From Candidatus Microgenomates bacterium (GTDB lineage Bacteria; Patescibacteriota; Microgenomatia; Levybacterales; UBA12049): a DNA stretch of 56,283 nucleotides. The notes beneath the pieces are model-generated. The model had not been told where the DNA came from. It worked only from the letters and a program-made list of their open reading frames with translations, and ran no database searches. The DNA is taken from positions 1 to 56,283 of the forward strand of contig JANWKV010000038.1 in the NCBI GenBank assembly GCA_025451195.1, written 5' to 3'. Positions within the stretch are counted from its first letter, which is position 1. Each line of letters starts with the position of its first letter. Both the position numbers and the translations under genes were made by a program. Shown one piece after another: positions 1-56,283 of this stretch.

Positions 1-384
1 ATCGTAAGTACCATTTGTATCTGAAACAACATGTTTGTTTGTTACAATAAGGCCGTCCGGCCTAACAATAAAACCTGAGCCGATTGCCTGCGGCTGCTGG
101 GACGGGTTATCTTGCGGGCTCCCAAATCCGAAAATGGAAAATGGTCCAAGATCAAATGATTGCTGACTGGAATTGTCGGATAATTCCTCAACCGTTACAA
201 CAGACGGGCCAACTTTTTTAACAGCGTCTATAGTTACCGATTCTTCAGAGACAACTTTTACTTTTTGAGAAGAGTTAGAAGAAATTCCAATGTTTTGTAA
301 AAGGCTTGGTGTAAACTTTTCCAAAGAACTGATAATTCCAAGGATTAAAGCCAAAATAATAACTAAAATAATTAGCTTTTTCAT
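1..384 (-). CDS. HtrA/DegP-family trypsin-like serine protease, N-terminal part (runs off the window edge)
   Basis: Manual translation from ATG at 384: MKKLIILVIILALILGII...DAVKKVGPSVVTV...AIGSGFIVRPDGLIVTNKHVV. The GSGF and TNxHVV motifs are typical of HtrA. Confidence 0.9.
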   Translation of the reverse strand, partial: MKKLIILVIILALILGIISSLEKFTPSLLQNIGISSNSSQKVKVVSEESVTIDAVKKVGPSVVTVEELSDNSSQQSFDLGPFSIFGFGSPQDNPSQQPQAIGSGFIVRPDGLIVTNKHVVSDTNGTYD

Positions 385-497
385 CTTCCGGTTAATATAT
401 TATTCCAACTAAACTAGAATTTCAAGAATAGCTTAAAGCACCAATCTTAAATTTAACTGAATGGGAATTTGTATTTTTATTTGCGCGTATGCGCGGC

Positions 498-1766
498 TTA
501 TTTTTTAACCAAAACTTCTATAGCTTTTTCAAGCTGAGTATCATGGGACGGATCACTTGGATCAAGAGAAACTTTTACGTCCGGGGTTAACCCCTTTCCA
601 TGGATCCATCTGTTTTTGGGAGTTAACCATTTGGCAATTGTTACATGAAGCCCGGCACCATCACCCATATCCAAAGCCTGCTGGACAGTACCTTTTCCGA
701 ATGACTGGTCGCCAACCAAAGTTGCTTTACCGTAATCCTGCATAGCCCCGGATACAATCTCCGATGCGGAAGCACTTCCTCCGTTTATCAAAATAACAAG
801 CGGAACGTCTATTAAGTTTCCTTGCCTGGTTACAGAAAGGGTTGTTGTATCGCCTCCCCCCATATCCTCGGTTACAACCGGCGTACCTATTTTAAGGAAT
901 TCGCCCGCAATAAATGTTGCGTCTGTTAAATATCCGCCAGGATTGTTACGTAAGTCTAAAATTACTCCCTTTACTGATTTATCGGACTTTAATGTGGCTG
1001 CAAGTTTGCCGACAATTGTTACCCAATCTGCATTTGTCGCGTCTCCAAATTGAGAAAGTCTTACATACATTACCTTTTCCTTTGCGTATTTATTCTTGAA
1101 ATCCGTACTGATTGCATCTATATCTTTAACTGATTTTATCCATCCGAAAACACTTTTTACCGTAATCGTATCGCGAACAATAGAGATTGTTGATACGGTT
1201 TTTGCATCTTTGTGTATAACTCCTAAACTTACCGTTGTCCCTTTAGGCCCACGTATTTTATCTACAGCTTGTTGTAAATCCCAACCTTGTGTAAATGTAT
1301 TGTCAACTTTTACAACAACATCCCCGGCTCTAAGACCTGCTTTTTGGGAAGGACTGCCGTCAAGAGGTGCAATTACGATAATATCTTTGTCTTTCATCCC
1401 GAGTTCGGCGCCAATCCCTGAAAACTGGCCTGCCATTTGTTGTTGAAAATTTGTCTGGGCAACAGGCGGCAAATACATGGAATAAGGATCACCAAGTGAT
1501 GAAACAAGCCCGGAAATTGCTCCGTTTAACATTTTTTGCGGGTCAATGGCTTTTTTGTCGTAGTAAAGTGTATTTACCCTATCCCACACATTCCAAAACA
1601 TGGAAAGGTCAACAGTACCAAGACTCGATGGCGGCTCTTTGTTAATAATTGAAAATTGAGGTTTGTAATTTTTCCAGTCAAGGTTAACTTTATTAATTCC
1701 AACAGCGTATCCGATAAACAAAGATATAAGAACAACCAAGATAAATTGGAGTTTGCTAACTCGCAT
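498..1766 (-). CDS. S41 family C-terminal processing protease (CtpA/Prc-like) with PDZ domain
   Basis: N-terminal TM, DPYS, PDZ (GIGAEL), DLRNNPGG, SASASEIVSGA and FGKG motifs. Confidence 0.95.
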   Translation of the reverse strand: MRVSKLQFILVVLISLFIGYAVGINKVNLDWKNYKPQFSIINKEPPSSLGTVDLSMFWNVWDRVNTLYYDKKAIDPQKMLNGAISGLVSSLGDPYSMYLPPVAQTNFQQQMAGQFSGIGAELGMKDKDIIVIAPLDGSPSQKAGLRAGDVVVKVDNTFTQGWDLQQAVDKIRGPKGTTVSLGVIHKDAKTVSTISIVRDTITVKSVFGWIKSVKDIDAISTDFKNKYAKEKVMYVRLSQFGDATNADWVTIVGKLAATLKSDKSVKGVILDLRNNPGGYLTDATFIAGEFLKIGTPVVTEDMGGGDTTTLSVTRQGNLIDVPLVILINGGSASASEIVSGAMQDYGKATLVGDQSFGKGTVQQALDMGDGAGLHVTIAKWLTPKNRWIHGKGLTPDVKVSLDPSDPSHDTQLEKAIEVLVKK

Positions 1767-1866
1767 GATCTATTTATTATAAATACCAAGTAATATATGT
1801 GCAAGCGGTGATTTTAAAATTTATTGGGTTATTTGCTTATTTGTTTATTGGCTTATTGTCGTATGG

Positions 1867-2112
1867 TTAGTCTTTGGAGATAAAGGGTAATAAAGCCAAA
1901 TGCCGTGCATATTTTATGGCTAGTGTTAAATGCCTTTGGTGCTGTGCGCACAAACCGTTTCTGGCCCTTCCCATAATTTTGCCCCGTTCTGTCAGGAATT
2001 TTTGCAGTGTTTCTACATCTGAATATATAGGTTCCTTTTTTTCCTCACAGAACAAACAATTCTTAGGACTTGTTAGTTTTCTTCTTGGTCTGATTTCTTT
2101 TTTCTTTTTCAT
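1867..2112 (-). CDS. rpsR: 30S ribosomal protein S18 (Zn-ribbon CxxC type)
   Basis: CLFC...[11 protein letters not shown]...CAQHQR...[12 protein letters not shown]; lies in the rpsF-ssb-rpsR operon. Confidence 0.97.
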
Positions 2113-2123
2113 ATATTTTCATT

Positions 2124-2182
2124 GTCATTCCCGCGAAGGCGGGAATCTATTTCTATTGATCCTCGATCTAGTCGAGAATGAC
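2124..2182. repeat. REP-like composite palindromic element (GTCATTCCCGC-GAAG-GCGGGAATC ... GAATGAC)
   Basis: Terminal inverted repeat GTCATTC/GAATGAC enclosing two hairpins: ATTCCCGC/GCGGGAAT (2127-2146) and CTCGA/TCGAG (2162-2176). Confidence 0.8.
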
Positions 2183-2186
2183 TTTA

Positions 2187-2708
2187 CTAAAAAGGTATAT
2201 CGTCAGGCGATACGTCGCCTTCTTCAACAATGCTTTTTTCTTCAACTTTACCACCCTGCTTGGGAGAAGTTTTTACTTCAACTTCTTCCTTTTCCCCTGA
2301 TGATTTGGCCGGCTTTGATTCTTCAGGCTTTACACTTTCCTGCATTTCCGATTCCGGCTCTATTGTTGTCGCTCTTTTACTCGACAGGACAATCATATCA
2401 TCTGCAACAATTTCTGTTGTTGATTTTTGTGCTCCGTCTTGTCCTGTCCAACTTCTTGTTGCCAAGCGTCCGTGAAAGTAAACTTTTGCGCCTTTGCTTA
2501 AAAGCTGGGCGCAAAGCTCGGCTAATTTATTCCAGACAACGACCCTATGAAATTCTGTTTCTTCCTTTTTCTCACCTGTGTCTGTTGTCCAACTTCTGTT
2601 TGTAGCAACACCTATTGTTGCAACAGCAGTGCCGGACGGCGTGTATCTGAGTTCCGGATCTCTTGTTAAATTACCGATTATCTGTACCGAATTTAAACTT
2701 CGTGCCAT
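2187..2708 (-). CDS. ssb: Single-stranded DNA-binding protein
   Basis: LNSVQIIGNLTRDPELRYTPSG N-terminus and acidic DDIPF C-terminus. Confidence 0.98.
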   Translation of the reverse strand: MARSLNSVQIIGNLTRDPELRYTPSGTAVATIGVATNRSWTTDTGEKKEETEFHRVVVWNKLAELCAQLLSKGAKVYFHGRLATRSWTGQDGAQKSTTEIVADDMIVLSSKRATTIEPESEMQESVKPEESKPAKSSGEKEEVEVKTSPKQGGKVEEKSIVEEGDVSPDDIPF

Positions 2709-2721
2709 AACTAAAAAATTT

Positions 2722-3018
2722 TTAATTTTTAATTTTTAACGTGTTATCCTTTCCCCTTATTAATAAATGTCTTAAGACTTGATCCGTATTAAATAATTTT
2801 CTTTCAAAGTCCAATGGGATTTTATCCCCTTCTACATTAAAACTGTAATAAAATCCTGTTAATTCTTTTTTAATTTTGTATTTTAAGGCTTTACTGCCCC
2901 AATCTTTTTCGTTGGAAATCTTAAGGCCTTTTAGCCATGATTTTACGGTTTCCAGAAGTTTTGTCCGCTCTTTTTCCTGAACAGGGCGTAAAATTAAAAC
3001 AAATTCGTATGTCCGCAT
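2722..3018 (-). CDS. rpsF: 30S ribosomal protein S6
   Basis: MRTYEFVLIL...WGSKALKYKIKK...GFY...VLRHLLIR; position upstream of ssb. Start re-called to ATG at 3018. Confidence 0.93.
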   Translation of the reverse strand: MRTYEFVLILRPVQEKERTKLLETVKSWLKGLKISNEKDWGSKALKYKIKKELTGFYYSFNVEGDKIPLDFERKLFNTDQVLRHLLIRGKDNTLKIKN

Positions 3019-3127
3019 GTTTATGTATTTTATCACGTAGAGCTTGTGCCTGACAAGTACTACTTATTCGCAACATAATATATAACGCTATATACAATAC
3101 TACATAATTAATTTAGCCTTTATTTAT

Positions 3128-3155
3128 TTGACTCTAGGATATTTTGTGTTATACT
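3128..3155 (+). promoter_or_regulatory. Sigma70-type promoter
   Basis: TTGACT-16 nt-TATACT with TG extension, 19 nt before the ATG at 3175. Confidence 0.55.
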
Positions 3156-3174
3156 TGTCGCAAGGTGTAATCAT

Positions 3175-4263
3175 ATGGCAAGATCCGGAAACGAGGCCTT
3201 TAAGATAGCAGGAATAGAGCAAATTTCAAGGGGCGGCCAGTTAAAAGACTTTTTAGCTCAGGACCCCATATTTCAAAGAGTTGCGCAATCAGCAAATACC
3301 GCAATTAGAGCAGCCAGACTTGCTCTTGATCATCAACTCGTTATAAATTCTATTCCGGACCCAAAAAGTAGAGTTCTTACCTTAGTTTTTTACGTTTCAC
3401 AACATTTTCTTCATGAAAATCGAAGATCTATCGGTCACGATCCTCAAGATGCTGTTTATGAAGAATACGGGTTTCCACCAGAGCTTCAAAATGCGGCAGA
3501 CAAAGCAGCTAGCAATATTACAGATACAAGATCCTGGAGAACTTTTTTAGATGTAGCAAGAGCGTATAGGGCAAAAATTTTTGAACAACAGCAGATTGAG
3601 GCTCAAAGATTAGAAGAAGCACGCCGCCAACAAAGGACATTAGAAGTACAAACACACCTAGAGCAAGTAAGGGCTCAGGAACATGAGGCGTTAAGACTGC
3701 TAAATGCAAATGCAGTGCCAGAGTCTCTTGTGTTTCCAGATGCCAATCAAGATCAAATAGAAAGACGCATACGGCTTATTAATTTGCGAAGAACTCCTCA
3801 AGGAGCAGCCATGATAACCGAAGAGATGGCGCGTGCTTTAAACGTTTCTGTCCCAACAGTAATAAAAGATCAAAGAGCTATAGATATTAGGTATCCCGGT
3901 GCTATACCGCCAAGACGCCATGGCGCTATTCTCGGCCCAAGACAAATAACAGTTACACACAAAGATGCAATTATAGAAACAGTTGCAAGGCTCGAAGAAG
4001 AACACGGCCCATGGAAGTATAGATGTGTTACCTACGAGATGGTTGGAAATGAGTTGGGAATGACTCCGGTAGCTGTTAAAAATATTGTGCTAGATGATTT
4101 AAACCTTCCGCACCAAGACCGCGGAACAATTCATGCAGCGATTGTCCGGGATACACAAATTTTAAGAGGAGAAGGGAAAACAGATAGAGAAATAATTGAC
4201 CGTTTTGGAAGGTATGGAATTTCTGAGAGACAAGTGAGAATGGCAATGGGGGAAAAACTTTAG
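3175..4263 (+). CDS. Hypothetical protein with coiled coil and up to three putative HTH motifs
   Basis: 362-aa ORF; HTH-like segments EEMARALNVSVPTVIKD, YEMVGNELGMTPVAVKNI and GKTDREII...GISERQVR. Confidence 0.7.
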   Translation: MARSGNEAFKIAGIEQISRGGQLKDFLAQDPIFQRVAQSANTAIRAARLALDHQLVINSIPDPKSRVLTLVFYVSQHFLHENRRSIGHDPQDAVYEEYGFPPELQNAADKAASNITDTRSWRTFLDVARAYRAKIFEQQQIEAQRLEEARRQQRTLEVQTHLEQVRAQEHEALRLLNANAVPESLVFPDANQDQIERRIRLINLRRTPQGAAMITEEMARALNVSVPTVIKDQRAIDIRYPGAIPPRRHGAILGPRQITVTHKDAIIETVARLEEEHGPWKYRCVTYEMVGNELGMTPVAVKNIVLDDLNLPHQDRGTIHAAIVRDTQILRGEGKTDREIIDRFGRYGISERQVRMAMGEKL

Positions 4264-5361
4264 TTAGCTGCCTATTTTAAATTCCACAACATCCCCGTCC
4301 TGAATAATATAATCTTTACCTTCAAGTCTTGCTTTCCCGTGTTCTCGTGAACTTTTCCAGCCGCTATTCCCAACAAAATCGTCAAAACTTACAACCTCTG
4401 CCTTAATAAACTTTTTCATAAAATCCGTATGTATTTCCCCTGCCGCTTCTACTGCTGTTGAAGATTTTTTAATTGTCCATGCCCTTACTTCTTTTTCCCC
4501 ACAAGTTAAGAAAGAAATTAAACCCAAGTTGGAATATGCTTTTTGGATAAGACGCTCCAAACCGGAAGTTGTAAACCCTAAGTCTTTTAAATATTGAGCT
4601 TGATCTTCTTCGGAGAGTTCCGAAAGCTCTGATTCTATCTTTGCGCAGATTACGGAAAAATTGTTTTTTGGCAATTGCAAAAGTTGTGAGTATTTTTCTA
4701 CAAGAGATTCTATATTAACCAAAGAATATTCATCTTCCGAAACATTTAGCACAATAACTTCCGGTTTTGCAGAAATAAGGAACATTCCTTTCACCACTCC
4801 CCATTCTTCTTCAGATAAGTTTTGATTTCTCACAGGTATTCCCGCGTTTAAATTCTCAATTAATTTTTTAAATAATGGTTTTAGCGGGTCGTTGCTTTTA
4901 ATAGCAGAATCCTGTTTTTGCAAAGACTGTAAATCTGCAAGGATAAGCTCGGTTGTAATTGTTGCATAATCGTTTTCCGGGTCAGAACTTCCCTCTCGTA
5001 TAATATTGTCGTCTGTAAAAGCCCTGACAACATGGGAAATTACACTTACTTCTCTTATGTGGGATAGAAATTTATTTCCCAAACCCGCACCCTCGGCTGC
5101 TCCTTTTACCAAACCCGCAATATCTACAAACTCCACAGTTGCGTTTTTTATTGGCGGAAACCCAACCATTTTTTCTTCTGTCTTTGTGATTTCTGCCAAT
5201 TTTTGAAGCCTTTCGTCCGGCACCGGCACAATTCCAATATTTGGTTCTATTGTTGCAAAAGGATAATTTGCAGCCAGCGCCTGCTGTTTTTTTAAGAGAG
5301 CATTGAATAACGTGGATTTCCCAACATTGGGAAGTCCAACTATCCCGACAGAAAGATTCAT
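4264..5361 (-). CDS. ychF: Redox-regulated ribosome-binding ATPase YchF
   Basis: GIVGLPNVGKSTLFNAL, ANYPFATIEPN, DIAGLVKGA, C-terminal TGS domain. Start re-called to ATG at 5361. Confidence 0.97.
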   Translation of the reverse strand: MNLSVGIVGLPNVGKSTLFNALLKKQQALAANYPFATIEPNIGIVPVPDERLQKLAEITKTEEKMVGFPPIKNATVEFVDIAGLVKGAAEGAGLGNKFLSHIREVSVISHVVRAFTDDNIIREGSSDPENDYATITTELILADLQSLQKQDSAIKSNDPLKPLFKKLIENLNAGIPVRNQNLSEEEWGVVKGMFLISAKPEVIVLNVSEDEYSLVNIESLVEKYSQLLQLPKNNFSVICAKIESELSELSEEDQAQYLKDLGFTTSGLERLIQKAYSNLGLISFLTCGEKEVRAWTIKKSSTAVEAAGEIHTDFMKKFIKAEVVSFDDFVGNSGWKSSREHGKARLEGKDYIIQDGDVVEFKIGS

Positions 5362-5618
5362 AAGGCTAATTTTAACAGAAAGACAAAAAGCAAACAATTC
5401 TTAGCTTCAAACGTTTGGGGAAACCTACATACTATTATACACTGTTTGCAAACCTGAGTTAGATGGGTATAAAGCAAATGGGGGGAAGATACCAATTTAT
5501 ATGGAAAGGAGTGCACTTTATTACCGGCGAAGGTAAAATTCCGGAGGTATAAATGGACAAGGTGTTGGGGATATTATGTTTTAAATAATTATTTAGTATA
5601 ATCAATAACTACCCTGCC

Positions 5619-6584
5619 ATGAAAACAACAAACAGCGAACATATGTATTCAAAAAAAAGGCCTCGTTTTACATTAAAGATGCCGAATAAATCTCTTCTGT
5701 TTAATCTGGCAGCAGTATTTGGTTTAATATTTTTGTTTGGATTAGTCTTGTTTGGAGAATATGAAGTATTGCAAAGACCAGTACCCGCGATGGTCAGAAA
5801 AACACTAAAAACAGTTCCACCGGACGTTAAAAAAACAATTGTAAAAGAGCAAAAAACAGCAACAATCTCAGCAACACTCCATATTCCAATCCTTATGTAT
5901 CACTATGTAGAGTATGTACAAGATAAGAAAGATACAGAAAGGCAAGAACTTAATGTTAATCCAAACGTATTTGAAGAGCAATTGCAAACCCTTATAGCCG
6001 GACACTACACTTTTATCACTGCGAAAGAATTAGGAGATATTTTTGATGGTAACATGCCAATTCCCCAAAATCCTATTATGCTTACTTTTGATGACGGTCA
6101 TTGGGATTTAGATACCAGCGTATTGCCAATTCTTAAAAAATATAATGTTCGTGCAACCGCATATATTATTTCCGGATTTATTGGAACAAATACCGACTCT
6201 TTAACCCCAGAAGAATTACAGGATGTTATTAACAGTGGTCTTGTGGAAATAGGAGATCATACAATAAATCACCCATCCCTCAAGGGCAAACCACTTGCTT
6301 TCGTTGAAAGAGAAATTGTTCAAAGCAAGATGGATCTTGAGCAAAGGTATCATTTGCACATTGTTTCTTTTGCATATCCATATGGATCGTTTGACCGGCA
6401 AGCAATACATGTGGTAAAAGCTGCGGGATATACAACAGCTGTCTCAACTATTGCTGGAAACGAACAAAATAATCAAAACAGGTTCTTCCTTTTTCGAGTT
6501 AGACCAGGATATCTTACCGGAAAAGCTCTTATTAACTATCTCAACTACAAGTGGCCTCAATATAAGTATTATAATGGAGAATAA
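5619..6584 (+). CDS. Membrane-anchored polysaccharide deacetylase (CE4/NodB)
   Basis: PILMYHY, LTFDDG, HTINH and FAYPYG motifs; N-terminal TM. Confidence 0.93.
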   Translation: MKTTNSEHMYSKKRPRFTLKMPNKSLLFNLAAVFGLIFLFGLVLFGEYEVLQRPVPAMVRKTLKTVPPDVKKTIVKEQKTATISATLHIPILMYHYVEYVQDKKDTERQELNVNPNVFEEQLQTLIAGHYTFITAKELGDIFDGNMPIPQNPIMLTFDDGHWDLDTSVLPILKKYNVRATAYIISGFIGTNTDSLTPEELQDVINSGLVEIGDHTINHPSLKGKPLAFVEREIVQSKMDLEQRYHLHIVSFAYPYGSFDRQAIHVVKAAGYTTAVSTIAGNEQNNQNRFFLFRVRPGYLTGKALINYLNYKWPQYKYYNGE

Positions 6585-6590
6585 TATTGT

Positions 6591-7250
6591 ATGCAAAACT
6601 GGTTATTGTCTTTAGCTGAAAGCTCCCAGCTTGATCCTCTCACAGACTTGTTAGGACACTTTCTTGTTCATAATGGCATTTTTGCTCCCATGATCTTACT
6701 GCTTTTCGAAGAATCTGGCATCCCCCTTCCAATCCCGGGAGATATTTACATTGCCTATACCGGATATTTAGTGAAAACAGGAAAGATTTCGTACCTATTG
6801 GCATTTGTGTTACTTTTATTATTTGTTCTTATGGGTTCGTCTATTCTCTACGTCCTCTCTTACAGGTATGGACATACCATTGTTTTAAAATTTGGACGAT
6901 TTATTCACCTTGATGAGAAGAAGTTGGACACAGTTGAGAAACATTTTAGGAAATACGGGCCACTTGTAATTATTTTTGGCAGACATGTCCCAGGTTTTAG
7001 AATACCTATTACCGTTTTTTCAGGAATGTCAAAAGTTTCGTATAAAACGTTTATTGTTAGCACGTTTATTTCTGTTGTTTTTTGGATTTGGTTTTACTTG
7101 TCCATTGGACAGAGCCTTGGAGTAAAAATATTCCACTTGATACATGGTAACTACACCTATCTATTGCTGCTGTTAATTCCATTTATTATCTTTTTTGGAT
7201 CTGTTGCTCTCATGCATGCTAATAATAAGCAAGGCAAACAGAAGAATTAG
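6591..7250 (+). CDS. DedA family membrane protein
   Basis: EESGIPLPIPGD, F-x-K-Y-G and GRHVPGFR motifs. Confidence 0.93.
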   Translation: MQNWLLSLAESSQLDPLTDLLGHFLVHNGIFAPMILLLFEESGIPLPIPGDIYIAYTGYLVKTGKISYLLAFVLLLLFVLMGSSILYVLSYRYGHTIVLKFGRFIHLDEKKLDTVEKHFRKYGPLVIIFGRHVPGFRIPITVFSGMSKVSYKTFIVSTFISVVFWIWFYLSIGQSLGVKIFHLIHGNYTYLLLLLIPFIIFFGSVALMHANNKQGKQKN

Positions 7251-7270
7251 AATGATATAATGTAATTCTA

Positions 7271-7753
7271 ATGAACTCTCTGATTATCTTTACGGCACAA
7301 TATGTTTTCCTAATTAGTATTGGGTTATTTCTTGTCTATTCTGGAGATTTATGGATAAAACAGAGAAAAATATTTTTTTCTTTTGTATTGCTTTCAATAA
7401 CCTCTTTTCTTCTCTCATTTATTATCGCCAAGATATTAGCTAATTTTATCTATGACCCTCGCCCTTTTGTTGTTGAACATGTAAAACCACTTTTTCAGCA
7501 TATTGCAGATAATGGATTTCCATCAGACCATATGCTTCTTGCCATGACTATTGCATCTGTTGTGTTTGTTTATAGTAGAAAACTAGGAATACTGCTTACA
7601 GTTATTGCGGTCTGTATAGGAACAGCAAGAGTAACGGCACATGTTCACCATGTAGAAGATATTGTTGGGAGTGCATTCATTACAATCGTTGCAACCTATA
7701 TGTCAACACTCGTTTTACCGATTCTAAAAAATAAGCTCATGACTAAAAGATAA
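7271..7753 (+). CDS. PAP2-family phosphatase (BcrC-like undecaprenyl-PP phosphatase)
   Basis: K...RPF, FPSDH and ARVTAHVHHVEDI motifs. Confidence 0.9.
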   Translation: MNSLIIFTAQYVFLISIGLFLVYSGDLWIKQRKIFFSFVLLSITSFLLSFIIAKILANFIYDPRPFVVEHVKPLFQHIADNGFPSDHMLLAMTIASVVFVYSRKLGILLTVIAVCIGTARVTAHVHHVEDIVGSAFITIVATYMSTLVLPILKNKLMTKR

Positions 7754-7830
7754 CATTCTCCACAGACTCTAAAAATTGTTTTTACACCTAAGGAGTGTCT
7801 TTGATTTTGTAGTTACTTTTATTACAAAAG

Positions 7831-8835
7831 CTAAGCATTATTTGGAAATGTACAAGTAAAAGCACTCCCCATACCTGGTTGACTGATAACAGTAATCTTT
7901 CCTTTATGGAGCTTCATAATTGACTGCGCAATTGAAAGACCTAATCCGGCACCTTTCTCTGCATGAGAACTATCCGCCTGATAAAACCTTCTAAATATAT
8001 CTTTTTGTTTCTCATGGGCAATCCCTATACCTGTGTCTTCTACAATTAACTGCGGAATGGGTTTATTAATTACCTTTACCTTGATCTTTCCTTTTTTTTG
8101 GGTATATTTAATTGCGTTATCTAAAAGAATAACCACTAATTGTTGTAATTTATCCTTATCTCCTAAAGCAAATACATCTGGATTAATATTTTTTTCAACT
8201 GTTATACCTGCTTTTTTCATTAGAGGTTGAATTGTTTCTATTTCTTTCTCTACAACGTTTGTTAATGAACACTTTTCCAATGGTTTTGTACTGCCTGCGT
8301 CAAGTACGGATAATGATAATAAATCGCTAATGAGTTTTCCCAATCGTAGGCTTTGTTCGTAAACGAGACTAATTGCTTCCTGGTAATCTTCCTTTGTTTT
8401 TTTTGTAGAACGCATAACCACCTCACAAGCAGATTGAATAGTGGTAACAGGACTTTTCAATTCGTGCGAAGCATCTGCGACAAATGCTTTTTGTCCCGCA
8501 AGGATTTTTTCAATAGGCTGAAGCGTTTTACCTGCAAGAAAAAAACTAAGCCCGCTACCAAAAAGCAATATTACGGCATCAACAATAATAATATCTAAAC
8601 GGGACGTATTTCTAAGCTCGCGGACTTGAGCCAAAACTAGTCGCATCTCTGAGTTAGAAAGTGCTCTCGGTACATGATTCCCAAAATCCTGCTCCAAAAC
8701 AATACGAGTTACATCATTATTGTAAATTATGAAAAGTACAACAGAAAACAAAGCAAGTATTAGGAGAAGAATTACTGTATACCAACCAGATAACATTAAT
8801 CGAGTTTTTGTAAATTGCGGCAATTGATTAAACAT
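7831..8835 (-). CDS. Two-component sensor histidine kinase
   Basis: Two TMs; ADASHELKSP H-box; LLDNAIKY, DTGIGI and GAGLGLSIA boxes. Confidence 0.95.
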   Translation of the reverse strand: MFNQLPQFTKTRLMLSGWYTVILLLILALFSVVLFIIYNNDVTRIVLEQDFGNHVPRALSNSEMRLVLAQVRELRNTSRLDIIIVDAVILLFGSGLSFFLAGKTLQPIEKILAGQKAFVADASHELKSPVTTIQSACEVVMRSTKKTKEDYQEAISLVYEQSLRLGKLISDLLSLSVLDAGSTKPLEKCSLTNVVEKEIETIQPLMKKAGITVEKNINPDVFALGDKDKLQQLVVILLDNAIKYTQKKGKIKVKVINKPIPQLIVEDTGIGIAHEKQKDIFRRFYQADSSHAEKGAGLGLSIAQSIMKLHKGKITVISQPGMGSAFTCTFPNNA

Positions 8836-8839
8836 ATTT

Positions 8840-9511
8840 CTACTCTACGATTTTATATCCAAGACCTCTAACTGTTAGTATCATTCGCTTTTCTTTTGGG
8901 AATGCCTTATCTACTTTACTTCTCAACCTTTTCATAAGTACCTCTATAGTATTACTCATAGATTCATGTTGGTAGTCCCATGCATGACTTGTTATTTGTT
9001 CTCTTGTAACAATTTGATTAGGATGCCGCATGAGAAATTCTAGCAGTGCATACTCTTTTGCCGTCAATTCTATATTTTTCCCATTCCGGGTTACTTGATG
9101 AGTTTTTGGATTAATAATAAGTAATCCCACTCTTAACGTTGTTTCATTTGTTGTTGATCGCCTAATAAGAGAATGTACGCGCGCAATAAGCTCGTTAAAA
9201 GAAAAAGGTTTTGCTAAATAATCATCTGCTCCAGCATCAAGTCCTTCTACTTTTTCATCAGCGCTTCCTCTTGCCGTAAGCATAAGAATTGGAGTAAATA
9301 TTTTTTCATCTCTAAGTTTCTTGCAAATGGTAATGCCATCCATACCGGGCAGCATACGATCCAAAATAATTACATCATAATCTTCAACGCTTGCTTGCTC
9401 GTATGCCTGCTGCCCGTTATGGAGCACATCAACTAAAAACTTCTCATCCTTAAGTCCGGTTTTTATTGTATGGGCTAAACTGTACTCGTCTTCAACCAAA
9501 AGAATTCTCAT
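8840..9511 (-). CDS. OmpR/PhoB-family response regulator
   Basis: MRILLVED, LDRMLPGMDG, GADDYLAKPF and winged helix ending TVRGLGY. Confidence 0.96.
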   Translation of the reverse strand: MRILLVEDEYSLAHTIKTGLKDEKFLVDVLHNGQQAYEQASVEDYDVIILDRMLPGMDGITICKKLRDEKIFTPILMLTARGSADEKVEGLDAGADDYLAKPFSFNELIARVHSLIRRSTTNETTLRVGLLIINPKTHQVTRNGKNIELTAKEYALLEFLMRHPNQIVTREQITSHAWDYQHESMSNTIEVLMKRLRSKVDKAFPKEKRMILTVRGLGYKIVE

Positions 9512-9596
9512 TGCCCGATTATAGCAAATGTCATTTTCAGTTAATCTTTGGTTGTAAGAATACTTGAAGATACAATTATAGAAAGGAGGTGAAACT

Positions 9597-10349
9597 ATGC
9601 TAAGTAAAAAATTGACTACATTAATAACAGCTGGAGGGCTAACAATAATGCTTGTTCTTTCTCCTCTTGCTGTATTTGCGCAAACAGTTACGCCAGGAAG
9701 TACAAAGGCAGCAAATCAGGCAGCAAGACTTGCAAACTTACATACCCTTGCTGACAATGCTATCTCTATGAGACTAACATCTCTCAATAATGCATCTACC
9801 CGAGTTAATGGACTGGTAAAATTATCCAGCACACAAAAGACTCAATTTAGCGGAGAAATTACCACAGATGTGAATGGGCTTACTAGTCTTAAAACAAAAG
9901 TAGATGGAGATACTGATTTGCCAACGTTGAGGACAGACTACAGAACTATCTTTACAACATATAGAATATATGCTGAGTTTCTACCTCAACTGCACCTTTT
10001 AGTAGCATCAGATACTATGGATGTTACAGCCGATAAACTCTCTGATTTATATACAAAGTTACAAAGTAGAGTTTCCAACGCAGGCAATCCAAGCAATTTA
10101 ACAAGCTTACTGTCCGACATGCAAGCAAAAATTGCAGATGCCAGAACACAATATAGTAATGTACAGTCTCAAATAACATCGTTAACGCCACAAAGTTGGG
10201 ATAATGATCCAACCGGCACAACGAATATGTTAAAAAACGCACGGTCAGAAATTAAGACTGGTGCAGGAGACTTAAAAGCAGCACTAGCTGATGCAAAGCA
10301 AATTATTCAAACGCTTAAGGCAAATATAACGCCTAATCCTACCAAATAG
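9597..10349 (+). CDS. Secreted all-helical hypothetical protein
   Basis: Signal peptide ending AVFA|Q, strong RBS AAGGAGGTG, amphipathic helices. Confidence 0.8.
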   Translation: MLSKKLTTLITAGGLTIMLVLSPLAVFAQTVTPGSTKAANQAARLANLHTLADNAISMRLTSLNNASTRVNGLVKLSSTQKTQFSGEITTDVNGLTSLKTKVDGDTDLPTLRTDYRTIFTTYRIYAEFLPQLHLLVASDTMDVTADKLSDLYTKLQSRVSNAGNPSNLTSLLSDMQAKIADARTQYSNVQSQITSLTPQSWDNDPTGTTNMLKNARSEIKTGAGDLKAALADAKQIIQTLKANITPNPTK

Positions 10350-10368
10350 AAAACGTGTTTGATCTAAA

Positions 10369-10396
10369 TAAACCGTCTAGCAATAGGCGGTTTTTT
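10369..10396 (+). terminator. Intrinsic terminator between convergent genes
   Basis: AAACCGTCTA-GCAA-TAGGCGGTTT stem-loop (GNRA loop) ending in a T run. Confidence 0.8.
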
Positions 10397-10418
10397 AGTA
10401 TTACTGGTAGAAAAAAAA

Positions 10419-10760
10419 TTACTGTTGAGGGGTATCTTGCGATTGATTGTTAACGTCTTGATTACTTGTATTTTGGTCTTGCTGTAGTTGATTTAAACTG
10501 TTCTGGACACTTTGTACATCTTGGTCTAATTGTTGATTAGAAGTATTTGATTTATTTTGTAATCCGCTGCTATTTGTAGTACCTGACTGAGTATTTGGAG
10601 ATGTTGACGGCTGATTTGCAGACATTGTTGTTGCAGTTTGCATCATTGAAGACTTATTATAGTGATGCCAAAGTTTATATCCACCAAATCCAATTACAGC
10701 TAATACGATTATTCCTCCAATTACCCAATACAGAGTTTTATTTGAATTTTGAGTTGCCAT
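10419..10760 (-). CDS. Small single-TM protein with Ser/Thr/Gln/Asn-rich tail
   Basis: MATQNSNKTLYWVIGGIIVLAVIGFGGYKLW...; start re-called to ATG at 10760 to avoid overlap with the divergent gene. Confidence 0.75.
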   Translation of the reverse strand: MATQNSNKTLYWVIGGIIVLAVIGFGGYKLWHHYNKSSMMQTATTMSANQPSTSPNTQSGTTNSSGLQNKSNTSNQQLDQDVQSVQNSLNQLQQDQNTSNQDVNNQSQDTPQQ

Positions 10761-10899
10761 TTTTGCTTTAGTATAAATAGCAAAAATATAAATATTTATA
10801 CTAATAGATTTATAAACGAGAAAAATGAACCGAAAATGACATTTGCTAACTATTTTGGAAGTGCTTGTATTTTTTAATTTTTTTGTTATAATTTTTTTA

Positions 10900-11322
10900 A
10901 TGAGCAAGATGGATCCGGTTGTACATTTTGAAATGCCTTCTAAAGATAAAAAGCGCACAGCGGATTTTTATTCTACTGTTTTTGGCTGGAAAATGACCCA
11001 AATGGGCCAAGAAATGGGAAGCTACCTTCTTGCCGGCACAACAGAAACAGATGAAAATAATATGGTAAAAACACCCGGCGCAATTAACGGCGGATTTTTT
11101 GACTATCAGGAAAAGAGTGGATTTAATATGCCCCACTTGGTAATCTCTGTAGATAATTTGGAAGAATCTATGAAGAAAGTAGAAGATAAGGGCGGAAAAG
11201 TACTGGGCGGAATAAAAGGGCCAGGAACAGTTGATGATATTCCGGGAATTGGCCGCTATGTTTCTTTTGAAGACAGTGATGGAAATCACGTAGGAATGCT
11301 CCAACCACTTCCTGAAAAATAA
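10900..11322 (+). CDS. VOC/glyoxalase family protein
   Basis: VVHFEMP...FYSTVFGW...GAINGG...FEDSDGNHVGM. Start re-called to ATG at 10900. Confidence 0.9.
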   Translation: MSKMDPVVHFEMPSKDKKRTADFYSTVFGWKMTQMGQEMGSYLLAGTTETDENNMVKTPGAINGGFFDYQEKSGFNMPHLVISVDNLEESMKKVEDKGGKVLGGIKGPGTVDDIPGIGRYVSFEDSDGNHVGMLQPLPEK

Positions 11323-11353
11323 ATCCTCTTACTCCCCTAACTCAGGTTTACAA

Positions 11354-11423
11354 ATAGTGTATAATACCCGATTACTTGATTTTGACCTTATCAACTTTTG
11401 CAAAATCAAGTATGAACGGTATA
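11354..11423 (+). repeat. Conserved intergenic hairpin element, copy 1 (copy 2 at 34131-34190)
   Basis: ATAGTGTATAATACCCGATTACTTGATT...TTTGCAAAATCAAGTATGAACGGTATA aligns with 34131-34190; internal stem ACTTGATTTTG/CAAAATCAAGT. Confidence 0.7.
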
Positions 11424-11466
11424 TCTAACTCTTTTTCATTATTCCATTAAGGTTTATACTAATATT

Positions 11467-12624
11467 ATGAGAAGTGTTTTGGTTAGCGGGTCCGGAATTG
11501 CCGGACTTACAACCGCGTATTGGCTGGCAAAGGACGGTTGGAAGGTTACTATTGTTGAAAAGGCAAAAGGAGAAAGGCTTGATGGCTACATGATGGATTT
11601 TTACGGCAACGGCTGGGATGTTGCGGAAAAAATGGGAATAGAGGAGAAAATTAGAAATATCCATTACCCGATAATAGACGTACAAATTGTTAAAAATAAC
11701 GGACAAAAGTACTTTTCATTCCCTGTATCAAGAATGATAAAAGCATTGGACAATAAATACCGCCCCATCAGAAGGCCTGACTTAGAACATATCTTACTTG
11801 GTGAGGTAAAAAAATTCCCTGTAACAATCCTCTACGATACGGTTGTTAAAGATTTAGAAAATACACCCGCCTTAGTAAAAGTAAAGTTGAGTAGCGGAAT
11901 ACAAAGATCGTTTGATATTGTAGTAGGTGCCGACGGAGTACATTCCAACATACGTAAACTTGTTTTTGGGCAAGAGAGTTTGTTTAGCCATTATTTGGGT
12001 TATATTTTTTCTTTTTTTCACACAAAACGGGACAAATCAATCGGAGATAACTTATGCCTATATCAGGAACCAAACAGACAATTTGGTATGTACCCCTACT
12101 CCGAAAATGAAATGGATGTATTATATGTGCTTAAAAGTAAAGAACATAAACGCATGCAAAAGTCTGAATACAAACCTTTTTTGACAAAAGAAATTAAAGG
12201 CATGGGGTGGATTGCAGAGGAGATTTTGGAAAACACACCATCTGAGAAAGTTACTTTTTTAGACACGACCGAACAAATAAGAATGGACAGTTGGTACAAA
12301 AACCGCGTTGTGTTGGTTGGTGACGCTGGGGCCTGCCCAACACTTGCTGCGGGGCAAGGCTCTTCTATGGCTATGACGGAAGCCTATGTACTGACCAAAA
12401 ATCTACGTGAATTTGAAGATATTGATAAAGCATTTAAAGGATATCAGGAAGAATTGTCTGATTACGTTTCAAAAATTCAAATAAAGGGTGCAAAATTTGC
12501 CAAAAGTTTTATTCCAAGTTCTACATTGGGAGTAATTTTCCAACGCTGGTTTATGATGGTTGCCATGAGTCCCCTTTTTGCAAGAAAATCTTTAAACTGG
12601 TTTACCGAAAAAAAGATTTTATAA
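11467..12624 (+). CDS. FAD-dependent monooxygenase (UbiH/FAD_binding_3-like)
   Basis: GSGIAG, VVGADGVHS and LVGDAG...AGQG motifs. Confidence 0.9.
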   Translation: MRSVLVSGSGIAGLTTAYWLAKDGWKVTIVEKAKGERLDGYMMDFYGNGWDVAEKMGIEEKIRNIHYPIIDVQIVKNNGQKYFSFPVSRMIKALDNKYRPIRRPDLEHILLGEVKKFPVTILYDTVVKDLENTPALVKVKLSSGIQRSFDIVVGADGVHSNIRKLVFGQESLFSHYLGYIFSFFHTKRDKSIGDNLCLYQEPNRQFGMYPYSENEMDVLYVLKSKEHKRMQKSEYKPFLTKEIKGMGWIAEEILENTPSEKVTFLDTTEQIRMDSWYKNRVVLVGDAGACPTLAAGQGSSMAMTEAYVLTKNLREFEDIDKAFKGYQEELSDYVSKIQIKGAKFAKSFIPSSTLGVIFQRWFMMVAMSPLFARKSLNWFTEKKIL

Positions 12625-12711
12625 ATTTGCCAAACAAGGAAATGGATGGAGAATATTTAAAGTTGAAACTGGACTTGCAAAAAATAAAATTACTTGATTA
12701 ATTATAACAAT

Positions 12712-13461
12712 CTATTGTGTAAACCTGAATGTTTTAATAATCTCGTTTGTAATCTCCAAACCGCAGTGGGTACAAGTTAGTAAAACCGCGGTATTACCTT
12801 TTAGAAAAATTGCCGCCTGGTCCGAGCCTTCGCCATAAACACTTTTGTCTATCATCCAACTGGCGTTTGGAATATTTACAGATGTATCTTTTATAAAGTT
12901 GTCTATTGCCAAATTCGGAGTGTCCCCTGGAGATTGATGGCTTGCAATAAACTCCGCAAGCGATTTTGCATCTGTTTTTACCGTGTCTATTGTTAATATA
13001 TATCTTTGAGACAAATCAGATGTATTATTTGCAATTACGTCTTCTATAAAGTTTTTTTGGGTATTATTTAAACTTGGTTCCAACTGCCAGTTTGGAGGAA
13101 ACTTAAAAGAAAAAGCACTTCCAATACCTGTAAAACCAAAGGGGCCGCTGTATGTTTGCCACTTTGTCGGGTCTTGGGTTATAACAATTTCGGGCTGAAC
13201 CTCAACTTTTGTAGTACCCACTAAAGTATATGGCCCTTTTTTTAAGTTGGAAGAAATTTGATTCCATAAAAGAAACCCCCCTACTGCAAATATAGCAAGC
13301 AAAAATAAAATTGCAAACAGAATGTAGGAGTTATTTAATGATATTTTTTCCGGTTTGGCAGATTGATATTTTTTATCAACAGAAGTTTGTTTTAACGGGT
13401 CTTCATAATTGTCTTTCAGGGCCTCTGCTTCGTCTGCTGTTAAGGTCAGGTGTTTATCCAT
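12712..13461 (-). CDS. Single-TM surface protein with PsbP-like C-terminal domain
   Basis: TM segment, W-x-TY...FSFKFPPNW and terminal IIKTFRFT motif. Confidence 0.75.
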   Translation of the reverse strand: MDKHLTLTADEAEALKDNYEDPLKQTSVDKKYQSAKPEKISLNNSYILFAILFLLAIFAVGGFLLWNQISSNLKKGPYTLVGTTKVEVQPEIVITQDPTKWQTYSGPFGFTGIGSAFSFKFPPNWQLEPSLNNTQKNFIEDVIANNTSDLSQRYILTIDTVKTDAKSLAEFIASHQSPGDTPNLAIDNFIKDTSVNIPNASWMIDKSVYGEGSDQAAIFLKGNTAVLLTCTHCGLEITNEIIKTFRFTQ

Positions 13462-13535
13462 ACCTAAATTGTCTCACAACAGTGTGCCAAGTCAACCATA
13501 GTGAAATACTATATATAGTATACTCACAGAAGTTT

Positions 13536-13691
13536 TTGCGGTGTTAAAAATAGTCCGCAGGTGTCCGCAGCTTAGCCTCAAAATCACCGCAGCAACCCGC
13601 AGCCCGCGCAGCGCTGCGGTTCTCCAGCTTTGATTTAATTACCCGCAGCAGCTTCCGCATAGCCTCAATTTTTGATGCGGTCAACCCGCAG
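13536..13691. repeat. GC-rich intergenic cluster of CCGCA(G) motifs
   Basis: Seven forward CCGCA (13555, 13565, 13587, 13597, 13643, 13655, 13686) and three reverse TGCGG (13537, 13615, 13676) in about 155 bp. Confidence 0.7.
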
Positions 13692-13712
13692 GTGTATAAT
13701 TAAAACAAATAT

Positions 13713-14280
13713 ATGAACAATACATATATTGTGGTTGCGGCTCTTTTTTGGGCTGTCTTTTGGATTTACTGGTTTATAAACAACAGTAACCAGAAAGAAA
13801 CAAAACAAAAACCAATTCTTTCCCAAGTCCTTCCCTACCGGATTTTTTGGACCTTATCTTTTTTATTTTTTAATTGTCCCCAAATTTTTTGCTTTGGATT
13901 TTGTGGTTTTACCATCGGGTTTTCTGGTAGGACTTTTGGGGGATTTTGTTTGCGGGGCGGGCCTTATTGTTTGCATTCTGGCAAGGAAAGAATTGGCAGG
14001 TAATTGGGCAATGCAGCTTGATTTAAAAAAGAATCATGAGCTTATAACATCCGGCCCTTATAAATTTGTCCGCCACCCAATCTACACCGGTTTTCTGTTA
14101 ATGTTTTTAGGTACGGCAATTACAATTGGCATGGCAGGAGGATTAATTGGCGTAATCCTGCAAATAATTGGAAGTTTTTTAAGAATTAAAAATGAAGAGG
14201 CTCTAATGACAAAAACTTTTGGAAAAAAATATTTGGAATATAAATCCCACGCCAAAACCCTTATCCCCTTTCTTTTATAA
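13713..14280 (+). pseudogene. Isoprenylcysteine carboxyl methyltransferase (Ste14/PEMT) family, frameshifted
   Basis: C-terminal frame has HELITSGPYKFVRHPIYTG and EE motifs. Removing one T from the T tracts at 13859-13871 joins the two ORFs (...SFLFLIVPKFFALDFVV...). May be a sequencing indel. Confidence 0.8.
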
Positions 14281-14421
14281 TTTTAACCACCTTTTATCCA
14301 TTTAAGTAATAAAATTAACTCGACTTTCTTCAAGAGAGTTTTGTTTATACTGAGAACATTCACTACATTCAGTATAAATGAGGTGAATGTGCTTCTTTTG
14401 CTGGCAGAATTGCTAGTATAT

Positions 14422-14664
14422 TTAATTAAAATTTGAGTTTGGGTTAAGTTTAATATTGGACGGAATATTGGTTGAAGAGCCGGAGTTTGTAACCGGTGCC
14501 GGATTACCAAAATTACTTTCATTCCACAAAAAAATCCCAAGCACAATTAAAATAACTAAAAGAATTATTGTAAAAATAAATCCGTTACCAAGTTTTATAA
14601 CCTGTTTATCCTTTTTTTCCGGAACAATTTCTTGATCTAAGATTGTACTTTGAATGTTATCCAT
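14422..14664 (-). CDS. Small single-TM hypothetical protein (possibly truncated surface-protein paralog)
   Basis: 80-aa ORF with one TM and a Ser/Asn/Pro-rich tail; upstream motif shared with the genes starting at 13461 and 17388. Confidence 0.6.
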   Translation of the reverse strand: MDNIQSTILDQEIVPEKKDKQVIKLGNGFIFTIILLVILIVLGIFLWNESNFGNPAPVTNSGSSTNIPSNIKLNPNSNFN

Positions 14665-14713
14665 ACAAAGATTATCTCACAAATAAAAAAATCAAAAAAG
14701 TTAAAATCCGCGG

Positions 14714-15103
14714 TTATTTTTCCTGCAGAATGGAGAATATGTTTCCCGATGGGTCTGTAAACCATGCAATGTCAGGTCCCATGCCGGCTTTAATTCCGCG
14801 CGCAATTCCTTTTGTGTCTTGAGGCATTTCTTTCATGTTGTATTTTTCAAACTTAACGCCTTTTTTCCCTAATTCTTCCACTGCTTTGTCTATATCTTCC
14901 ACAATAAAATTTAAAACAGTGTATGATGCCGGAGTGTGGTTTGGTTTATCGTATACAAAAACTACAGCTTTACTCCCTGGCAAATACAATTGAAGGCCCA
15001 TCCCCTTTTCCTTAGTAACTTTTAAACCCAAAACTCCAGCGTAGAATTTTTCTGCTTCTTCTAAATTTTTTACCGAAAATCCGCTGAATGCCGCGTTAAA
15101 CAT
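14714..15103 (-). CDS. VOC/glyoxalase family protein
   Basis: FSVKNLEEAEKFYAGVLGL...VLNFIVEDID...AWFTDPSGN. Confidence 0.9.
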   Translation of the reverse strand: MFNAAFSGFSVKNLEEAEKFYAGVLGLKVTKEKGMGLQLYLPGSKAVVFVYDKPNHTPASYTVLNFIVEDIDKAVEELGKKGVKFEKYNMKEMPQDTKGIARGIKAGMGPDIAWFTDPSGNIFSILQEK

Positions 15104-15112
15104 ATATAAAAA

Positions 15113-15502
15113 TTATTTTGCGGTGTATTCTCCGTCTGCTACCGGTTCTTCCCAAGTAAGCTCACCGCTTGTTATTGCCAAGTGGGACATATGGTCTGTT
15201 TCTTCCGGATGTGCACCGTGCCAATGATCGGTATTTGGTGGAATTTGTACAACATCTCCGGAGACTGCGTTAATTACTTCTTGTCCGCGAAGCTGGACAC
15301 GGCCTTTTCCTTCCAAGAAATACAAAACTTGTCTGCCTGTATGTTTATGCCAAAATGTGTGTGCGCCTTTTTCAAAAGTAACCCGTAAAACCGTTGCGCC
15401 CTCTTCTACTTTTCCGGTGTTTTGGATAAATACGTTACCTGTAAAATTATCTGGGGACCCTTTTGTTTTTTCAAAATCTTCACCGCGTTTCGCTTGTGCC
15501 AT
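15113..15502 (-). CDS. Cupin domain protein
   Basis: FTGNV...HTFWHKH..RQVL and GDVVQIPPNTDHWHGA cupin motifs. Confidence 0.9.
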   Translation of the reverse strand: MAQAKRGEDFEKTKGSPDNFTGNVFIQNTGKVEEGATVLRVTFEKGAHTFWHKHTGRQVLYFLEGKGRVQLRGQEVINAVSGDVVQIPPNTDHWHGAHPEETDHMSHLAITSGELTWEEPVADGEYTAK

Positions 15503-15580
15503 AACAAACACATAGTACGACTACAAAAATATTCTGTCAATGCACGAAAGTAGAGTATGCGGAAGGTTTGTGTGTCAAAG

Positions 15581-16009
15581 TTATGGTTTACTATCTACTG
15601 CTTCCAGTGTTCCAGGGTAATCTGCACCCGATATTGTATAGGTTGCCTTTAAACCTCCTCTTAATCCAATTAAATAATTTGGCATTGTCCATGTTGGAGG
15701 ATTATTTCCTCTTCTTCCTCTAAAAATTACATCACGATCATTAACAATTAAAGTCGGGGCTATTTCTTGTCTTCCCCGACGTATGGTTGGACCAAATTGA
15801 GTTACAAGCGCCTGATCCATACCCCTTGTTCTACCGTGAGGGCCTATCGCGCCGTCGATAACGCTTTCTACGGCAATAGAAATGTCGCTTATATAAAAAG
15901 GGTTTTTTACAGCTGGCGCTCCCGGCCATTGACTAATAGTGGGTCCGAATTCTGTTCTTGCACCACTTGGTAAACTTATCCCTTTTGCCGGAACGAATCG
16001 TAAAGCCAT
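15581..16009 (-). CDS. Hypothetical protein (ORFan-like)
   Basis: 142-aa ORF with ATG preceded by an extended -10-like TGATAGAAT; no recognisable motif. Confidence 0.55.
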   Translation of the reverse strand: MALRFVPAKGISLPSGARTEFGPTISQWPGAPAVKNPFYISDISIAVESVIDGAIGPHGRTRGMDQALVTQFGPTIRRGRQEIAPTLIVNDRDVIFRGRRGNNPPTWTMPNYLIGLRGGLKATYTISGADYPGTLEAVDSKP

Positions 16010-16122
16010 AGTTGGATTCTATCAAATCCTATAGCTATAGTCAAATTCCAAATCTCTGGTTCTTAAATGTGTGCCACACATCATTAAATTACAGCTTAGA
16101 GTTTCATGATGATGGTTTGGTT

Positions 16123-16620
16123 TTATTTTTTGTTTCTGAGTAAAACAAAATAATCTACTTTCTCACCATTTAGGTGGCGGATTATTTTATCAACAACTTT
16201 TGAACGGGTTTCTTCTGTTTTTATAAAATTTATATATCTGTTAATTTCTTTTTGCCGCGAAGGTGGAAAATTACCGAATGCTTCTTTTGCTCTCTCATTT
16301 TTTTCCAAAGCGGTTTTAAACATTTTGTGCATTGGTTCTATTCGGGGTGAATTGTCGTATGATATTTCTACTTTAACTTTACTGCCAACATCAACTCCGG
16401 TAACTTTACGCACAATGCCATTTATATATAACCGCCAAAAACCTTGATACTTAACTAATGTTTGGACAAAATCTTTGCCATTGATTTTCCCTTTTACCGG
16501 AATTGCCCCTTTATCTTTGCCAGATTGCTTAAAAATTGAAGAAAGAACTGTATCCGGTAAATAAACATACGGATTTACGCCAATAATAAAAACCTCTGCG
16601 GAAAAATTAAAAATCTCCAT
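16123..16620 (-). CDS. DUF1905 + YdeI/OmpD-associated domain protein
   Basis: IPVKGKING...TLVKY...G..VKVEI followed by FKTALEKNERAKEAF..FPPSRQKE..YI..IK.EETR. Confidence 0.8.
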   Translation of the reverse strand: MEIFNFSAEVFIIGVNPYVYLPDTVLSSIFKQSGKDKGAIPVKGKINGKDFVQTLVKYQGFWRLYINGIVRKVTGVDVGSKVKVEISYDNSPRIEPMHKMFKTALEKNERAKEAFGNFPPSRQKEINRYINFIKTEETRSKVVDKIIRHLNGEKVDYFVLLRNKK

Positions 16621-16632
16621 GCGAAAATTATA

Positions 16633-17388
16633 TCAAGGTTGCTGGGTGAATTTGAAAGTTTTGACAATTTGAAGCTCAGCGCTTTCTGAAGAGGGGTCAA
16701 TAGCCATTGGACCAAAATCAATAATTTGTGTACCGTCGGAGAAAGGAATATACCAGCCAACAGTTCCTTCCCCTCCCTGATGGTACGCTTCCATTTCTGC
16801 GTTATTGAGCATTATAGATTTTCTTTGAAAATCCCCTGCCAACGCCGGAATTTGCTTCGCTTGAATTGCGTCTATATAGGTCTTAATTGACTGGTCTGTT
16901 GATATAAATGTTACAAATAAATTATTTTTATATAAAATACTGCCTCCATTTCCTGTTGGCGAACCGGTTGCCGGGTCATATAAATTAGTGCCATAAGGTA
17001 TATCTTGCTTAGTCCATGTCCCTGGGTACCGGAAACTATACCCTGTTCCTGAATATGTTTTCCAGGAAACGGTCGGGTCTGGTGTTGGAGATGGTGCAAA
17101 TGTTGGAATTGGAACAGTAATTGTCGGTGCGGGTTTTACCTTTTGGGTAAAAAGCCCCAAGCGGTTTGTTGCACCAAGATAATACGACCCTGCAACAATA
17201 CATATTAGAACAATAAATCCCAAAATAAAAAGAAGAAATTTTCCAGAAGAATTCTGTTTTGGCTTTTCATTTAAGCTTTGTTTTTGCTCTTCAATAACCT
17301 GCGGATTAACATATATTTGGCTGGGTGCTGCTATCGTTTACTGATCTGGTTGAGGCCCCTTTGCTTGCGGATCCTTCGGATTATCCAT
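16633..17388 (-). pseudogene. Single-TM PsbP-like surface protein with in-frame stop at codon 17
   Basis: ATG at 17388 (MDNPKDPQAKGPQPDQ*TIAAPSQ...) is in frame with the 16633-17223 ORF; TAA at 17340-17338; WKTY...YSFRYP and IVKTFKFT motifs. Confidence 0.65.
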
Positions 17389-17459
17389 ATTTTTATTGTC
17401 TCAGGAGTATTGAGAAAAAGTCAAATTCTTAAGATAGATTTTCTCAAAAAAAACAAATT

Positions 17460-17939
17460 TCAGAGGCGCATAAAAGAAGGGCCTTCGCGTTTGTATTCTT
17501 TATCCATAATTTTAAGAGTATTCTCTTCCGTTGTCGGATAATAACGGTTAAGGTTTGGTAAATGGGACAAAACCTGTTCTTCCTCTCCCGGCATTACATT
17601 ATGTCCAAACCCGTTAAAATTATAGCCGACATCCCCCCCAACTCCAAAAAGTTTTACATTCGCATTCTGGTGGCAAATATCATTTCTAAGTTGCTCGTAA
17701 GGTCTAAAAATAACAAAGTTTAACATGGTATAAACATAAGGCTTCCATCCTGCTTTACTCATTCCGTAAACAACCCCCATCATTGTCTGCTCGGCAACAC
17801 CTATATTTAAAAACTGTTTTGGGAATGTGTCTATGTAATTTTGCATATAGGTAAAACCAACATCGCCAACAATTAATATTACTCTCTTGTCTTTTTTTGC
17901 AAGTTCGGTCATTTTTTGGATAAAAGGTTTTCGCATCAT
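17460..17939 (-). CDS. Transketolase pyrimidine-binding subunit (short, lacks C-terminal domain)
   Basis: MRKPF...GDVG...FLNIGVAEQTMMG...RPYEQLRND; ends at GPSFMRL. Confidence 0.88.
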   Translation of the reverse strand: MMRKPFIQKMTELAKKDKRVILIVGDVGFTYMQNYIDTFPKQFLNIGVAEQTMMGVVYGMSKAGWKPYVYTMLNFVIFRPYEQLRNDICHQNANVKLFGVGGDVGYNFNGFGHNVMPGEEEQVLSHLPNLNRYYPTTEENTLKIMDKEYKREGPSFMRL

Positions 17940-18697
17940 AATGAAAGTTCTTTAACAGCCCTTTTATAAATATCGTCATCAACATATTTGTAATGGAAAA
18001 CAAGTGAATCTTCCATAAAAGAAACGCCTTTACCTTTTATGGTGTCACAAATTATCACTTTAGGTCCTTTGTGGGGCACTTTTAATGCTTTTTCTATTGC
18101 GGTAAAGTTATGGCCGTTAACCCTTAATGTATCCCAACCCCAAACTTTCCATTTTTCCTCCAAAGGTTCAAGTTTTAAAATATCTTCGGTCCTGCCCATC
18201 GCCTGCCATGTATTACGGTCAACTAAAACCGTTAGGTTCTCTAAGTTTTGATGGGTCGCAATCATCACGCTTTCCCAAGTTGTCCCCTCATTCATCTCAC
18301 CATCAGACATTATGCAAAAAACTTGCCCTTTTACCCCTAATTTTTTCTGCCCCAAAGCAATACCGATTGCAACGGGAAGTCCGTGCCCCATTGACCCGCC
18401 GGTTGTTTCTACGCCTTCTACTCCCACTTCCACTAAATTTTGGTAAGGCTTTTTTGGGAATAAGCTTAAATCTTTTTCAGGGAATTTGCCCTGGCGGGAA
18501 AGTAAAATATATGTTGTTGCCGCGGCCCATCCTTTGCTCCAAACAACACGGTCTTCTTTTTTTAGATTTTCATAAAGTACAACTGCCAAATCGGTAACAG
18601 AGTAATTACTGGCAATGTGGCTTGTCTGGGCTTTATGGATCATATCCAAAGCCTTTCGCCTTACCTCGGTTGCAATTTTTTTGTAATCCTTCTTCAC
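17936..18697 (-). CDS. Transketolase N-terminal (ThDP-binding) subunit
   Basis: GSMGHGLP, SDGEMNEGTTWE...DRN, TIKGKGVSFME..FH. Likely GTG start at 18697 (ORF open to 18736). Confidence 0.88.
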   Translation of the reverse strand: MKKDYKKIATEVRRKALDMIHKAQTSHIASNYSVTDLAVVLYENLKKEDRVVWSKGWAAATTYILLSRQGKFPEKDLSLFPKKPYQNLVEVGVEGVETTGGSMGHGLPVAIGIALGQKKLGVKGQVFCIMSDGEMNEGTTWESVMIATHQNLENLTVLVDRNTWQAMGRTEDILKLEPLEEKWKVWGWDTLRVNGHNFTAIEKALKVPHKGPKVIICDTIKGKGVSFMEDSLVFHYKYVDDDIYKRAVKELSL

Positions 18698-18771
18698 GGC
18701 AATGTCAAAATACCAAACAGTTGATTGCCCGGTCAAATTTTAAGTAATTTTTAAACAATCTGTTCTTTTTG

Positions 18772-18969
18772 TTAAAAATTTATAAATCTGGGTATATTAA
18801 ATTTATATAAAAATGCAGGAGTTTCCTGGTCGCTTGTAATTTTTCCCTGCGTAACTAACTTATCAAGTCTTGTTTTCTCCATTGCCTGCATTTTTGCAGG
18901 ATCTGGAGTTGGTATTACTTTTTTATTTTGGGCATGATTCCTGCTTCTGAAAAGATGCTTAACCGATTG
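18772..18969 (-). pseudogene. Possible gene remnant
   Basis: Protein-like stretch AKMQAMEKTRLDKLVTQGKITSDQE without an intact N-terminus; decays into AT-rich sequence. Confidence 0.3.
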
Positions 18970-19007
18970 TTTTTATTTTTCTTATGATACATACTTGTTG
19001 TAGTGAA

Positions 19008-19604
19008 ATGAAAAAAATTATGCTGACTGTTGTTTTACTCGGAATTATTTTTGCTGCAGCATTTATTTTTACCTCCAAATCAAATGCCCCAAAAACAGCA
19101 ACCGCTCCTCTCTCCCCAACTCCAAATACTGTTACGCCTTTACCAACTTTACCCGGGACTAATGTAGCAATAGTTTTTTGCGGATCGAGTCAACTTTCCG
19201 GAAATATTTCTACAGAAGGAGCAGCAGGCAGTATTTATGCAACCCTTACTCTGACAAATATTGGAAATTCAACATGTAAGGTTATCCTGGGCAACACAAT
19301 TTCGGCAATTTTTGATGCGGATAATATTGATGCTCAAAATGTTCAAAGTGGTCAAACAAAAAATTTTTCTCTTACGCCTCAGGAAAAAGTTTATTCACAA
19401 GCCCGACTCCCTAACGGCCCTCAATGCCAGTCTGGCATTGTACAGAAACAAATTAGCTTTTTTTATAAAGCCGCCGATACGTCTGTAGAATTTAAACCGA
19501 CAAGTGCTAACCAGTTAAAACTTACCGTGCAGGCATGCACTTCTCCAGCAGAAAAAACAACAATAGACATCTGGCCTTTGTCAGAAAATCCCGTCAACCA
19601 GTAG
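19008..19604 (+). CDS. Membrane-anchored DUF4232-like protein
   Basis: TM, Pro/Thr linker, C...EGAAGSIYATLTLTN.G.STC motif. Confidence 0.75.
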   Translation: MKKIMLTVVLLGIIFAAAFIFTSKSNAPKTATAPLSPTPNTVTPLPTLPGTNVAIVFCGSSQLSGNISTEGAAGSIYATLTLTNIGNSTCKVILGNTISAIFDADNIDAQNVQSGQTKNFSLTPQEKVYSQARLPNGPQCQSGIVQKQISFFYKAADTSVEFKPTSANQLKLTVQACTSPAEKTTIDIWPLSENPVNQ

Positions 19605-19853
19605 CAATTTAATTCTGAAATATCGAGGAATTTGACACATTTAATTTGAGTTTGGAGCCTGTATTCATATTAAAAGATGTAAAAAAAGCCGCGGAAAAGT
19701 AAAAGGAGCCGCAAAATATCCCAACAATTGGACTGTTTATTTCCCGCATTGATATAAAAGATAACCACTTCACTCTCCTCCAACCTCAATGAGCATGAAA
19801 TCAAATAAATAAAAAGTCCTGAAGATTTATCCCGCATTTATTATAATAAGTAC

Positions 19854-20786
19854 ATGGTAAAAAACCGCCGTAAAAAAAATAAGTCATTAAACAAAAAGCA
19901 GTCTCCAAGAGTAAACTGGAATTTTTTTATTTTAGTAGGTATTGCCATAATTTTACTTCTTGGAATTTTCGGATTTGTTATTTACAAATTGCAAATTAAA
20001 CCTGTTATAGAATCTCCTAAAGGAGAGATGAAAAAAATCCCTGCGGACGTTAAAAAAGAAATGGAACAGCCAAATCAAGCCACCAGCTCTGCGGAAATCA
20101 GAGTGCCTATTCTTATGTACCATTACATTGAATACGTTCAGGATAAAAAAGACAAAACAAGGCAGGCTTTGAATATAAATCCCGATATATTCGAACAGCA
20201 ATTGCAGACACTTGCAAACGCGGGTTATACATTTTTAACTGCAAGGGAATTAGGCTATATTATTGACGGAACAAAAAGATTGCCAAAAAATCCCATTTTA
20301 CTTACCTTTGATGATGGTCATTGGGATTTTGATACTGTAGTCCTCCCGCTCTTAAAAAAATACCATGTTAAAGCAACTGCTTATATTATCCCCGGGTTTA
20401 CCGGGGGTTCGGATTTTATGTCTGCATCCCAAATACAAGATGTTATAAATAGTAAGCTTGTTGATATCGGAGCCCACACTGTTCATCATGTTTCCCTTAA
20501 AGGCAAATTGTCTCCAGTCGTAACATATGAAGTAACCCAAAGCAAATTGATGCTGGAAAATACGTACCATATTTCCGTTGTATCTTTTGCCTACCCAAAC
20601 GGATCTTTTGACCAACAGGCAATAAATGCTGTAAAAGATGCGGGGTTTACAACTGCCGTTTCTACAATTCCGGGAATTATGCAAAGCGGGCAAAACAGAT
20701 TTTTCTTAAACAGACTGAGGCCCGGCTATAGAACAGGAGAAACGCTTCTTAATTATCTGCAAAATACCACTTTTAAGGAATATTAG
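19854..20786 (+). CDS. Membrane-anchored polysaccharide deacetylase (paralog of 5619-6584)
   Basis: PILMYHYIEYVQDKKD, LTFDDGHWD, HTVHH, FAYPNG. Confidence 0.93.
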   Translation: MVKNRRKKNKSLNKKQSPRVNWNFFILVGIAIILLLGIFGFVIYKLQIKPVIESPKGEMKKIPADVKKEMEQPNQATSSAEIRVPILMYHYIEYVQDKKDKTRQALNINPDIFEQQLQTLANAGYTFLTARELGYIIDGTKRLPKNPILLTFDDGHWDFDTVVLPLLKKYHVKATAYIIPGFTGGSDFMSASQIQDVINSKLVDIGAHTVHHVSLKGKLSPVVTYEVTQSKLMLENTYHISVVSFAYPNGSFDQQAINAVKDAGFTTAVSTIPGIMQSGQNRFFLNRLRPGYRTGETLLNYLQNTTFKEY

Positions 20787-20803
20787 AATCCCCTTAGAAA
20801 ATT

Positions 20804-21637
20804 TCATTGTCTGGTTTTAAGAAATTGTAGCGCCCCGTACAAACCGTTTATTTTACCCAAAGTTCCATAAACAATTTCAGGACGCGCTTGAGCGGAAAAA
20901 ATTGTCATAAGAGAATAAAGCTCGGATGTTACGGTTTTTAATGGAATGTTAAGTCCAACAGCTCCTGCAATAATAACAATACTTGGCGACCAATGCACAA
21001 TTGTATTATTAAGCCCAATTGCCAAATTCTTTGCAATCTGTTCCCAAATTTCACTGTCTGTTATATTTTCCGCTTTTTGTTTATAAATTTTTTCAATTGC
21101 TTTTCCTCCAACATATGCTTCCAAATGGCCTTTTTTCCCGCATGCATCCTCATTTCCACCCGGAAAAATAATCTGGTGGCCCGGTTCAAAACCCCATTTA
21201 TTCTTTGCTATCTGTCCGCTAATTATAACCGCCCCGCCAACTCCTGTTCCTATAGCCAAACAGGCAACAATTTTATATCCCTTACCTGCTCCATAAACAG
21301 CTTCTCCCAAACTACCCAAAGCCGAATCGTTTTCCAGAAAAACAGGCGCTTTTATTTTTTCCGATAAATTTTCTACAATCGATTTTCCAACCCAAGAACT
21401 AATATGAGGAGACGTAATTAGCATTTGCTTTTTACTGTCCAGTGGGCCGGCAATCCCACCGGCTACTGATAAAATTTTATCGCCTCCCGAAAGTTCGACA
21501 ATGTTTTTGGAAAGAATATCCATTCCTTCTTCAAAATTTTCAGGAGTGTTAAGAATAATAGATTTTTCAACAGTGTCAAAGTTTTTAGAAACGCCAATTC
21601 TAATATGCGTACCGCCAATATCAAAAACCCCAAACAT
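20804..21637 (-). CDS. ROK family sugar kinase
   Basis: DIGGT, LENDS, GTGVGG and EPGH motifs. Confidence 0.93.
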   Translation of the reverse strand: MFGVFDIGGTHIRIGVSKNFDTVEKSIILNTPENFEEGMDILSKNIVELSGGDKILSVAGGIAGPLDSKKQMLITSPHISSWVGKSIVENLSEKIKAPVFLENDSALGSLGEAVYGAGKGYKIVACLAIGTGVGGAVIISGQIAKNKWGFEPGHQIIFPGGNEDACGKKGHLEAYVGGKAIEKIYKQKAENITDSEIWEQIAKNLAIGLNNTIVHWSPSIVIIAGAVGLNIPLKTVTSELYSLMTIFSAQARPEIVYGTLGKINGLYGALQFLKTRQ

Positions 21638-21754
21638 AAGTGTATGGTATCAAATTTAAATTTAATCTTCTAATAATTTCGTTGTTTTTTTTAAAAAATT
21701 ATAAGAGAATAAAGGTATAAAGAATCCAGAAACAAGGAGTTAAAATATAAAACC

Positions 21755-22195
21755 ATGTTGAGTGCACCAAAAATCCCCTACTTCCAAACATCACGTTACC
21801 GCGTTGCAACAATGGTTGAATTGGCAAAAATTAAACAAGGCGATGTTGTTGCAGACTTGGGAAGCGGAGATGGACGGATTGTAATTGCCTTCGCAAAAAA
21901 AGGCGCGGCATCACATGGATATGAAATAGACAACGCATTAAGAAAATTGTCTGAAGAAAATATTAAAAAAGAAAATATTTCAAACGCTTTCATACATAAC
22001 AAAGATTTTTGGCAGGAAGATTTATCAAAATACTCAATTATCTGTTGTTACCCAATGCCGGGTGTCATGGGAAGGCTGGAAAAAAAATTAAAAACCGAGC
22101 TCAAACCGGGAGCTAGGGTTTTACTTAATTACTTCCCTTTTCTCCACTGGAAAGAAAAAAAGATAAAAGACAATATTTACCTCTACCAAAAATAA
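21755..22195 (+). CDS. Class I SAM-dependent methyltransferase
   Basis: DLGSGDGRIV...GYEI motif; paralog of 48170-48690. Confidence 0.88.
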   Translation: MLSAPKIPYFQTSRYRVATMVELAKIKQGDVVADLGSGDGRIVIAFAKKGAASHGYEIDNALRKLSEENIKKENISNAFIHNKDFWQEDLSKYSIICCYPMPGVMGRLEKKLKTELKPGARVLLNYFPFLHWKEKKIKDNIYLYQK

Positions 22196-22212
22196 GATAT
22201 ACTCGAATAAGT

Positions 22213-23535
22213 ATGATGCTGTCTTTAACGACCCGACTCCAAATGTGGATAGACTATTTGAAATATGTAATTATATTGCAAAAGGGAGAATCTATAAATT
22301 TAGGGGTTGAATTATTTTTTTTTATACTTTCTGTTTACCTTTTTATCCAGGATGTTTTTACTAATCCTGGAGGACATGCAATTAGCATTATTTTTCTTTT
22401 TGTTATCATTCAATTTTTGCGAGATATAAATGGTACAAAAAACGAAGTAAACTCATATTTTAATATTCAGCATAGCATTCTAAGAGACCCTTCAAATATT
22501 GCGGATTTAAAACCCAGTCCCAAAGAAAGAAAAGAAGAATTTGAAAGTATTTTTGTTGACAGTAAAAAAGTAGAGAAGGTTTTCGTTTCTAATAAAATAA
22601 ATCGGTATATACAAACCACTCCTTTAACTATTAATCTTACAAATAAAAAGAAAAAGAAAATTCGCGAATATTTGGAAAAACACAAAGATGTTTTACTTCA
22701 ATACCTAAACTATTATTTCTTTTCATCTCTTAAAAAGCATCGTGAATTTGTCAATAATGAAAAATTTTGTATGTCGTCAGATATTAACCTAAACTCAAAA
22801 TCTGTAGAATGTCACACAGGCGGATACTTTGACTCATTTCTTACTAATCAAATAAGCGGTACTACTCTTATTATTAAAGATGCCAAGCATACAACAATTA
22901 GTACAGAAGAAATTTTTCCTTCCGGGATAGACGAAGAAAACAATGCGTATCTTACTGACATTTCCTCTTCATCGATGAACCATCACGTAGGATGCTCAAC
23001 GCTAGGATTTACCAAAGATAATAATTTTGTTATTTGGATACAATCAAACACTAATCAATTTAGCAGCGGGTTACTTATACCAACTGGCAGTGGCTCTGCA
23101 AACGCATCCGACGTTATGGATAATAATTTCCAAAAAACAATTATATACACTATGGAACGTGAGCTAAAAGAAGAAAGTTCTATTAACAAAAGCCCCTCTG
23201 GCCAATATAAAACAATGATACTTGGATTTTACCGTTGGGTTTCTCGAGGTGGAAAACCTGAATTTGTAGGGATTACAAAATTGCCGGAAAATGCCAACTA
23301 TTATCAGCCTAACACAAAAGAAGTGATGGTTAAAAAAACTAAGAACAACCTTTTCCATTTACAAACAATTGATAAAATACCGGATTTTCTTGCGGATATA
23401 CGAAAGAGAGGTAAACTCTCTGTTCCTCTTTTTATGTGCCTGAGAGAACTCGAATATATGTACGCATATCATAAAATCGAATTGGAAAAATTTTTATTTA
23501 ATGAAACTCAACTTCCCTCGAATAAAAACTCTTAA
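22213..23535 (+). CDS. Two-TM protein with C-terminal Nudix-like domain
   Basis: Two N-terminal hydrophobic helices; degenerate Nudix box GSGS...MERELKEE and a GGKPEF motif. Confidence 0.65.
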   Translation: MMLSLTTRLQMWIDYLKYVIILQKGESINLGVELFFFILSVYLFIQDVFTNPGGHAISIIFLFVIIQFLRDINGTKNEVNSYFNIQHSILRDPSNIADLKPSPKERKEEFESIFVDSKKVEKVFVSNKINRYIQTTPLTINLTNKKKKKIREYLEKHKDVLLQYLNYYFFSSLKKHREFVNNEKFCMSSDINLNSKSVECHTGGYFDSFLTNQISGTTLIIKDAKHTTISTEEIFPSGIDEENNAYLTDISSSSMNHHVGCSTLGFTKDNNFVIWIQSNTNQFSSGLLIPTGSGSANASDVMDNNFQKTIIYTMERELKEESSINKSPSGQYKTMILGFYRWVSRGGKPEFVGITKLPENANYYQPNTKEVMVKKTKNNLFHLQTIDKIPDFLADIRKRGKLSVPLFMCLRELEYMYAYHKIELEKFLFNETQLPSNKNS

Positions 23536-23567
23536 TTTTCTTTAGCATCTTTTGATATGATAACTAT

Positions 23568-25148
23568 ATGCTAAAAACTGCTGTTTTAATTATTGGAGCC
23601 GGACCAACGGGCCTCATGGCAGCCTGCCAGCTGGCTATTTTAAAAGTTCCTTTTATTATTGTTGAAAAAGATCCTAGTTCAATCACAGAATCACGCGCAA
23701 TTGGAATCCAAGCCAGAAGTTTGGAAATTTTTGAGCAAATGGGAATTGCCGAAAAATTTATAAAAGAAGGTCTTCCCGCAACAGGAATAAATTTTATAGA
23801 TAACGGAAAAACAACAGAACACATTCCTCTGTCCGGCATAGGAGAGGGGCTGACAAAATTCCCTTTTCTTTTTATACTGGAACAGTCAAAAACAGAAAAA
23901 ATTTTAATTGATTTTTTAGAAAGCCGAGATAAAAAAATACTGTATGACACAAATGTTTCTTCAATTACTCAAGATGATAAAAAAACAATAACAATTATTG
24001 AAAACAAAGCGGGAAAAAAGGAAACAATCCAAGCGGATTGGATAATTGGCGCAGATGGTGCGCATAGCATTGTAAGACATACTTTTAAAATCGAACTCGC
24101 CGGCAAAACTTATAAACAATCGCTATTTGTTTTGGATTGTAAAATTTCATCACAGGTACTTTCCCATAAAGATCTTTCCGTTGCCGTTTCGGATAGTGCT
24201 TTTGCGGCATTTTTCCCCCTCTCCCAAAACCGCTGGCGGATTGTTGGCGAAGTACCACCTGATTTTTACGGAAAAAACCAAATAACATTTGACGGGGTTA
24301 AAAAAGATTTTGCAAAGAGGATGAAAATGGAGATTACTCTTTCCGATTGCCAGTGGATTTCTTTATATCATTCTCACCACAGATGTGTTGCCAATTTTAA
24401 AGTTGGCAGGTGTTTTCTTGTTGGAGATGCTGCCCATATTCATAGTCCGGTCGGTGCGCAGGGAATGAACACCGGCTTACAAGACGCTTATAACCTTACC
24501 TGGAAAATTGCATTTGTACATTTTAAAAACGCAAATGAATCACTGCTAAATACCTATAACGAAGAACGTTTACCCCATGCCAAAAAACTGGTCGAAACAA
24601 CAGACAGACTTTTTAATATTATTATTGCCGGTGGTCCTCTTGCTACTTTTTTCCGGACAAAACTTGCGCCAAAAATTGTTAAATTTATGATAGATCATAA
24701 ATTTAGCCGCGGCTTTCTTTTTAAAACAGTTTCCCAAATTGGTATTTCCTACCGCAACAGTCCCCTTTCCCAAAATGCGTCTTTTGGTGAATTTGATAAA
24801 AAAACACCAAAACCGGGAGACAGGTTGCCTTTTGTTATGTACGGAGAAAGTAACAACAAAAAAAACATACAGGATTTAATTACCGTAAACAAAATACATC
24901 TTTTTCTTTTTACTCAATCGGAAAAAGATTTACAAAATATAAAACAGATAGCTGAAAAATATAAAGAGATAATAAAAATTAACATTTTTATATTAAACAG
25001 TGAAACTAAAAATTTATATAAAGAATTTGGAATATTAAATGGCGGATATTATTTAATAAGGCCGGATATGTATATTGCCTTTAGGAGTTTGGGCCAAAAT
25101 TATGAACAACTGAAGAGCTATCTTGCATCATTTATTCTATTAAATTAA
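23568..25148 (+). CDS. FAD-dependent monooxygenase (PheA/TfdB-like)
   Basis: GAGPTG, IIGADGAHS, GDAAHIHSPVGAQGMNTG and C-terminal LIRPD. Confidence 0.93.
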   Translation: MLKTAVLIIGAGPTGLMAACQLAILKVPFIIVEKDPSSITESRAIGIQARSLEIFEQMGIAEKFIKEGLPATGINFIDNGKTTEHIPLSGIGEGLTKFPFLFILEQSKTEKILIDFLESRDKKILYDTNVSSITQDDKKTITIIENKAGKKETIQADWIIGADGAHSIVRHTFKIELAGKTYKQSLFVLDCKISSQVLSHKDLSVAVSDSAFAAFFPLSQNRWRIVGEVPPDFYGKNQITFDGVKKDFAKRMKMEITLSDCQWISLYHSHHRCVANFKVGRCFLVGDAAHIHSPVGAQGMNTGLQDAYNLTWKIAFVHFKNANESLLNTYNEERLPHAKKLVETTDRLFNIIIAGGPLATFFRTKLAPKIVKFMIDHKFSRGFLFKTVSQIGISYRNSPLSQNASFGEFDKKTPKPGDRLPFVMYGESNNKKNIQDLITVNKIHLFLFTQSEKDLQNIKQIAEKYKEIIKINIFILNSETKNLYKEFGILNGGYYLIRPDMYIAFRSLGQNYEQLKSYLASFILLN

Positions 25149-25160
25149 TCTCCTCAAATT

Positions 25161-26906
25161 TTATTGTAATACCTGATTAAGTGCATTAATATTTTCTTGG
25201 GAAGAGTCAAGCTGTAAAGATTTTTGAGCATATTCTTTCGCTTCTTCTTTTTTTCCGTTTGCAAAAAGTGCCAGTGCCATAAGCTGGTTAAGTTTTGCGC
25301 TGTTTGGAAAAATTGGAAGCGCCTGGTTTATAAAGTTTATTGTATTTGTGGGAGTATCTGTTAACGAATAAATTAATGCAATATTTTCATACGCGGCAGA
25401 CGTTGGCGAAAGTTTAATTGATTTTTCGTAGTAAGACTTTGCACTATTGTAGTCTCCTTCCTGTGCATAAATTGATCCAATATTATTTAATGTCCACAAA
25501 TTATTTGGCGCAAATTTTATCGCTTGTAAAAATTCTTCCTTTGCTTTTTCATGTTGCCCGTCGTTGTATAAAGCAACACCATAATTATTAAGAAGTTCGG
25601 AAGAATTGGCAGATAATATTATGTCGTGTCCAAAAAGGGTTAGTGGATTTTCCCAATCGATTGTTCTTATAAATGTACGTAGAAAAAAGAAAACAAAAAA
25701 TAACAAATAACACAAGAATGTTAGCATAGTGTTTCGTGAATTGTTTGAATTTAAAATTTTTATAAAAATCAGTGAAAAAATACCAAAAACTCCAATTAAC
25801 GGAAGGTAAAGCCATCTCTCCTCAATAGTAAAATCAAGCGGAATAATATTTAAGACGATTGACAAAGACAATAAAAACCACAACGAAAAGAATATAAGAA
25901 TTTTCCTATCTACTTTTGATCTTAATAAAATAATTCCAAGAGATATAAAAATTAATAGAACAACCGGAAGAAGAAAGTAAAAACGGTAATCATTAATATT
26001 TGTTATTAAATCAACTTGAGAAATATGAAGAGTTACGGGATAAAAAATTAAACGGATATATGAAAATAATTCGTAAGGAACCGTTAATAATCGCTGTACA
26101 AGAGTTGCGTGAGCAATAGGAATTGGGGATAAATTCTGGTCTGCCGACAAAGTTGCCACATGGAAACGAAAAAAAGAATATACACCGGCAGATAATCCGC
26201 AGGATACCAAAAGAGGTATTAATTTTTTTCTGAAAAAAATCAGTGACAACATAATTACAAAAACAATAGAAAAAACTCCTGACTCTTTGGAGAAAAGAGA
26301 TCCGAGTGTTGTTAAAAAGATAACAAGAAGATTTAAAATTGAAATTTCTTTTTTTAAGCAAAACTTTAAAGCCGTAATAATTGAAACGAGAATAAAAAAT
26401 ACATACATTAATTCAGTCGTTGCGGAAACGTAAGCAACACTTTCCACATTTGCAGGTTGTACCAAAAATAAAACCGATGCAAAAAATGCAGAGGTTCTTG
26501 AAAATTTATATTTCCTTAAATCCAAAAGATTCTTAATTAAGAAAAATATGAGTATTGAATTAGTTATATGCAAGCTAACATCAAACAAATGATATCCAAA
26601 AGGATTTAATCCCCAAATAGAGTATGTAAGGGAAAAAACAACATCCAGTAACGGTCTGTAAAATGCACCGGATAATGCAAGCTGTCCCCCGCCGGTTGAG
26701 AATGTACTGGCCGTAAAAAAATACGAAATATTTTCCAGGTGAGCAATTAAAGGATTATTTAGAATCTGATCCTGATCATCCCAGACAAATCCGTTAAATA
26801 ACACCCTAAAATAAACAATTATTCCAATAAAAATTAAATATGTAACCAAGTAAACAGAAGCTGAATTTTCAATTTTACGTATTATTGAAATTACATTTTC
26901 TTTCAT
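25161..26906 (-). CDS. TMTC-like GT-C glycosyltransferase with C-terminal TPRs
   Basis: FVWDD, YRPL, ESVAYVS, SKE and ERWLYLP motifs, many TMs, TPR repeats. Start re-called to ATG at 26906. Confidence 0.85.
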   Translation of the reverse strand: MKENVISIIRKIENSASVYLVTYLIFIGIIVYFRVLFNGFVWDDQDQILNNPLIAHLENISYFFTASTFSTGGGQLALSGAFYRPLLDVVFSLTYSIWGLNPFGYHLFDVSLHITNSILIFFLIKNLLDLRKYKFSRTSAFFASVLFLVQPANVESVAYVSATTELMYVFFILVSIITALKFCLKKEISILNLLVIFLTTLGSLFSKESGVFSIVFVIMLSLIFFRKKLIPLLVSCGLSAGVYSFFRFHVATLSADQNLSPIPIAHATLVQRLLTVPYELFSYIRLIFYPVTLHISQVDLITNINDYRFYFLLPVVLLIFISLGIILLRSKVDRKILIFFSLWFLLSLSIVLNIIPLDFTIEERWLYLPLIGVFGIFSLIFIKILNSNNSRNTMLTFLCYLLFFVFFFLRTFIRTIDWENPLTLFGHDIILSANSSELLNNYGVALYNDGQHEKAKEEFLQAIKFAPNNLWTLNNIGSIYAQEGDYNSAKSYYEKSIKLSPTSAAYENIALIYSLTDTPTNTINFINQALPIFPNSAKLNQLMALALFANGKKEEAKEYAQKSLQLDSSQENINALNQVLQ

Positions 26907-26965
26907 TAAATTCAGTATATCATTTGTAAATATCAATAAAAATTAAATATAAATTTTAATACGTA

Positions 26966-26994
26966 TTGACAAAAACTTACCAATAGCGTATTTT
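26966..26994 (+). promoter_or_regulatory. Sigma70 promoter driving the cobalamin-riboswitch leader
   Basis: TTGACA (26966-26971)-17 nt-TATTTT (26989-26994). Confidence 0.65.
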
Positions 26995-27011
26995 GTAAAT
27001 TACAACACAAG

Positions 27012-27203
27012 GCGTAAAGGTGTCGCAAGACATAAAAGGAATCACGTCCCGAAGGAAATTTTTTCTTAGGGATCCCGGTAATAACAATTATCGGGAGCGA
27101 AAATCCGTGGCTATGCCGTAACTGTCCTCATAAGTCAAAAGACGAATGAGGATCCCGCTTAGCTTTTCTAAGTGGGATACAGCCAGAAAACTATCCTTTA
27201 CAC
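27012..27203 (+). ncRNA. Cobalamin riboswitch with inserted hairpins
   Basis: Closing helix GTAAAGG/CCTTTAC, TGTC-GCAA-GACA hairpin, AAAAGGAA, AAAATCCG, GCCGTAACTGT and B12-box AGCCAGAAAACT in the canonical order. Confidence 0.85.
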
Positions 27204-27313
27204 TCTTCTTGCTTAATCTTGAGTTTACAAAAGATTAGGTTTGAAGATTTTATACCCGTAGGGTATACATTATCTTGAGTTGGACTTTCGAGCAAAAGTC
27301 CGAGGCTATATTT

Positions 27314-27335
27314 AATCCTCGAGGAGGATTTTTTT
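27314..27335 (+). terminator. Intrinsic terminator, probable riboswitch expression platform
   Basis: AATCCTC-GAG-GAGGATT followed by a T run, 34 nt before the ATG at 27370. Confidence 0.65.
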
Positions 27336-27369
27336 ATTCTAATACCTCCTTCTTTTGCCGCGTAAATTT

Positions 27370-27960
27370 ATGGATATCAAAAATCTTAAAAAGTATTTTA
27401 GCTCGCCTTTTATTGTAATTGCCGCAATATGTTTTATTATAGGCGGGATATTACTTCTTTTACCGCAGAATAAAAAATCACAAAAAGTTCAAAATACTAA
27501 AAGCATAATCGTTAACAGGCAGCAATCGACAAAAACGCCAATCCCGTCAATAACTCCGGCTTTATTACAAAAAACAACAAAACAGGCACAACTGCCTTCC
27601 TCAACCCCAACTCCGACAATTGCTCAAATAAATCCAACTTCTCAGCCAACACCAACAACTGTTTCGAACAACAATATTTTTAAACTGCAAATCAATGATC
27701 CTAATGGCAATTTTTCTTTTTCTTTCACGTACCAAGGCGGCACAAACCCCTGTTCTATCTTAAATAATGCAAAAAATAGCGGGGATATAAAATCTGTAAC
27801 CATTAACCATTACGGACCACCCCTCAACAGCGATTATGTTAAAGAAATAAATGGATTTTCAGATAATTGGAATTTTTCAATCAACGGCAATTCTATGCCA
27901 AAAGGATGCTCAAATTATAATTTAAACTCAGGAGATAATGTTTTATGGAAATATAATTAA
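27370..27960 (+). CDS. Membrane-anchored DUF4430 / transcobalamin C-terminal-like domain protein
   Basis: TM, Pro/Thr/Gln linker, YVKEING...WNFSING..MPKGCSNYNLNSGDNVLWKY. Confidence 0.8.
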   Translation: MDIKNLKKYFSSPFIVIAAICFIIGGILLLLPQNKKSQKVQNTKSIIVNRQQSTKTPIPSITPALLQKTTKQAQLPSSTPTPTIAQINPTSQPTPTTVSNNNIFKLQINDPNGNFSFSFTYQGGTNPCSILNNAKNSGDIKSVTINHYGPPLNSDYVKEINGFSDNWNFSINGNSMPKGCSNYNLNSGDNVLWKYN

Positions 27961-27962
27961 AA

Positions 27963-29306
27963 ATGAAAAAAATTTTGATCATCATCATTTTATTTTTACT
28001 GATAATTTCATCCTCAAAGCAAGTTTTTGCATCTAATCAACCTGCCATTGATTCAGGTATCTCTTATCTTAAATCCCAACAGCTCAAGGATGGAAATATA
28101 GATGGTTTTAGCGGAGTAACAGACTGGGCTGCTATGGCTTTTTCCGCAGATAATTTAGACATTAATACAATTGCAAGTACCAGTGGGCAAACTCTTCTTT
28201 CTTTCCTTAAATCCGATACGTTAACCAACTCATCTTCTTCAAACGACTGGTCAAGAAGAATTCTTATGGCTACTGCGGCAAACCAAAATCCCTATGATTT
28301 CTCAGGAACAAATTTAGTTGCCGGACTGGAAACATACTACAACAATAACCAGATTGGAAGTACAACAGCGGACAACGATGACATGTTTGCTCTTCTTGCC
28401 CTTCTTGCAAGTAAAGTTGACATTACAAATTCTATAATTACCGATGTAACTTCATTTATTATTTCCCACCAACACTCAGACGGAGGATTTAGCTACTCAA
28501 CCGACCCGTCAACCGGAAGCGATATAGACGACACAGCCGCGGCAATAATGGCTCTTAATTTTGCAAAATTGCAGAACGTAAATGTAAATAATTTGCAGTC
28601 GTCAATCAACAGCGCAAAAACATACATTCTTTCCAACCAAAACTCAGACGGAGGATTTGCTTATGACCCAAATCCCAGCACCAGTTGGGATACTACATCA
28701 AATGTTTCTACAACATCTTGGGTTGTTATGGCATTTTCTTCTTTAGGGCTTGATGGGACTCAAGAGTTTTCCAACGCACAAGATTATATTATCTCTACTC
28801 AAGAATCGGACGGATCATTCCCTTATCAACCTATTTATCCGCCGGGCGATACATTTGACAGTTCTTATGCTCTACTTGCTTTAGAAAATGTTTTTTGGCC
28901 AATCCATGTTTTTTCCGGCACTGTCCCTACGTTTACTGTTACATCTGCTCCAACGCCAACGCTAACGCTAACGCTAACTCCTACTCCTATGGATATGCCA
29001 TCATCAAATTCAAATGATTCAGACCCGACACAAACTCCAACACCAACCGTAACGCCTACTCCGACAATTCCGGCAACACAAACCCCTACAGCATCAGACT
29101 CTTATCAAGCAACCGACCTTCTAACAAACACTCCAACACTCTCACCTTCACCTACTGTTTTTCAGCAAGTTCTAGGAACGCAAACTTCAATAGGAGATGG
29201 AAATAAAAACTCTTTAAACATTAAGCTTATGTTCGCGCTTGTTTTCTTTGGACTTGGCATAGCATCATCCGGTTTTTATGTATTTAAGAAGATTAAAAAA
29301 ATATAA
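27963..29306 (+). CDS. Secreted prenyltransferase/squalene-oxidase-repeat (alpha6/alpha6 barrel) protein with C-terminal TM anchor
   Basis: Repeats YLKSQQLKDG, FIISHQHSDGGF, YILSNQNSDGGF, YIISTQESDGSF; signal peptide, PT-rich stalk, C-terminal TM plus basic tail. Confidence 0.85.
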   Translation: MKKILIIIILFLLIISSSKQVFASNQPAIDSGISYLKSQQLKDGNIDGFSGVTDWAAMAFSADNLDINTIASTSGQTLLSFLKSDTLTNSSSSNDWSRRILMATAANQNPYDFSGTNLVAGLETYYNNNQIGSTTADNDDMFALLALLASKVDITNSIITDVTSFIISHQHSDGGFSYSTDPSTGSDIDDTAAAIMALNFAKLQNVNVNNLQSSINSAKTYILSNQNSDGGFAYDPNPSTSWDTTSNVSTTSWVVMAFSSLGLDGTQEFSNAQDYIISTQESDGSFPYQPIYPPGDTFDSSYALLALENVFWPIHVFSGTVPTFTVTSAPTPTLTLTLTPTPMDMPSSNSNDSDPTQTPTPTVTPTPTIPATQTPTASDSYQATDLLTNTPTLSPSPTVFQQVLGTQTSIGDGNKNSLNIKLMFALVFFGLGIASSGFYVFKKIKKI

Positions 29307-29359
29307 AAACATTTACAGATTAAAATACATATGATACATTCATCTTTACAAAGTAAAAT

Positions 29360-29881
29360 ATGAAAAAAATTAACAATCTTATGAATCCATTCCTTATTAT
29401 TTTTATTGGGGCGTCTTTGAGGCTTATTCCGCATATCCCAAATTTTGCGCCAATTACCGCAATGGCTCTTTTTGGAGGTGCTTATCTAAACAAAAAATAC
29501 GCTCTGATTGTCCCAATTGCGGCAATGGTTATATCCGACATTTTTTTAGGATTTAATGCAAGTACACCTATGGTGTACACAAGTTTCTTTATTAGCGGGC
29601 TCATTGGTTTATGGCTAAAAAACCATAAAAACCTTCATTCGGTTATCAGCGCCACGCTTTTTTCTTCAATAATTTTTTTTATACTGACAAATTTTAATTT
29701 TTGGTATGCAACCGCTTTATATCCTAAAACATTTAACGGCATGATAGATGCATACGTAATGGCTATTCCTTTCTTTAGAAATACTGTTTTGGGTGATTTA
29801 TTCTATACGGGAGTTTTCTTTGGAGGATATGAACTTGTTTTACACTTTTTTAAATCAAAAAAACCTGCGTATTCAAAATAA
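29360..29881 (+). CDS. DUF6580-like / ECF S-component-like membrane protein, putative cobalamin transporter
   Basis: RLIPHIPNFAPITAMALFGG, SDIFLG, FFILTNF, AIPFFRNTVLGDLFY; multi-TM; downstream of a B12 riboswitch. Confidence 0.75.
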   Translation: MKKINNLMNPFLIIFIGASLRLIPHIPNFAPITAMALFGGAYLNKKYALIVPIAAMVISDIFLGFNASTPMVYTSFFISGLIGLWLKNHKNLHSVISATLFSSIIFFILTNFNFWYATALYPKTFNGMIDAYVMAIPFFRNTVLGDLFYTGVFFGGYELVLHFFKSKKPAYSK

Positions 29882-29940
29882 CAAAGTTCTTCTTATCTAA
29901 TAAAGTTTTTAATCAATTTACTCTTACGTTGAATTAAACC

Positions 29941-30471
29941 CTACTTTAGCATCGAAGAATAATCTGTAAACTTCTTACCCGCCGGAAGAGTAAATACGGA
30001 ATCGTTTACAGCTTGCGGTTTGCAATATTGTTTATATTTTTCAATAATGCCTATAACTTCCTGCTCCATTTGAGCAATACTATTTTGTGAGGAAATCTCA
30101 GAAGGTTCGTTTACCATCGCTGAAAAAACATTATTCCAGAAATAAATTTTTTTATCCTTTAATAAAATACTCCCTGTATCTATTATTGTCTTGCCTTTTA
30201 TATTGGCGCGAAGCGTTCCGTTTTTAATAAAAGCCGTAATTTGCCGTCCTGAGTCATCGGTTAAATCACAGGCAAGATTTGATTTTGTTGCTAATATTTC
30301 ATTGACCGTATCAAAACTTCCGCTGTTTGTTGCAACATTTTGCTGTGAATTTGAACTTATCTGAGAAACAGGTTTTGCCAAATTGTAATCAACAAAAAAC
30401 ATGTTCTTTCCCGCAACTGCGGCAATTATTAAAAGGACAAATCCAAAACAAATTAGAATCTTTCTCTCCAT
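29941..30471 (-). CDS. Membrane-anchored hypothetical protein
   Basis: N-terminal TM, two Cys, C-terminal DSVFTLP..KF motif. Confidence 0.7.
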   Translation of the reverse strand: MERKILICFGFVLLIIAAVAGKNMFFVDYNLAKPVSQISSNSQQNVATNSGSFDTVNEILATKSNLACDLTDDSGRQITAFIKNGTLRANIKGKTIIDTGSILLKDKKIYFWNNVFSAMVNEPSEISSQNSIAQMEQEVIGIIEKYKQYCKPQAVNDSVFTLPAGKKFTDYSSMLK

Positions 30472-30573
30472 TCATTAATAATACCAATAAAAGTATAAAT
30501 GTAAACAATTTTTAGTTTTTGTCTGTGACGCAAAAACTTGCAATCTTAAAAATAATATTGCTACACTGGTTAT

Positions 30574-31131
30574 GTGGCAAAAGAATTCGTAACCCAAATT
30601 CCCGAACCTCCTATTTCCCGCTTTTTATTTGCAGATACCCGCTTGGCAATTGTTTATTTACTAATAAGAATCTACGTTGGCTGGGAATGGCTAACAGCAG
30701 GCTACGAAAAAGTTACAAACCCAATGTGGGTTGGACCAAAGGCCGGAGTCGCACTCAATGGCTTCTTAATTGGGGCTGTTAAAAAAGCAACCGGCGCGCA
30801 CCCCGATGTTTCCGGCTGGTATGGAGCCTTTGTGAGCGGATTTGCCCTGCATCATACGGTTTTATTTTCATATGCTGTTTCTTTTGGAGAATTTTTTGTC
30901 GGGATAGGTTTAATTTTGGGAATTTTTACAGGAATCGCTGCTTTTTTTGGCGCATTTATGAATATGAATTATCTTTTTGCCGGCACAATAAGTATAAATC
31001 CATTTTTATTTTTAATTGAACTTTTTATAATACTTGCATGGCGCGTAGCAGGCTGGATTGGACTGGACAGATTTATTCTTCCTCTTCTTGGCACACCCTG
31101 GCAACCGGGAAAACTCTTCAAAAAGAACTAA
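30574..31131 (+). CDS. DoxX / thiosulfate:quinone oxidoreductase small subunit (DoxD)-like membrane protein
   Basis: RIYVGWEWLTAGYEK...GEFFVGIGLILGIFT..AAFFGAFMNMNYL.AG...GLDR. Confidence 0.85.
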   Translation: MAKEFVTQIPEPPISRFLFADTRLAIVYLLIRIYVGWEWLTAGYEKVTNPMWVGPKAGVALNGFLIGAVKKATGAHPDVSGWYGAFVSGFALHHTVLFSYAVSFGEFFVGIGLILGIFTGIAAFFGAFMNMNYLFAGTISINPFLFLIELFIILAWRVAGWIGLDRFILPLLGTPWQPGKLFKKN

Positions 31132-31211
31132 CAACCGACCATTATTTATTTTGGAACACTGAATAATTGAACCTACTCCCTAACCTTTTATCCTATACCT
31201 TGTACCCTAAT

Positions 31212-32729
31212 TTATGCGTATCCCGGAAAGAAATCTTTTTTAATTTGCCCGCTTTTAATCCCCAAATTTTTTAAAGTGTTTTCAAATGCACTAACCATTG
31301 CGTGCGGGCCGGAAAGATAATATGTTCTCTCCTGATACTCCGGAACGTCTTCTTCTACCATTTTCGCGTCAATTCTTCCAACCTTTCCCTTCCACCCCTG
31401 AGGAATATTAATTTCATCGGTTAGTGTGCAAATATTTTTAATTCCCAACTCGTTTTGCGCCTCGGACAAAACATCTCCATAAACAATATCCTGATTGTTT
31501 TTATTGGAGTATAACACAACAATATCCCGTTTTTCTTTTTTATCAATCAGGTATTTAAGAATACTTCTGAAAGGCGTTATGCCAATTCCTCCTGCCATAA
31601 AAACAAGTTTTTTGTTTCTGTCTTTAGGTAGCGTAAAATCCCCGGCCAAACTCCCTGCGACAATAGGTATATTTTGACTCATTGAAATTAATGCTTTTTT
31701 GTAACTGCTTCCGTTTTTATAAAATTTTATACCAAGCCTTATTGTATCTTCGGTTGGAGAAGAAGATAGTGTAAAATAACGCCTGTTTCCTCTTGAATCT
31801 GTATTTTTATGGGGAAATGTCCACTCCATGTACTGTCCGGGTGTAAATGCCAATTTTTGGTTTGATTTAAAAATAAAATCAAAAGTATCAGGACTTAACT
31901 GCAACTTTTCAATAAGCGTTAAAATGAGTTTTTGTTTCGGACTTACCAAATATGAAAATATATTCCCCGTAACTAAAGCCAACTCCGGAGTAAAATAAAT
32001 GTTTGCGATATGAACTTCCGGTGCAAATAAAAAACCTACAAACATGCCGTATAAAATTCTTAAGGCTTTTGTAGGCGGAGTTGTTAGCGGCTCGGTTAAC
32101 ATAACTGTTGAGAAAAAAAACAAAGGCGAATGGAAAACCGCTTCGTTTAAAATTGAAAAAAGATCTTTGCCGGCAAAAAGAGTTGTGCCGATTATTATTG
32201 AAAGAGTTGTTAAAATAAAACTAATCACCAAATCCTCTCTTTCAATTTTCCTAACGATTAAATATCCGCCTATTAAAATAACCGGTAACATTTGCAAATC
32301 TCCCATCCACCAACTGGCGCTGCTGTTTAAACCAAATGATGTTAATACAACCGCGATGGCAACCGGATTAAAAATATGTTTTTTTCCAATTGCCAAAATA
32401 TATTTTGATGCCATAGCTATTACTCCTGTCCAACCTAAAAACGGCAGGTCATGAAAAGAATGGATTGGGGAAATAATGCAGGCCAAAATTAAAGCGGTAA
32501 TGTATGCGGATTCTATATTTACAGGTGCTCCAAAAACCCTTGCGAAAATTTCGTTTGTTATTAAACAAACAGCTGTCAAAAATAATGCCGAAAGTATAAT
32601 AGAAACCGGATTAAAATGGATTATTCCTAAAGCCCCAAAAATTGCGGCAACCGAAAGATATACAATCAGCTCGTATAAAACGAGCCTGTACATTGTGATT
32701 TTATCCAAAAAATTATCTATTATATTCAT
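31212..32729 (-). CDS. RnfD/NqrB-like membrane domain fused to a ferredoxin-NADP reductase-like FAD/NAD domain
   Basis: HIFNP and MLTEPLTTP (RnfD-like), then PGQY, RYFTLSS, AGGIGITPF, LSGP..MV (FNR). Confidence 0.85.
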   Translation of the reverse strand: MNIIDNFLDKITMYRLVLYELIVYLSVAAIFGALGIIHFNPVSIILSALFLTAVCLITNEIFARVFGAPVNIESAYITALILACIISPIHSFHDLPFLGWTGVIAMASKYILAIGKKHIFNPVAIAVVLTSFGLNSSASWWMGDLQMLPVILIGGYLIVRKIEREDLVISFILTTLSIIIGTTLFAGKDLFSILNEAVFHSPLFFFSTVMLTEPLTTPPTKALRILYGMFVGFLFAPEVHIANIYFTPELALVTGNIFSYLVSPKQKLILTLIEKLQLSPDTFDFIFKSNQKLAFTPGQYMEWTFPHKNTDSRGNRRYFTLSSSPTEDTIRLGIKFYKNGSSYKKALISMSQNIPIVAGSLAGDFTLPKDRNKKLVFMAGGIGITPFRSILKYLIDKKEKRDIVVLYSNKNNQDIVYGDVLSEAQNELGIKNICTLTDEINIPQGWKGKVGRIDAKMVEEDVPEYQERTYYLSGPHAMVSAFENTLKNLGIKSGQIKKDFFPGYA

Positions 32730-32738
32730 AATTTTTTT

Positions 32739-32765
32739 TATTGTTCGAACGAAGTGAAAACTATT
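32739..32765. repeat. REP-like half element
   Basis: TATTGTTCGAACGAAGTGAAAACTATT matches both arms of the element at 38073-38130. Confidence 0.65.
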
Positions 32766-32767
32766 TT

Positions 32768-33505
32768 TTACTTATTGAACCTTTCAAATCCGCTTGTAAA
32801 AGTTGCGACTCCCTTACTGTTTATCATATATCCTTCCAGATTTTTTTGCTTTTCCAAAAACGTAATTCCTTTATTACCCATTACAAAAGCTGCTGTCGCA
32901 AACCTGTCCGCATTCAAAATATTTGAACTGACAACTGTAATGCTTACAATTTCCTTTTGTATGGTTTTTGAGTGAGGATTGTAAATATGTTCTCCCCTTT
33001 CGTATTCTCCCGAAGTCGCAACACCCCCGTCTGTAAGAAAAATCACTTTAATAACTTCTTTTTTATTAAAAGGATTCCGTATTCCTACTCTCCATTTTTC
33101 CCCTTTTTGATTTTTTCCAAAAACCTGAATATCTCCACCCGCTTCTATATAAAAATTTTTATACCCTTTTTCTTTTAATTTCTCTGAGGCATTTTTTATT
33201 GACCAACCCTTAACAATCCCCGACGGATCAAATTTACCATTATGATACGGGTCAAAATATCCTTGGGTTTCTTTCTTTGTTTTATCACACATATCAAGGA
33301 TTTGCCTCATCTCAGGACTAACCTCAGTAATAGAAACCATATGGTTATTTATTCTCGAGACCTCGCTGTTTTTTTTAAAAGGACTGAATTTTTTATCTAC
33401 CCTGAAAAAATAATCAAAGATTTCCGTTAGATCATCCGGGGTGGCATTCCGATCCACTATTTCAATTGTTATGGGCATTCCCATTATGATTTTTGTTTGC
33501 TTCAT
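32768..33505 (-). CDS. apbE: FAD:protein FMN transferase
   Basis: MGMPI, DPSGIVKGW, EAGGDI, W.VGIRNP, VATSG.YERG.HI.NP, ADRFATA. Confidence 0.92.
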   Translation of the reverse strand: MKQTKIIMGMPITIEIVDRNATPDDLTEIFDYFFRVDKKFSPFKKNSEVSRINNHMVSITEVSPEMRQILDMCDKTKKETQGYFDPYHNGKFDPSGIVKGWSIKNASEKLKEKGYKNFYIEAGGDIQVFGKNQKGEKWRVGIRNPFNKKEVIKVIFLTDGGVATSGEYERGEHIYNPHSKTIQKEIVSITVVSSNILNADRFATAAFVMGNKGITFLEKQKNLEGYMINSKGVATFTSGFERFNK

Positions 33506-33518
33506 GGAGAAATATATA

Positions 33519-34031
33519 TTATGATTTTGCTTTATCTAAAGCCGATTGAAGAGACTGTCTAAATGCCAAACTTGATTGAGTTGCACCGCTTACAATATCT
33601 ACTTGTGCTTTTTGCGCCTGTATTGCTTCCTGCTTAAGATAAGGCATTGCCTGTGAATTAATTTCTACAGATGTCCCCCGATCGCTTGGGTATTGAAGGA
33701 ATTGAACCTCGGAGATTTTTCCGCCGCTGATTTGGATTTGGACTTGAATATTTCCGTAAAACGCGTCCGCAGCGCTACCTGTATATGTACCGTTTTTATA
33801 CATTCCGCTTTGAACAGGCGTAGCTGTTGGAATTTCTGTCGGAATATCTGTCGGCGGGACTCCTCCCGCGCTTTGTGCACTCTGTGCAGGCGTGTCTGTT
33901 GCAACAGGTGTCGGGCTGGATGACAAATTTTGAGAAGCAACAACTTTTACACTCGCCTCTTCATTTTTTTGATGAATAGCATAAACTACAAATGCGGCAA
34001 TTGTAAAAACCGAAAGTAAAATTTTCTTCAT
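33519..34031 (-). CDS. Membrane-anchored FMN-binding (flavinylated) protein
   Basis: YKNGTYTG...YGNIQVQI...VDIVSGATQSS flavinylation motif; adjacent to apbE. Confidence 0.92.
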   Translation of the reverse strand: MKKILLSVFTIAAFVVYAIHQKNEEASVKVVASQNLSSSPTPVATDTPAQSAQSAGGVPPTDIPTEIPTATPVQSGMYKNGTYTGSAADAFYGNIQVQIQISGGKISEVQFLQYPSDRGTSVEINSQAMPYLKQEAIQAQKAQVDIVSGATQSSLAFRQSLQSALDKAKS

Positions 34032-34130
34032 TGTTTAATTATCAATATTTATCTTAATATTTTCTGAGAGATTCTTGGTGTTTGCGTTATATACTATTAT
34101 AGCTTATACACTTCTAATTCAAACCTATAT

Positions 34131-34190
34131 ATAGTTTATAATACTCGATTACTTGATTCTATCTTTGCAAAATCAAGGATGAGTGGTATA
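34131..34190 (+). repeat. Conserved intergenic hairpin element, copy 2
   Basis: ATAGTTTATAATACTCGATTACTTGATT...TTTGCAAAATCAAGGATGAGTGGTATA aligns with 11354-11423. Confidence 0.7.
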
Positions 34191-34200
34191 CAATAATTTT

Positions 34201-35418
34201 ATGAAGCAAATTGTTGTCTTAGGTGGCGGCTTTGCAGGAGTTGCCGCAATACATAAGTTAGTAAACAAAAACCTATCTGATTTATCAATAACGCTTATAG
34301 ACAGAATGGATTTTCATTTATTTACCCCATCTCTTTATGAAGTCGCGACAAGTGAAGAACCGCAAAAAAATATTGCAATCCCTTTTAAAGAAATTTTTGC
34401 AGATAAGATTAATTTAGTAAAAGATACGGTTGTATCAATAGATACAAACTCTCAAAACATAAAATTAAAAGAAGCGAACGAATTAAAATACGACTATCTT
34501 ATTATTGCTCTTGGGAGTGAAGCAGCATATTTTCATATCCCGGGATTACAAGAAAATTCGGTTTCATTAAAAACTTTATCAGATGCTGTAATGATAAAAG
34601 ATAAAATTAAATCAATGTGTTGTAAAGACGGCGAAATTGACGAAAACGGCTCTTGTAAAAGAAAAGTCCAGGTTGTAATAGGAGGAGGCGGTTTTTCGGG
34701 CACAGAATTGGCAGCCGAAATGCTAACATACAAGGACCGTTTGGCCCGCCAACACAATCTTTCCAAACAATGCTTAGAAGTAACAATTATTCAAGGGTCT
34801 GATAGACTCTTAAACGAGTTGGACAAGCACGTTTCAGACATTGCAACCAAACGTATAACTAGCCCTCAGGTTAAATTTGCCTTTGGCGGACATATTTCCG
34901 AAGTTTTAAAAGACAAAGTAAAAACAGATAATAACATGGAATATCCATACGATATTCTTATCTGGACAGGAGGAGTTACACCAAACCATATCCCGGCAAA
35001 TTCAAAACTTCCTGTTGGAAAACATGGAGAATTAACTGTGAATGAATTTTTACAGGTGGAAGGTTTACAAAATGTTTTTGCAATAGGTGATGTGTCTGGA
35101 TTTATAGACCCGAAAACCCAAAAGCCAATTCCCACAGTTGCGGAAGTTGCGGAAGACCAAGGCGCGGTTGCCGGTGAAAATATTGCGAATCTTATTCAAC
35201 AAAAACCGCTTAAAAAATACAATTATGTTCATTTAGGATATGTTGTACCGATAAAAGGCAGATTTGCGGTTGCGGAATTAACGTTTGGCATACATTTTGA
35301 CGGATTTTTGGGTTTTCTTTTACAACAGCTTGTTTTCTTCCGCTATCTTTGGGGTATCCTCCCACCTTGGAAGGCAATGTCAAAATGGAATAAATTTGAG
35401 CTGGAAATGGAAAAATAA
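34201..35418 (+). CDS. Type II NADH dehydrogenase-like flavoprotein
   Basis: GGGFAG, FTPSLYEVAT, GGGFSGTELAAE, WTGG, FAIGD, A..AEDQG. Confidence 0.9.
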   Translation: MKQIVVLGGGFAGVAAIHKLVNKNLSDLSITLIDRMDFHLFTPSLYEVATSEEPQKNIAIPFKEIFADKINLVKDTVVSIDTNSQNIKLKEANELKYDYLIIALGSEAAYFHIPGLQENSVSLKTLSDAVMIKDKIKSMCCKDGEIDENGSCKRKVQVVIGGGGFSGTELAAEMLTYKDRLARQHNLSKQCLEVTIIQGSDRLLNELDKHVSDIATKRITSPQVKFAFGGHISEVLKDKVKTDNNMEYPYDILIWTGGVTPNHIPANSKLPVGKHGELTVNEFLQVEGLQNVFAIGDVSGFIDPKTQKPIPTVAEVAEDQGAVAGENIANLIQQKPLKKYNYVHLGYVVPIKGRFAVAELTFGIHFDGFLGFLLQQLVFFRYLWGILPPWKAMSKWNKFELEMEK

Positions 35419-37074
35419 CTACCAATTTTCCCTGAGGTGATCCATGGCGTAGTCAATTGTCCCCCCTACTTTTTTACGCGGATTAAAAATATCATCCGGG
35501 TCAAAAATATTTTTTACTTCTTTAAATAAATCCGTAATTTTTTTACCGTACATTTGCTCCAAATATGGTGTGCGAATAAGCCCGTCATTGTGTTCCCCTG
35601 TGTTTGATCCGTGATATTTATGGATAATCGCGTAAACTTGCTTTGAAATTTCCGGAATTGCTTTCCTGACAGATGGCAGCCTAATGTCCACCAAAGGAAT
35701 AATATGAAAATTTCCATTTCCTACGTGCCCGGCAACAGTAAACGTAAATTCCGGGTGTTTTTTTAGAATATCTGTTACCTGCGTGATTACTTCTACCATA
35801 TCATGAGGATTTATCACAAAGTCATCAATAAAAGCTGCTGTATGTTTGTCTCTGATTTTTTTTCTTAGCAAATTAAAACTTTCACGTCTTACAAGCCAAT
35901 ATTTTTGTTCTTGATCCTCTTCTGCTACTTGTGTTTCCGGGTGAAGCGGCTTTAATTTTTCCTTAAGTGTTGCAACTTTTTCTTCAACTTCCTTCAAATC
36001 ATCACTTGTGAAATCAACTTGCAAGACAAGTTTAGGAAGTTTTCTTCCGGTAAACAAATCAAAAAATGCTCTAAAGAATGCAAACCCTGCCTCTACCATT
36101 CCTTTGAAACCTAATTGCTGTGCAAATTCCGGGAAATATTTGAGCGCCAGCTTTAACGTATTGTCATCATAGCTTTCAAAACTTTCCGGCTTTAGTGGCA
36201 AAACTATGTCTATAATTTGACCCAAATGCGACAAATCATGAAGATAAATAATAAGCATATCGCGGTGTTTATGCACTGGCACTAATTCTATTTCTGCTTC
36301 AAGCATAAACCCAAGGGTACCTTGTGCACCAACCCAAAGTTTTGTCAGGTCAAAAATCTTTTTTTCTTTATCGTAAACATTCCATAAAAAGTACCCCGCA
36401 GAATTTTTTGTTACTTGCGGTTTTGCTTTCATAATTTCTTCATAATTTCCTGTAATAAGCTTATACATTTTTTTATAAACTTCCCCTTCAAAATCTTTTT
36501 GTTCCATTTTTTCTTTCAATTCTTTTTCATTTAATGGCTTCAATGTATAAGTATTACCGTCTTTCAGAACAACTTTTATTTTTTTTACAAAATTTTCTGT
36601 TTTTCCGTATTGCAAAGATTTCTCTCCACCGGAATCATTGTTAACAATCCCACCCATTGCGCAAAGTCCACGGGATGCAGGATACGATGCAAAAATTAAG
36701 TTTTTCTTAAGCGTTTCTACTTCAAAATCCCTGTAAAAAAGTCCTGGTTCTACAGTTCCAACGTTATCTGTAATTTTTGGAGCATGGTTAAAATATTTTC
36801 CAAAGGCAACAATAATTGAATCATTGATTGCCCCCCCACTCATGTCTGTACCTGCTGAGCGCCCGGTGAGTGATAAATTAGGATATTCTTTTTTGTTTTT
36901 TTCTACAAACTTTATAAGATTTTCTACATCTTTCTGATTTTTTGGAAATACAACAACTTGAGGTTTTACCTCAAAAAGGGATGTATCGTGGCTGTATAAC
37001 ATGAGGGTATCATTATCGGTCGAAATGTCGCCCTCTATATTTTTTTTAAGTTCTTCTATAAGTTTTGGATCCAT
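35419..37074 (-). CDS. FAD-linked oxidase (GlcD / D-2-hydroxyacid dehydrogenase-like)
   Basis: RSAGTDMSG, GAQGTLG, GHVGNGNFH, GEHNDG, FDPDDIFNP. Confidence 0.9.
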   Translation of the reverse strand: MDPKLIEELKKNIEGDISTDNDTLMLYSHDTSLFEVKPQVVVFPKNQKDVENLIKFVEKNKKEYPNLSLTGRSAGTDMSGGAINDSIIVAFGKYFNHAPKITDNVGTVEPGLFYRDFEVETLKKNLIFASYPASRGLCAMGGIVNNDSGGEKSLQYGKTENFVKKIKVVLKDGNTYTLKPLNEKELKEKMEQKDFEGEVYKKMYKLITGNYEEIMKAKPQVTKNSAGYFLWNVYDKEKKIFDLTKLWVGAQGTLGFMLEAEIELVPVHKHRDMLIIYLHDLSHLGQIIDIVLPLKPESFESYDDNTLKLALKYFPEFAQQLGFKGMVEAGFAFFRAFFDLFTGRKLPKLVLQVDFTSDDLKEVEEKVATLKEKLKPLHPETQVAEEDQEQKYWLVRRESFNLLRKKIRDKHTAAFIDDFVINPHDMVEVITQVTDILKKHPEFTFTVAGHVGNGNFHIIPLVDIRLPSVRKAIPEISKQVYAIIHKYHGSNTGEHNDGLIRTPYLEQMYGKKITDLFKEVKNIFDPDDIFNPRKKVGGTIDYAMDHLRENW

Positions 37075-38060
37075 TATTTTCTCCCCATCACTTTTCTAAC
37101 TGCTTTTTTTATTGCTCCACTTCCCATGTTATACTTTTCAATCAGTTCTGTCCATTTACCGGATTCTGCAAAAGTATTTTGAAGTCCGATAAATTCCATT
37201 GGCAGAGGATTGTTTTTTGCCAGAATTTCGGCAATTGTCCCGCCTAATCCTCCCATTACCTGATGATCCTCAACTGTTACTACTGCTTTTGTTTTTGAGG
37301 CTAAATCAACTGTAAGCTTTTCATCAAGAGGTTTAATTGTTGGAACATTTACTACCAAAGTTTGAATTTCTGACTCCAACTCTTTTGCCGCTAAAAGTGC
37401 ATAGTAAAGCATGTATCCTGTTGCAAAAATTGTAACCTCAGGATTTTCTGATGTCCAAAAAACTTGCGGGTAGCCTAAATCAAATGGAGTCTCTTCTGTT
37501 GTGATAATTGGAGTTTTATCGCGTGTGAACCTTAAATACATTGGCCCAATATTATTTCCCGCGTATACTGTTATTTTTTTGGCTTCAATTGAATCACAAG
37601 GCACAAATACCTGAATATTTGGCCAACAACGCGTAATTGCAATGTCTTCTGTTGCCTGATGCGTTGCGCCGTCCGGGCCGGTCATTATACCGGAATGGTG
37701 GCCGGCAACTTTTACATTTGCGTTATTGTAAACAATAGTTGTCCTAATTGTTTCCCAATTTTTTCCTGGGCTAAAGGTTGCGTACGACGAGATAAATGGA
37801 ATTTTTCCACTTACCGCCATTCCCGCCGCAATTGCCGACATGTTTTGCTCGGCAACTCCAACATCAAAAAATCTTTCAGGATATTTTTTTTCAAATCCAT
37901 CACACTTTGTTGATTCGGACAAATCTGCGGTAAATACAACAACATTTGGGTTTGTATCTCCAAGCTTAACCAATCCATCACCATACCCGCTTCTTGTTGG
38001 CTTTACCTCAACATCTTGGTCAAATAATTTTGGGTTAAGTTTTAAATTAGGATTAAGCAT
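37074..38060 (-). CDS. Transketolase C-terminal subunit
   Basis: TADLSEST, GVAEQNM, GPDGATHQ, VEDHQ. Confidence 0.95.
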   Translation of the reverse strand: MLNPNLKLNPKLFDQDVEVKPTRSGYGDGLVKLGDTNPNVVVFTADLSESTKCDGFEKKYPERFFDVGVAEQNMSAIAAGMAVSGKIPFISSYATFSPGKNWETIRTTIVYNNANVKVAGHHSGIMTGPDGATHQATEDIAITRCWPNIQVFVPCDSIEAKKITVYAGNNIGPMYLRFTRDKTPIITTEETPFDLGYPQVFWTSENPEVTIFATGYMLYYALLAAKELESEIQTLVVNVPTIKPLDEKLTVDLASKTKAVVTVEDHQVMGGLGGTIAEILAKNNPLPMEFIGLQNTFAESGKWTELIEKYNMGSGAIKKAVRKVMGRK

Positions 38061-38072
38061 AATTTATTTTTT

Positions 38073-38130
38073 TCTTCGAACGAAGTGAGAAGTTTTGATT
38101 TTGAATAGTTCTCACTCTGCTCAAACAATA
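38073..38130. repeat. REP-like inverted element between the transketolase genes
   Basis: TTCGAACGAAGTGAGAA ... TTCTCACTCTGCTCAAA imperfect inverted pair. Confidence 0.7.
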
Positions 38131-38131
38131 T

Positions 38132-38998
38132 TTATAGTGAATTTAATCTATCTTCTATTTTCTTCAAATCTTCCAGTGCAACTTTACCCTGCTCCCCTTT
38201 TGGCGGAGCACCAGGAATATCTGCTACATCCGGCGGATTTCCATGCCAACGGTAATTATTCTCCATAAAGCTTACACCTTTCCCAGGAACTGTTTTTGCA
38301 ATAACTATCACAGGTTTATCCTGCACCTGTTTTGCAAGGTCAATTACTTCAAGAAATGCTTTGATGTCGTTTCCGTCAACTTCCAAAACATGCCAATTAA
38401 ACGATTCGTATTTTGCTTTAAACGGTTCAAGAGGCATAACATTTGAAACGTCTCCATCAATCTGGATATTGTTGTAATCAATAACTTGAATTAAGCGGTT
38501 TAATTTATACTTACCCGCTGCCATTGCGGCTTCCCACGTGTTCCCCTCCTGATGTTCTCCATCCGATGTTACACAATATATATAGTATTCTTTTTTATCC
38601 ATGCGGCAGGCAAGTGCCATTCCAATAGCTTGCGACAGTCCCTCACCAAGCGGCCCGGATGTATTCTCAATTCCGGGAAGAGCGCCACGATGAGGGTGTC
38701 CCTGAAGACGTGAATTAATTTTCCTGAGTGTCTTCAGCTCGTCAAGAGGAAAATAACCGTTTAAAGCCATTGTGCAATATTGCACAGGACAAATATGTCC
38801 ATTTGATAAAACCAAACGGTCTCTTTCTTCCATTGAGGGATTTTTTGGGTCATGGCGCAAAATTTTAAAATAAAAAGCAGTAAAAATATCCGCCATCCCC
38901 AATGGCCCGGCACTATGCCCGGACTTTGCCTCAACTAAGGTTTCTATAATCAATTGACGGACATGGTTTGCCTTTTTTTTTAAATCTAGAATTTCCAT
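38132..38998 (-). CDS. Transketolase N-terminal subunit
   Basis: SGH, LSNGH, LQGHP, SDGEHQEG..WE, GKGVSFME..WHG. Confidence 0.95.
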   Translation of the reverse strand: MEILDLKKKANHVRQLIIETLVEAKSGHSAGPLGMADIFTAFYFKILRHDPKNPSMEERDRLVLSNGHICPVQYCTMALNGYFPLDELKTLRKINSRLQGHPHRGALPGIENTSGPLGEGLSQAIGMALACRMDKKEYYIYCVTSDGEHQEGNTWEAAMAAGKYKLNRLIQVIDYNNIQIDGDVSNVMPLEPFKAKYESFNWHVLEVDGNDIKAFLEVIDLAKQVQDKPVIVIAKTVPGKGVSFMENNYRWHGNPPDVADIPGAPPKGEQGKVALEDLKKIEDRLNSL

Positions 38999-39128
38999 AT
39001 TTTTATTATAAGCGAAAAGGAATAAATTTTTCGCATTGAGAGATAGCGCCTAAAAGTTTATTATTAACTTGCGTTATCCGCTCGAGCGAAAAAGAAAAAT
39101 TTGATTCCGACTTAAGCGTCACTTAATC

Positions 39129-40400
39129 TCATATCTTGGAAACTATCATTAAATCAGAAACATTTGATTCAAGCTTATCTGTAAAAATTCCATCTCCTGC
39201 TTCTTTCCAATATTCATAACTATTATCATCATCTAAGTATTTTTTTGCGTCAAGGCTTAACGCATGAGCTTTTACAATAGTTTGCATATCACCCAAAGCG
39301 CCTGTAAAATAGAAAAAATCCGTACCGTCGCTGTCAAAAGAAGCAAGAATTGTTTCGTCTCTTATATAATCCATTCCTGATAAAACCAGCGTTTGATTTC
39401 TCCCGCCTTTCCCCGTACCTACAACTTTTAATGTGGATTCTCCCCCCGCCAGTAAAATCTCACCCAGATTTGTTTTTTCAATTAGCATTTTGCCCAACGT
39501 ATGGGCATCGCCTTGCACTCTATCTGAAAAAATTACCGCTTTGTATCCTAACTCTTTTGCTTTATTTTGCATTGCGGCAAGAGCCGTTTGATTACTAAGC
39601 ATTATAATGTTTGTTACATTTGCAAAATATTTTTCGTCTGTTGGTGTTTGTTCAAAATCTTCAGGAGATAAATCTTTTTCAAGGTTGTATTTTTTCAGAA
39701 TTGCCTGGGTATCCTCCAGCGTATGCTTATCAGGTTCGGTCGGGCCCGATGCAATAACCGACAAATCATTTCCCGGAACATCTGAAAAAATTAAACTTGC
39801 GACTGTTGCGGGATATAAATGGTGCGCAAGCCCCCCGCCTTTTACTTTTGATAAGTGTTTACGGATAACGTTCATCTCAGAAATATCCGCGCCTGACTTA
39901 AGAAGGTCTTTAAAAACCTGAATTAACCTTTCTAAAGGCAGTCTTACCGGAAGCTCAAACATTGCCGATCCGCCTCCGCAAATAACAACCAAAACCAAAT
40001 CCGTTTCCGTTAGATTTTTAATTTTTTCCAAAACCTGTTTTGTATATGCTACATTTGTTTGAGAAGGCAAAGGATGCGTACCTTTTGTGTAATAAATTTG
40101 TTGGAAAGATTCATCAACCAAATCTATGTCAAAACCAACAGTCAAAAGATTACCTAATTTTTTTTCTACAATTTTACAGATTCCGGCGCTACCCTTTCCA
40201 AAACCGATTAAAAAAACCCTATTGAATTTTGAAAGGTCGTAAGTTTTATCTTCTATTTTAAGAGTTTTGTCATTAACGGAAAATTTTGATTCCATAACAT
40301 TTCTTGGCTCAATCGATTTAAAAGCCTCTTCTATAAGGGTGAGTACAACTTTTCGCTGTGGAGTACTCGCCATTTCCTTGAAATTTTTAATTACACCCAT
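39129..40400 (-). CDS. Glycerate kinase type 2 (MOFRL/TtuD family)
   Basis: GFGKG, HPLP, GGGSA, RKHLSKVKGG, SDVPG, IASGPT, GGE, GGRNQ, NVSD. Confidence 0.93.
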   Translation of the reverse strand: MGVIKNFKEMASTPQRKVVLTLIEEAFKSIEPRNVMESKFSVNDKTLKIEDKTYDLSKFNRVFLIGFGKGSAGICKIVEKKLGNLLTVGFDIDLVDESFQQIYYTKGTHPLPSQTNVAYTKQVLEKIKNLTETDLVLVVICGGGSAMFELPVRLPLERLIQVFKDLLKSGADISEMNVIRKHLSKVKGGGLAHHLYPATVASLIFSDVPGNDLSVIASGPTEPDKHTLEDTQAILKKYNLEKDLSPEDFEQTPTDEKYFANVTNIIMLSNQTALAAMQNKAKELGYKAVIFSDRVQGDAHTLGKMLIEKTNLGEILLAGGESTLKVVGTGKGGRNQTLVLSGMDYIRDETILASFDSDGTDFFYFTGALGDMQTIVKAHALSLDAKKYLDDDNSYEYWKEAGDGIFTDKLESNVSDLMIVSKI

Positions 40401-40439
40401 AATTCTAGTATAGGCTGTTTATAAAATTAGTCAACAAAA

Positions 40440-43400
40440 TTAATTACTTGGGTTCTTATGGATAAAAGAAGATATCTTGACCAGAATAGTTTTTATGAAG
40501 GGTTTTTCTTTGCTTACTAAAATTCCATAAATAAAAATGAGAACTACTAAAGATATGGTAAAAATAATATATTTTGCTGTTAGGTTTTGAGAAGGCGCTT
40601 TTGTTATATTTTTTACAACCTTTGATTCTTTTGCAATTGATAAGGTTTGGACACCAGATCTTCCATAAATTTCCGGTTCGTACATAAGCGATGCTGTTAC
40701 GGGCGGAACAATAAACGTCCCTTCCGAAACAACTCTTGCCCTATATGTATATGTTTGTTCCCCGGCTTTAATATTGTAAAGTGATAAAATCATTCCGTTT
40801 TCTGTAACTTGAGTATCCGAAACGCCAAAATTTGTATAATATTGGTCGGCTGTCTTATCAAAAGAGCTATTGTTAAAATTTTCGTTTATCGGCACCATTC
40901 CTGCCGGCAACTGGTCCTCAATAACCGCGTAATTATCGCTGGACTTTAAACCACCAACGGTAATCATTACTATAGCGGTATCTCCAACTCCAAGGGAATA
41001 TTGCGCTCCTTTTTCATTTACATATTCTCTTTTTACATAAAGTCCGTGATCTAATGCTTTTGCATTTTTATCTGTCCTTAATTGATTAACAATCAAGGTT
41101 TCATACAAATTACCGGAACCGTTTTTAGTTACCAAAACATTAAAATTATCGGATTTTATTGGAATTTTTACATCATTAATTTCCTGAGATGACGAATTAA
41201 CATCTCCGGATGTAATTGATTTATTATTTGAAGAAATAGAATAAGAATATTTTGGAGTTAACTCATTATTCGTTTTTGCAAAATCTGTTAATGCTCTTAT
41301 AACCTGAGAGGTTGCAAAAGTATTGGTCCAATAATCATAACTTCTGCTTTGAGAAAGATATCTTACTGCTTTTTGAATAAGCGTTTTATCCCCACCCGCC
41401 AAAAGCATTGCTCTTACCGCAAGTGCAGTTGAACCGTCTATTGATCCAAAATTTTGTTTTGTCCCTTGCTGCCAAAAAACAGAATCACCCTGACTTACTG
41501 CCATTTGAGTAAGCCTGTTTAAACCGTTAATTGTTGGGTCCGTAAAACCGCTTAGGTAATTCGTCATGACTTCAAGAGCCAAAATATCCGGACTAAGATT
41601 TGTATTGTCCGACAGCAAAGTTGAATTCTTATCTCCAAGAATTGCCAAGCCGTACATTTTGGCAATTTTATCCTCCATTGAATAATTTATTTCTTTACCC
41701 AAACTGTAATCATAATAGGTATTTGTTTTAAGAAAATTTTCTGCATTAGTTAAAATAGAATCATCAACTTTAGCGCCTGCATTTTTTGCGGCAACTAAAT
41801 ATTCAACAACATAAGCCGTAACGAATGGGTCAGATCTTCCTGAAAACCACCACGGCCATCCTCCGTCTCCCTCCTGAAGGCTGGACAGATTTTCTATTCC
41901 TTTTTGAATAATATTGTCAATATTTTTATCCTTCAAAGAATTTGCAAATAAATCAGGATTCGTTTTGGCAATTACAGCAGGCACAAATCTGCTAGTTGTT
42001 TGTTCAACACAACCGTACGGGTAGTTAATAAGATAATCCATTGCTGTTGGCAAAATCCCGACCAAGGTTGGGGAGAGAGATAGCGTAACGGAAGACTTAG
42101 ATCTATCCGAATCGGAATTTAGAGAAACGTTAAAGTCTTTAGTTCCCTCACCTGTCTGAGCTGTTTTCTCGGAAAATGCAAAAGATCTAATTGGAATTTG
42201 TTCGGTAACAATATCTCCTTTATTTTTGTCATTTACAGGTGTCGCCGAAAATACAATTTTTGCATTTGGATTTTCTTTTGTTGCTTTTATTTTCCAGTAA
42301 ACCTGTTCTATGCTATTTGATTTAACCAAATAATTGTTAAAGTTTTTACTTTCTATAGAACCACTGTCAAATGAAAGCTTTATATTAAAATTGGAATCCG
42401 AATTTGTAAAGTTTTCAACAAGAGCGGAAATTACGGCTTCATCGCCAACGCGAAGAATGTTTGGCAAAATTGGCCTGACAATATAATCTTTTGTTTCAAC
42501 AATGTCTATTGTTGTTTGTCCAACCTTTGTGTCTTGTGTATCTCCAACAGCAACAAGAGTCCAAGTGGTTAAATTATCAGGCAGAACAAAACTCACATTT
42601 GCATTTCCGGATGAGTCTGTATGAATTGACGGATTCCAGTAAGCCACGTCTTTAAAAACCGTCCTGCTTAACCCCTTTTGGTTATGGACCCAAATTCCGT
42701 TTGCGAAAAATGTATGGTAATTTTCTACTTCTAAATTATAAACTTTAAATTTGCCCGCCTGCCATTCAATTGACGACACTGGGAATATTTTTCCATCAGA
42801 AAACGTTAACTTATCTCCAATAGAAATATCTCCGGCCTGAATCCAGGAATTGTTTACAAACAAAATATGATCAGGTGTTATTTTTAAGTTTCCATTAATT
42901 ATTAAATAACCCGGATCAATAGCAGAATATATCTTTGTAACTCTTGCCTTAATCTTGTGTAAAGCTCCTGTACTGCTTGTTAAAACATAATCTCCTACTT
43001 TTACATCTTCGATATTTTTTGTACTTCCGTTTGCCATTAGAATTTTTGTGCCCGGGGCAAAACATCCGCCTCCACCACCCGGCTGGTAAGTTTGTATCGC
43101 TTGAAGAGAATGTGCAGTTTGTGTGTAATTATATCTTTCATGCCAAAATGTATCAAAAATGTCACCGAGTTTAGAATCGGATAATTCATATAGTGCCTTG
43201 TCAACAGACCAAAATGTAACTTCGGCAGAAACAGGGTTACCCGTATAATCTTTTGTCTGTATCTTTACATTAACCGTATCCCCCGGCCCATATTTTTTAC
43301 TATCCGGAAAAACGTTTATTAGCAATCTTTTTTCATTAGGAGAAACATGAAGCTGCGTGTTACCGGAATCCAAATCCGAAGAGGAAAAACTGGAAACTAC

Positions 43401-45500
43401 GGCAAACATGTCCGGAATATCCGTATCTTTAAGGGGTATGTCAACTTTTGCCGTTTTACCGCTTAAATGAACTACCTGAAACCCGTCAACTCTTGCTCTC
43501 TCCAAAGATAAGAATATATCTCTATCTGCTATCGATGAGTATATTGTTAAATGCGCTGTGTCTGTAGGAAGATAAGATTGTTTATCCGCAACTACCGAAA
43601 TATTGTTTGTCTGGCCGTTAACCGTATAAGATGTGTCTTCCGAAGAAACATATGAATAAAATGCCTTTGAAATTGTATTTCCTATACCATCCTGCCCTTG
43701 TACCGTTATTGTATAAGATCCTACCTTTGTTGGTGTAAAAGAAATAGTTGTGTTACCGCTACTATCTGTAGTTCCGGTAACGCTTGGCAAATCTTCTTCT
43801 TCCTTTTTATAACTTGGGTACTTCTGATTTGGGTCGTATGTTATAATCCAGTTTTCCCTGTGAATTTTTGCCGTAAGCCCAATACTACTCACTTTGCCAT
43901 TTCTGTAAGCCACAAGAGAAATTGGTAAATTTATTTGAGTCCCAACATTTGACGAGTAATCCGAATCTTTTCTGTAAATACCATATTCACCCGCATAAAC
44001 AATAATATTTTTATCAGCATATGGCGGCTCTTGCGAACCGTCATCCAATGTTGCCTCAATTGTAAATATTTGGGACTTTCCATCATTTCCTTTAAGTTTT
44101 GTATCAAGTTGTATTGTAGCTTCTCCCCTGTTGTTTAATACAGCTGTACCTTCTAAAACTTTTTGGCTTTCGCCATATGAATAAGGACTTGAATACCAGA
44201 AGTTGTTTAAAAAATTTCCGGATAAATTTTTTTGATCCTGAAGATATTCATACTCGTAATAACTCGCGGATGTTATTAAGTATTTTACTTTTTGCCCAAT
44301 GAGTGGCTGTCCGGAAAAATATGTACCGTTTATAGTAAATGATGTTTTATCGCCCGAAATGTATTCCGTCTTAGGAATCGTTAAAGTTATGTAAGACTGC
44401 GGCTTTTTATAATATTCGACATCAAAAGAAACGTAGTTAGAGCTGTAATCTCCATCGTAGTAAGTCGAACTGTTATCCTGCTGATCAAGGGTAATTGTCA
44501 AATAGTAATATCCTACATTTATATCCGAAGGCAATTGGAATTGACCATCTAAAGTCCCGTCTGCTGAAACCGGAATTGATTTTTCATATAATGTATTGTT
44601 TGCCTGGAAATCTGAAGTAATTTTAACTGTTGCATTACCTGTGGGGATTGAATAAACGGCATCGTCATCGTCTCTTATGATTGCTTTAAAATATACTGTG
44701 TCCCCCGGCTTATAAAGAGGTCTGTCTGTAAATATAAAATATTTTGAATTTTGAGTTTTTGAAGCAAATGACGTATATGAGTAACCCGTATTCAAATACT
44801 TTAGATTTATCGGTACAATAGCCCTGTCATCACTTTGAGCAATTAACGCTACGTCTATATCCGATGAAATATTCGTATGGGCGATTCCATTATTATCAAA
44901 GTTTACTCTTTGTAATTCTTTTCTGGAGTTTTCAAGGTTGTAAAGAATTACTTGAGCATTTGTTATACTTCTTTTTGTTTTATAATCCTGACCCCAAAAT
45001 ATAATTTCATTATTCCCTTCTTTTGCCAAAACCCCCAAATTTGATCTAACTACAAAAGCATCCGTATTTATCCCATTTATATTTATTTTTACGTACCAAA
45101 TACCTGTATTGTCCAGTGGGAGAAGTATTTTGCTTTGCGAATTATTTGAAGTGTTTATTTGTTGATAAAAAGTTTTAATAAAAGTTATTTTCGATGGATC
45201 AGGTGTTTTTTGTATCTGTTGACCTTTACTGTCATGGGTTAAATAATCCAAAACAGCATCATCATTTGATTTATATAAATCCACCTTTGCGTTTCCGGAT
45301 ATTTGGTATCCCCCTACAGAAATTGAAGGCTCGCCGGTTGACGCAAGGGAAATAACTCCTCCGGTACTGGAAGATTGCCCATTTGAGTTTGAATAAATGT
45401 AAATTTGTCCGTGAGCTTGCTGCCTAAACTTTGATACAAAAAGGAAAATGCTCCCAAAAACTAAGCAAATTGCTAATAGAAGAATGAAACGGAATTTCAT
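40440..45500 (-). CDS. Alpha-2-macroglobulin family protein with Hint domain insertion and C-terminal TM
   Basis: FTDRPLYKPGDTV, DK..Y.PG, YWNP...LPDNLTTW, YPYGCVEQTTS thioester motif, Q..DGGW.W, DQLPAG, MYEPEIYGRS. Confidence 0.95.
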   Translation of the reverse strand: MKFRFILLLAICLVFGSIFLFVSKFRQQAHGQIYIYSNSNGQSSSTGGVISLASTGEPSISVGGYQISGNAKVDLYKSNDDAVLDYLTHDSKGQQIQKTPDPSKITFIKTFYQQINTSNNSQSKILLPLDNTGIWYVKININGINTDAFVVRSNLGVLAKEGNNEIIFWGQDYKTKRSITNAQVILYNLENSRKELQRVNFDNNGIAHTNISSDIDVALIAQSDDRAIVPINLKYLNTGYSYTSFASKTQNSKYFIFTDRPLYKPGDTVYFKAIIRDDDDAVYSIPTGNATVKITSDFQANNTLYEKSIPVSADGTLDGQFQLPSDINVGYYYLTITLDQQDNSSTYYDGDYSSNYVSFDVEYYKKPQSYITLTIPKTEYISGDKTSFTINGTYFSGQPLIGQKVKYLITSASYYEYEYLQDQKNLSGNFLNNFWYSSPYSYGESQKVLEGTAVLNNRGEATIQLDTKLKGNDGKSQIFTIEATLDDGSQEPPYADKNIIVYAGEYGIYRKDSDYSSNVGTQINLPISLVAYRNGKVSSIGLTAKIHRENWIITYDPNQKYPSYKKEEEDLPSVTGTTDSSGNTTISFTPTKVGSYTITVQGQDGIGNTISKAFYSYVSSEDTSYTVNGQTNNISVVADKQSYLPTDTAHLTIYSSIADRDIFLSLERARVDGFQVVHLSGKTAKVDIPLKDTDIPDMFAVVSSFSSSDLDSGNTQLHVSPNEKRLLINVFPDSKKYGPGDTVNVKIQTKDYTGNPVSAEVTFWSVDKALYELSDSKLGDIFDTFWHERYNYTQTAHSLQAIQTYQPGGGGGCFAPGTKILMANGSTKNIEDVKVGDYVLTSSTGALHKIKARVTKIYSAIDPGYLIINGNLKITPDHILFVNNSWIQAGDISIGDKLTFSDGKIFPVSSIEWQAGKFKVYNLEVENYHTFFANGIWVHNQKGLSRTVFKDVAYWNPSIHTDSSGNANVSFVLPDNLTTWTLVAVGDTQDTKVGQTTIDIVETKDYIVRPILPNILRVGDEAVISALVENFTNSDSNFNIKLSFDSGSIESKNFNNYLVKSNSIEQVYWKIKATKENPNAKIVFSATPVNDKNKGDIVTEQIPIRSFAFSEKTAQTGEGTKDFNVSLNSDSDRSKSSVTLSLSPTLVGILPTAMDYLINYPYGCVEQTTSRFVPAVIAKTNPDLFANSLKDKNIDNIIQKGIENLSSLQEGDGGWPWWFSGRSDPFVTAYVVEYLVAAKNAGAKVDDSILTNAENFLKTNTYYDYSLGKEINYSMEDKIAKMYGLAILGDKNSTLLSDNTNLSPDILALEVMTNYLSGFTDPTINGLNRLTQMAVSQGDSVFWQQGTKQNFGSIDGSTALAVRAMLLAGGDKTLIQKAVRYLSQSRSYDYWTNTFATSQVIRALTDFAKTNNELTPKYSYSISSNNKSITSGDVNSSSQEINDVKIPIKSDNFNVLVTKNGSGNLYETLIVNQLRTDKNAKALDHGLYVKREYVNEKGAQYSLGVGDTAIVMITVGGLKSSDNYAVIEDQLPAGMVPINENFNNSSFDKTADQYYTNFGVSDTQVTENGMILSLYNIKAGEQTYTYRARVVSEGTFIVPPVTASLMYEPEIYGRSGVQTLSIAKESKVVKNITKAPSQNLTAKYIIFTISLVVLIFIYGILVSKEKPFIKTILVKISSFIHKNPSN
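42681..43064 (-). other. Hint domain (bacterial intein-like, BIL-A type), 128 aa, within the alpha-2-macroglobulin
   Basis: Block A CFAPGTKILMANG, block B ITPDH, block F VYNLEVENYHTFFANG, block G WVHN; the next residue is Gln, not Cys/Ser/Thr; no endonuclease domain. Confidence 0.93.
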
Positions 45501-45605
45501 TTCTTAATTCTTATGAAAATTAATTTTTATAATCAACCCTATTTACAGTAAACCAGTAACAATAAAAATTTGCAATATACTTAAAAGAATACTAAGATAA
45601 TCTTC

Positions 45606-46271
45606 ATGAAGATTTTAGATGTCTACGAAAAATACGAAATAACTCCCCTTTTACAGCTCCATCAACTGCGGGCAGCATCTGTTGGGGAATATATTACCAA
45701 GCACTGGAATAAAAAAAAAGAAATTGATAAAGATGCTGTTATTCAAACGCTTCTCCTCCATGATATGGGCAACATTATAAAATTTGACCTGACAAATACT
45801 TCTAAACTTCTAGGTGATGAGATGAAAAATATTGGCCACTGGAGAAATATACAAAAAAAATTTATAGAAAAATACGGTACAAACGAACATGAAGCAACCT
45901 ATGAAATCGGTAAAGAAATTGGAGTTAATAAAACAGTTGAAAATCTTCTTTCACAACTTAAGAGCACGCAAAATGCAGCTGAAGGGAACGATTTTAACCT
46001 TAAAATCTGTTTCTATTCTGATTTGCGCAGCGCACCATTTGGAGTTGTAAATGTTAATAAACGGTTTGATGATTTGATTGAAAGATATAAAGGCCGTGAT
46101 CACCCAATTGCCGATTTAGAAAGAACCGAAAATAATAGAAAATATACACACTATATAGAAAATCAATTACAGAAATTTGTAAGTTTTGATCTTGAATCGA
46201 TCAGTGGCGAAAAAATTGCTAAAAATATGGAAGATTTAAAAACTTACAATCTCCCAATCCTTAATTCTTAA
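45606..46271 (+). CDS. HD-domain protein
   Basis: H (LQLHQ)...LLHDMG...H...YSD motif order. Confidence 0.8.
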   Translation: MKILDVYEKYEITPLLQLHQLRAASVGEYITKHWNKKKEIDKDAVIQTLLLHDMGNIIKFDLTNTSKLLGDEMKNIGHWRNIQKKFIEKYGTNEHEATYEIGKEIGVNKTVENLLSQLKSTQNAAEGNDFNLKICFYSDLRSAPFGVVNVNKRFDDLIERYKGRDHPIADLERTENNRKYTHYIENQLQKFVSFDLESISGEKIAKNMEDLKTYNLPILNS

Positions 46272-46272
46272 T

Positions 46273-46355
46273 TCTTGTCTCTTGTCTCTTGTCTCTTGTC
46301 TCTTGTCTCTTGTCTCTTGTCTCTTGTCTCTTGTCTCTTGTCTCTTGTCTCTTGT
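46273..46355. repeat. Heptamer tandem repeat (TCTTGTC) x about 12
   Basis: 83 nt of uninterrupted perfect repeat filling the gap between two convergent genes. Confidence 0.97.
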
Positions 46356-46358
46356 AAA

Positions 46359-46532
46359 TTATACTTCTTTTATCTTAGCTTGGATTTCCTCATCTGCCGC
46401 GTCCAAACTGTGTTTGTTTTTAGCATGCATTTTTAAAACCATTACTAATTCGTCTTTATCACGTCCTTTAATTGTAAATCCGCAAGCCACATCGTCACAC
46501 GAAACCTGGTACATTTTATTTCCCTCATCCAT
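46359..46532 (-). CDS. Small metal-binding protein, DUF1059-like (57 aa, absent from the ORF track)
   Basis: MDEGNKMYQVSCDDVACGFTIKGRDKDELVMVLKMHAKNKHSLDAADEEIQAKIKEV; C-x4-C...H-x4-H; RBS GGAGGTG. Confidence 0.85.
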   Translation of the reverse strand: MDEGNKMYQVSCDDVACGFTIKGRDKDELVMVLKMHAKNKHSLDAADEEIQAKIKEV

Positions 46533-46648
46533 TTATATCACCTCCCTTTGCTAGAAATACTTAACGAACATTTAGTGAGTTTTAGTATTTCTGCATCCGC
46601 CGATAAACACAGCATGAGGCGTATACGAATAGTATTAAAAGCCGAATG

Positions 46649-47068
46649 CTAGATTACTGCAGGATCTTCCTTTTTCCCTGATTTGAAATCCAAAGAAATA
46701 GAATTTATACAATACCTTTTTCCTGTTTCCGTTGGACCGTCGTCAAAAATATGCCCTAAATGGCTTCCGCAATTTGCACATAAAACTTCTGTTCTGTGCA
46801 TAAAAAGAGAGTTATCTTCGCGGAATTCAACAGCCCCTTTTAAAGATTTGTCAAAGGACGGCCATCCGCAGTCGGAATCAAATTTGGTGTCTGAAGAAAA
46901 CAAATTTGCCCCGCATGCACCACATACATACATTCCGCTCTCAAAATTTTGATAAAACTTACCGGTGCCGGGCATCTCTGTCCCCTTTTCTCTCAAGACC
47001 TTATATTGTTCGTCTGTCAATTTTTTCTTCCAATAATCTTCCGGTTTATTTTTAAAATCATCTGACAT
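46649..47068 (-). CDS. msrB: Peptide-methionine (R)-S-oxide reductase
   Basis: [35 protein letters not shown]. Confidence 0.97.
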
Positions 47069-47089
47069 ATTATTAGTATAACAACAATC

Positions 47090-47206
47090 ATGAAAAAACG
47101 GAACTATTCTTGGACAGAAATGATTTTAATAGGACTTGGGGTTTTGGGCATTGGATTTATAATTGCAATTATCGGATATTCGCTTTCAAATTTTGTTGCT
47201 AAATAG
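47090..47206 (+). CDS. Small single-TM protein (38 aa, absent from the ORF track)
   Basis: [38 protein letters not shown]; basic N-terminus plus hydrophobic helix; fills the msrB-FKBP gap. Confidence 0.55.
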
Positions 47207-47220
47207 TATAATTTGTTTTT

Positions 47221-47583
47221 ATGACAGATAAAAATTCCAAATTAAAAATCGAAGATATAAAAGTAGGTAAGGGAGACGGAGTAAAAGACGGTGATACGGT
47301 TGTAATTCACTATACAGGCTGGCTGGAAGATCCTTCGGCTCCCGGCTCAGGACAAGTTGGTGCAAAATTTGACAGCAGTAAAGACCGGCGACTGCCCTTT
47401 GAAGTAAAAATCGGAGTTGGTTATGTTATACAAGGTTGGGATTTGGGAGTTATTGGTATGAAAAAAGGCGGAAAACGAAAATTAACTATTCCTTATGAAA
47501 TGGGTTATGGAAAATACGGCACAGATGGAATACCTGGTTTTGCAACTTTAATTTTTGAACTTGAACTTCTTAAGATAAAGTAA
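47221..47583 (+). CDS. FKBP-type peptidyl-prolyl isomerase
   Basis: HYTGWL...KFDSS, VIQGWD.G..GMK.GGKRKL.IP..GYG, TLIFELEL. Confidence 0.95.
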   Translation: MTDKNSKLKIEDIKVGKGDGVKDGDTVVIHYTGWLEDPSAPGSGQVGAKFDSSKDRRLPFEVKIGVGYVIQGWDLGVIGMKKGGKRKLTIPYEMGYGKYGTDGIPGFATLIFELELLKIK

Positions 47584-48162
47584 TTATTTATAAGAGGATA
47601 AATCAATAGGACTGCTTACAAAAACTCCGATTTTGAATTGACAAGGACATTGAGAATTTGCTGGGCCGTTTTTCATGAGGGTAAGATTACTGTAATCATA
47701 CATAAGAATAAGTTTGTGGTTTGCGTCTAAAGGCTTAGAATATCCCCAGACCTCCCCTGTTGGGCTGCTCGCAACCAATACCGATTTGTCCTCGTGCCAT
47801 TTTCCGCTTAAAAGAATTTGTTTATTTTCCAAATCTGCCGCGGATATATTATTTTGCGAAGTAAATGTTCCCTCCTGCAATTCACCGGAAATTTTAATGC
47901 TGTCATACTGTTTTTCAGATTTATTATCGTTTGCGAAGGGATAATACAATTGTTGGTAGGGCTTTTTCTTATCCCACTGGATATTTAATTCAGGATTAAT
48001 ATATTCTGCTTGCTCAAGTGGTAAATCCACATTTGAAGCTGTAGATCTTACTGGGGAGAAAATCTTTTGCTGATTATCTATTGATAAATAAATTTTTAGA
48101 ACCGTTAAAATTACAGTAAATAGAATAATGAAAAAAATAAACAACAGAAGTAACTTTTTCAC
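47584..48162 (-). CDS. Membrane-anchored hypothetical protein
   Basis: Probable GTG start at 48162 (VKKLLLLFIFF...), N-terminal TM, CPC near the C-terminus. Confidence 0.65.
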   Translation of the reverse strand: MKKLLLLFIFFIILFTVILTVLKIYLSIDNQQKIFSPVRSTASNVDLPLEQAEYINPELNIQWDKKKPYQQLYYPFANDNKSEKQYDSIKISGELQEGTFTSQNNISAADLENKQILLSGKWHEDKSVLVASSPTGEVWGYSKPLDANHKLILMYDYSNLTLMKNGPANSQCPCQFKIGVFVSSPIDLSSYK

Positions 48163-48169
48163 TAGATAA

Positions 48170-48690
48170 TTATATCTTATCTGATCTATAAAGAAATACA
48201 AAATTATCTGTTTTTGCTGGCTCCCAGGTTTTAAATGAATAAGCATTAGAAATTACTCTCGCCGATTTTTTTACTTCTTTTTTTAATTTTTTTTCAAGTC
48301 TTTTCATAATATACGAAATTCCATAAACCGTAATAACATCAAACTTGGAGAAGTCTTCATTCCAAAAATTTTTCCAATGTATAAATGCATTTTTAGAAAC
48401 TCCCGCTTTATGAATTTTATCTTTGACAGTAAAACATAAAAAGGATTAATTTCATATCCGTGTGCTATCGCTCCTTTTTTTGCCATGGCAATCACAATTC
48501 TGCCGTCACCAGATCCCAAATCTAAAGTTTTTTTACCTCTTTTTATATTTGCAAATGCAATTATTTGATCTAAACTTTCAGGAACAATTCCTAAATACGG
48601 AGCTCCAGTAAAAATAGAAATGACGAGAAAAAATAAAAAAATTGCAAGACAACAAGACAAGAGAATAAAAAAAATAAAAAGGAATATCAT
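48170..48690 (-). pseudogene. Class I SAM-dependent methyltransferase, frameshifted
   Basis: DLGSGDGRIV motif. Adding one A near 48415-48418 restores ...KIKIHKAGVSKNAFIHWKNFWNEDFSKFD...MKRLEKKLKKE..., matching paralog 21755-22195. May be a sequencing indel. Confidence 0.8.
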
Positions 48691-48721
48691 TTATTAAAAT
48701 TTGTAGTATTTGTTTATTGGA

Positions 48722-50041
48722 TTATTTGCTTATTCGTCGTGCGTCTCTCCATCCGATATCCGTGCGGTAGTGCAAATTATTTCCTTCAACAGAAATTAAT
48801 TTCATAGCTTTATACGCCTTCTGTCGTGCTTCGTGAATATTTTTTCCCTCACCTGTAACATAAAATATTCTTCCTCCGTTTGCGTAAAATTTATTACTAT
48901 GGATTTTAATTCCTGCTCCATAAATTTTAACATCCGGAATTTTTGATGCCTTTTCCAAACCAAAAATTTGTTTCCCTTTTACATTTGAATAATCTCCGGG
49001 ATAACCATTTGAAGAACCCGCAACAACTATTCGTGCTTTATTATCCGTTTCTATTTTGATTGAATCAAGTTCTTCATTAATAATTGCTTCTCCAAGTTCA
49101 AAAAAATCATTTTTAATTCCCGGTATAATAACCTGTGCTTCCGGATCTCCCCATCTGGCATTAAATTCTATAATATAAACTTTTCTATCTATAATGATTC
49201 CACCCAAATATAAAATTCCTTTATAAGGCCTGGCCTCAATTTTTAGTCCGTCCAATGTTTTTTTAAATATTTTTTCCGTTTGATCTTTTATATTTTTATC
49301 TATAACAAGAGGCGGAGTTGAACATCCCATTCCACCGGTATTTTCCCCTTTATCTCCGTCGAGTGCTCTTTTATGATCTTGTGCGTATCCAATTGTCTGA
49401 AAAGTTTTTCCATCGGATATTGCAAATGCGGAAAATTCTTCCGCAAGTCCGGTTTTTGCCTGTAGCCATTTTTCAAGTAAAAAAGTTTTTGCCGAATCTC
49501 CAAATTTTTGCAGTTCTATTATTCTTTCTTCCGCTTCCGCGTTGTTTTTTGCGGGCAATGCTCCTTTGCCCTCTGCCAAACCCGACGCTTTAACAAACCA
49601 AGATTGATCTTTTTGTTTTTGCAAATACGCAATTGCTGTTTCTGTGTCGTCAAATATCTGGTATTCGGGCTGGGAAATATTATGGCGGGACATAAATTCC
49701 CGGGACCATGCTTTATTCCATTCTATTTCTCCGGCAAGTTTTGACGGACCCATTGCCATGATTCCATTTCTTAATAACTCGTCAACTAAACCAACCGCAA
49801 CAGCATTATCCTGGGCAACATCAACAAAACTTACATTTTCTTTTTTACAAATCTCTATTATTTCTTTAACACTTGTAGTTTTAAGATGGGTATAAATTTC
49901 CACGGGTTTTTTTGAAGAATGTTCCATGTAATCATTGCCCGGTATCGCGATAATTTTGGAAACATCTGGACTTTGGGAATATTTATCAACCAAAACAGAT
50001 CCCCTGCCCCCCGCGTCAATTACAACAATTGTGTTTTTCAT
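48722..50041 (-). CDS. purD: Phosphoribosylamine-glycine ligase
   Basis: VKASGLAEGKG, QDHKRALDGDKGENTGGMG, EFNARWGDPEAQ, GGR, YRTDIG. Confidence 0.95.
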   Translation of the reverse strand: MKNTIVVIDAGGRGSVLVDKYSQSPDVSKIIAIPGNDYMEHSSKKPVEIYTHLKTTSVKEIIEICKKENVSFVDVAQDNAVAVGLVDELLRNGIMAMGPSKLAGEIEWNKAWSREFMSRHNISQPEYQIFDDTETAIAYLQKQKDQSWFVKASGLAEGKGALPAKNNAEAEERIIELQKFGDSAKTFLLEKWLQAKTGLAEEFSAFAISDGKTFQTIGYAQDHKRALDGDKGENTGGMGCSTPPLVIDKNIKDQTEKIFKKTLDGLKIEARPYKGILYLGGIIIDRKVYIIEFNARWGDPEAQVIIPGIKNDFFELGEAIINEELDSIKIETDNKARIVVAGSSNGYPGDYSNVKGKQIFGLEKASKIPDVKIYGAGIKIHSNKFYANGGRIFYVTGEGKNIHEARQKAYKAMKLISVEGNNLHYRTDIGWRDARRISK

Positions 50042-50048
50042 AATTACT

Positions 50049-50084
50049 TGTTATTCCGAGCGAACAAAGTGAGTCGAGGAATCT
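50049..50084 (+). repeat. REP-like palindrome downstream of the GIY-YIG gene
   Basis: TGTTATTCCGAGCG-AACAAAGTG-AGTCGAGGAATCT; related to 54788-54815. Confidence 0.7.
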
Positions 50085-50087
50085 ATC

Positions 50088-50381
50088 TCAACTAACTAAA
50101 CTTTCGATTGAAATTTCTCGGAATTCAGGATTTATTTTGGTTATAAGTTTTATTTTCTTTTTTCTGTTCCAATTTTTTAATTGCTTTTCTCTTAGAATTG
50201 ATGATTGTGGGTTAGAGAATGTTTCATAATAAATTAGAACATTTATATTATATTTTTTTGTGAAACCTTCAACAACTTTTTGTTTATGTTCCCAAACTCT
50301 CTTAATTAGATTACTTGTAATTCCTATATAGAATTTCCCCGACAGACTCCTAAGGATATATACGAAATACTGTTTGATCAT
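50088..50381 (-). CDS. GIY-YIG nuclease family protein (stand-alone, 97 aa)
   Basis: YFVYIL...FYIGITSNL.KRVWEH...FTKKY...REKQLKNWNR.KK..LI...NP. Start re-called to ATG at 50381. Confidence 0.93.
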   Translation of the reverse strand: MIKQYFVYILRSLSGKFYIGITSNLIKRVWEHKQKVVEGFTKKYNINVLIYYETFSNPQSSILREKQLKNWNRKKKIKLITKINPEFREISIESLVS

Positions 50382-50395
50382 AAAACAACATGAAT

Positions 50396-50423
50396 GGGTC
50401 CCTCGACTTTTCCCGGGATGATA
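50396..50423 (-). repeat. REP-like palindrome upstream of the GIY-YIG gene (inverted relative to 50049-50084)
   Basis: Reverse complement TATCATCCCGGGAAAAGTCGAGGGACCC resembles GTCATCCCGAGCGAAGTCGAGGGATCTC at 54788. Confidence 0.7.
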
Positions 50424-50427
50424 ATAA

Positions 50428-51843
50428 CTACACTTTAAAGTTGATATTTTTAGCGTGTTCTCCAATGTCTATCGGGTATTTGCCTGTAAAACAACTCGTA
50501 CAAAATTTTTCTTCCGGAATCCCGGTTGCTTTAATCAATCCTTCATAGGATAAATATTGCAATGTATCTGCCCCGACAAAATTTCTGATCTCTTCAACAC
50601 TCATTTGGGCTGCTATTAATTCCTGCTGTGTTGGCGTTGCAATTCCGTAAAAATCCGGATACTTGACTTCAGGAGATGCGGAAAGTAAGTGTACTTCTTT
50701 TGCTCCTGCATTTCTCACCATATGAACAAGCTTTTTACTTGTTGTACCCCTTACTATTGAATCGTCAATAACGATAACTCTTTTTCCTTTTAATATTTCT
50801 TTCATTGGAATAAGTTTAAGCTTTACGTCTTTTTCGCGCATTACATGTACGGGATTTATAAATGTTCGGTGGATATAACTGTTTTTTAAAAGTCCGTGAT
50901 CAAATTTTATCCCTGATTCTTCTGCATATCCAAGACTTGCCGGTATTGCACTGTTTGGCACAGGCACAACAATATCCGCATCAATTTTTTTCTCCCTTGC
51001 CAGTTGCCTGCCCATTTCCCGTCTAATTTCATTAATACTCTTCCCGTACAAAAAACTGTCCGGCCTGGAAAAGTAAACGAACTCAAAAATATCAAGCTTT
51101 TCAACAGTTTTTTTAGCAATCTGGTAACTATGTAAGCCGTTATCATCTATAACAATCATTTCTCCCGGTTTAACATCCCTGACAAATTCTGCGTTAATAC
51201 TATCCAGTCCGCAAGTCTCGGAAGATATCGCGTAACCTTCATCGTTATTTAATTTCCCGATTGAAAAAGGCCTTATTCCATGCGCATCGCGAAGACCAAT
51301 GACTTTATTTTTTGTAAGAATAACCAAAGAAAATGCCCCTGTAAAAAGAGGGAAGCTTTTTTCGATTGCTTCTTCAACAGACATTTCTTTTAGCATATAA
51401 AATTCAATTACTTCCTGTATTAACTCGCTATCATTATGGTGGTCTAAACCCTTACCTGTATTTTTTATGAGGAATTCCCGTAGTTTGTCTACTGTTGGTA
51501 AATTTCCATTATGTGCAACTGCAACAAGATTGTGTTCTGTATAGCAAGGTTGAAAATGGCTAAATGGACTTCCAAAAGTAGAATATCTATTATGCCCTAT
51601 TGCCATGTGACCGGGAAGTTTATTGAGGGCCTCTTCCGTATGCACGCTTGCAACAAGGCCTGGTCCTTTATTTGTCCTGATTGTTTCCCCATCTGCGGTA
51701 CTTATACCTGTTGCCTCTTGTCCTCTGTGTTGAAGTGCCCAAAGTGCGGTGCAAACAAGTCTTGCTGCGTAATGAGTTTTTGTATATACGCCAAAAACTG
51801 CACATTTTTCGCTCAGTTCCGGAGTAAAATCTTGAGAGATCAT
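50428..51843 (-). CDS. purF: Amidophosphoribosyltransferase
   Basis: Propeptide then CAVFG, LQHRGQE, GHNRYST, HNGN, FEFVYFSRPDS, DDSIVRGTT, C.SCFTG.YP. Confidence 0.97.
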   Translation of the reverse strand: MISQDFTPELSEKCAVFGVYTKTHYAARLVCTALWALQHRGQEATGISTADGETIRTNKGPGLVASVHTEEALNKLPGHMAIGHNRYSTFGSPFSHFQPCYTEHNLVAVAHNGNLPTVDKLREFLIKNTGKGLDHHNDSELIQEVIEFYMLKEMSVEEAIEKSFPLFTGAFSLVILTKNKVIGLRDAHGIRPFSIGKLNNDEGYAISSETCGLDSINAEFVRDVKPGEMIVIDDNGLHSYQIAKKTVEKLDIFEFVYFSRPDSFLYGKSINEIRREMGRQLAREKKIDADIVVPVPNSAIPASLGYAEESGIKFDHGLLKNSYIHRTFINPVHVMREKDVKLKLIPMKEILKGKRVIVIDDSIVRGTTSKKLVHMVRNAGAKEVHLLSASPEVKYPDFYGIATPTQQELIAAQMSVEEIRNFVGADTLQYLSYEGLIKATGIPEEKFCTSCFTGKYPIDIGEHAKNINFKV

Positions 51844-51934
51844 CGGTGAAACCTGTTAAGTTTCATGTTTATAATATAACATTATTGTATTTAATTCAAG
51901 CATGATGTTGTCAGAAACTTAAAGACATCATATC

Positions 51935-51962
51935 TTGACTGAACAAAAAAAGCTGATATAAT
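51935..51962 (+). promoter_or_regulatory. Sigma70 promoter of the SAM-riboswitch leader
   Basis: TTGACT-16 nt-TATAAT with TG extension, ending 6 nt before riboswitch P1. Confidence 0.7.
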
Positions 51963-51968
51963 ATATTT

Positions 51969-52087
51969 AAATCAAGAGTGATGGATAGAGGTTTGGTTCT
52001 TTGACCCATCCGGCAACCGACAAGAAACGGTGCCACACCCAAAAAGGATTTGTCCTTAAATTAAGCGAAGGAAAAATTTTTTTTGTT
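51969..52087 (+). ncRNA. SAM riboswitch, SAM-I/IV-like (no P4)
   Basis: P1 AAATC/GATTT (51969-73 / 52047-51), ATCAAGAG, P3 GGCAACCG/CGGTGCC, P5 TCCTT/AAGGA, and L3 ACAAGAAA complementary to downstream TTTTTTGT; upstream of a methionine synthase homolog. Confidence 0.85.
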
Positions 52088-52091
52088 ATTT

Positions 52092-52157
52092 ATGAAGACT
52101 TACAAAAACTACATGATGGAAATGATGCAAAACTCCTACTGGGAGGTTTTAGCGTAG
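52092..52157 (+). CDS. Putative Met-rich attenuator leader peptide (21 aa)
   Basis: MKTYKNYMMEMMQNSYWEVLA*; ATG-ATG-GAA-ATG-ATG at 52113-52127; overlaps the alternative hairpins. Confidence 0.75.
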   Translation: MKTYKNYMMEMMQNSYWEVLA

Positions 52158-52179
52158 TTTCCTAATTAAGTTAGAACGC

Positions 52180-52204
52180 AACCTCCCAAACGGGAGGTTT
52201 TTTT
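52180..52204 (+). terminator. Attenuator terminator (3:4 hairpin)
   Basis: AACCTCCC-AAAC-GGGAGGTT ending in a T run; the 5' arm is also complementary to GGGAGGTT at 52141-52148. Confidence 0.88.
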
Positions 52205-52246
52205 ATGCAGATCTCGCTGACACGAAGTGAGGCTTAGATATGCATA

Positions 52247-52274
52247 ATCCGCCGAAGCCTTGGCGAAGGTGGAT
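52247..52274. repeat. GC-rich REP-like palindrome
   Basis: ATCCGCC-GAAGCCTTGGCGAA-GGTGGAT. Confidence 0.5.
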
Positions 52275-52286
52275 ATTGGAAATAAT

Positions 52287-53366
52287 ATGAAACTCAAACA
52301 AAATAAAATACTCACAGCGATTGTTGGAAGTTATCCAAAACCAAAATATGTCTTTAAAAAATCGGGCAGGAAGCTGCTTGATAGTGTTGGTCTTGATTTT
52401 TATGCTGCGGAAAAAAATTCTGATAAAAAAACTTTTAAAAAACTTTTAGACAAAGCATCAATAAATGCAATAAAAGATCAAAATTCGGCCAACATAGATT
52501 TTATAACAGACGGAGAAGAAAGAAGAGGCCATTATGTTTTGCATATTCTCAAAGGATTAAAAGGGATTAACTTTAAAAAACTTTCAACAATAGAAATCAG
52601 AGGAGGTACTTACAAAAGAGTTGTCCCAACAATCGTCGACCAAATCAAATACGGATCTCCAATCGTTGTAAAAGAATTCTTGTTTACAAAAAAACATGCA
52701 AAAAATATTGCAAAAATAGGGCTCCCCGGCCCTTCAACAGTAATTGATTGCGTTGCGGATGAATTTTATAATGGAAATCAGGAAAAACTTGCTTTTGATT
52801 ACGCAAATGCTATTCGAAACGAAGTAAAAGCATTAATTGATGTCGGATGTAAAGTGATCCAATTCGATGACCCGGTTCTTCTTAGATATCCAAAAAAAGC
52901 TAAGGACTGGGGTTTAAAAGCACTTCAAGCGTGTTTTAAGGGACTGGAAAATAAAGCATATTTTATTGTTCATATTTGCTGCGGATACCCAAATAAACCT
53001 CTTGAGAAAAAAGGAATTTCTTACAAAGCAAACAGTAATTATTACAAAGACATTTTAAACTGGTTGTCAAAATCAACTTTGGACGCAGTATCTATTGAAG
53101 GAGCCCAAAGCAATCTTGATTTATCAAGTTTATCCTCCATAGGCAAAAAAACAGTAATGCTTGGCGTTTTAGATGTTGGAAATAATAAAGTCGAATCTGT
53201 TTCCTCTTTGGTAAATAGAGGAAAGGATGCTCTTAAATATATTAAAAAAGAACAACTGATACTAGGGCCAGACTGCGGAATGCTTGAGTTAACTAGATTT
53301 TCAGCAAAGAAAAAATTAGCTAATCTTGCAAAAGTGGCAAAAATTCTTAATGGAGGTGAGAATTAA
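52287..53366 (+). CDS. Cobalamin-independent methionine synthase II family (MetE catalytic-domain-only)
   Basis: VGSYPKP, ITDGEERR, IQFDDP; Zn ligands HICCG, E, PDCG; 359 aa without the duplicated N-terminal barrel. Start re-called to ATG at 52287. Confidence 0.9.
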   Translation: MKLKQNKILTAIVGSYPKPKYVFKKSGRKLLDSVGLDFYAAEKNSDKKTFKKLLDKASINAIKDQNSANIDFITDGEERRGHYVLHILKGLKGINFKKLSTIEIRGGTYKRVVPTIVDQIKYGSPIVVKEFLFTKKHAKNIAKIGLPGPSTVIDCVADEFYNGNQEKLAFDYANAIRNEVKALIDVGCKVIQFDDPVLLRYPKKAKDWGLKALQACFKGLENKAYFIVHICCGYPNKPLEKKGISYKANSNYYKDILNWLSKSTLDAVSIEGAQSNLDLSSLSSIGKKTVMLGVLDVGNNKVESVSSLVNRGKDALKYIKKEQLILGPDCGMLELTRFSAKKKLANLAKVAKILNGGEN

Positions 53367-53367
53367 A

Positions 53368-54156
53368 ATGTCAGCAGTAGAAACATCGGAACAATATGAT
53401 TATGACGGTACCTACAAACTTGGAGAACAACCTGTTCATCCGGTTGTCTTAGATGCTCTTAAAGGAGTTGATTCTCAACTTCACCCAGGAGATATAATTC
53501 TCGATTTGGGATCTGGTCCTGGAAGATTAAGTCACGAGGCACCTACAGTAAATGCATATTTTATTGCTATTGATGGAGATCCGGAGGCGGTTAGACAATA
53601 TAATGAAAGCGCATCATCCAGAGGGTCCAGTGATAGAGCCCATCATGGTGATATAAGACAACTCGAACAAACTCTTTCTCAAACGGGGGTGGATAGAAGA
53701 AGATTACGAGGTGCTGTTTTTCATAGAGTTCTTCATGTGCTTGATCCTCAAGAACAGGTTGATGTATTAAAACAGACAAGAAGAGCTCTTAGGCCAAATT
53801 CAACAATTATTGTCACTTCAGCAGCGGACGATGACCATAAAGCACAGGCTCTTCGTGCACGAGGTTTGTATTCTCCCGATGCCGTTAACAATTGTGCTCC
53901 GGTAATGTCCGGACTTCCTGAGGAAACAACCTTTTTTGGAGTTCATTTCGCAGACGAAAAACACTTAAAAAATTTGGCAAAAAGTTCTCATCTTCGTCTA
54001 CGAAACCAGTCGGTCCGTAGGATTAGAGAAAGAAGCGGATATTCCGATGCAACAAATTCTTATATTTTTGCAGAGTTTCAAACACCCGGAAGATTATTCT
54101 ATGCTAAAGAAAAACTTTTGGATTCAACTGTAAGAAGAGTTAGGCGAAGACCATAA
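53368..54156 (+). CDS. Class I SAM-dependent methyltransferase
   Basis: ILDLGSGPG, AID, GDI, VLHVL, LRP motifs; RBS GGAGGTG before ATG at 53368. Confidence 0.85.
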   Translation: MSAVETSEQYDYDGTYKLGEQPVHPVVLDALKGVDSQLHPGDIILDLGSGPGRLSHEAPTVNAYFIAIDGDPEAVRQYNESASSRGSSDRAHHGDIRQLEQTLSQTGVDRRRLRGAVFHRVLHVLDPQEQVDVLKQTRRALRPNSTIIVTSAADDDHKAQALRARGLYSPDAVNNCAPVMSGLPEETTFFGVHFADEKHLKNLAKSSHLRLRNQSVRRIRERSGYSDATNSYIFAEFQTPGRLFYAKEKLLDSTVRRVRRRP

Positions 54157-54203
54157 CTATCTAAACAAAAATGTCTCTTATAATAAGCCGATAAAAGAAT
54201 TAC

Positions 54204-54920
54204 ATGAACATTTTGGAAGTTAATATGTTTAAAAATTATCTAAAACAAATCGGTCTTGAGTATTTAATAAAAGATATTGAAAAAATAGATCTTAACAATT
54301 TTGTTAAGGATGCATTTGAACAAAATTTCCAAAATTTATCTGATAAAGAAATACAAAATTTATATGTTTATGATGTTCCAAAATTATCTGCAGATGGCAG
54401 TTGCAGTATTCTGGAAGAAAAGAATGAAACTCCATATGATCTATCACAAATATTTGGTACTTCCCCTTCTCAAACACTTTATCTTTGGAGACTAAAGCAG
54501 ATTGTAAAAAAATTATATGAACTGACAGGCGTTGATTGGTTGGGAATTTATAAAAAAACGAACAACACTAAAAATGAACCAGTTTTGGTTAAAGAATCTT
54601 ATCTTGGACTTTTTAGTAGGCCAGAATTTCCACTAACAAAAGAGTTTGCCAAAAAATCAAATAATTCAACAGTTGGTCTAACGGGAAAAGCAAAAGTAAT
54701 TCAGGATGTGTCCAGTAATGAAGGTCCATACTATAAATGCGATGGAAAAGTTCAAAGTGAATTTTGCTTGCCAATAATTTCCCCTAAGTCATCCCGAGCG
54801 AAGTCGAGGGATCTCGTTATTGGAATAATAGATGCCGAAAGCTTCTCTACTAATTTTTTTACTAGCGAACGCTTACTCCAAATTGCCAAAGTGGCATACG
54901 ATTTAGAAAATATGGCTTGA
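54204..54920 (+). CDS. GAF-domain protein, free methionine-R-sulfoxide reductase (MsrC/YebR)-like
   Basis: DWLGIY...VIQDV...YYKCDGKVQSEFCLPI...IGIIDAES....F. Confidence 0.7.
   Translation: MNILEVNMFKNYLKQIGLEYLIKDIEKIDLNNFVKDAFEQNFQNLSDKEIQNLYVYDVPKLSADGSCSILEEKNETPYDLSQIFGTSPSQTLYLWRLKQIVKKLYELTGVDWLGIYKKTNNTKNEPVLVKESYLGLFSRPEFPLTKEFAKKSNNSTVGLTGKAKVIQDVSSNEGPYYKCDGKVQSEFCLPIISPKSSRAKSRDLVIGIIDAESFSTNFFTSERLLQIAKVAYDLENMA
54788..54815 (+). repeat. REP-like palindrome in-frame within the GAF gene
   Basis: GTCATCCCGAGCGAAGTCGAGGGATCTC, read as SSRAKSRDL between LPI and IGIID. Confidence 0.75.
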
Positions 54921-54941
54921 AGCAAATATTCGTAGAAGCAA

Positions 54942-56051
54942 TTATTTTTTTACTATCTTTTCCCAGGGGAATTCTTCGCGGCCAAAATGTCCATAAGATG
55001 CAGTAGGTAAATAAATTGCTCTTTGTAGTTTAAGTCCTTTTAAAATACCACTTACTGATGTGTCCAAAATTTTTGCTGCAAAATCATTAATTGTGTTTCC
55101 ATTTACTTTTTCTGTTCCAAAAGTTTCAACCTCTTGCATAAGTGGTTTTTTAGCTCCAATAAAGTAAGCAAGTCTTACTTCTGCCCTATCTGCCAATTTA
55201 TTCGCAACAATATTTTTTGCAATAAAACGCGCGGCATATGCACCGGATCTGTCTACTTTTGTTGGATCTTTACCGGAAAATGCTCCGCCTCCAACTTTTG
55301 CATAACCACCATATGTATCAACAACAATTTTTCTGCCAGTAACTCCACTATCTGCAGATGGTCCCCCATGATGCCAAACTCCTGTTCCATTAACAATTAA
55401 ATTTTTCTCATCAACTTTAAATCCATATTTTTTTAAAACAGGTGTAACAACTTTTTTATATAAATCATTTTTGACTTGTTCTAATTTTATCTTTTCACTG
55501 TGTGGGACAGCCAAAACAACAGTACTAACTTTGTGTGGTTTACCATCTTTATACTCCACCGTTACCTGACTTTTACCATCTGGTCTAAGGTATGGAAGAA
55601 TCTTTTTTTCGCGGATGGTATCTATTTTTTTTGTAAGTTCATGGGCAAGAGTTATTGGAAGAGGCATTAATTGAGGGGTTTCACGTACTGCAAACCCAAA
55701 CATCATACCCTGATCCCCTGCTCCCGCATCATCTACCCCAACAGAAATTTCTGGAGATTGTGCATGTATATGAACGGCAATTGGGGAAATATACGAAAAT
55801 CCTGATTTTTTATCTGTGTAACCAAGTCTTTTAATTTGCTCTCTGGCCACTTTTTCAAAATTTATTTTTGCTTTTGTTTTTACTTCTCCAGCTAGAATAA
55901 TATGACCGTGTGCTGCCATTGTTTCCACTGCAACTCTTCCTGTTGGATCTTGTTTTAAAACAGCATCAACAATTGCGTCACTAATTTGGTCGCAAATTTT
56001 GTCCGGATGACCCGCACAAACCGATTCAGAAGTAAAAGTATATGTACTCAT
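54942..56051 (-). CDS. metK: S-adenosylmethionine synthetase
   Basis: FTSESVCAGHPDKICDQISD, GAGDQG, GGGAFSGKDPTKVDRSGAY, YGHFGR. Confidence 0.98.
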   Translation of the reverse strand: MSTYTFTSESVCAGHPDKICDQISDAIVDAVLKQDPTGRVAVETMAAHGHIILAGEVKTKAKINFEKVAREQIKRLGYTDKKSGFSYISPIAVHIHAQSPEISVGVDDAGAGDQGMMFGFAVRETPQLMPLPITLAHELTKKIDTIREKKILPYLRPDGKSQVTVEYKDGKPHKVSTVVLAVPHSEKIKLEQVKNDLYKKVVTPVLKKYGFKVDEKNLIVNGTGVWHHGGPSADSGVTGRKIVVDTYGGYAKVGGGAFSGKDPTKVDRSGAYAARFIAKNIVANKLADRAEVRLAYFIGAKKPLMQEVETFGTEKVNGNTINDFAAKILDTSVSGILKGLKLQRAIYLPTASYGHFGREEFPWEKIVKK

Positions 56052-56156
56052 AAAAATTGAATTATCCTCCTTATCTTACTTTTCGCCTTACCTACTATTC
56101 GTAGCACGGCTCAAAAAGCGATTTCTGGAGGATTGTTTTTCTGCAAGCAGAAAAAC

Positions 56157-56182
56157 AAAAAACTCTTCCAAAAAGGAAGAGT
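56157..56182 (-). terminator. Terminator of the metK SAM-riboswitch expression platform
   Basis: Minus strand ACTCTTCC-TTTTT-GGAAGAGT-TTTTT; TCTTCC can alternatively pair with GGAAGA at the aptamer 3' end. Confidence 0.8.
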
Positions 56183-56194
56183 GATAATAAAGTC

Positions 56195-56283
56195 TTTATC
56201 TTCCTTCTTTGGCCCGCCTGTCATCGCTTGAGGCGAAGACAATAGCGGACAGGAATTGGCACCGTACTTTTGGTTGCCGGTAG
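56195..56283 (-). ncRNA. SAM-I riboswitch upstream of metK, 3' half (5' part beyond the window)
   Basis: Minus strand GGCAACC-AAAAGTAC-GGTGCCAATTCC...P4...GGAAGATAA. Confidence 0.85.

What the first reader, a model, noticed from the sequence alone, without database searches (positions are those of the whole stretch)
42000..43082. Hint (intein-like) domain in the bait region of a thioester-intact alpha-2-macroglobulin: a candidate self-activating covalent trap or adhesin
Seen: ...QPGGGGG|CFAPGTKILMANG...ITPDH...VYNLEVENYHTFFANGIWVHN|QKGLSRTVFKDVAYWNP (Cys813-Asn940). The insert lies between the Gly-rich stretch and the R..F...AYW motif that closes the bait region. The thioester motif CVEQ (Cys1164, 42000-42011) is intact. 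All Hint catalytic residues are present, but the +1 residue is Gln and there is no homing endonuclease. Known: macroglobulins are activated when a protease cuts the bait, exposing the Cys-Gln thioester, and BIL-type Hint domains without a +1 nucleophile mainly self-cleave or transfer the N-terminal part to external nucleophiles. Inference: the bait has been replaced by an autoprotease, so activation needs no attacking protease. The protein could carry two reactive thioesters (Gly-Gly~Cys at the Hint junction and CVEQ), suiting covalent attachment of an episymbiont to its host. I am not aware of this architecture being characterised.
Basis: partly seen in the sequence, partly recalled or inferred. 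Interest (0 to 1): 0.9.

Follow-up and report, generated by a model that had tools for sequence, protein, structure and literature searches.

The report
Self-processing Hint domain inside a macroglobulin bait loop
A membrane-anchored bacterial alpha-2-macroglobulin from an ultrasmall (Patescibacteria/CPR) bacterium carries an intact, non-canonical intein-like domain in the loop that proteases normally cut, an arrangement inherited across hundreds of related species and, as far as I could find, never described or tested.

Summary
ORF 40440-45500 (-) encodes a 1686-aa alpha-2-macroglobulin (A2M) with an intact CVEQ thioester. A 128-aa Hint domain (Cys813-Asn940) sits between the bait-region domain and the next MG domain.

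The Hint is a type-A bacterial intein-like (BIL) domain. Its closest solved relatives are the Clostridium thermocellum BIL (2lwy) and Tetrahymena BIL2. It is not sporadic: all 120 listed homologues carry it, and it occurs across the phylum. GG|CF, T..H, HN and a Lys at +2 are invariant or nearly so. The +1 residue is Q/D/E and almost never a nucleophile. A2M Hints co-diverge with their hosts, which fits one old insertion into an ancestral poly-Gly loop and at least 4-5 later losses.

Hint-bearing relatives without any thioester exist, and so do Hint-less relatives with one.

My best reading (0.45) is self-excision: a Gly812~Cys813 thioester forms, Asn940 cyclises, and the Lys942 or Gln941 amine re-joins the halves. 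Tetrahymena BIL2 forms an isopeptide in this way. Self-cleavage that fires the trap remains a live rival (0.25). Nothing has been tested biochemically.

The parts
40440..45500 (-). Whole gene: 1686-aa membrane-anchored alpha-2-macroglobulin (P0001)
   Evidence: open frame. (MG2, bMG3, bMG6, A2M_BRD, A2M, TED, bMG10); the model of residues 440-1639 matches Salmonella A2M 4u48 (E 1e-51), ECAM 5a42, C5, A2ML1 and TEP1.
45432..45491 (-). N-terminal hydrophobic segment (residues about 4-23): signal peptide or signal anchor
   Evidence: Kyte-Doolittle 19-aa window maximum 2.86. 104 of 113 full-length homologues have such a segment.
43182..43598 (-). A2M bait-region domain (residues 635-773)
   Evidence: PF07703, E 5e-11.
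43065..43109 (-). Flexible pre-Hint linker ending in Gly808-Gly812 (residues 798-812). Gly812 is the predicted thioester donor.
   Evidence: pLDDT below 50 for protein residues 798-811. G811 in 118 of 120 and G812 in 120 of 120; a poly-Gly loop sits at this place in Hint-less A2Ms.
42681..43064 (-). Type-A BIL (Hint) domain, Cys813-Asn940, 128 aa. Catalytic Cys813, Thr875..His878, His939-Asn940.
   Evidence: 2lwy 4e-20; BIL2 2.7e-16. (pLDDT 89.3, pTM 0.83). (2lwy TM 0.80/0.85, rmsd 1.7). C813, F814, T875, H878, H939 and N940 each 120 of 120.
42663..42680 (-). C-flank Gln941-Lys942-Gly943-Leu-Ser-Arg946. It holds the non-nucleophilic +1, the invariant Lys (+2, proposed amine acceptor) and the invariant Arg946.
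   Evidence: +1 is Q78/D21/E17/N3/A1; K942 120 of 120; G943 119 of 120; R946 120 of 120; no Lys in any loop of the Hint-less relatives examined; pLDDT below 50 for residues 943-950.
42378..42644 (-). A2M (MG) domain after the bait (residues 953-1041). It starts at the FKDxAYWNP motif.
   Evidence: PF00207, 1.4e-15.; aligns to the C3b alpha' chain from residue 15, C5 765-858 and human A2M 722-826.
42000..42011 (-). Thioester motif Cys1164-Val-Glu-Gln1167 in the TED
   Evidence: sequence. (TED 1151-1259). C, E and Q each present in 119 of 120 homologues; the remaining row has a gap.
40671..41045 (-). C-terminal MG domain (bMG10, residues 1486-1610)
   Evidence: PF17973, 1.2e-20.
40512..40571 (-). 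C-terminal transmembrane anchor (residues about 1644-1663), followed by a short basic tail
   Evidence: hydropathy maximum 2.77. 113 of 113 full-length homologues have a C-terminal TM-like segment.

Best explanation
The gene encodes a cell-surface alpha-2-macroglobulin, made of an ectodomain and a C-terminal membrane anchor. Its Gly-rich bait loop carries a vertically inherited, catalytically intact type-A bacterial intein-like (BIL) Hint domain.

Proposed mechanism after export and folding:
1. Cys813 performs an N-to-S acyl shift, giving a Gly812~Cys813 thioester.
2. Asn940 cyclises and cuts the Hint from Gln941.
3. With no +1 Cys/Ser/Thr, the thioester is resolved by an amine of the C-flank. 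This is either the epsilon-amine of the invariant Lys942 (an isopeptide, as reported for Tetrahymena BIL2) or the freed alpha-amine of Gln941 (the route proposed for type-A BILs).

The 14-kDa Hint is thereby removed and the two halves stay covalently joined through a short Gly-rich loop, like the loop of Hint-less relatives. The matured protein then works as an ordinary bait-triggered thioester trap.

What is shown: the architecture, the conserved residues, the phylogenetic pattern, and the independence of the Hint from the thioester. What is inferred: every chemical step, the identity of the nucleophile, and the final product.
For: Identity of the domain. It is a type-A BIL by sequence and by fold.

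Purifying selection on the chemistry. C813, F814, T875, H878, H939 and N940 are each present in 120 of 120 homologues. C1 and HN are present in 131 of 131 single-Hint representatives. No degenerate copy was seen.

Flanks suited to aminolysis. Gly-Gly at -2/-1 occurs in 123 of 131 representatives and in 41 of the 43 loci where a Hint motif was found. Lys at +2 occurs in 120 of 120, 127 of 131 and 37 of 41 loci, with Lys at +3 in the other 4. The Lys travels with the Hint: no Lys appears in any loop of the Hint-less relatives examined. Non-A2M Hints of the same family are also followed by Lys.

Precedents. Type-A BILs ligate by attack of the freed amine on the N-terminal thioester (PMC4031507, passages). 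BIL2 forms a Lys-epsilon isopeptide to a Gly-Gly C-terminus (PMC8616854, section 2.4 passages). BIL2 is among the nearest solved relatives (E 2.7e-16, TM 0.80-0.82).

A continuous Gly loop is the working state of the host. Hint-less relatives nested in all three A2M clades, and Chloroflexota and Peribacteria A2Ms, have a poly-Gly loop about as long as the spliced product would have.

The Hint is not tied to the TED thioester.

Model. The Hint is predicted as a confident domain hung on two low-confidence linkers.
Against: There is no biochemical evidence for this protein or any relative.

Reviews state that BILs give mainly N- and C-cleavage products, with little splicing (PMC4031507; PMC7664689). 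One review says type-A BILs cannot ligate at all (PMC7765530).

If clean removal were all that mattered, a Ser/Thr/Cys at +1 would do it efficiently. Yet a nucleophile at +1 is almost never found: 0 of 120, 3 of 131 and 2 of 41. Selection for ligation is therefore not evident from +1.

The Lys might serve Asn cyclisation or folding rather than act as a nucleophile.

Gly-Gly before the Hint is partly explained by the ancestral poly-Gly loop.

Long retention without a homing endonuclease hints at a host benefit that this reading does not explain.

I could not read coordinates, so the distance from Lys942 to Gly812 in the model is unknown.
Confidence: 0.45

Rival explanations
1. Self-firing trap. 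The Hint cuts at one or both junctions without re-ligation. This equals bait cleavage: it untethers the segment after the bait, drives the A2M conformational change and exposes the CVEQ thioester without any attacking protease. The firing could be constitutive or could follow a chemical cue. The protein would then act as a covalent adhesin, an opsonin-like tag or a pre-armed trap.
For: BILs give mostly cleavage products. The +1 nucleophile is avoided. In ECAM, activation follows from untethering of the disordered bait on cleavage (PMC4498604, passages). The Hint's C-junction maps about 10 residues past the start of the C3b alpha' chain, and within or at the end of the bait regions of human A2M and ECAM, so the Hint occupies the slot of the anaphylatoxin domain or bait. 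R946 and the FKDTAYWNP motif just after the junction are invariant. Both linkers are predicted to be flexible.
Against: Hint-bearing relatives without a thioester or TED exist (L054, L055, L056). Close Hint-less relatives keep the thioester. The two features are therefore evolutionarily uncoupled. Constitutive self-activation would waste a thioester that is conserved in 119 of 120 homologues. This reading does not explain the invariant Lys at +2. At least 4-5 independent losses leave a plain Gly loop, which implies that the ordinary protease-triggered mode suffices.
Confidence: 0.25
2. Intermolecular acyl transfer. The Gly812~Cys813 thioester is a second warhead. The 812-residue N-terminal part is transferred by its C-terminal Gly-Gly onto an external amine, such as a Lys of an attacking enzyme, a neighbouring surface protein, the cell wall or a host surface. 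This would resemble the single-ubiquitin-dispensing activity of BIL2, or Hedgehog's transfer to cholesterol.
For: BIL2 conjugates its Gly-Gly N-extein to Lys residues of several substrates. A Gly-Gly thioester is the least hindered donor (general chemistry, recalled). Relatives of this Hint occur in other surface proteins and as tandem arrays separated only by Lys-Gly-Gly linkers, which would suit serial cross-linking.
Against: An invariant Lys sits two residues from the junction in the same chain, so the intramolecular reaction should win. No conserved partner gene lies next to the window's gene. The recurrent neighbours elsewhere, a Memo-like protein and a BiPBP_C protein, do not suggest an acceptor. 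The transferred part would be a large MG1-6 body with no obvious reason to be moved.
Confidence: 0.12
3. Inert passenger. The Hint no longer reacts and is tolerated as a folded bead in a flexible loop.
For: The N and C termini of a Hint fold lie side by side (general knowledge of the fold, recalled), and both linkers are predicted to be flexible. An unprocessed insert could therefore be tolerated structurally.
Against: Every catalytic residue is kept in 120 of 120 homologues and 131 of 131 representatives, despite about 40-60% divergence elsewhere. The Hint evolves at the same pace as the host domains: mean pairwise identity is 0.588 against 0.562 for the whole protein.
Confidence: 0.03

Closest known systems
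Type-A bacterial intein-like (BIL) domains (Amitai 2003 and Dassa 2004, known to me only through reviews; structure 2lwy from Clostridium thermocellum)
   Same: Cys1, block-B T..H, C-terminal His-Asn, no +1 nucleophile, about 130 aa with no endonuclease, and location in a secreted or surface protein. It is the best sequence match and the best fold match.
   Different: Known BILs are described as lying in hypervariable regions of non-conserved proteins. This one holds a single fixed site in a conserved multidomain family and has co-diverged with it across a phylum. It also has an invariant Lys at +2.
BIL2 of the Tetrahymena thermophila BUBL1 polyubiquitin-like locus (6y75, 6tmm)
   Same: Close in sequence profile (E 2.7e-16) and in fold (TM 0.80-0.82). 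Both have an N-flank ending in Gly-Gly. Reported chemistry: the thioester is resolved by a Lys epsilon-amine, giving an isopeptide.
   Different: BIL2 is eukaryotic (a ciliate), lies between ubiquitin-like domains and is intracellular. Here the host is an extracytoplasmic A2M, and the Lys acceptor is only inferred.
Bacterial type-I alpha-2-macroglobulins (Salmonella SaA2M 4u48, E. coli ECAM/YfhM)
   Same: MG-domain chain, bait-region domain, TED with CxEQ and a C-terminal MG domain. They are the best whole-model fold matches. Activation by cleavage of a disordered bait is established for ECAM.
   Different: Those are inner-membrane lipoproteins of the periplasm with a plain disordered bait. 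This protein has a C-terminal TM anchor, a poly-Gly bait loop and a Hint domain inside that loop.
Complement C3/C4/C5
   Same: The Hint occupies the position of the anaphylatoxin domain, and its C-junction lies near the start of the alpha' chain. Removing a small domain at this point is what activates C3 and C5 (established knowledge, recalled).
   Different: Removal in complement is done by an external convertase, not by autoprocessing, and the inserted domains are unrelated in fold.
PT-HINT domains of polymorphic toxins (PF07591)
   Same: Best Pfam model, above the gathering score (53.4 against 27.7 bits).
   Different: PT-HINT domains sit just before a C-terminal toxin domain and release it (recalled, Pfam description). 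No toxin domain follows here.

Membership tests
Alpha-2-macroglobulin / thioester-containing protein superfamily (bacterial type I) | Chain of MG domains with a bait-region domain | tested here: met
   MG2, bMG3, bMG6, A2M_BRD, A2M and bMG10. Foldseek match to 4u48 at E 1e-51, plus ECAM, C5, A2ML1 and TEP1.
Alpha-2-macroglobulin / thioester-containing protein superfamily (bacterial type I) | TED with a CxEQ thioester motif | tested here: met
   CVEQ at residues 1164-1167. TED Pfam hit. C, E and Q each in 119 of 120 homologues. Whether the thioester bond forms cannot be tested here.
Alpha-2-macroglobulin / thioester-containing protein superfamily (bacterial type I) | Disordered, protease-cleavable bait whose cleavage triggers the trap | not testable with these tools
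   Low-pLDDT linkers flank the Hint, and relatives have a poly-Gly loop. Cleavage and triggering need experiments.
Alpha-2-macroglobulin / thioester-containing protein superfamily (bacterial type I) | N-terminal lipoprotein anchor in the periplasm, as in ECAM and SaA2M | tested here: not met
   The protein has a C-terminal TM segment instead (113 of 113 homologues). I saw no clear lipobox when reading the N-terminus.
Type-A BIL domain (Hint superfamily) | N-terminal Cys (or Ser), block-B Thr-x-x-His, C-terminal His-Asn | tested here: met
   C813, T875..H878 and H939-N940, each 120 of 120.
Type-A BIL domain (Hint superfamily) | No nucleophile at +1 | tested here: met
   Gln941. Family-wide: Q78/D21/E17/N3/A1. 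Ser at +1 in 3 of 131 representatives and 2 of 41 loci.
Type-A BIL domain (Hint superfamily) | Hint fold closest to known BILs | tested here: met
   2lwy TM 0.80/0.85, rmsd 1.7 A; BIL2 TM 0.80-0.82; inteins 0.67-0.77; Hedgehog 0.65.
Type-A BIL domain (Hint superfamily) | Lies in hypervariable regions of non-conserved proteins, with scattered distribution | tested here: not met
   The site is fixed in a conserved family and co-diverges with the host.
Canonical (class 1) intein | Cys/Ser/Thr at +1, allowing the branched-ester splicing route | tested here: not met
   Gln941; see the counts above.
Canonical (class 1) intein | Mobile: a homing endonuclease, or sporadic presence with an intein tree that disagrees with the host tree | tested here: not met
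   The domain is 127-129 aa in 120 homologues. The Hint tree groups by host clade. All 36 A2M Hints fall in one group, SH-aLRT 94, with only 1 of 38 non-A2M Hints inside it. Presence or absence does vary, with at least 6 changes forced.
PT-HINT of polymorphic toxins | Placed directly before a C-terminal toxin domain | tested here: not met
   It is followed by the A2M, TED and bMG10 domains.
BUBL-type isopeptide-forming BIL | N-flank ends in Gly-Gly; a Lys of the C-flank resolves the thioester | tested here: inconclusive
   The Gly-Gly and the invariant Lys+2 are present. The reaction itself cannot be tested here. No ubiquitin-like domain precedes the Hint.

The most novel reading that the evidence does not exclude
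GG|C...HN|xK Hints of Patescibacteria form a prokaryotic, extracytoplasmic counterpart of the ciliate BUBL system. They would be ATP-, E1/E2/E3- and sortase-free ligases that turn a Gly-Gly C-terminus into a thioester and pass it to a Lys epsilon-amine. In the A2M this would give either an isopeptide-branched bait, or a bait loop that is itself a reactive warhead or self-firing trigger. In the tandem Hint arrays with Lys-Gly-Gly linkers it would give serial covalent cross-linking of surface proteins.
Probability: 0.25. Interest if true: 0.85.

Novelty: new variant of a known kind. Interest (0 to 1): 0.66.

Why it matters
A2M and complement-type proteins are the textbook case of a trap armed by someone else's protease. 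A version with an autoprocessing domain built into the trigger loop, kept for a very long time in a whole phylum of ultrasmall bacteria, poses a concrete and easily tested question. Does the loop self-cleave, self-heal through an unusual Lys isopeptide, or hand its acyl group to another molecule?

Any of these answers would add something. It could extend the repertoire of Hint chemistry in bacteria, give a natural example of a conditional or branched bait, or supply a small (128 aa) extracellular ligation or cleavage module with defined flanks (GG|C...HN|xK). The finding also flags a family of related Hints, including tandem arrays, on the surfaces of Patescibacteria, whose cell-surface biology is largely unknown.

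Tried and rejected
Ordinary mobile intein: rejected. The +1 residue is not a nucleophile, there is no endonuclease, and the Hint tree follows the host tree.

Hedgehog-like sterol transfer: rejected. No sterol-recognition region follows the Hint, and the fold match to 1at0 is weaker (TM 0.65).

Toxin-releasing PT-HINT: rejected. No toxin domain follows.

Conserved gene partner near the window's gene: none found. The neighbours are glycerate kinase-like, split transketolase, FAD oxidase, MsrB, FKBP and purine genes.

Aligning the post-Hint segment to ECAM residue numbers with a single sequence: failed. One search returned only a spurious repeat-protein hit. The profile search gave approximate positions only.

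AU test of monophyly of the A2M Hints: not finished in the time allowed.

dN/dS: not attempted, because the pairs are too diverged.

I could not read model coordinates, so no Lys942-Gly812 distance was measured.

Supplementary files of papers were not opened. The primary BIL papers (Dassa 2004, Aranko 2013, Chiarini 2021, Amitai 2003) are not held, and I know them only through reviews and one CASP14 section. Their details, such as which Lys BIL2 uses and the splicing yields, could bear on the mechanism.

Bias. The homologue sets were retrieved with a query that contains the Hint, so they cannot give the frequency of Hint-less forms. The counts of 31 of 401 and 20 of 401 genomes are my hand counts of rows spanning both parts of the query.

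Rows dropped. One search used all 120 proteins. One search used 113 of the 120 (those 1600-1900 aa long), and one search used the 113 longer than 1600 aa. One search counted only complete Hint matches not at a protein end. In one search, two of 43 regex hits (L076, L091) were over-extended artefacts, and L075 had no complete motif. One search dropped L038 and L040 because the anchor motif was not found.
Full report
OBSERVATION

The window holds one long open frame, 40440-45500 on the minus strand, 1686 aa. Pfam finds an alpha-2-macroglobulin (A2M) chain:
- MG2, residues 253-345
- bMG6, 516-615
- bait-region domain, 635-773
- A2M domain, 953-1041
- TED, 1151-1259
- bMG10, 1486-1610

Between the bait-region domain and the A2M domain lies a Hint domain. 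PT-HINT covers 827-941 (E 4e-14, 53.4 bits against a cut-off of 27.7) and Hom_end_hint covers 813-842. NCBIfam adds the intein C-terminal motif at 919-940. Cys813-Asn940 is window 42681-43064 and CVEQ (1164-1167) is 42000-42011. The Hint is 128 aa, so it has no endonuclease, and +1 is Gln941.

WHAT THE TWO PARTS ARE

A model of residues 440-1639 was built from a 43-row alignment. It has mean pLDDT 81.7 and pTM 0.54. Its best matches are Salmonella A2M 4u48 (E 1e-51), E. coli ECAM, complement C5, A2ML1 and insect TEP1.

In that model the Hint is confident (10-residue blocks 72-91). The segments on either side fall below pLDDT 50: protein residues 798-811 and 943-950.

A separate model of residues 803-950 has pLDDT 89.3 and pTM 0.83. 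Its fold matches are:
- BIL2 domain of the Tetrahymena BUBL1 locus: TM 0.80-0.82
- mini-inteins: TM 0.67-0.77
- Hedgehog 1at0: TM 0.65

Sequence searches of the PDB agree: 2lwy at 5.5e-12 with one sequence and 4e-20 with a profile, and BIL2 at 2.7e-16.

With Cys1, T..H, C-terminal HN and no +1 nucleophile, this is a type-A BIL as the reviews define it (PMC4031507 passages; PMC7765530 passages).

The protein has an N-terminal hydrophobic segment and a C-terminal TM-like segment. Among 113 full-length homologues, 113 have the C-terminal segment and 104 the N-terminal one. It is therefore an extracytoplasmic, membrane-tethered A2M.

IS THE ARCHITECTURE SPORADIC OR FIXED?

A search with residues 640-1060 gave 819 proteins at E <= 1e-3. 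All 120 listed carry PF07591 together with A2M domains, at 52-62% identity. Where sources name them, the names are Daviesbacteria, Woesebacteria, Gottesmanbacteria, Woykebacteria and Beckwithbacteria.

Among 1.84 billion cluster representatives, 399 match residues 780-1045 at E <= 1e-30. Most of the best 150 are 1,600-1,800 aa and cover both the Hint and the A2M domain.

Genome samples (my hand counts of rows spanning both parts of the query):
- Own class: 65 of 401 genomes match, and 31 of 401 carry the contiguous Hint + A2M arrangement. The window's own family scores 0 of 24.
- Whole phylum: 45 of 401 match, and 20 of 401 carry the arrangement.

A scan of one genome per species across prokaryotes kept 80 loci. 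Of these, 39 (L063-L101) include the Hint. Their titles name Patescibacteria groups: Microgenomates, WWE3, Moranbacteria, Parcubacteria, Uhrbacteria, Peribacteria, Saccharibacteria, Collierbacteria and Roizmanbacteria. Some third-party MAG labels (Gammaproteobacteria, Bathyarchaeia, Bdellovibrionales) look wrong: at least one of these contigs is the same as one that the genome search places in the window's class. The other 41 loci (L102-L142) are Hint-less A2Ms, mostly Chloroflexota/Anaerolineae and Peribacteria.

The window's own genome (1.17 Mb, 62 contigs, 85% complete) has this single PT-HINT match.

CONSERVED RESIDUES

In the 120 aligned homologues:
- G812, C813, F814, T875, H878, H939 and N940 are each 120 of 120.
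- +1 is Q78/D21/E17/N3/A1.
- K942 is 120 of 120, G943 is 119 and R946 is 120.
- The thioester residues C, E and Q are each 119 of 120; the remaining row has a gap.
- Hint length is 127-129 aa.

In 131 single-Hint representatives:
- C1 and HN are 131 of 131.
- GG at -2/-1 is 123 of 131.
- +1 is Q45/D43/E19/G14/S3/K3/N2/L1/A1.
- K at +2 is 127 of 131.

In the loci, a Hint motif was found in 43, of which 41 have GG at -2/-1. Two of the 43 are over-extended artefacts, leaving 41 valid loci:
- +1 is D16/Q11/E10/S2/N1/G1.
- K is at +2 in 37 and at +3 in 4.

A nucleophile at +1 is thus rare but not absent. Mean pairwise identity of the Hint (0.588) equals that of the whole protein (0.562), so the Hint evolves at the host's pace.

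HINT-LESS RELATIVES AND HISTORY

Close relatives lack the Hint. In its place they have only a Gly-rich loop:
- '...AEGGGG-EG--ISDR' (L034)
- '...GGSGGG-GGGGNDTSR' (L036, L037)

The Hint-bearing forms read '...GGG|CF...HN|(Q/E/D)KG..R'. Chloroflexota, Peribacteria and Saccharibacteria A2Ms have the same poly-Gly loop a few residues before R..F.DTAYWNP. The loop is therefore ancestral and the Hint lies inside it.

At DNA level the Hint is flanked by runs of GGN codons. The Hint-less L036 and L037 look like deletions between such runs.

A tree of the flanking A2M sequence, with the Hint columns removed, shows three A2M clades with Hint-less members nested in each:
- L034 and L035 among the roughly 1,700-aa forms
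- L036 and L037 among the roughly 2,100-2,235-aa forms
- L042 in a third clade

That tree needs at least 7 changes of state, 6 of them forced by well-supported branches. With outgroups added, the minimum is 9 changes, again with 6 forced.

The Hint-only tree groups Hints by host clade (3 changes, the minimum possible, reached by 0 of 200 shuffles). It also recovers the same sister pairs as the host tree.

With 38 non-A2M Hints added, all 36 A2M Hints fall in one group (SH-aLRT 94). Only one non-A2M Hint (L044) lies inside it (the AU test was not finished).

My reading, by inference: one old insertion into the poly-Gly loop, vertical descent, and at least 4-5 losses.

RELATION TO THE THIOESTER

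CxEQ is present in the first two clades, including the Hint-less L034-L037.

Three complete Hint-bearing genes of the third clade and of a lone lineage (L054, L055, L056) have no CxEQ. L054 and L056 also have no TED or bMG10 Pfam hit. A fourth gene, L057, runs into withheld bases and cannot be judged.

The Hint is therefore kept with or without a thioester, and the thioester with or without a Hint. This speaks against a mechanism in which the Hint exists to arm the TED.

POSITION RELATIVE TO KNOWN ACTIVATION SITES

In profile A3 the Hint ends at position 136.
- Positions 142-233 align to the C3b alpha' chain from its residue 15, and positions 142-238 to C5 765-858.
- Positions 135-237 align to human A2M 722-826.
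- Positions 157-239 align to ECAM chain positions 954-1035.

The Hint therefore occupies the slot of the bait, or of the anaphylatoxin domain, and its C-junction lies close to where the C3b alpha' chain begins.

For ECAM, activation is ascribed to untethering of the disordered bait on cleavage (PMC4498604 passages). This is why self-cleavage could in principle fire the trap.

MECHANISM

What reviews say of type-A BILs: an N-terminal thioester forms, Asn cyclises, and the freed amine attacks the thioester. Cleavage products dominate. One review states they cannot ligate at all.

For Tetrahymena BIL2, the structure providers write that it forms an isopeptide bond (Lys epsilon-NH2 to a C-terminus). 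It conjugates the Gly-Gly-ended ubl4 to ubl5 and to Ras without ATP, with the nucleophilic Lys placed at the N-terminal junction (PMC8616854, section 2.4 passages).

The A2M Hints share the Gly-Gly donor side. They also have an invariant Lys two residues after the junction that is absent from the Hint-less loops. Non-A2M members of the same Hint family are followed by Lys as well (L044 'VHN|VK', L048 'VHN|KPP', and tandem arrays 'VHN|KGG|CF').

I therefore favour self-excision with amine-mediated re-joining, through Lys942 as an isopeptide or Gln941 as a peptide. This would leave a Gly-rich loop like that of the Hint-less relatives and an otherwise ordinary trap (confidence 0.45).

The main rival is cleavage without ligation, that is a self-firing or two-chain A2M (0.25). 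It fits the general behaviour of BILs and the avoidance of a +1 nucleophile. It fits poorly with the uncoupling from the thioester, the invariant Lys and the repeated harmless losses.

Transfer of the N-terminal part to an outside amine (0.12) and an inert insert (0.03) are less likely. All chemical steps are inference.

COMPARISON AND NOVELTY

Both building blocks are known families. The combination is not in the papers I could search:
- macroglobulin + 'bacterial intein-like': 0 papers
- alpha-2-macroglobulin + 'Hint domain': 0 papers
- macroglobulin + intein + thioester: 4 papers, judged unrelated from the search listing
- candidate phyla radiation + intein: 6 papers, judged unrelated from the search listing
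- macroglobulin + Patescibacteria terms: A2M genes of Patescibacteria are mentioned as possible protection against host proteases (PMC9793634 passages), and PMC13059738 cites the Salmonella A2M structure (reference list only). Neither passage mentions a Hint.

Automated annotations do show the domains side by side (precomputed Pfam lists).

I rate it a new variant of a known kind. It differs from known BILs in being fixed at one site of a conserved protein and inherited vertically across a phylum. It differs from known A2Ms in carrying an autoprocessing domain in the trigger loop.

VERDICT

The finding is real, and its anatomy is robustly supported. Interest is 0.66: a specialist in either field would be surprised, and the question is directly testable with one expression construct and a few point mutants.

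Noticed in passing
P0209, P0256, P0238, P0243, P0242, P0266, P0234: Relatives of this Hint occur as tandem arrays of 2-5 complete copies, with up to 12 matched stretches in P0238. The copies are separated only by Lys-Gly-Gly(-Gly) linkers ('...GGG|CF..VHN|KGG|CF..VHN|KGGGG|CF...'), often right after an N-terminal leader. What a chain of back-to-back autoprocessing domains with almost no extein does is unexplained.
   Followed up: partly
L103-L137; L034-L037: Hint-less A2Ms of Chloroflexota/Anaerolineae, Peribacteria, Saccharibacteria and Microgenomatia share a poly-Gly stretch (5-7 Gly) as the core of the bait loop, just before R..F.DTAYWNP. A poly-Gly bait might be aimed at Gly-Gly endopeptidases, or it may just be a linker. 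This was not tested.
   Followed up: partly
L054, L055, L056; L038-L043: A clade of A2M-like proteins in the same class has no CxEQ motif in any of the complete genes examined. In the three genes scanned with Pfam (L038, L054, L056), neither a TED nor a bMG10 domain was detected. Some members keep the Hint.
   Followed up: partly
L034, L035, L038-L041, L043, L054, L055; L036, L037, L050: In 9 of 18 fetched relatives' loci, a Memo-like protein (PF01875) is encoded directly downstream of the A2M gene; in L055 it is fused to a PGA_cap domain. In the long clade, a 234-aa protein with a PBP C-terminal domain (BiPBP_C) lies upstream. Neither neighbour is next to the window's gene.
   Followed up: partly
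L044 (G326:C47), 654-aa ORF: A non-A2M surface protein has an N-terminal TM segment, a Hint ('LST|CF...VHN|VKL'), Ig-like repeats and a C-terminal TM segment. Its Hint groups inside the A2M Hint clade, so it may be a secondary transfer from an A2M gene.
   Followed up: no
L064, L066, L067, L073, L074 and others: Record titles of several third-party MAG assemblies that carry the gene name Gammaproteobacteria, Nevskiaceae, Bdellovibrionales or Bathyarchaeia. The 385,351-base contig of L074 is the same contig as G114:C17, which genome search places in the window's class. Such titles look unreliable.
   Followed up: partly
G000:C21:15433-15606 (+), locus L003: The same genome has a second, weak A2M-domain match (E 4e-4, below the Pfam cut-off) in a 998-codon frame interrupted by one TAA. 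It may be a degraded or very divergent A2M-like gene.
   Followed up: no
window 37074-38998 (-), 39129-40400 (-), 46649-47068 (-), 47221-47583 (+), 48722-51843 (-): The neighbours of the gene are ordinary housekeeping genes: a transketolase split into N- and C-terminal ORFs, a DUF4147/MOFRL glycerate-kinase-like protein, MsrB (SelR), an FKBP isomerase, and PurD- and PurF-like genes. No tRNA was found in the window.
   Followed up: no

Follow-up and report, generated by a model that had tools for sequence, protein, structure and literature searches.

In a Candidatus Microgenomates bacterium of the Patescibacteria (CPR) lineage, a single transcript likely carries two sensors of methionine status in series ahead of a MetE-like operon. 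The locus lies on contig JANWKV010000038.1 of assembly GCA_025451195.1, whose 56,283 nt are referred to here as the window, and its elements follow one another on the forward strand in the order promoter, SAM-clan aptamer, Met-rich leader ORF, three mutually exclusive helices, one terminator and MetE-like gene. An earlier note on this DNA had placed a promoter, an aptamer, a leader ORF, four pairing segments and a terminator here, and all of them were found at the coordinates it gave. Its core reading, a SAM aptamer followed by a trp/his-type attenuator with Met codons, is strongly supported by comparative evidence. The features are the following.

51935-51962, + strand: sigma-70-type promoter, TTGACT (51935-40), 16 nt, extended -10 TG-TATAAT (51957-62)
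51964-52088, + strand: SAM-clan aptamer, matched by Rfam RF01725 (SAM-I/IV)
51969-73 with 52047-51, + strand: aptamer P1
52012-34, + strand: aptamer P3
52020-52027, + strand: P3 loop ACAAGAAA, by complementarity a possible 5' strand of a PK-2-type pseudoknot
52039-52085, + strand: anti-P1 hairpin, 52039-51 (P1 3' strand, A run) with 52073-85 (AAA, U run)
52053-52072, + strand: weak external hairpin UCCUU/AAGGA, 5 bp, -3.0 kcal/mol, which scores as the P4 of SAM-I/IV
52077-52086, + strand: U8 run plus GU, a switching strand with three possible partners: the P1 3' strand, the P3 loop and 52064-73
52092-52157, + strand: leader ORF MKTYKNYMMEMMQNSYWEVLA, 21 codons, ATG at 52092, stop codon TAG at 52155-57
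52113-52127, + strand: regulatory cluster ATG ATG GAA ATG ATG, Met codons at 52113-18 and 52122-27
52118-52162, + strand: 1:2 hairpin (protector/pause), GGAAAUGAUGCAAAACUCC with GGGAGGUUUUAGCGUAGUUUCC, -17.8 kcal/mol
52141-52187, + strand: 2:3 antiterminator, GGGAGGUU..GCGU with ACGC-AACCUCCC, -16.2 kcal/mol
52180-52204, + strand: 3:4 intrinsic terminator, AACCUCCC, AAAC, GGGAGGUU, U7, 8 pairs of which 5 are G-C, -12.9 kcal/mol
52198-52286, + strand: spacer between terminator and gene, from sequence reading and a repeat search
52287-53366, + strand: short MetE-like gene of the cobalamin-independent type methionine synthase family, PF01717, 1.4e-34

In the promoter scan of the window, this promoter matched the consensus in 11 of 12 positions with the TG present, and no second promoter was found between aptamer and leader. 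The -10 element is separated by 8 nt from the aptamer's AUCAAGAG, by eye the same spacing as in related riboswitches (L003, L004, L006, L062), and the transcript would start at about 51969.

That the Met-leader attenuator is real and senses methionine is very probable, and comparison with the sequences of related leaders leaves it well supported. As the earlier note had read it, the ORF opening at ATG 52092 holds four Met codons in five positions, a cluster of end-product codons before a MetE-like gene; translation could alternatively begin in frame at TTG 52083. A good SD was not seen upstream of the leader, the only SD-like sequence, AAGGA, being located 19 nt upstream of the ATG and 10 nt from the TTG, and the leader is distant from the 5' end, unlike most other leaders. 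The segments and alternative pairings described in the note were likewise recovered, with segment 1 at 52129-37, segment 2 at 52141-55, segment 3 at 52176-87 and segment 4 at 52192-99 plus the T run to 52204, and they form the exclusive helices 1:2, 2:3 and 3:4, the last of which is an intrinsic terminator. The 1:2 hairpin is longer than the note had seen, taking in the last Met codons and the stop codon, and the regulatory codon cluster doubles as its 5' arm, while the stop codon also sits in the 5' arm of the 2:3 antiterminator. By coordinates, and with textbook values for ribosome footprint lengths, the geometry is that of an attenuator: the last Met codon is at 52125-27, segment 2 begins at 52141, and the stop codon lies inside segment 2.

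Shuffling tests on the window gave a z of -3.65 for the 1:2 hairpin (p = 0.003 against shuffled 5' arms), and the fold of 52089-52210, at -33.6 kcal/mol (z = -3.56), was equalled by 0 of 200 shuffles. The 2:3 pairing of the window outside its fixed 6-bp GGGAGG/CCUCCC core was not significant (p = 0.16, shuffles). The terminator scan reported a single site, 52180-52199 with the T run after it; shuffles gave 0.9 +/- 1.0 sites, and the scan by itself is not significant. No Rfam leader family matches the window, the best being Phe_leader with 21.5 bits vs. a cut-off of 55, and at gathering level none was found in the window nor in 18 related loci.

At least 17 distinct homologous leaders share the M-M-x-M-M core and the same plan of hairpin, antiterminator and terminator; they occur in 10 of 194 family genomes, in one further genome and in metagenome contigs (R1 matches: 30 loci among about 295). 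The Met-run pattern was present in 12 of the 194 family genomes vs. one for the reversed control, and nine of these 12, from three genera, were judged attenuators by eye, with G118 as the tenth genome. A strict module pattern, applied to 401 genomes (a phylum sample of 400 plus the window's own), matched the window's own genome only. According to the earlier note, Met codons that are not conserved would speak against its reading; in the homologous leaders they are conserved, and across all ten aligned Met leaders the Met codon columns show little or no variation. Part of this conservation may stem from RNA pairing and not from decoding, because the AUG codons themselves sit in helix 1:2. In the same alignment of ten leaders the terminator pairs are kept in 100% of cells, and genus g15 shows a concerted change of segment 2 and terminator, from GGGAGG/CCUCCC to GGGG../CCCCGC.

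Column covariation, calculated on a hand-drawn structure, gave no signal, as the observed pairing was reached by 174 of 500 shuffles for 1:2 plus 3:4 and by 195 of 500 for 2:3, and RNAalifold recovered no compensatory pairs and, of the helices, just the terminator and an inner stem. Covariation is uninformative here because the key segments are nearly invariant and registers differ between subfamilies, and per-sequence shuffle tests were therefore used. Against shuffles, the 1:2 hairpin is significant (p <= 0.03) in eight of ten Met leaders, the two failures being L067 (p = 0.18) and L072 (p = 0.08), and the extra 2:3 pairing (p <= 0.05) in six of the ten.

Genes following the Met leaders encode homocysteine S-methyltransferase (4/4 tested), SAM hydroxide adenosyltransferase-like, that is SAM hydrolase-like, proteins (4/4 tested, three above the Pfam cut-off and one below it at 22.5 bits), an aminotransferase and, in the window, the MetE-like protein. 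For the SAM hydrolase-like targets a Met sensor is sensible because they make Met from SAM, and a SAM-off riboswitch would have the wrong sign. Most Met leaders stand directly behind a promoter without an aptamer, so the leader module seems able to work alone.

The same design is found with other codons. Besides the Met leader, the window's own genome has three more such attenuators, with FWFYF before DAHP and DHQ synthases, HH before HisG and LNLVVLIV before acetolactate synthase, and in the aromatic paralog L064, built on the same scaffold, TAT TTT TGG TTC TAT TTT takes the place of the Met cluster. Relatives have an Ile leader before a LeuA-like gene, a Thr/Ile leader before an amino-acid kinase, a Ser leader before a HAD/2-hydroxyacid dehydrogenase fusion and a Lys leader before an Orn/DAP decarboxylase. 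Codon run and structure are conserved, and codon identity tracks the pathway.

Its anatomy and the related leaders suggest a classical ribosome-mediated attenuator as the second sensor. If the leader is left untranslated, helix 1:2 would form, and if it is translated to the UAG, the ribosome would stand on segment 2. In either state 3:4 would pair and RNA polymerase would terminate at 52204, making termination the default. When charged elongator Met-tRNA is scarce, the ribosome would stall at AUG AUG GAA AUG AUG and cover the 5' arm of 1:2 to about 52137, allowing 2:3 to pair and transcription to read through. Methionine starvation also limits the charging of initiator tRNA, which by our own reasoning could blunt a Met-tRNA sensor.

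The first sensor is assigned from the match to RF01725 at 51964-52088, which scores 41.4 bits vs. a gathering score of 41.1, a margin of just 0.3 bits (E = 0.0023 for the whole window, 1.7e-5 for 401 nt), and is the sole Rfam match at gathering level in the 56 kb. The Infernal search with a SAM-I/IV model that the earlier note had proposed thus came out positive, marginally; genome-scale RF01725 searches, with stricter filters and a genome-level E-value, did not recover the window aptamer in its own genome. The note's description of the aptamer as SAM-I/IV-like holds for the cut-off, and as in that class an internal P4 is missing and a hairpin follows 3' of P1, 52053-72 aligning as P4. It does not hold for P2: SAM-I/IV has no PK-1 and no split P2 in the available portion of its description (PMC6890682), whereas the window aptamer has a P2a/P2b with K-turn-like bulges of the SAM-I type, and its loop UGGU is complementary to GCCA in J3/4, which keeps the PK-1 complementarity. 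Compared with ten SAM-I aptamers of the family, the internal P4 hairpin is cleanly missing and the core nucleotides are conserved; most relatives have U-A as the fifth P1 pair, where the window aptamer, like L111, has A-U. The relatives' SAM-I aptamers score 44-55 bits as SAM-I, and the family's typical SAM-I/IV riboswitches lie upstream of metK, with a different P2 and terminators of their own. Judged from its sequence, the window aptamer is more aptly called a SAM-I derivative of the SAM clan that lacks P4, and we lean towards the view that it still binds SAM.

The junction between aptamer and leader offers candidate routes for coupling. The anti-P1 helix (12 bp, -12.8 kcal/mol) encloses 52053-72 and cannot coexist with P1; in the unconstrained ensemble 52075-85 have a pairing probability above 0.9, and the P1-enforced fold is 8 kcal/mol costlier than the free fold. 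When P1, P2 and P3 are enforced in folding, pairing at 52086-91 rises from 0.08-0.25 to 0.53-0.99. The strand 52079-86, which the earlier note had predicted as a pseudoknot strand ending 5 nt before the leader ATG, is rightly positioned and complementary to the P3 loop 52020-27 in eight of eight positions with one G-U; the chance of such a match is 2.3% by tail shuffles and 0.8% with random genomic 28-mers. This PK-2 candidate is a low-complexity A/U run without covariation and, by eye, is not conserved in L006. The coupling helices are all of low-complexity A/U in which nothing covaries, and at a genomic G+C of 36% such A/U runs easily find complements by chance. By eye, aptamer strands pair with segments 1 or 3 through 6-bp matches only, which have the wrong sign or would be outcompeted, and these pairings were rejected.

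From these folds, the first sensor would be a SAM-clan aptamer without its own terminator, whose visible output is just the U-rich strand 52073-86. Without SAM this strand would pair with the P1 3' strand and the leader start region would be open; once SAM locks P1, the strand would switch to the P3 loop or 52064-73, giving the start region more structure. High SAM would then lower leader translation and lead to the default terminated fold, which is the most likely use of the aptamer, and read-through would need low SAM plus low charging of Met-tRNA. We put forward such gating of leader translation by the aptamer tentatively and consider it somewhat less likely than not. Similarly doubtful is the full proposal, in which one intrinsic terminator would integrate SAM and Met-tRNA signals through a SAM-I-derived, P4-less aptamer, built in the SAM-IV manner, that gates leader initiation, the whole being one of an undescribed set of attenuators in a Patescibacteria family.

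The search for Met-rich uORFs after SAM aptamers in related genomes, also suggested in the earlier note, turned up at least two other sequences, L062 and L067; no close relative of the exact window locus, with its aptamer-leader junction, came to light. The SAM-I aptamer before the Met leader scores 47.5 bits in L062, above the gathering score, and 43.6 bits in L067, slightly under 44.4. Both aptamers own a terminator, giving two terminators per locus, and the window, with one, does not consist of two complete sensor-plus-terminator units. In L062 the off-state hairpin also hides the leader SD, because the GGGAGG that serves as 3' arm of the riboswitch terminator is placed 7 nt upstream of the first ATG in the leader frame. 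A MetE-like protein was not found in G616, the genome of L062, with the query used.

These two loci are the starting point for the strongest alternative, in which only the Met attenuator works and the aptamer is a decaying SAM-I riboswitch from an L062-like tandem ancestor that has lost P4 and terminator. The full SAM-I aptamers and strong terminators of L062 and L067 stand before a homologous leader, and the position of those terminators is occupied in the window by the -3.0 kcal/mol external hairpin and then a T run. Under decay, the passing of the SAM-I/IV cut-off would be coincidental, which the narrow margin and the higher SAM-I scores of relatives would allow; the clean absence of the internal P4, the dissimilarity to the family's metK riboswitches and the Met leaders that work alone elsewhere also fit. 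Against decay stand conserved core positions, P1, P2a/P2b, P3 and PK-1 complementarity that are all intact, and a fifth P1 pair still complementary though both of its sides differ from most relatives. Moreover, an external hairpin together with the complete match between L3 and tail is the way in which SAM-IV and SAM-I/IV live without P4, so far as the account in PMC6890682 could be consulted, and the 12-bp anti-P1 helix still ties P1 to the strand beside the leader start. On balance we consider decay unlikely.

Far less probable is an RNA-only riboswitch with a long expression platform, for which the ORF would be incidental and 1:2 an anti-antiterminator set by the state of the aptamer. Such a device could draw on the presence of aptamer and three helices on one transcript and on a possible 6-bp pairing of the U run with GCAAAA of segment 1; that pairing would act in the wrong direction, since SAM binding releases the U run, the same module with Met codons in frame stands behind promoters without an aptamer in at least nine other family genomes, and codon content on the shared scaffold follows the aro, his, ilv, Ile, Lys, Thr and Ser pathways. 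Equally improbable is an aptamer that acts alone by terminating at the T8 run (52077-84), the transcript end that the earlier note had set against its own reading: hairpin 52053-72 does stand before the eight T, but it is weak, four A intervene before the T run, the terminator scan has nothing there, L006 and L130 have comparable tails, of the type AAACAAUUUUUUUGU, ahead of a real terminator, and the hairpin could be stably extended only by recruiting the P1 3' strand, which means forming in the absence of SAM, the opposite of what a methionine synthase gene would need.

Downstream of the terminator, the spacer holds a 10-codon ORF (52205-37) starting 7 nt after GGGAGG, the position at which the real gene starts in relatives. 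Repeat sequence of the spacer recurs elsewhere in the window's own genome, at C17:1408-1460 (94%) and C13:8420-8450 (90%), and has many short matches in relatives. For the MetE-like protein the best NCBIfam models are named 'methionine synthase', every one of them below cut-off, and an ORF with a methyltransferase domain follows the gene.

Known regulators of methionine genes are S-box/SAM riboswitches, T-boxes and protein repressors, and to our knowledge methionine has so far been absent from textbook leader-peptide attenuation. The metE gene of Bacillus clausii is said to be controlled by SAM-I and AdoCbl riboswitches in tandem as a two-input gate. It shares with the window two serial sensors of related metabolites before a methionine synthase gene, both of which must be 'low'; unlike that gate, the window has a second sensor that is predicted to be a translated leader peptide, and one terminator only. 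With the classical attenuators (trp, his, phe, thr, leu and ilv in Proteobacteria; trp and ilvB in Actinobacteria; hisS/hisZ in Bacilli) the window shares an ORF of cognate codons, helices 1:2, 2:3 and 3:4, an intrinsic terminator, default termination and a stop codon that lets the terminating ribosome mask segment 2. Unlike in those systems, the sensed codons are AUG, they are part of segment 1 and paired with the stop-codon region, and the host belongs to the Patescibacteria (CPR).

The Salmonella mgtA and mgtCBR leaders reportedly differ from the window in their ligands (Mg2+, ATP, proline), in having no SAM aptamer and in placing the ORF inside the sensor, not after it. The likeness lies in the combination of a riboswitch or other sensor with short leader ORFs, as described in the accessible part of PMC3641672. 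SAM-I (S box), SAM-I/IV and SAM-IV, members of Rfam clan CL00012, have the P1-P2-P3 core and conserved junction nucleotides in common with the window. SAM-IV and SAM-I/IV also lack the internal P4 and have a hairpin 3' of P1 and an L3-tail pseudoknot, the last of which is possible in the window (PMC6890682, in the portion available); unlike SAM-I/IV, the window keeps the SAM-I-type P2a/P2b and PK-1 complementarity, and its tail has neither SD nor terminator. In Sinorhizobium meliloti metA, the SAM-II riboswitch has an SD that controls translation, and a terminator between AUG1 and the real start interleaves translation and termination signals; that system belongs to another aptamer class and organism and, in the sections of the source at hand, has no Met-codon run or stalling logic (PMC9373788). 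Before the Firmicutes case, the record of leader peptides was confined to Proteobacteria and Actinobacteria, according to the available text of PMC2965389, and methionine is listed as riboswitch-regulated in that of PMC1262725. Our literature searches, thin on subscription journals, found no published methionine version of the trp/his attenuator, no Met, Lys or Ser leader-peptide attenuators described, no transcription attenuation in Patescibacteria and no riboswitch combined with a leader peptide in the candidate phyla radiation.

A conserved Met-codon attenuator, as predicted here, would mean that ribosome stalling can sense elongator Met-tRNA although initiation also needs methionine. A SAM aptamer joined to a Met leader would be a natural hybrid of a metabolite-binding RNA and a translation-based sensor, and would read both ends of the Met-to-SAM step. 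If true, the methionine synthase operon would be read through only when SAM and charged Met-tRNA are both low. CPR bacteria are usually thought poor in biosynthesis and in known regulation. This Patescibacteria family appears to rely heavily on ribosome-mediated attenuation, as far as its genome sequences indicate, and would then possess an undescribed set of attenuators, comprising aromatic, His, Ile/Val and Thr leaders plus those for Met, Lys and Ser.

The MetE-like gene of the window is preceded by a region in which a promoter, a SAM-clan aptamer, an ORF with Met codons and an intrinsic terminator are all found where the earlier note had placed them, and its four segments (1, 52129-37; 2, 52141-55; 3, 52176-87; 4, 52192-99 plus the T run to 52204) match the window exactly.

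Features of the leader region and its surroundings
51935-51962, plus strand: near-consensus promoter, TTGACT, 16 nt, TG-TATAAT (11/12 matches)
51964-52088: SAM-I/IV match, RF01725 (Rfam, 41.4 bits, gathering score 41.1)
ATG 52092 to TAG 52155-57, plus strand: leader ORF MKTYKNYMMEMMQNSYWEVLA, starting four bases past the aptamer end
52113-18 and 52122-27, plus strand: Met codons of the leader ORF
52180-52204, plus strand: terminator AACCTCCC-AAAC-GGGAGGTT then T7 (terminator scan)
52287-53366, downstream of the leader: short MetE-like gene (PF01717, 1.4e-34)
54942-56051, convergent: metK

The terminator is the sole terminator-like site that the scan returned in 51500-52600. Among NCBIfam models the MetE-like gene best matches those named "methionine synthase," none of them reaching its cut-off, and a methyltransferase-domain ORF also lies downstream. 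The source MAG measures 1.17 Mb, with 36% G+C and 85% estimated completeness; genome sizes in relatives and the phylum sample range over 0.3-2.2 Mb. Between terminator and MetE-like start (52198-52286) there are a 10-codon ORF (52205-37), beginning 7 nt past GGGAGG, the position of the real gene start in relatives, and a repeat recurring at C17:1408-1460 (94%) and C13:8420-8450 (90%) of the same genome, with many short matches in relatives, which has the look of a small repeat inserted there.

This leader is very probably a genuine Met attenuator, and the trp/his-type geometry proposed earlier fits both the coordinates and the folding of its three helices. The protector hairpin 1:2, formed by 52118-52137 (GGAAAUGAUGCAAAACUCC) with 52141-52162 (GGGAGGUUUUAGCGUAGUUUCC), has a folding energy of -17.8 kcal/mol, and shuffling of its 5′ arm gave p = 0.003; the pairing had been recognized but its extent understated. 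Since the helix spans 52118-52162, the last two Met codons fall in segment 1 and the stop codon in segment 2. Folding in the window gives -16.2 kcal/mol for the antiterminator 2:3 and -12.9 kcal/mol for the terminator 3:4. Taking textbook values for the ribosome footprint, a ribosome stalled for Met-tRNA, its A site on 52125-27, would extend to ~52137 and melt 1:2, leaving 52141 onward free so that 2:3 could pair, a ribosome on the stop codon would cover 52141-55 and segment 3 would pair with 4, and without translation 1:2 and 3:4 would both form. The trp and his attenuators follow the same stall, stop and no-translation logic.

Met-rich leaders were found in related genomes, where the earlier note had proposed to look for such uORFs after SAM aptamers: 17 distinct Met leaders were read, from ten genomes of the family, one further genome and metagenome contigs. 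When 61 relatives were searched at the DNA level, the scaffold of the attenuator (segments 2-4) was matched in G002, at a locus whose leader, MKISRQANYFWFYFTPQREVLT, stands upstream of a gene for DAHP synthase. Scaffold pattern scans gave Met-rich leaders in G114, G118, one further genome (locus L062) and 12 metagenome contigs, and a covariance model of 10 Met leaders, used alongside a Met-run pattern, added G014, G115, G116, and G089-G092. Examples, each ending at a stop codon, are MMAMMMTSLREALS, MTAMMMSPFREVLS, ..NLMEMMQTPQREVLT, ..FMMMEMMQAPRREVLA, ..GMMEMMMTSQGEDLS, ..INMMQMMANLSGEALA, MTYKNTNMMEMMAS, and MKIYSVNMMEMMTS. Of 194 family genomes, 12 carried the Met-run pattern, while the reversed control matched in 1. 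Inspection by eye accepted nine of these 12 genomes as holding attenuators, with G118 as a tenth, and rejected those of G009, G012, and G204 as well as a second match in G116. The gene behind the leader is a homocysteine S-methyltransferase (4/4 tested), a SAM hydroxide adenosyltransferase-like gene (4/4 tested, one below Pfam's cut-off), in one case an aminotransferase, and in the window the MetE-like gene; behind the leaders of L068, L069, and L071 the ORFs gave no Pfam hit or the contigs were short. In two metagenome contigs (L071, L074) this scaffold carries a leader in which Met codons are interspersed with Cys codons (..CLMEMMCCPSMREDLS), and a Pfam search of the downstream ORF gave no hit. 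In G031 a homocysteine S-methyltransferase-like gene, identified by eye only, has a SAM-I riboswitch upstream (L112, G031:C4:~64040-64220), whereas in genus g15 such genes have a Met leader upstream (L063, L065, L088, L091), so that the sensor type is swapped within one family.

Some results count against this reading. Column covariation carries no information: for 1:2 plus 3:4, 85.9% of cells pair and 174 of 500 shuffles do as well; for 2:3 the values are 74.2% and 195 of 500. The only clearly lower controls were those with slid partners (43-66% paired), which are biased in favour of the proposed structure because it was drawn from the window itself. In the shuffle tests, 1:2 failed for L067 (p = 0.18) and for L072 (p = 0.08), the window's extra 2:3 pairing was non-significant (p = 0.16), and AUG conservation is confounded with structure because AUGAUG pairs with the ..CGUAG region.

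The aptamer passed the search with SAM-I/IV models suggested earlier and is the sole gathering-level Rfam match in the 56-kb window (E = 1.7e-5 over 401 nt). Ten related family aptamers are SAM-I-like (S box) with the internal P4 hairpin, scoring 54.9 (L002), 47.5 (L062), 44.0 (L003), 43.6 (L067), 41.4 (L005), and 37.2 bits (L004) against a SAM-I gathering score of 44.4, and each has a terminator directly 3′ whose 3′ arm is the SD of the next ORF. The window aptamer aligns with them base for base, P4 being absent; it retains the K-turn-type P2a/P2b (P2b, GAG/UUC), the junction nucleotides and the PK-1 complementarity between UGGU and GCCA. At the fifth P1 pair it shares A-U with L111, most relatives having U-A, so both bases differ. 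Riboswitches of the typical SAM-I/IV kind, above cut-off in 32 of 151 genomes of the family, differ in having a simple P2 and terminators; a metK-like ORF lies downstream in 23 of the 29 loci listed, or 26 with three read by eye from DNA. Judged by passages of PMC6890682, the window RNA is SAM-IV-like in architecture (P4 absent, PK-1 present, a 3′ hairpin, a possible PK-2), although its sequence is SAM-I-like. The PK-2 candidate (52020-27 with 52079-86) shows 8/8 complementarity, for which a test made post hoc, and on a run of low complexity, gave a chance of 2.3% or 0.8%. The aptamer is by sequence a real SAM-clan member, of putative present function. The minus strand at the window end (56283-56160) has, upstream of metK, the 3′ portion of a second SAM-type aptamer (..CCGGCAACC..CGGUGCC..), without an Rfam call because the contig end cuts it, then a terminator CACUCUUCC-UUUU-GGAAGAGU with U run and a strong SD.

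The SAM gate on leader translation proposed earlier is a tentative reading, somewhat short of even chances. In the free ensemble a 12-bp anti-P1 helix (52039-51 with 52073-85, -12.8 kcal/mol) dominates, with 52086-52107 left open; when P1, P2, and P3 are enforced, the U run finds new partners, pairing of 52086-91 rises from 0.08-0.25 to 0.53-0.99, and that of the AUG goes from 0.09/0.34/0.39 to 0.50/0.34/0.61. The change is in the needed direction, but the helices are weak A/U runs. That the aptamer is vestigial seems rather unlikely, and another role, such as pausing, takes the remaining probability. A U run of 7-8 (often AAACAAUUUUUUUGU) between SAM aptamer and terminator recurs in L006, L130, L111, and the window (52073-86), and might be a pause site or alternative pairing partner.

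L062 (same as L066 and L076) and L067 (same as L077) have promoter, SAM-I aptamer, strong terminator, Met leader, second terminator and gene in that order, and are by this arrangement true two-unit tandems in which either sensor would be able to stop transcription. In L062 only 7 nt separate the GGGAGG arm of the first terminator from the leader's first in-frame ATG, so the SAM-bound fold would also hide the leader's SD. A terminator 3′ arm (GGGAGG or GAGAGG) 7-8 nt before the next ORF's ATG was also seen in L002, L005, L072, L111, L112, and others, so that one hairpin can both end transcription and cover the ribosome-binding site. The first-terminator place is taken in the window by no more than a hairpin of 5 bp (-3.0 kcal/mol), AAAA and T8, where the aptamer is predicted to be unable to terminate alone; the only stable extension of this hairpin would form without SAM. 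Termination at T8, a possibility raised in the earlier note, was rejected on the weakness of this hairpin, its distance from the T run and the sign of the response.

In a passage of PMC1262725, methionine and lysine are riboswitch-regulated and attenuators are given for His, Thr, and Phe; a passage of PMC2965389 places leader peptides only in Proteobacteria and Actinobacteria before that paper's Firmicutes case. Our literature search found no description of Met-codon leader attenuators or of attenuation in Patescibacteria, and no family of Rfam 15, scanned over the window and related loci, covers the leader. Classical attenuators, tandem riboswitch gates and mgt leaders come nearest among known systems; as far as searched, neither the Met specificity nor the combination of aptamer and leader has been described.

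Codons other than Met are also found on this design. Of 23 perfect G+C-rich terminator hairpins in the genome that the window comes from, 4 have their 3′ arm repeated upstream: that of the window and three others (L078-L080).

Further attenuator loci of the same genome
C17:~20740-20893: leader ..KNSFWFYFTSLREEA, aromatic (FWFYF), before DAHP synthase and dehydroquinate synthase
C31:~7400-7490: leader MEKSLLKVKAAHHNLS, His-His, before HisG and an aminotransferase
C33:~9020-9120: leader MKSLNLVVLIVAR, Leu/Val/Ile, before large and small acetolactate synthase subunits

At E <= 0.01, R1, the covariance model of Met leaders, had matches in 120 of the 151 family genomes. Among 30 of the ~295 matches (L082-L110), whose peptides were mostly read by eye, there are leaders rich in Ile, Lys (KKxKK), Thr, Ser, or aromatic codons; at the four loci checked, the Ile-rich leader precedes a LeuA-like gene, the Lys-rich one an Orn/DAP decarboxylase, the Thr-rich one an amino-acid kinase and the Ser-rich one a HAD/2-hydroxyacid-dehydrogenase fusion (SerB/SerA-like). 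The Lys and Ser leaders are likewise non-classical. Attenuator-like leaders were also seen, one with two AGG codons before an arginyl-tRNA synthetase gene (L058, G191:C3), and others before HAD-type phosphatase genes (L055, G176:C11; L054, G166:C37, gene by eye only). The codon-pathway match on a shared scaffold rules out the window ORF as an accident of a riboswitch platform. Since leader codons match the downstream genes in the own-genome and R1 loci, codon identity, as read from these leaders, follows the downstream pathway on one shared scaffold, and this match is the strongest argument that the leader ORFs are decoded.
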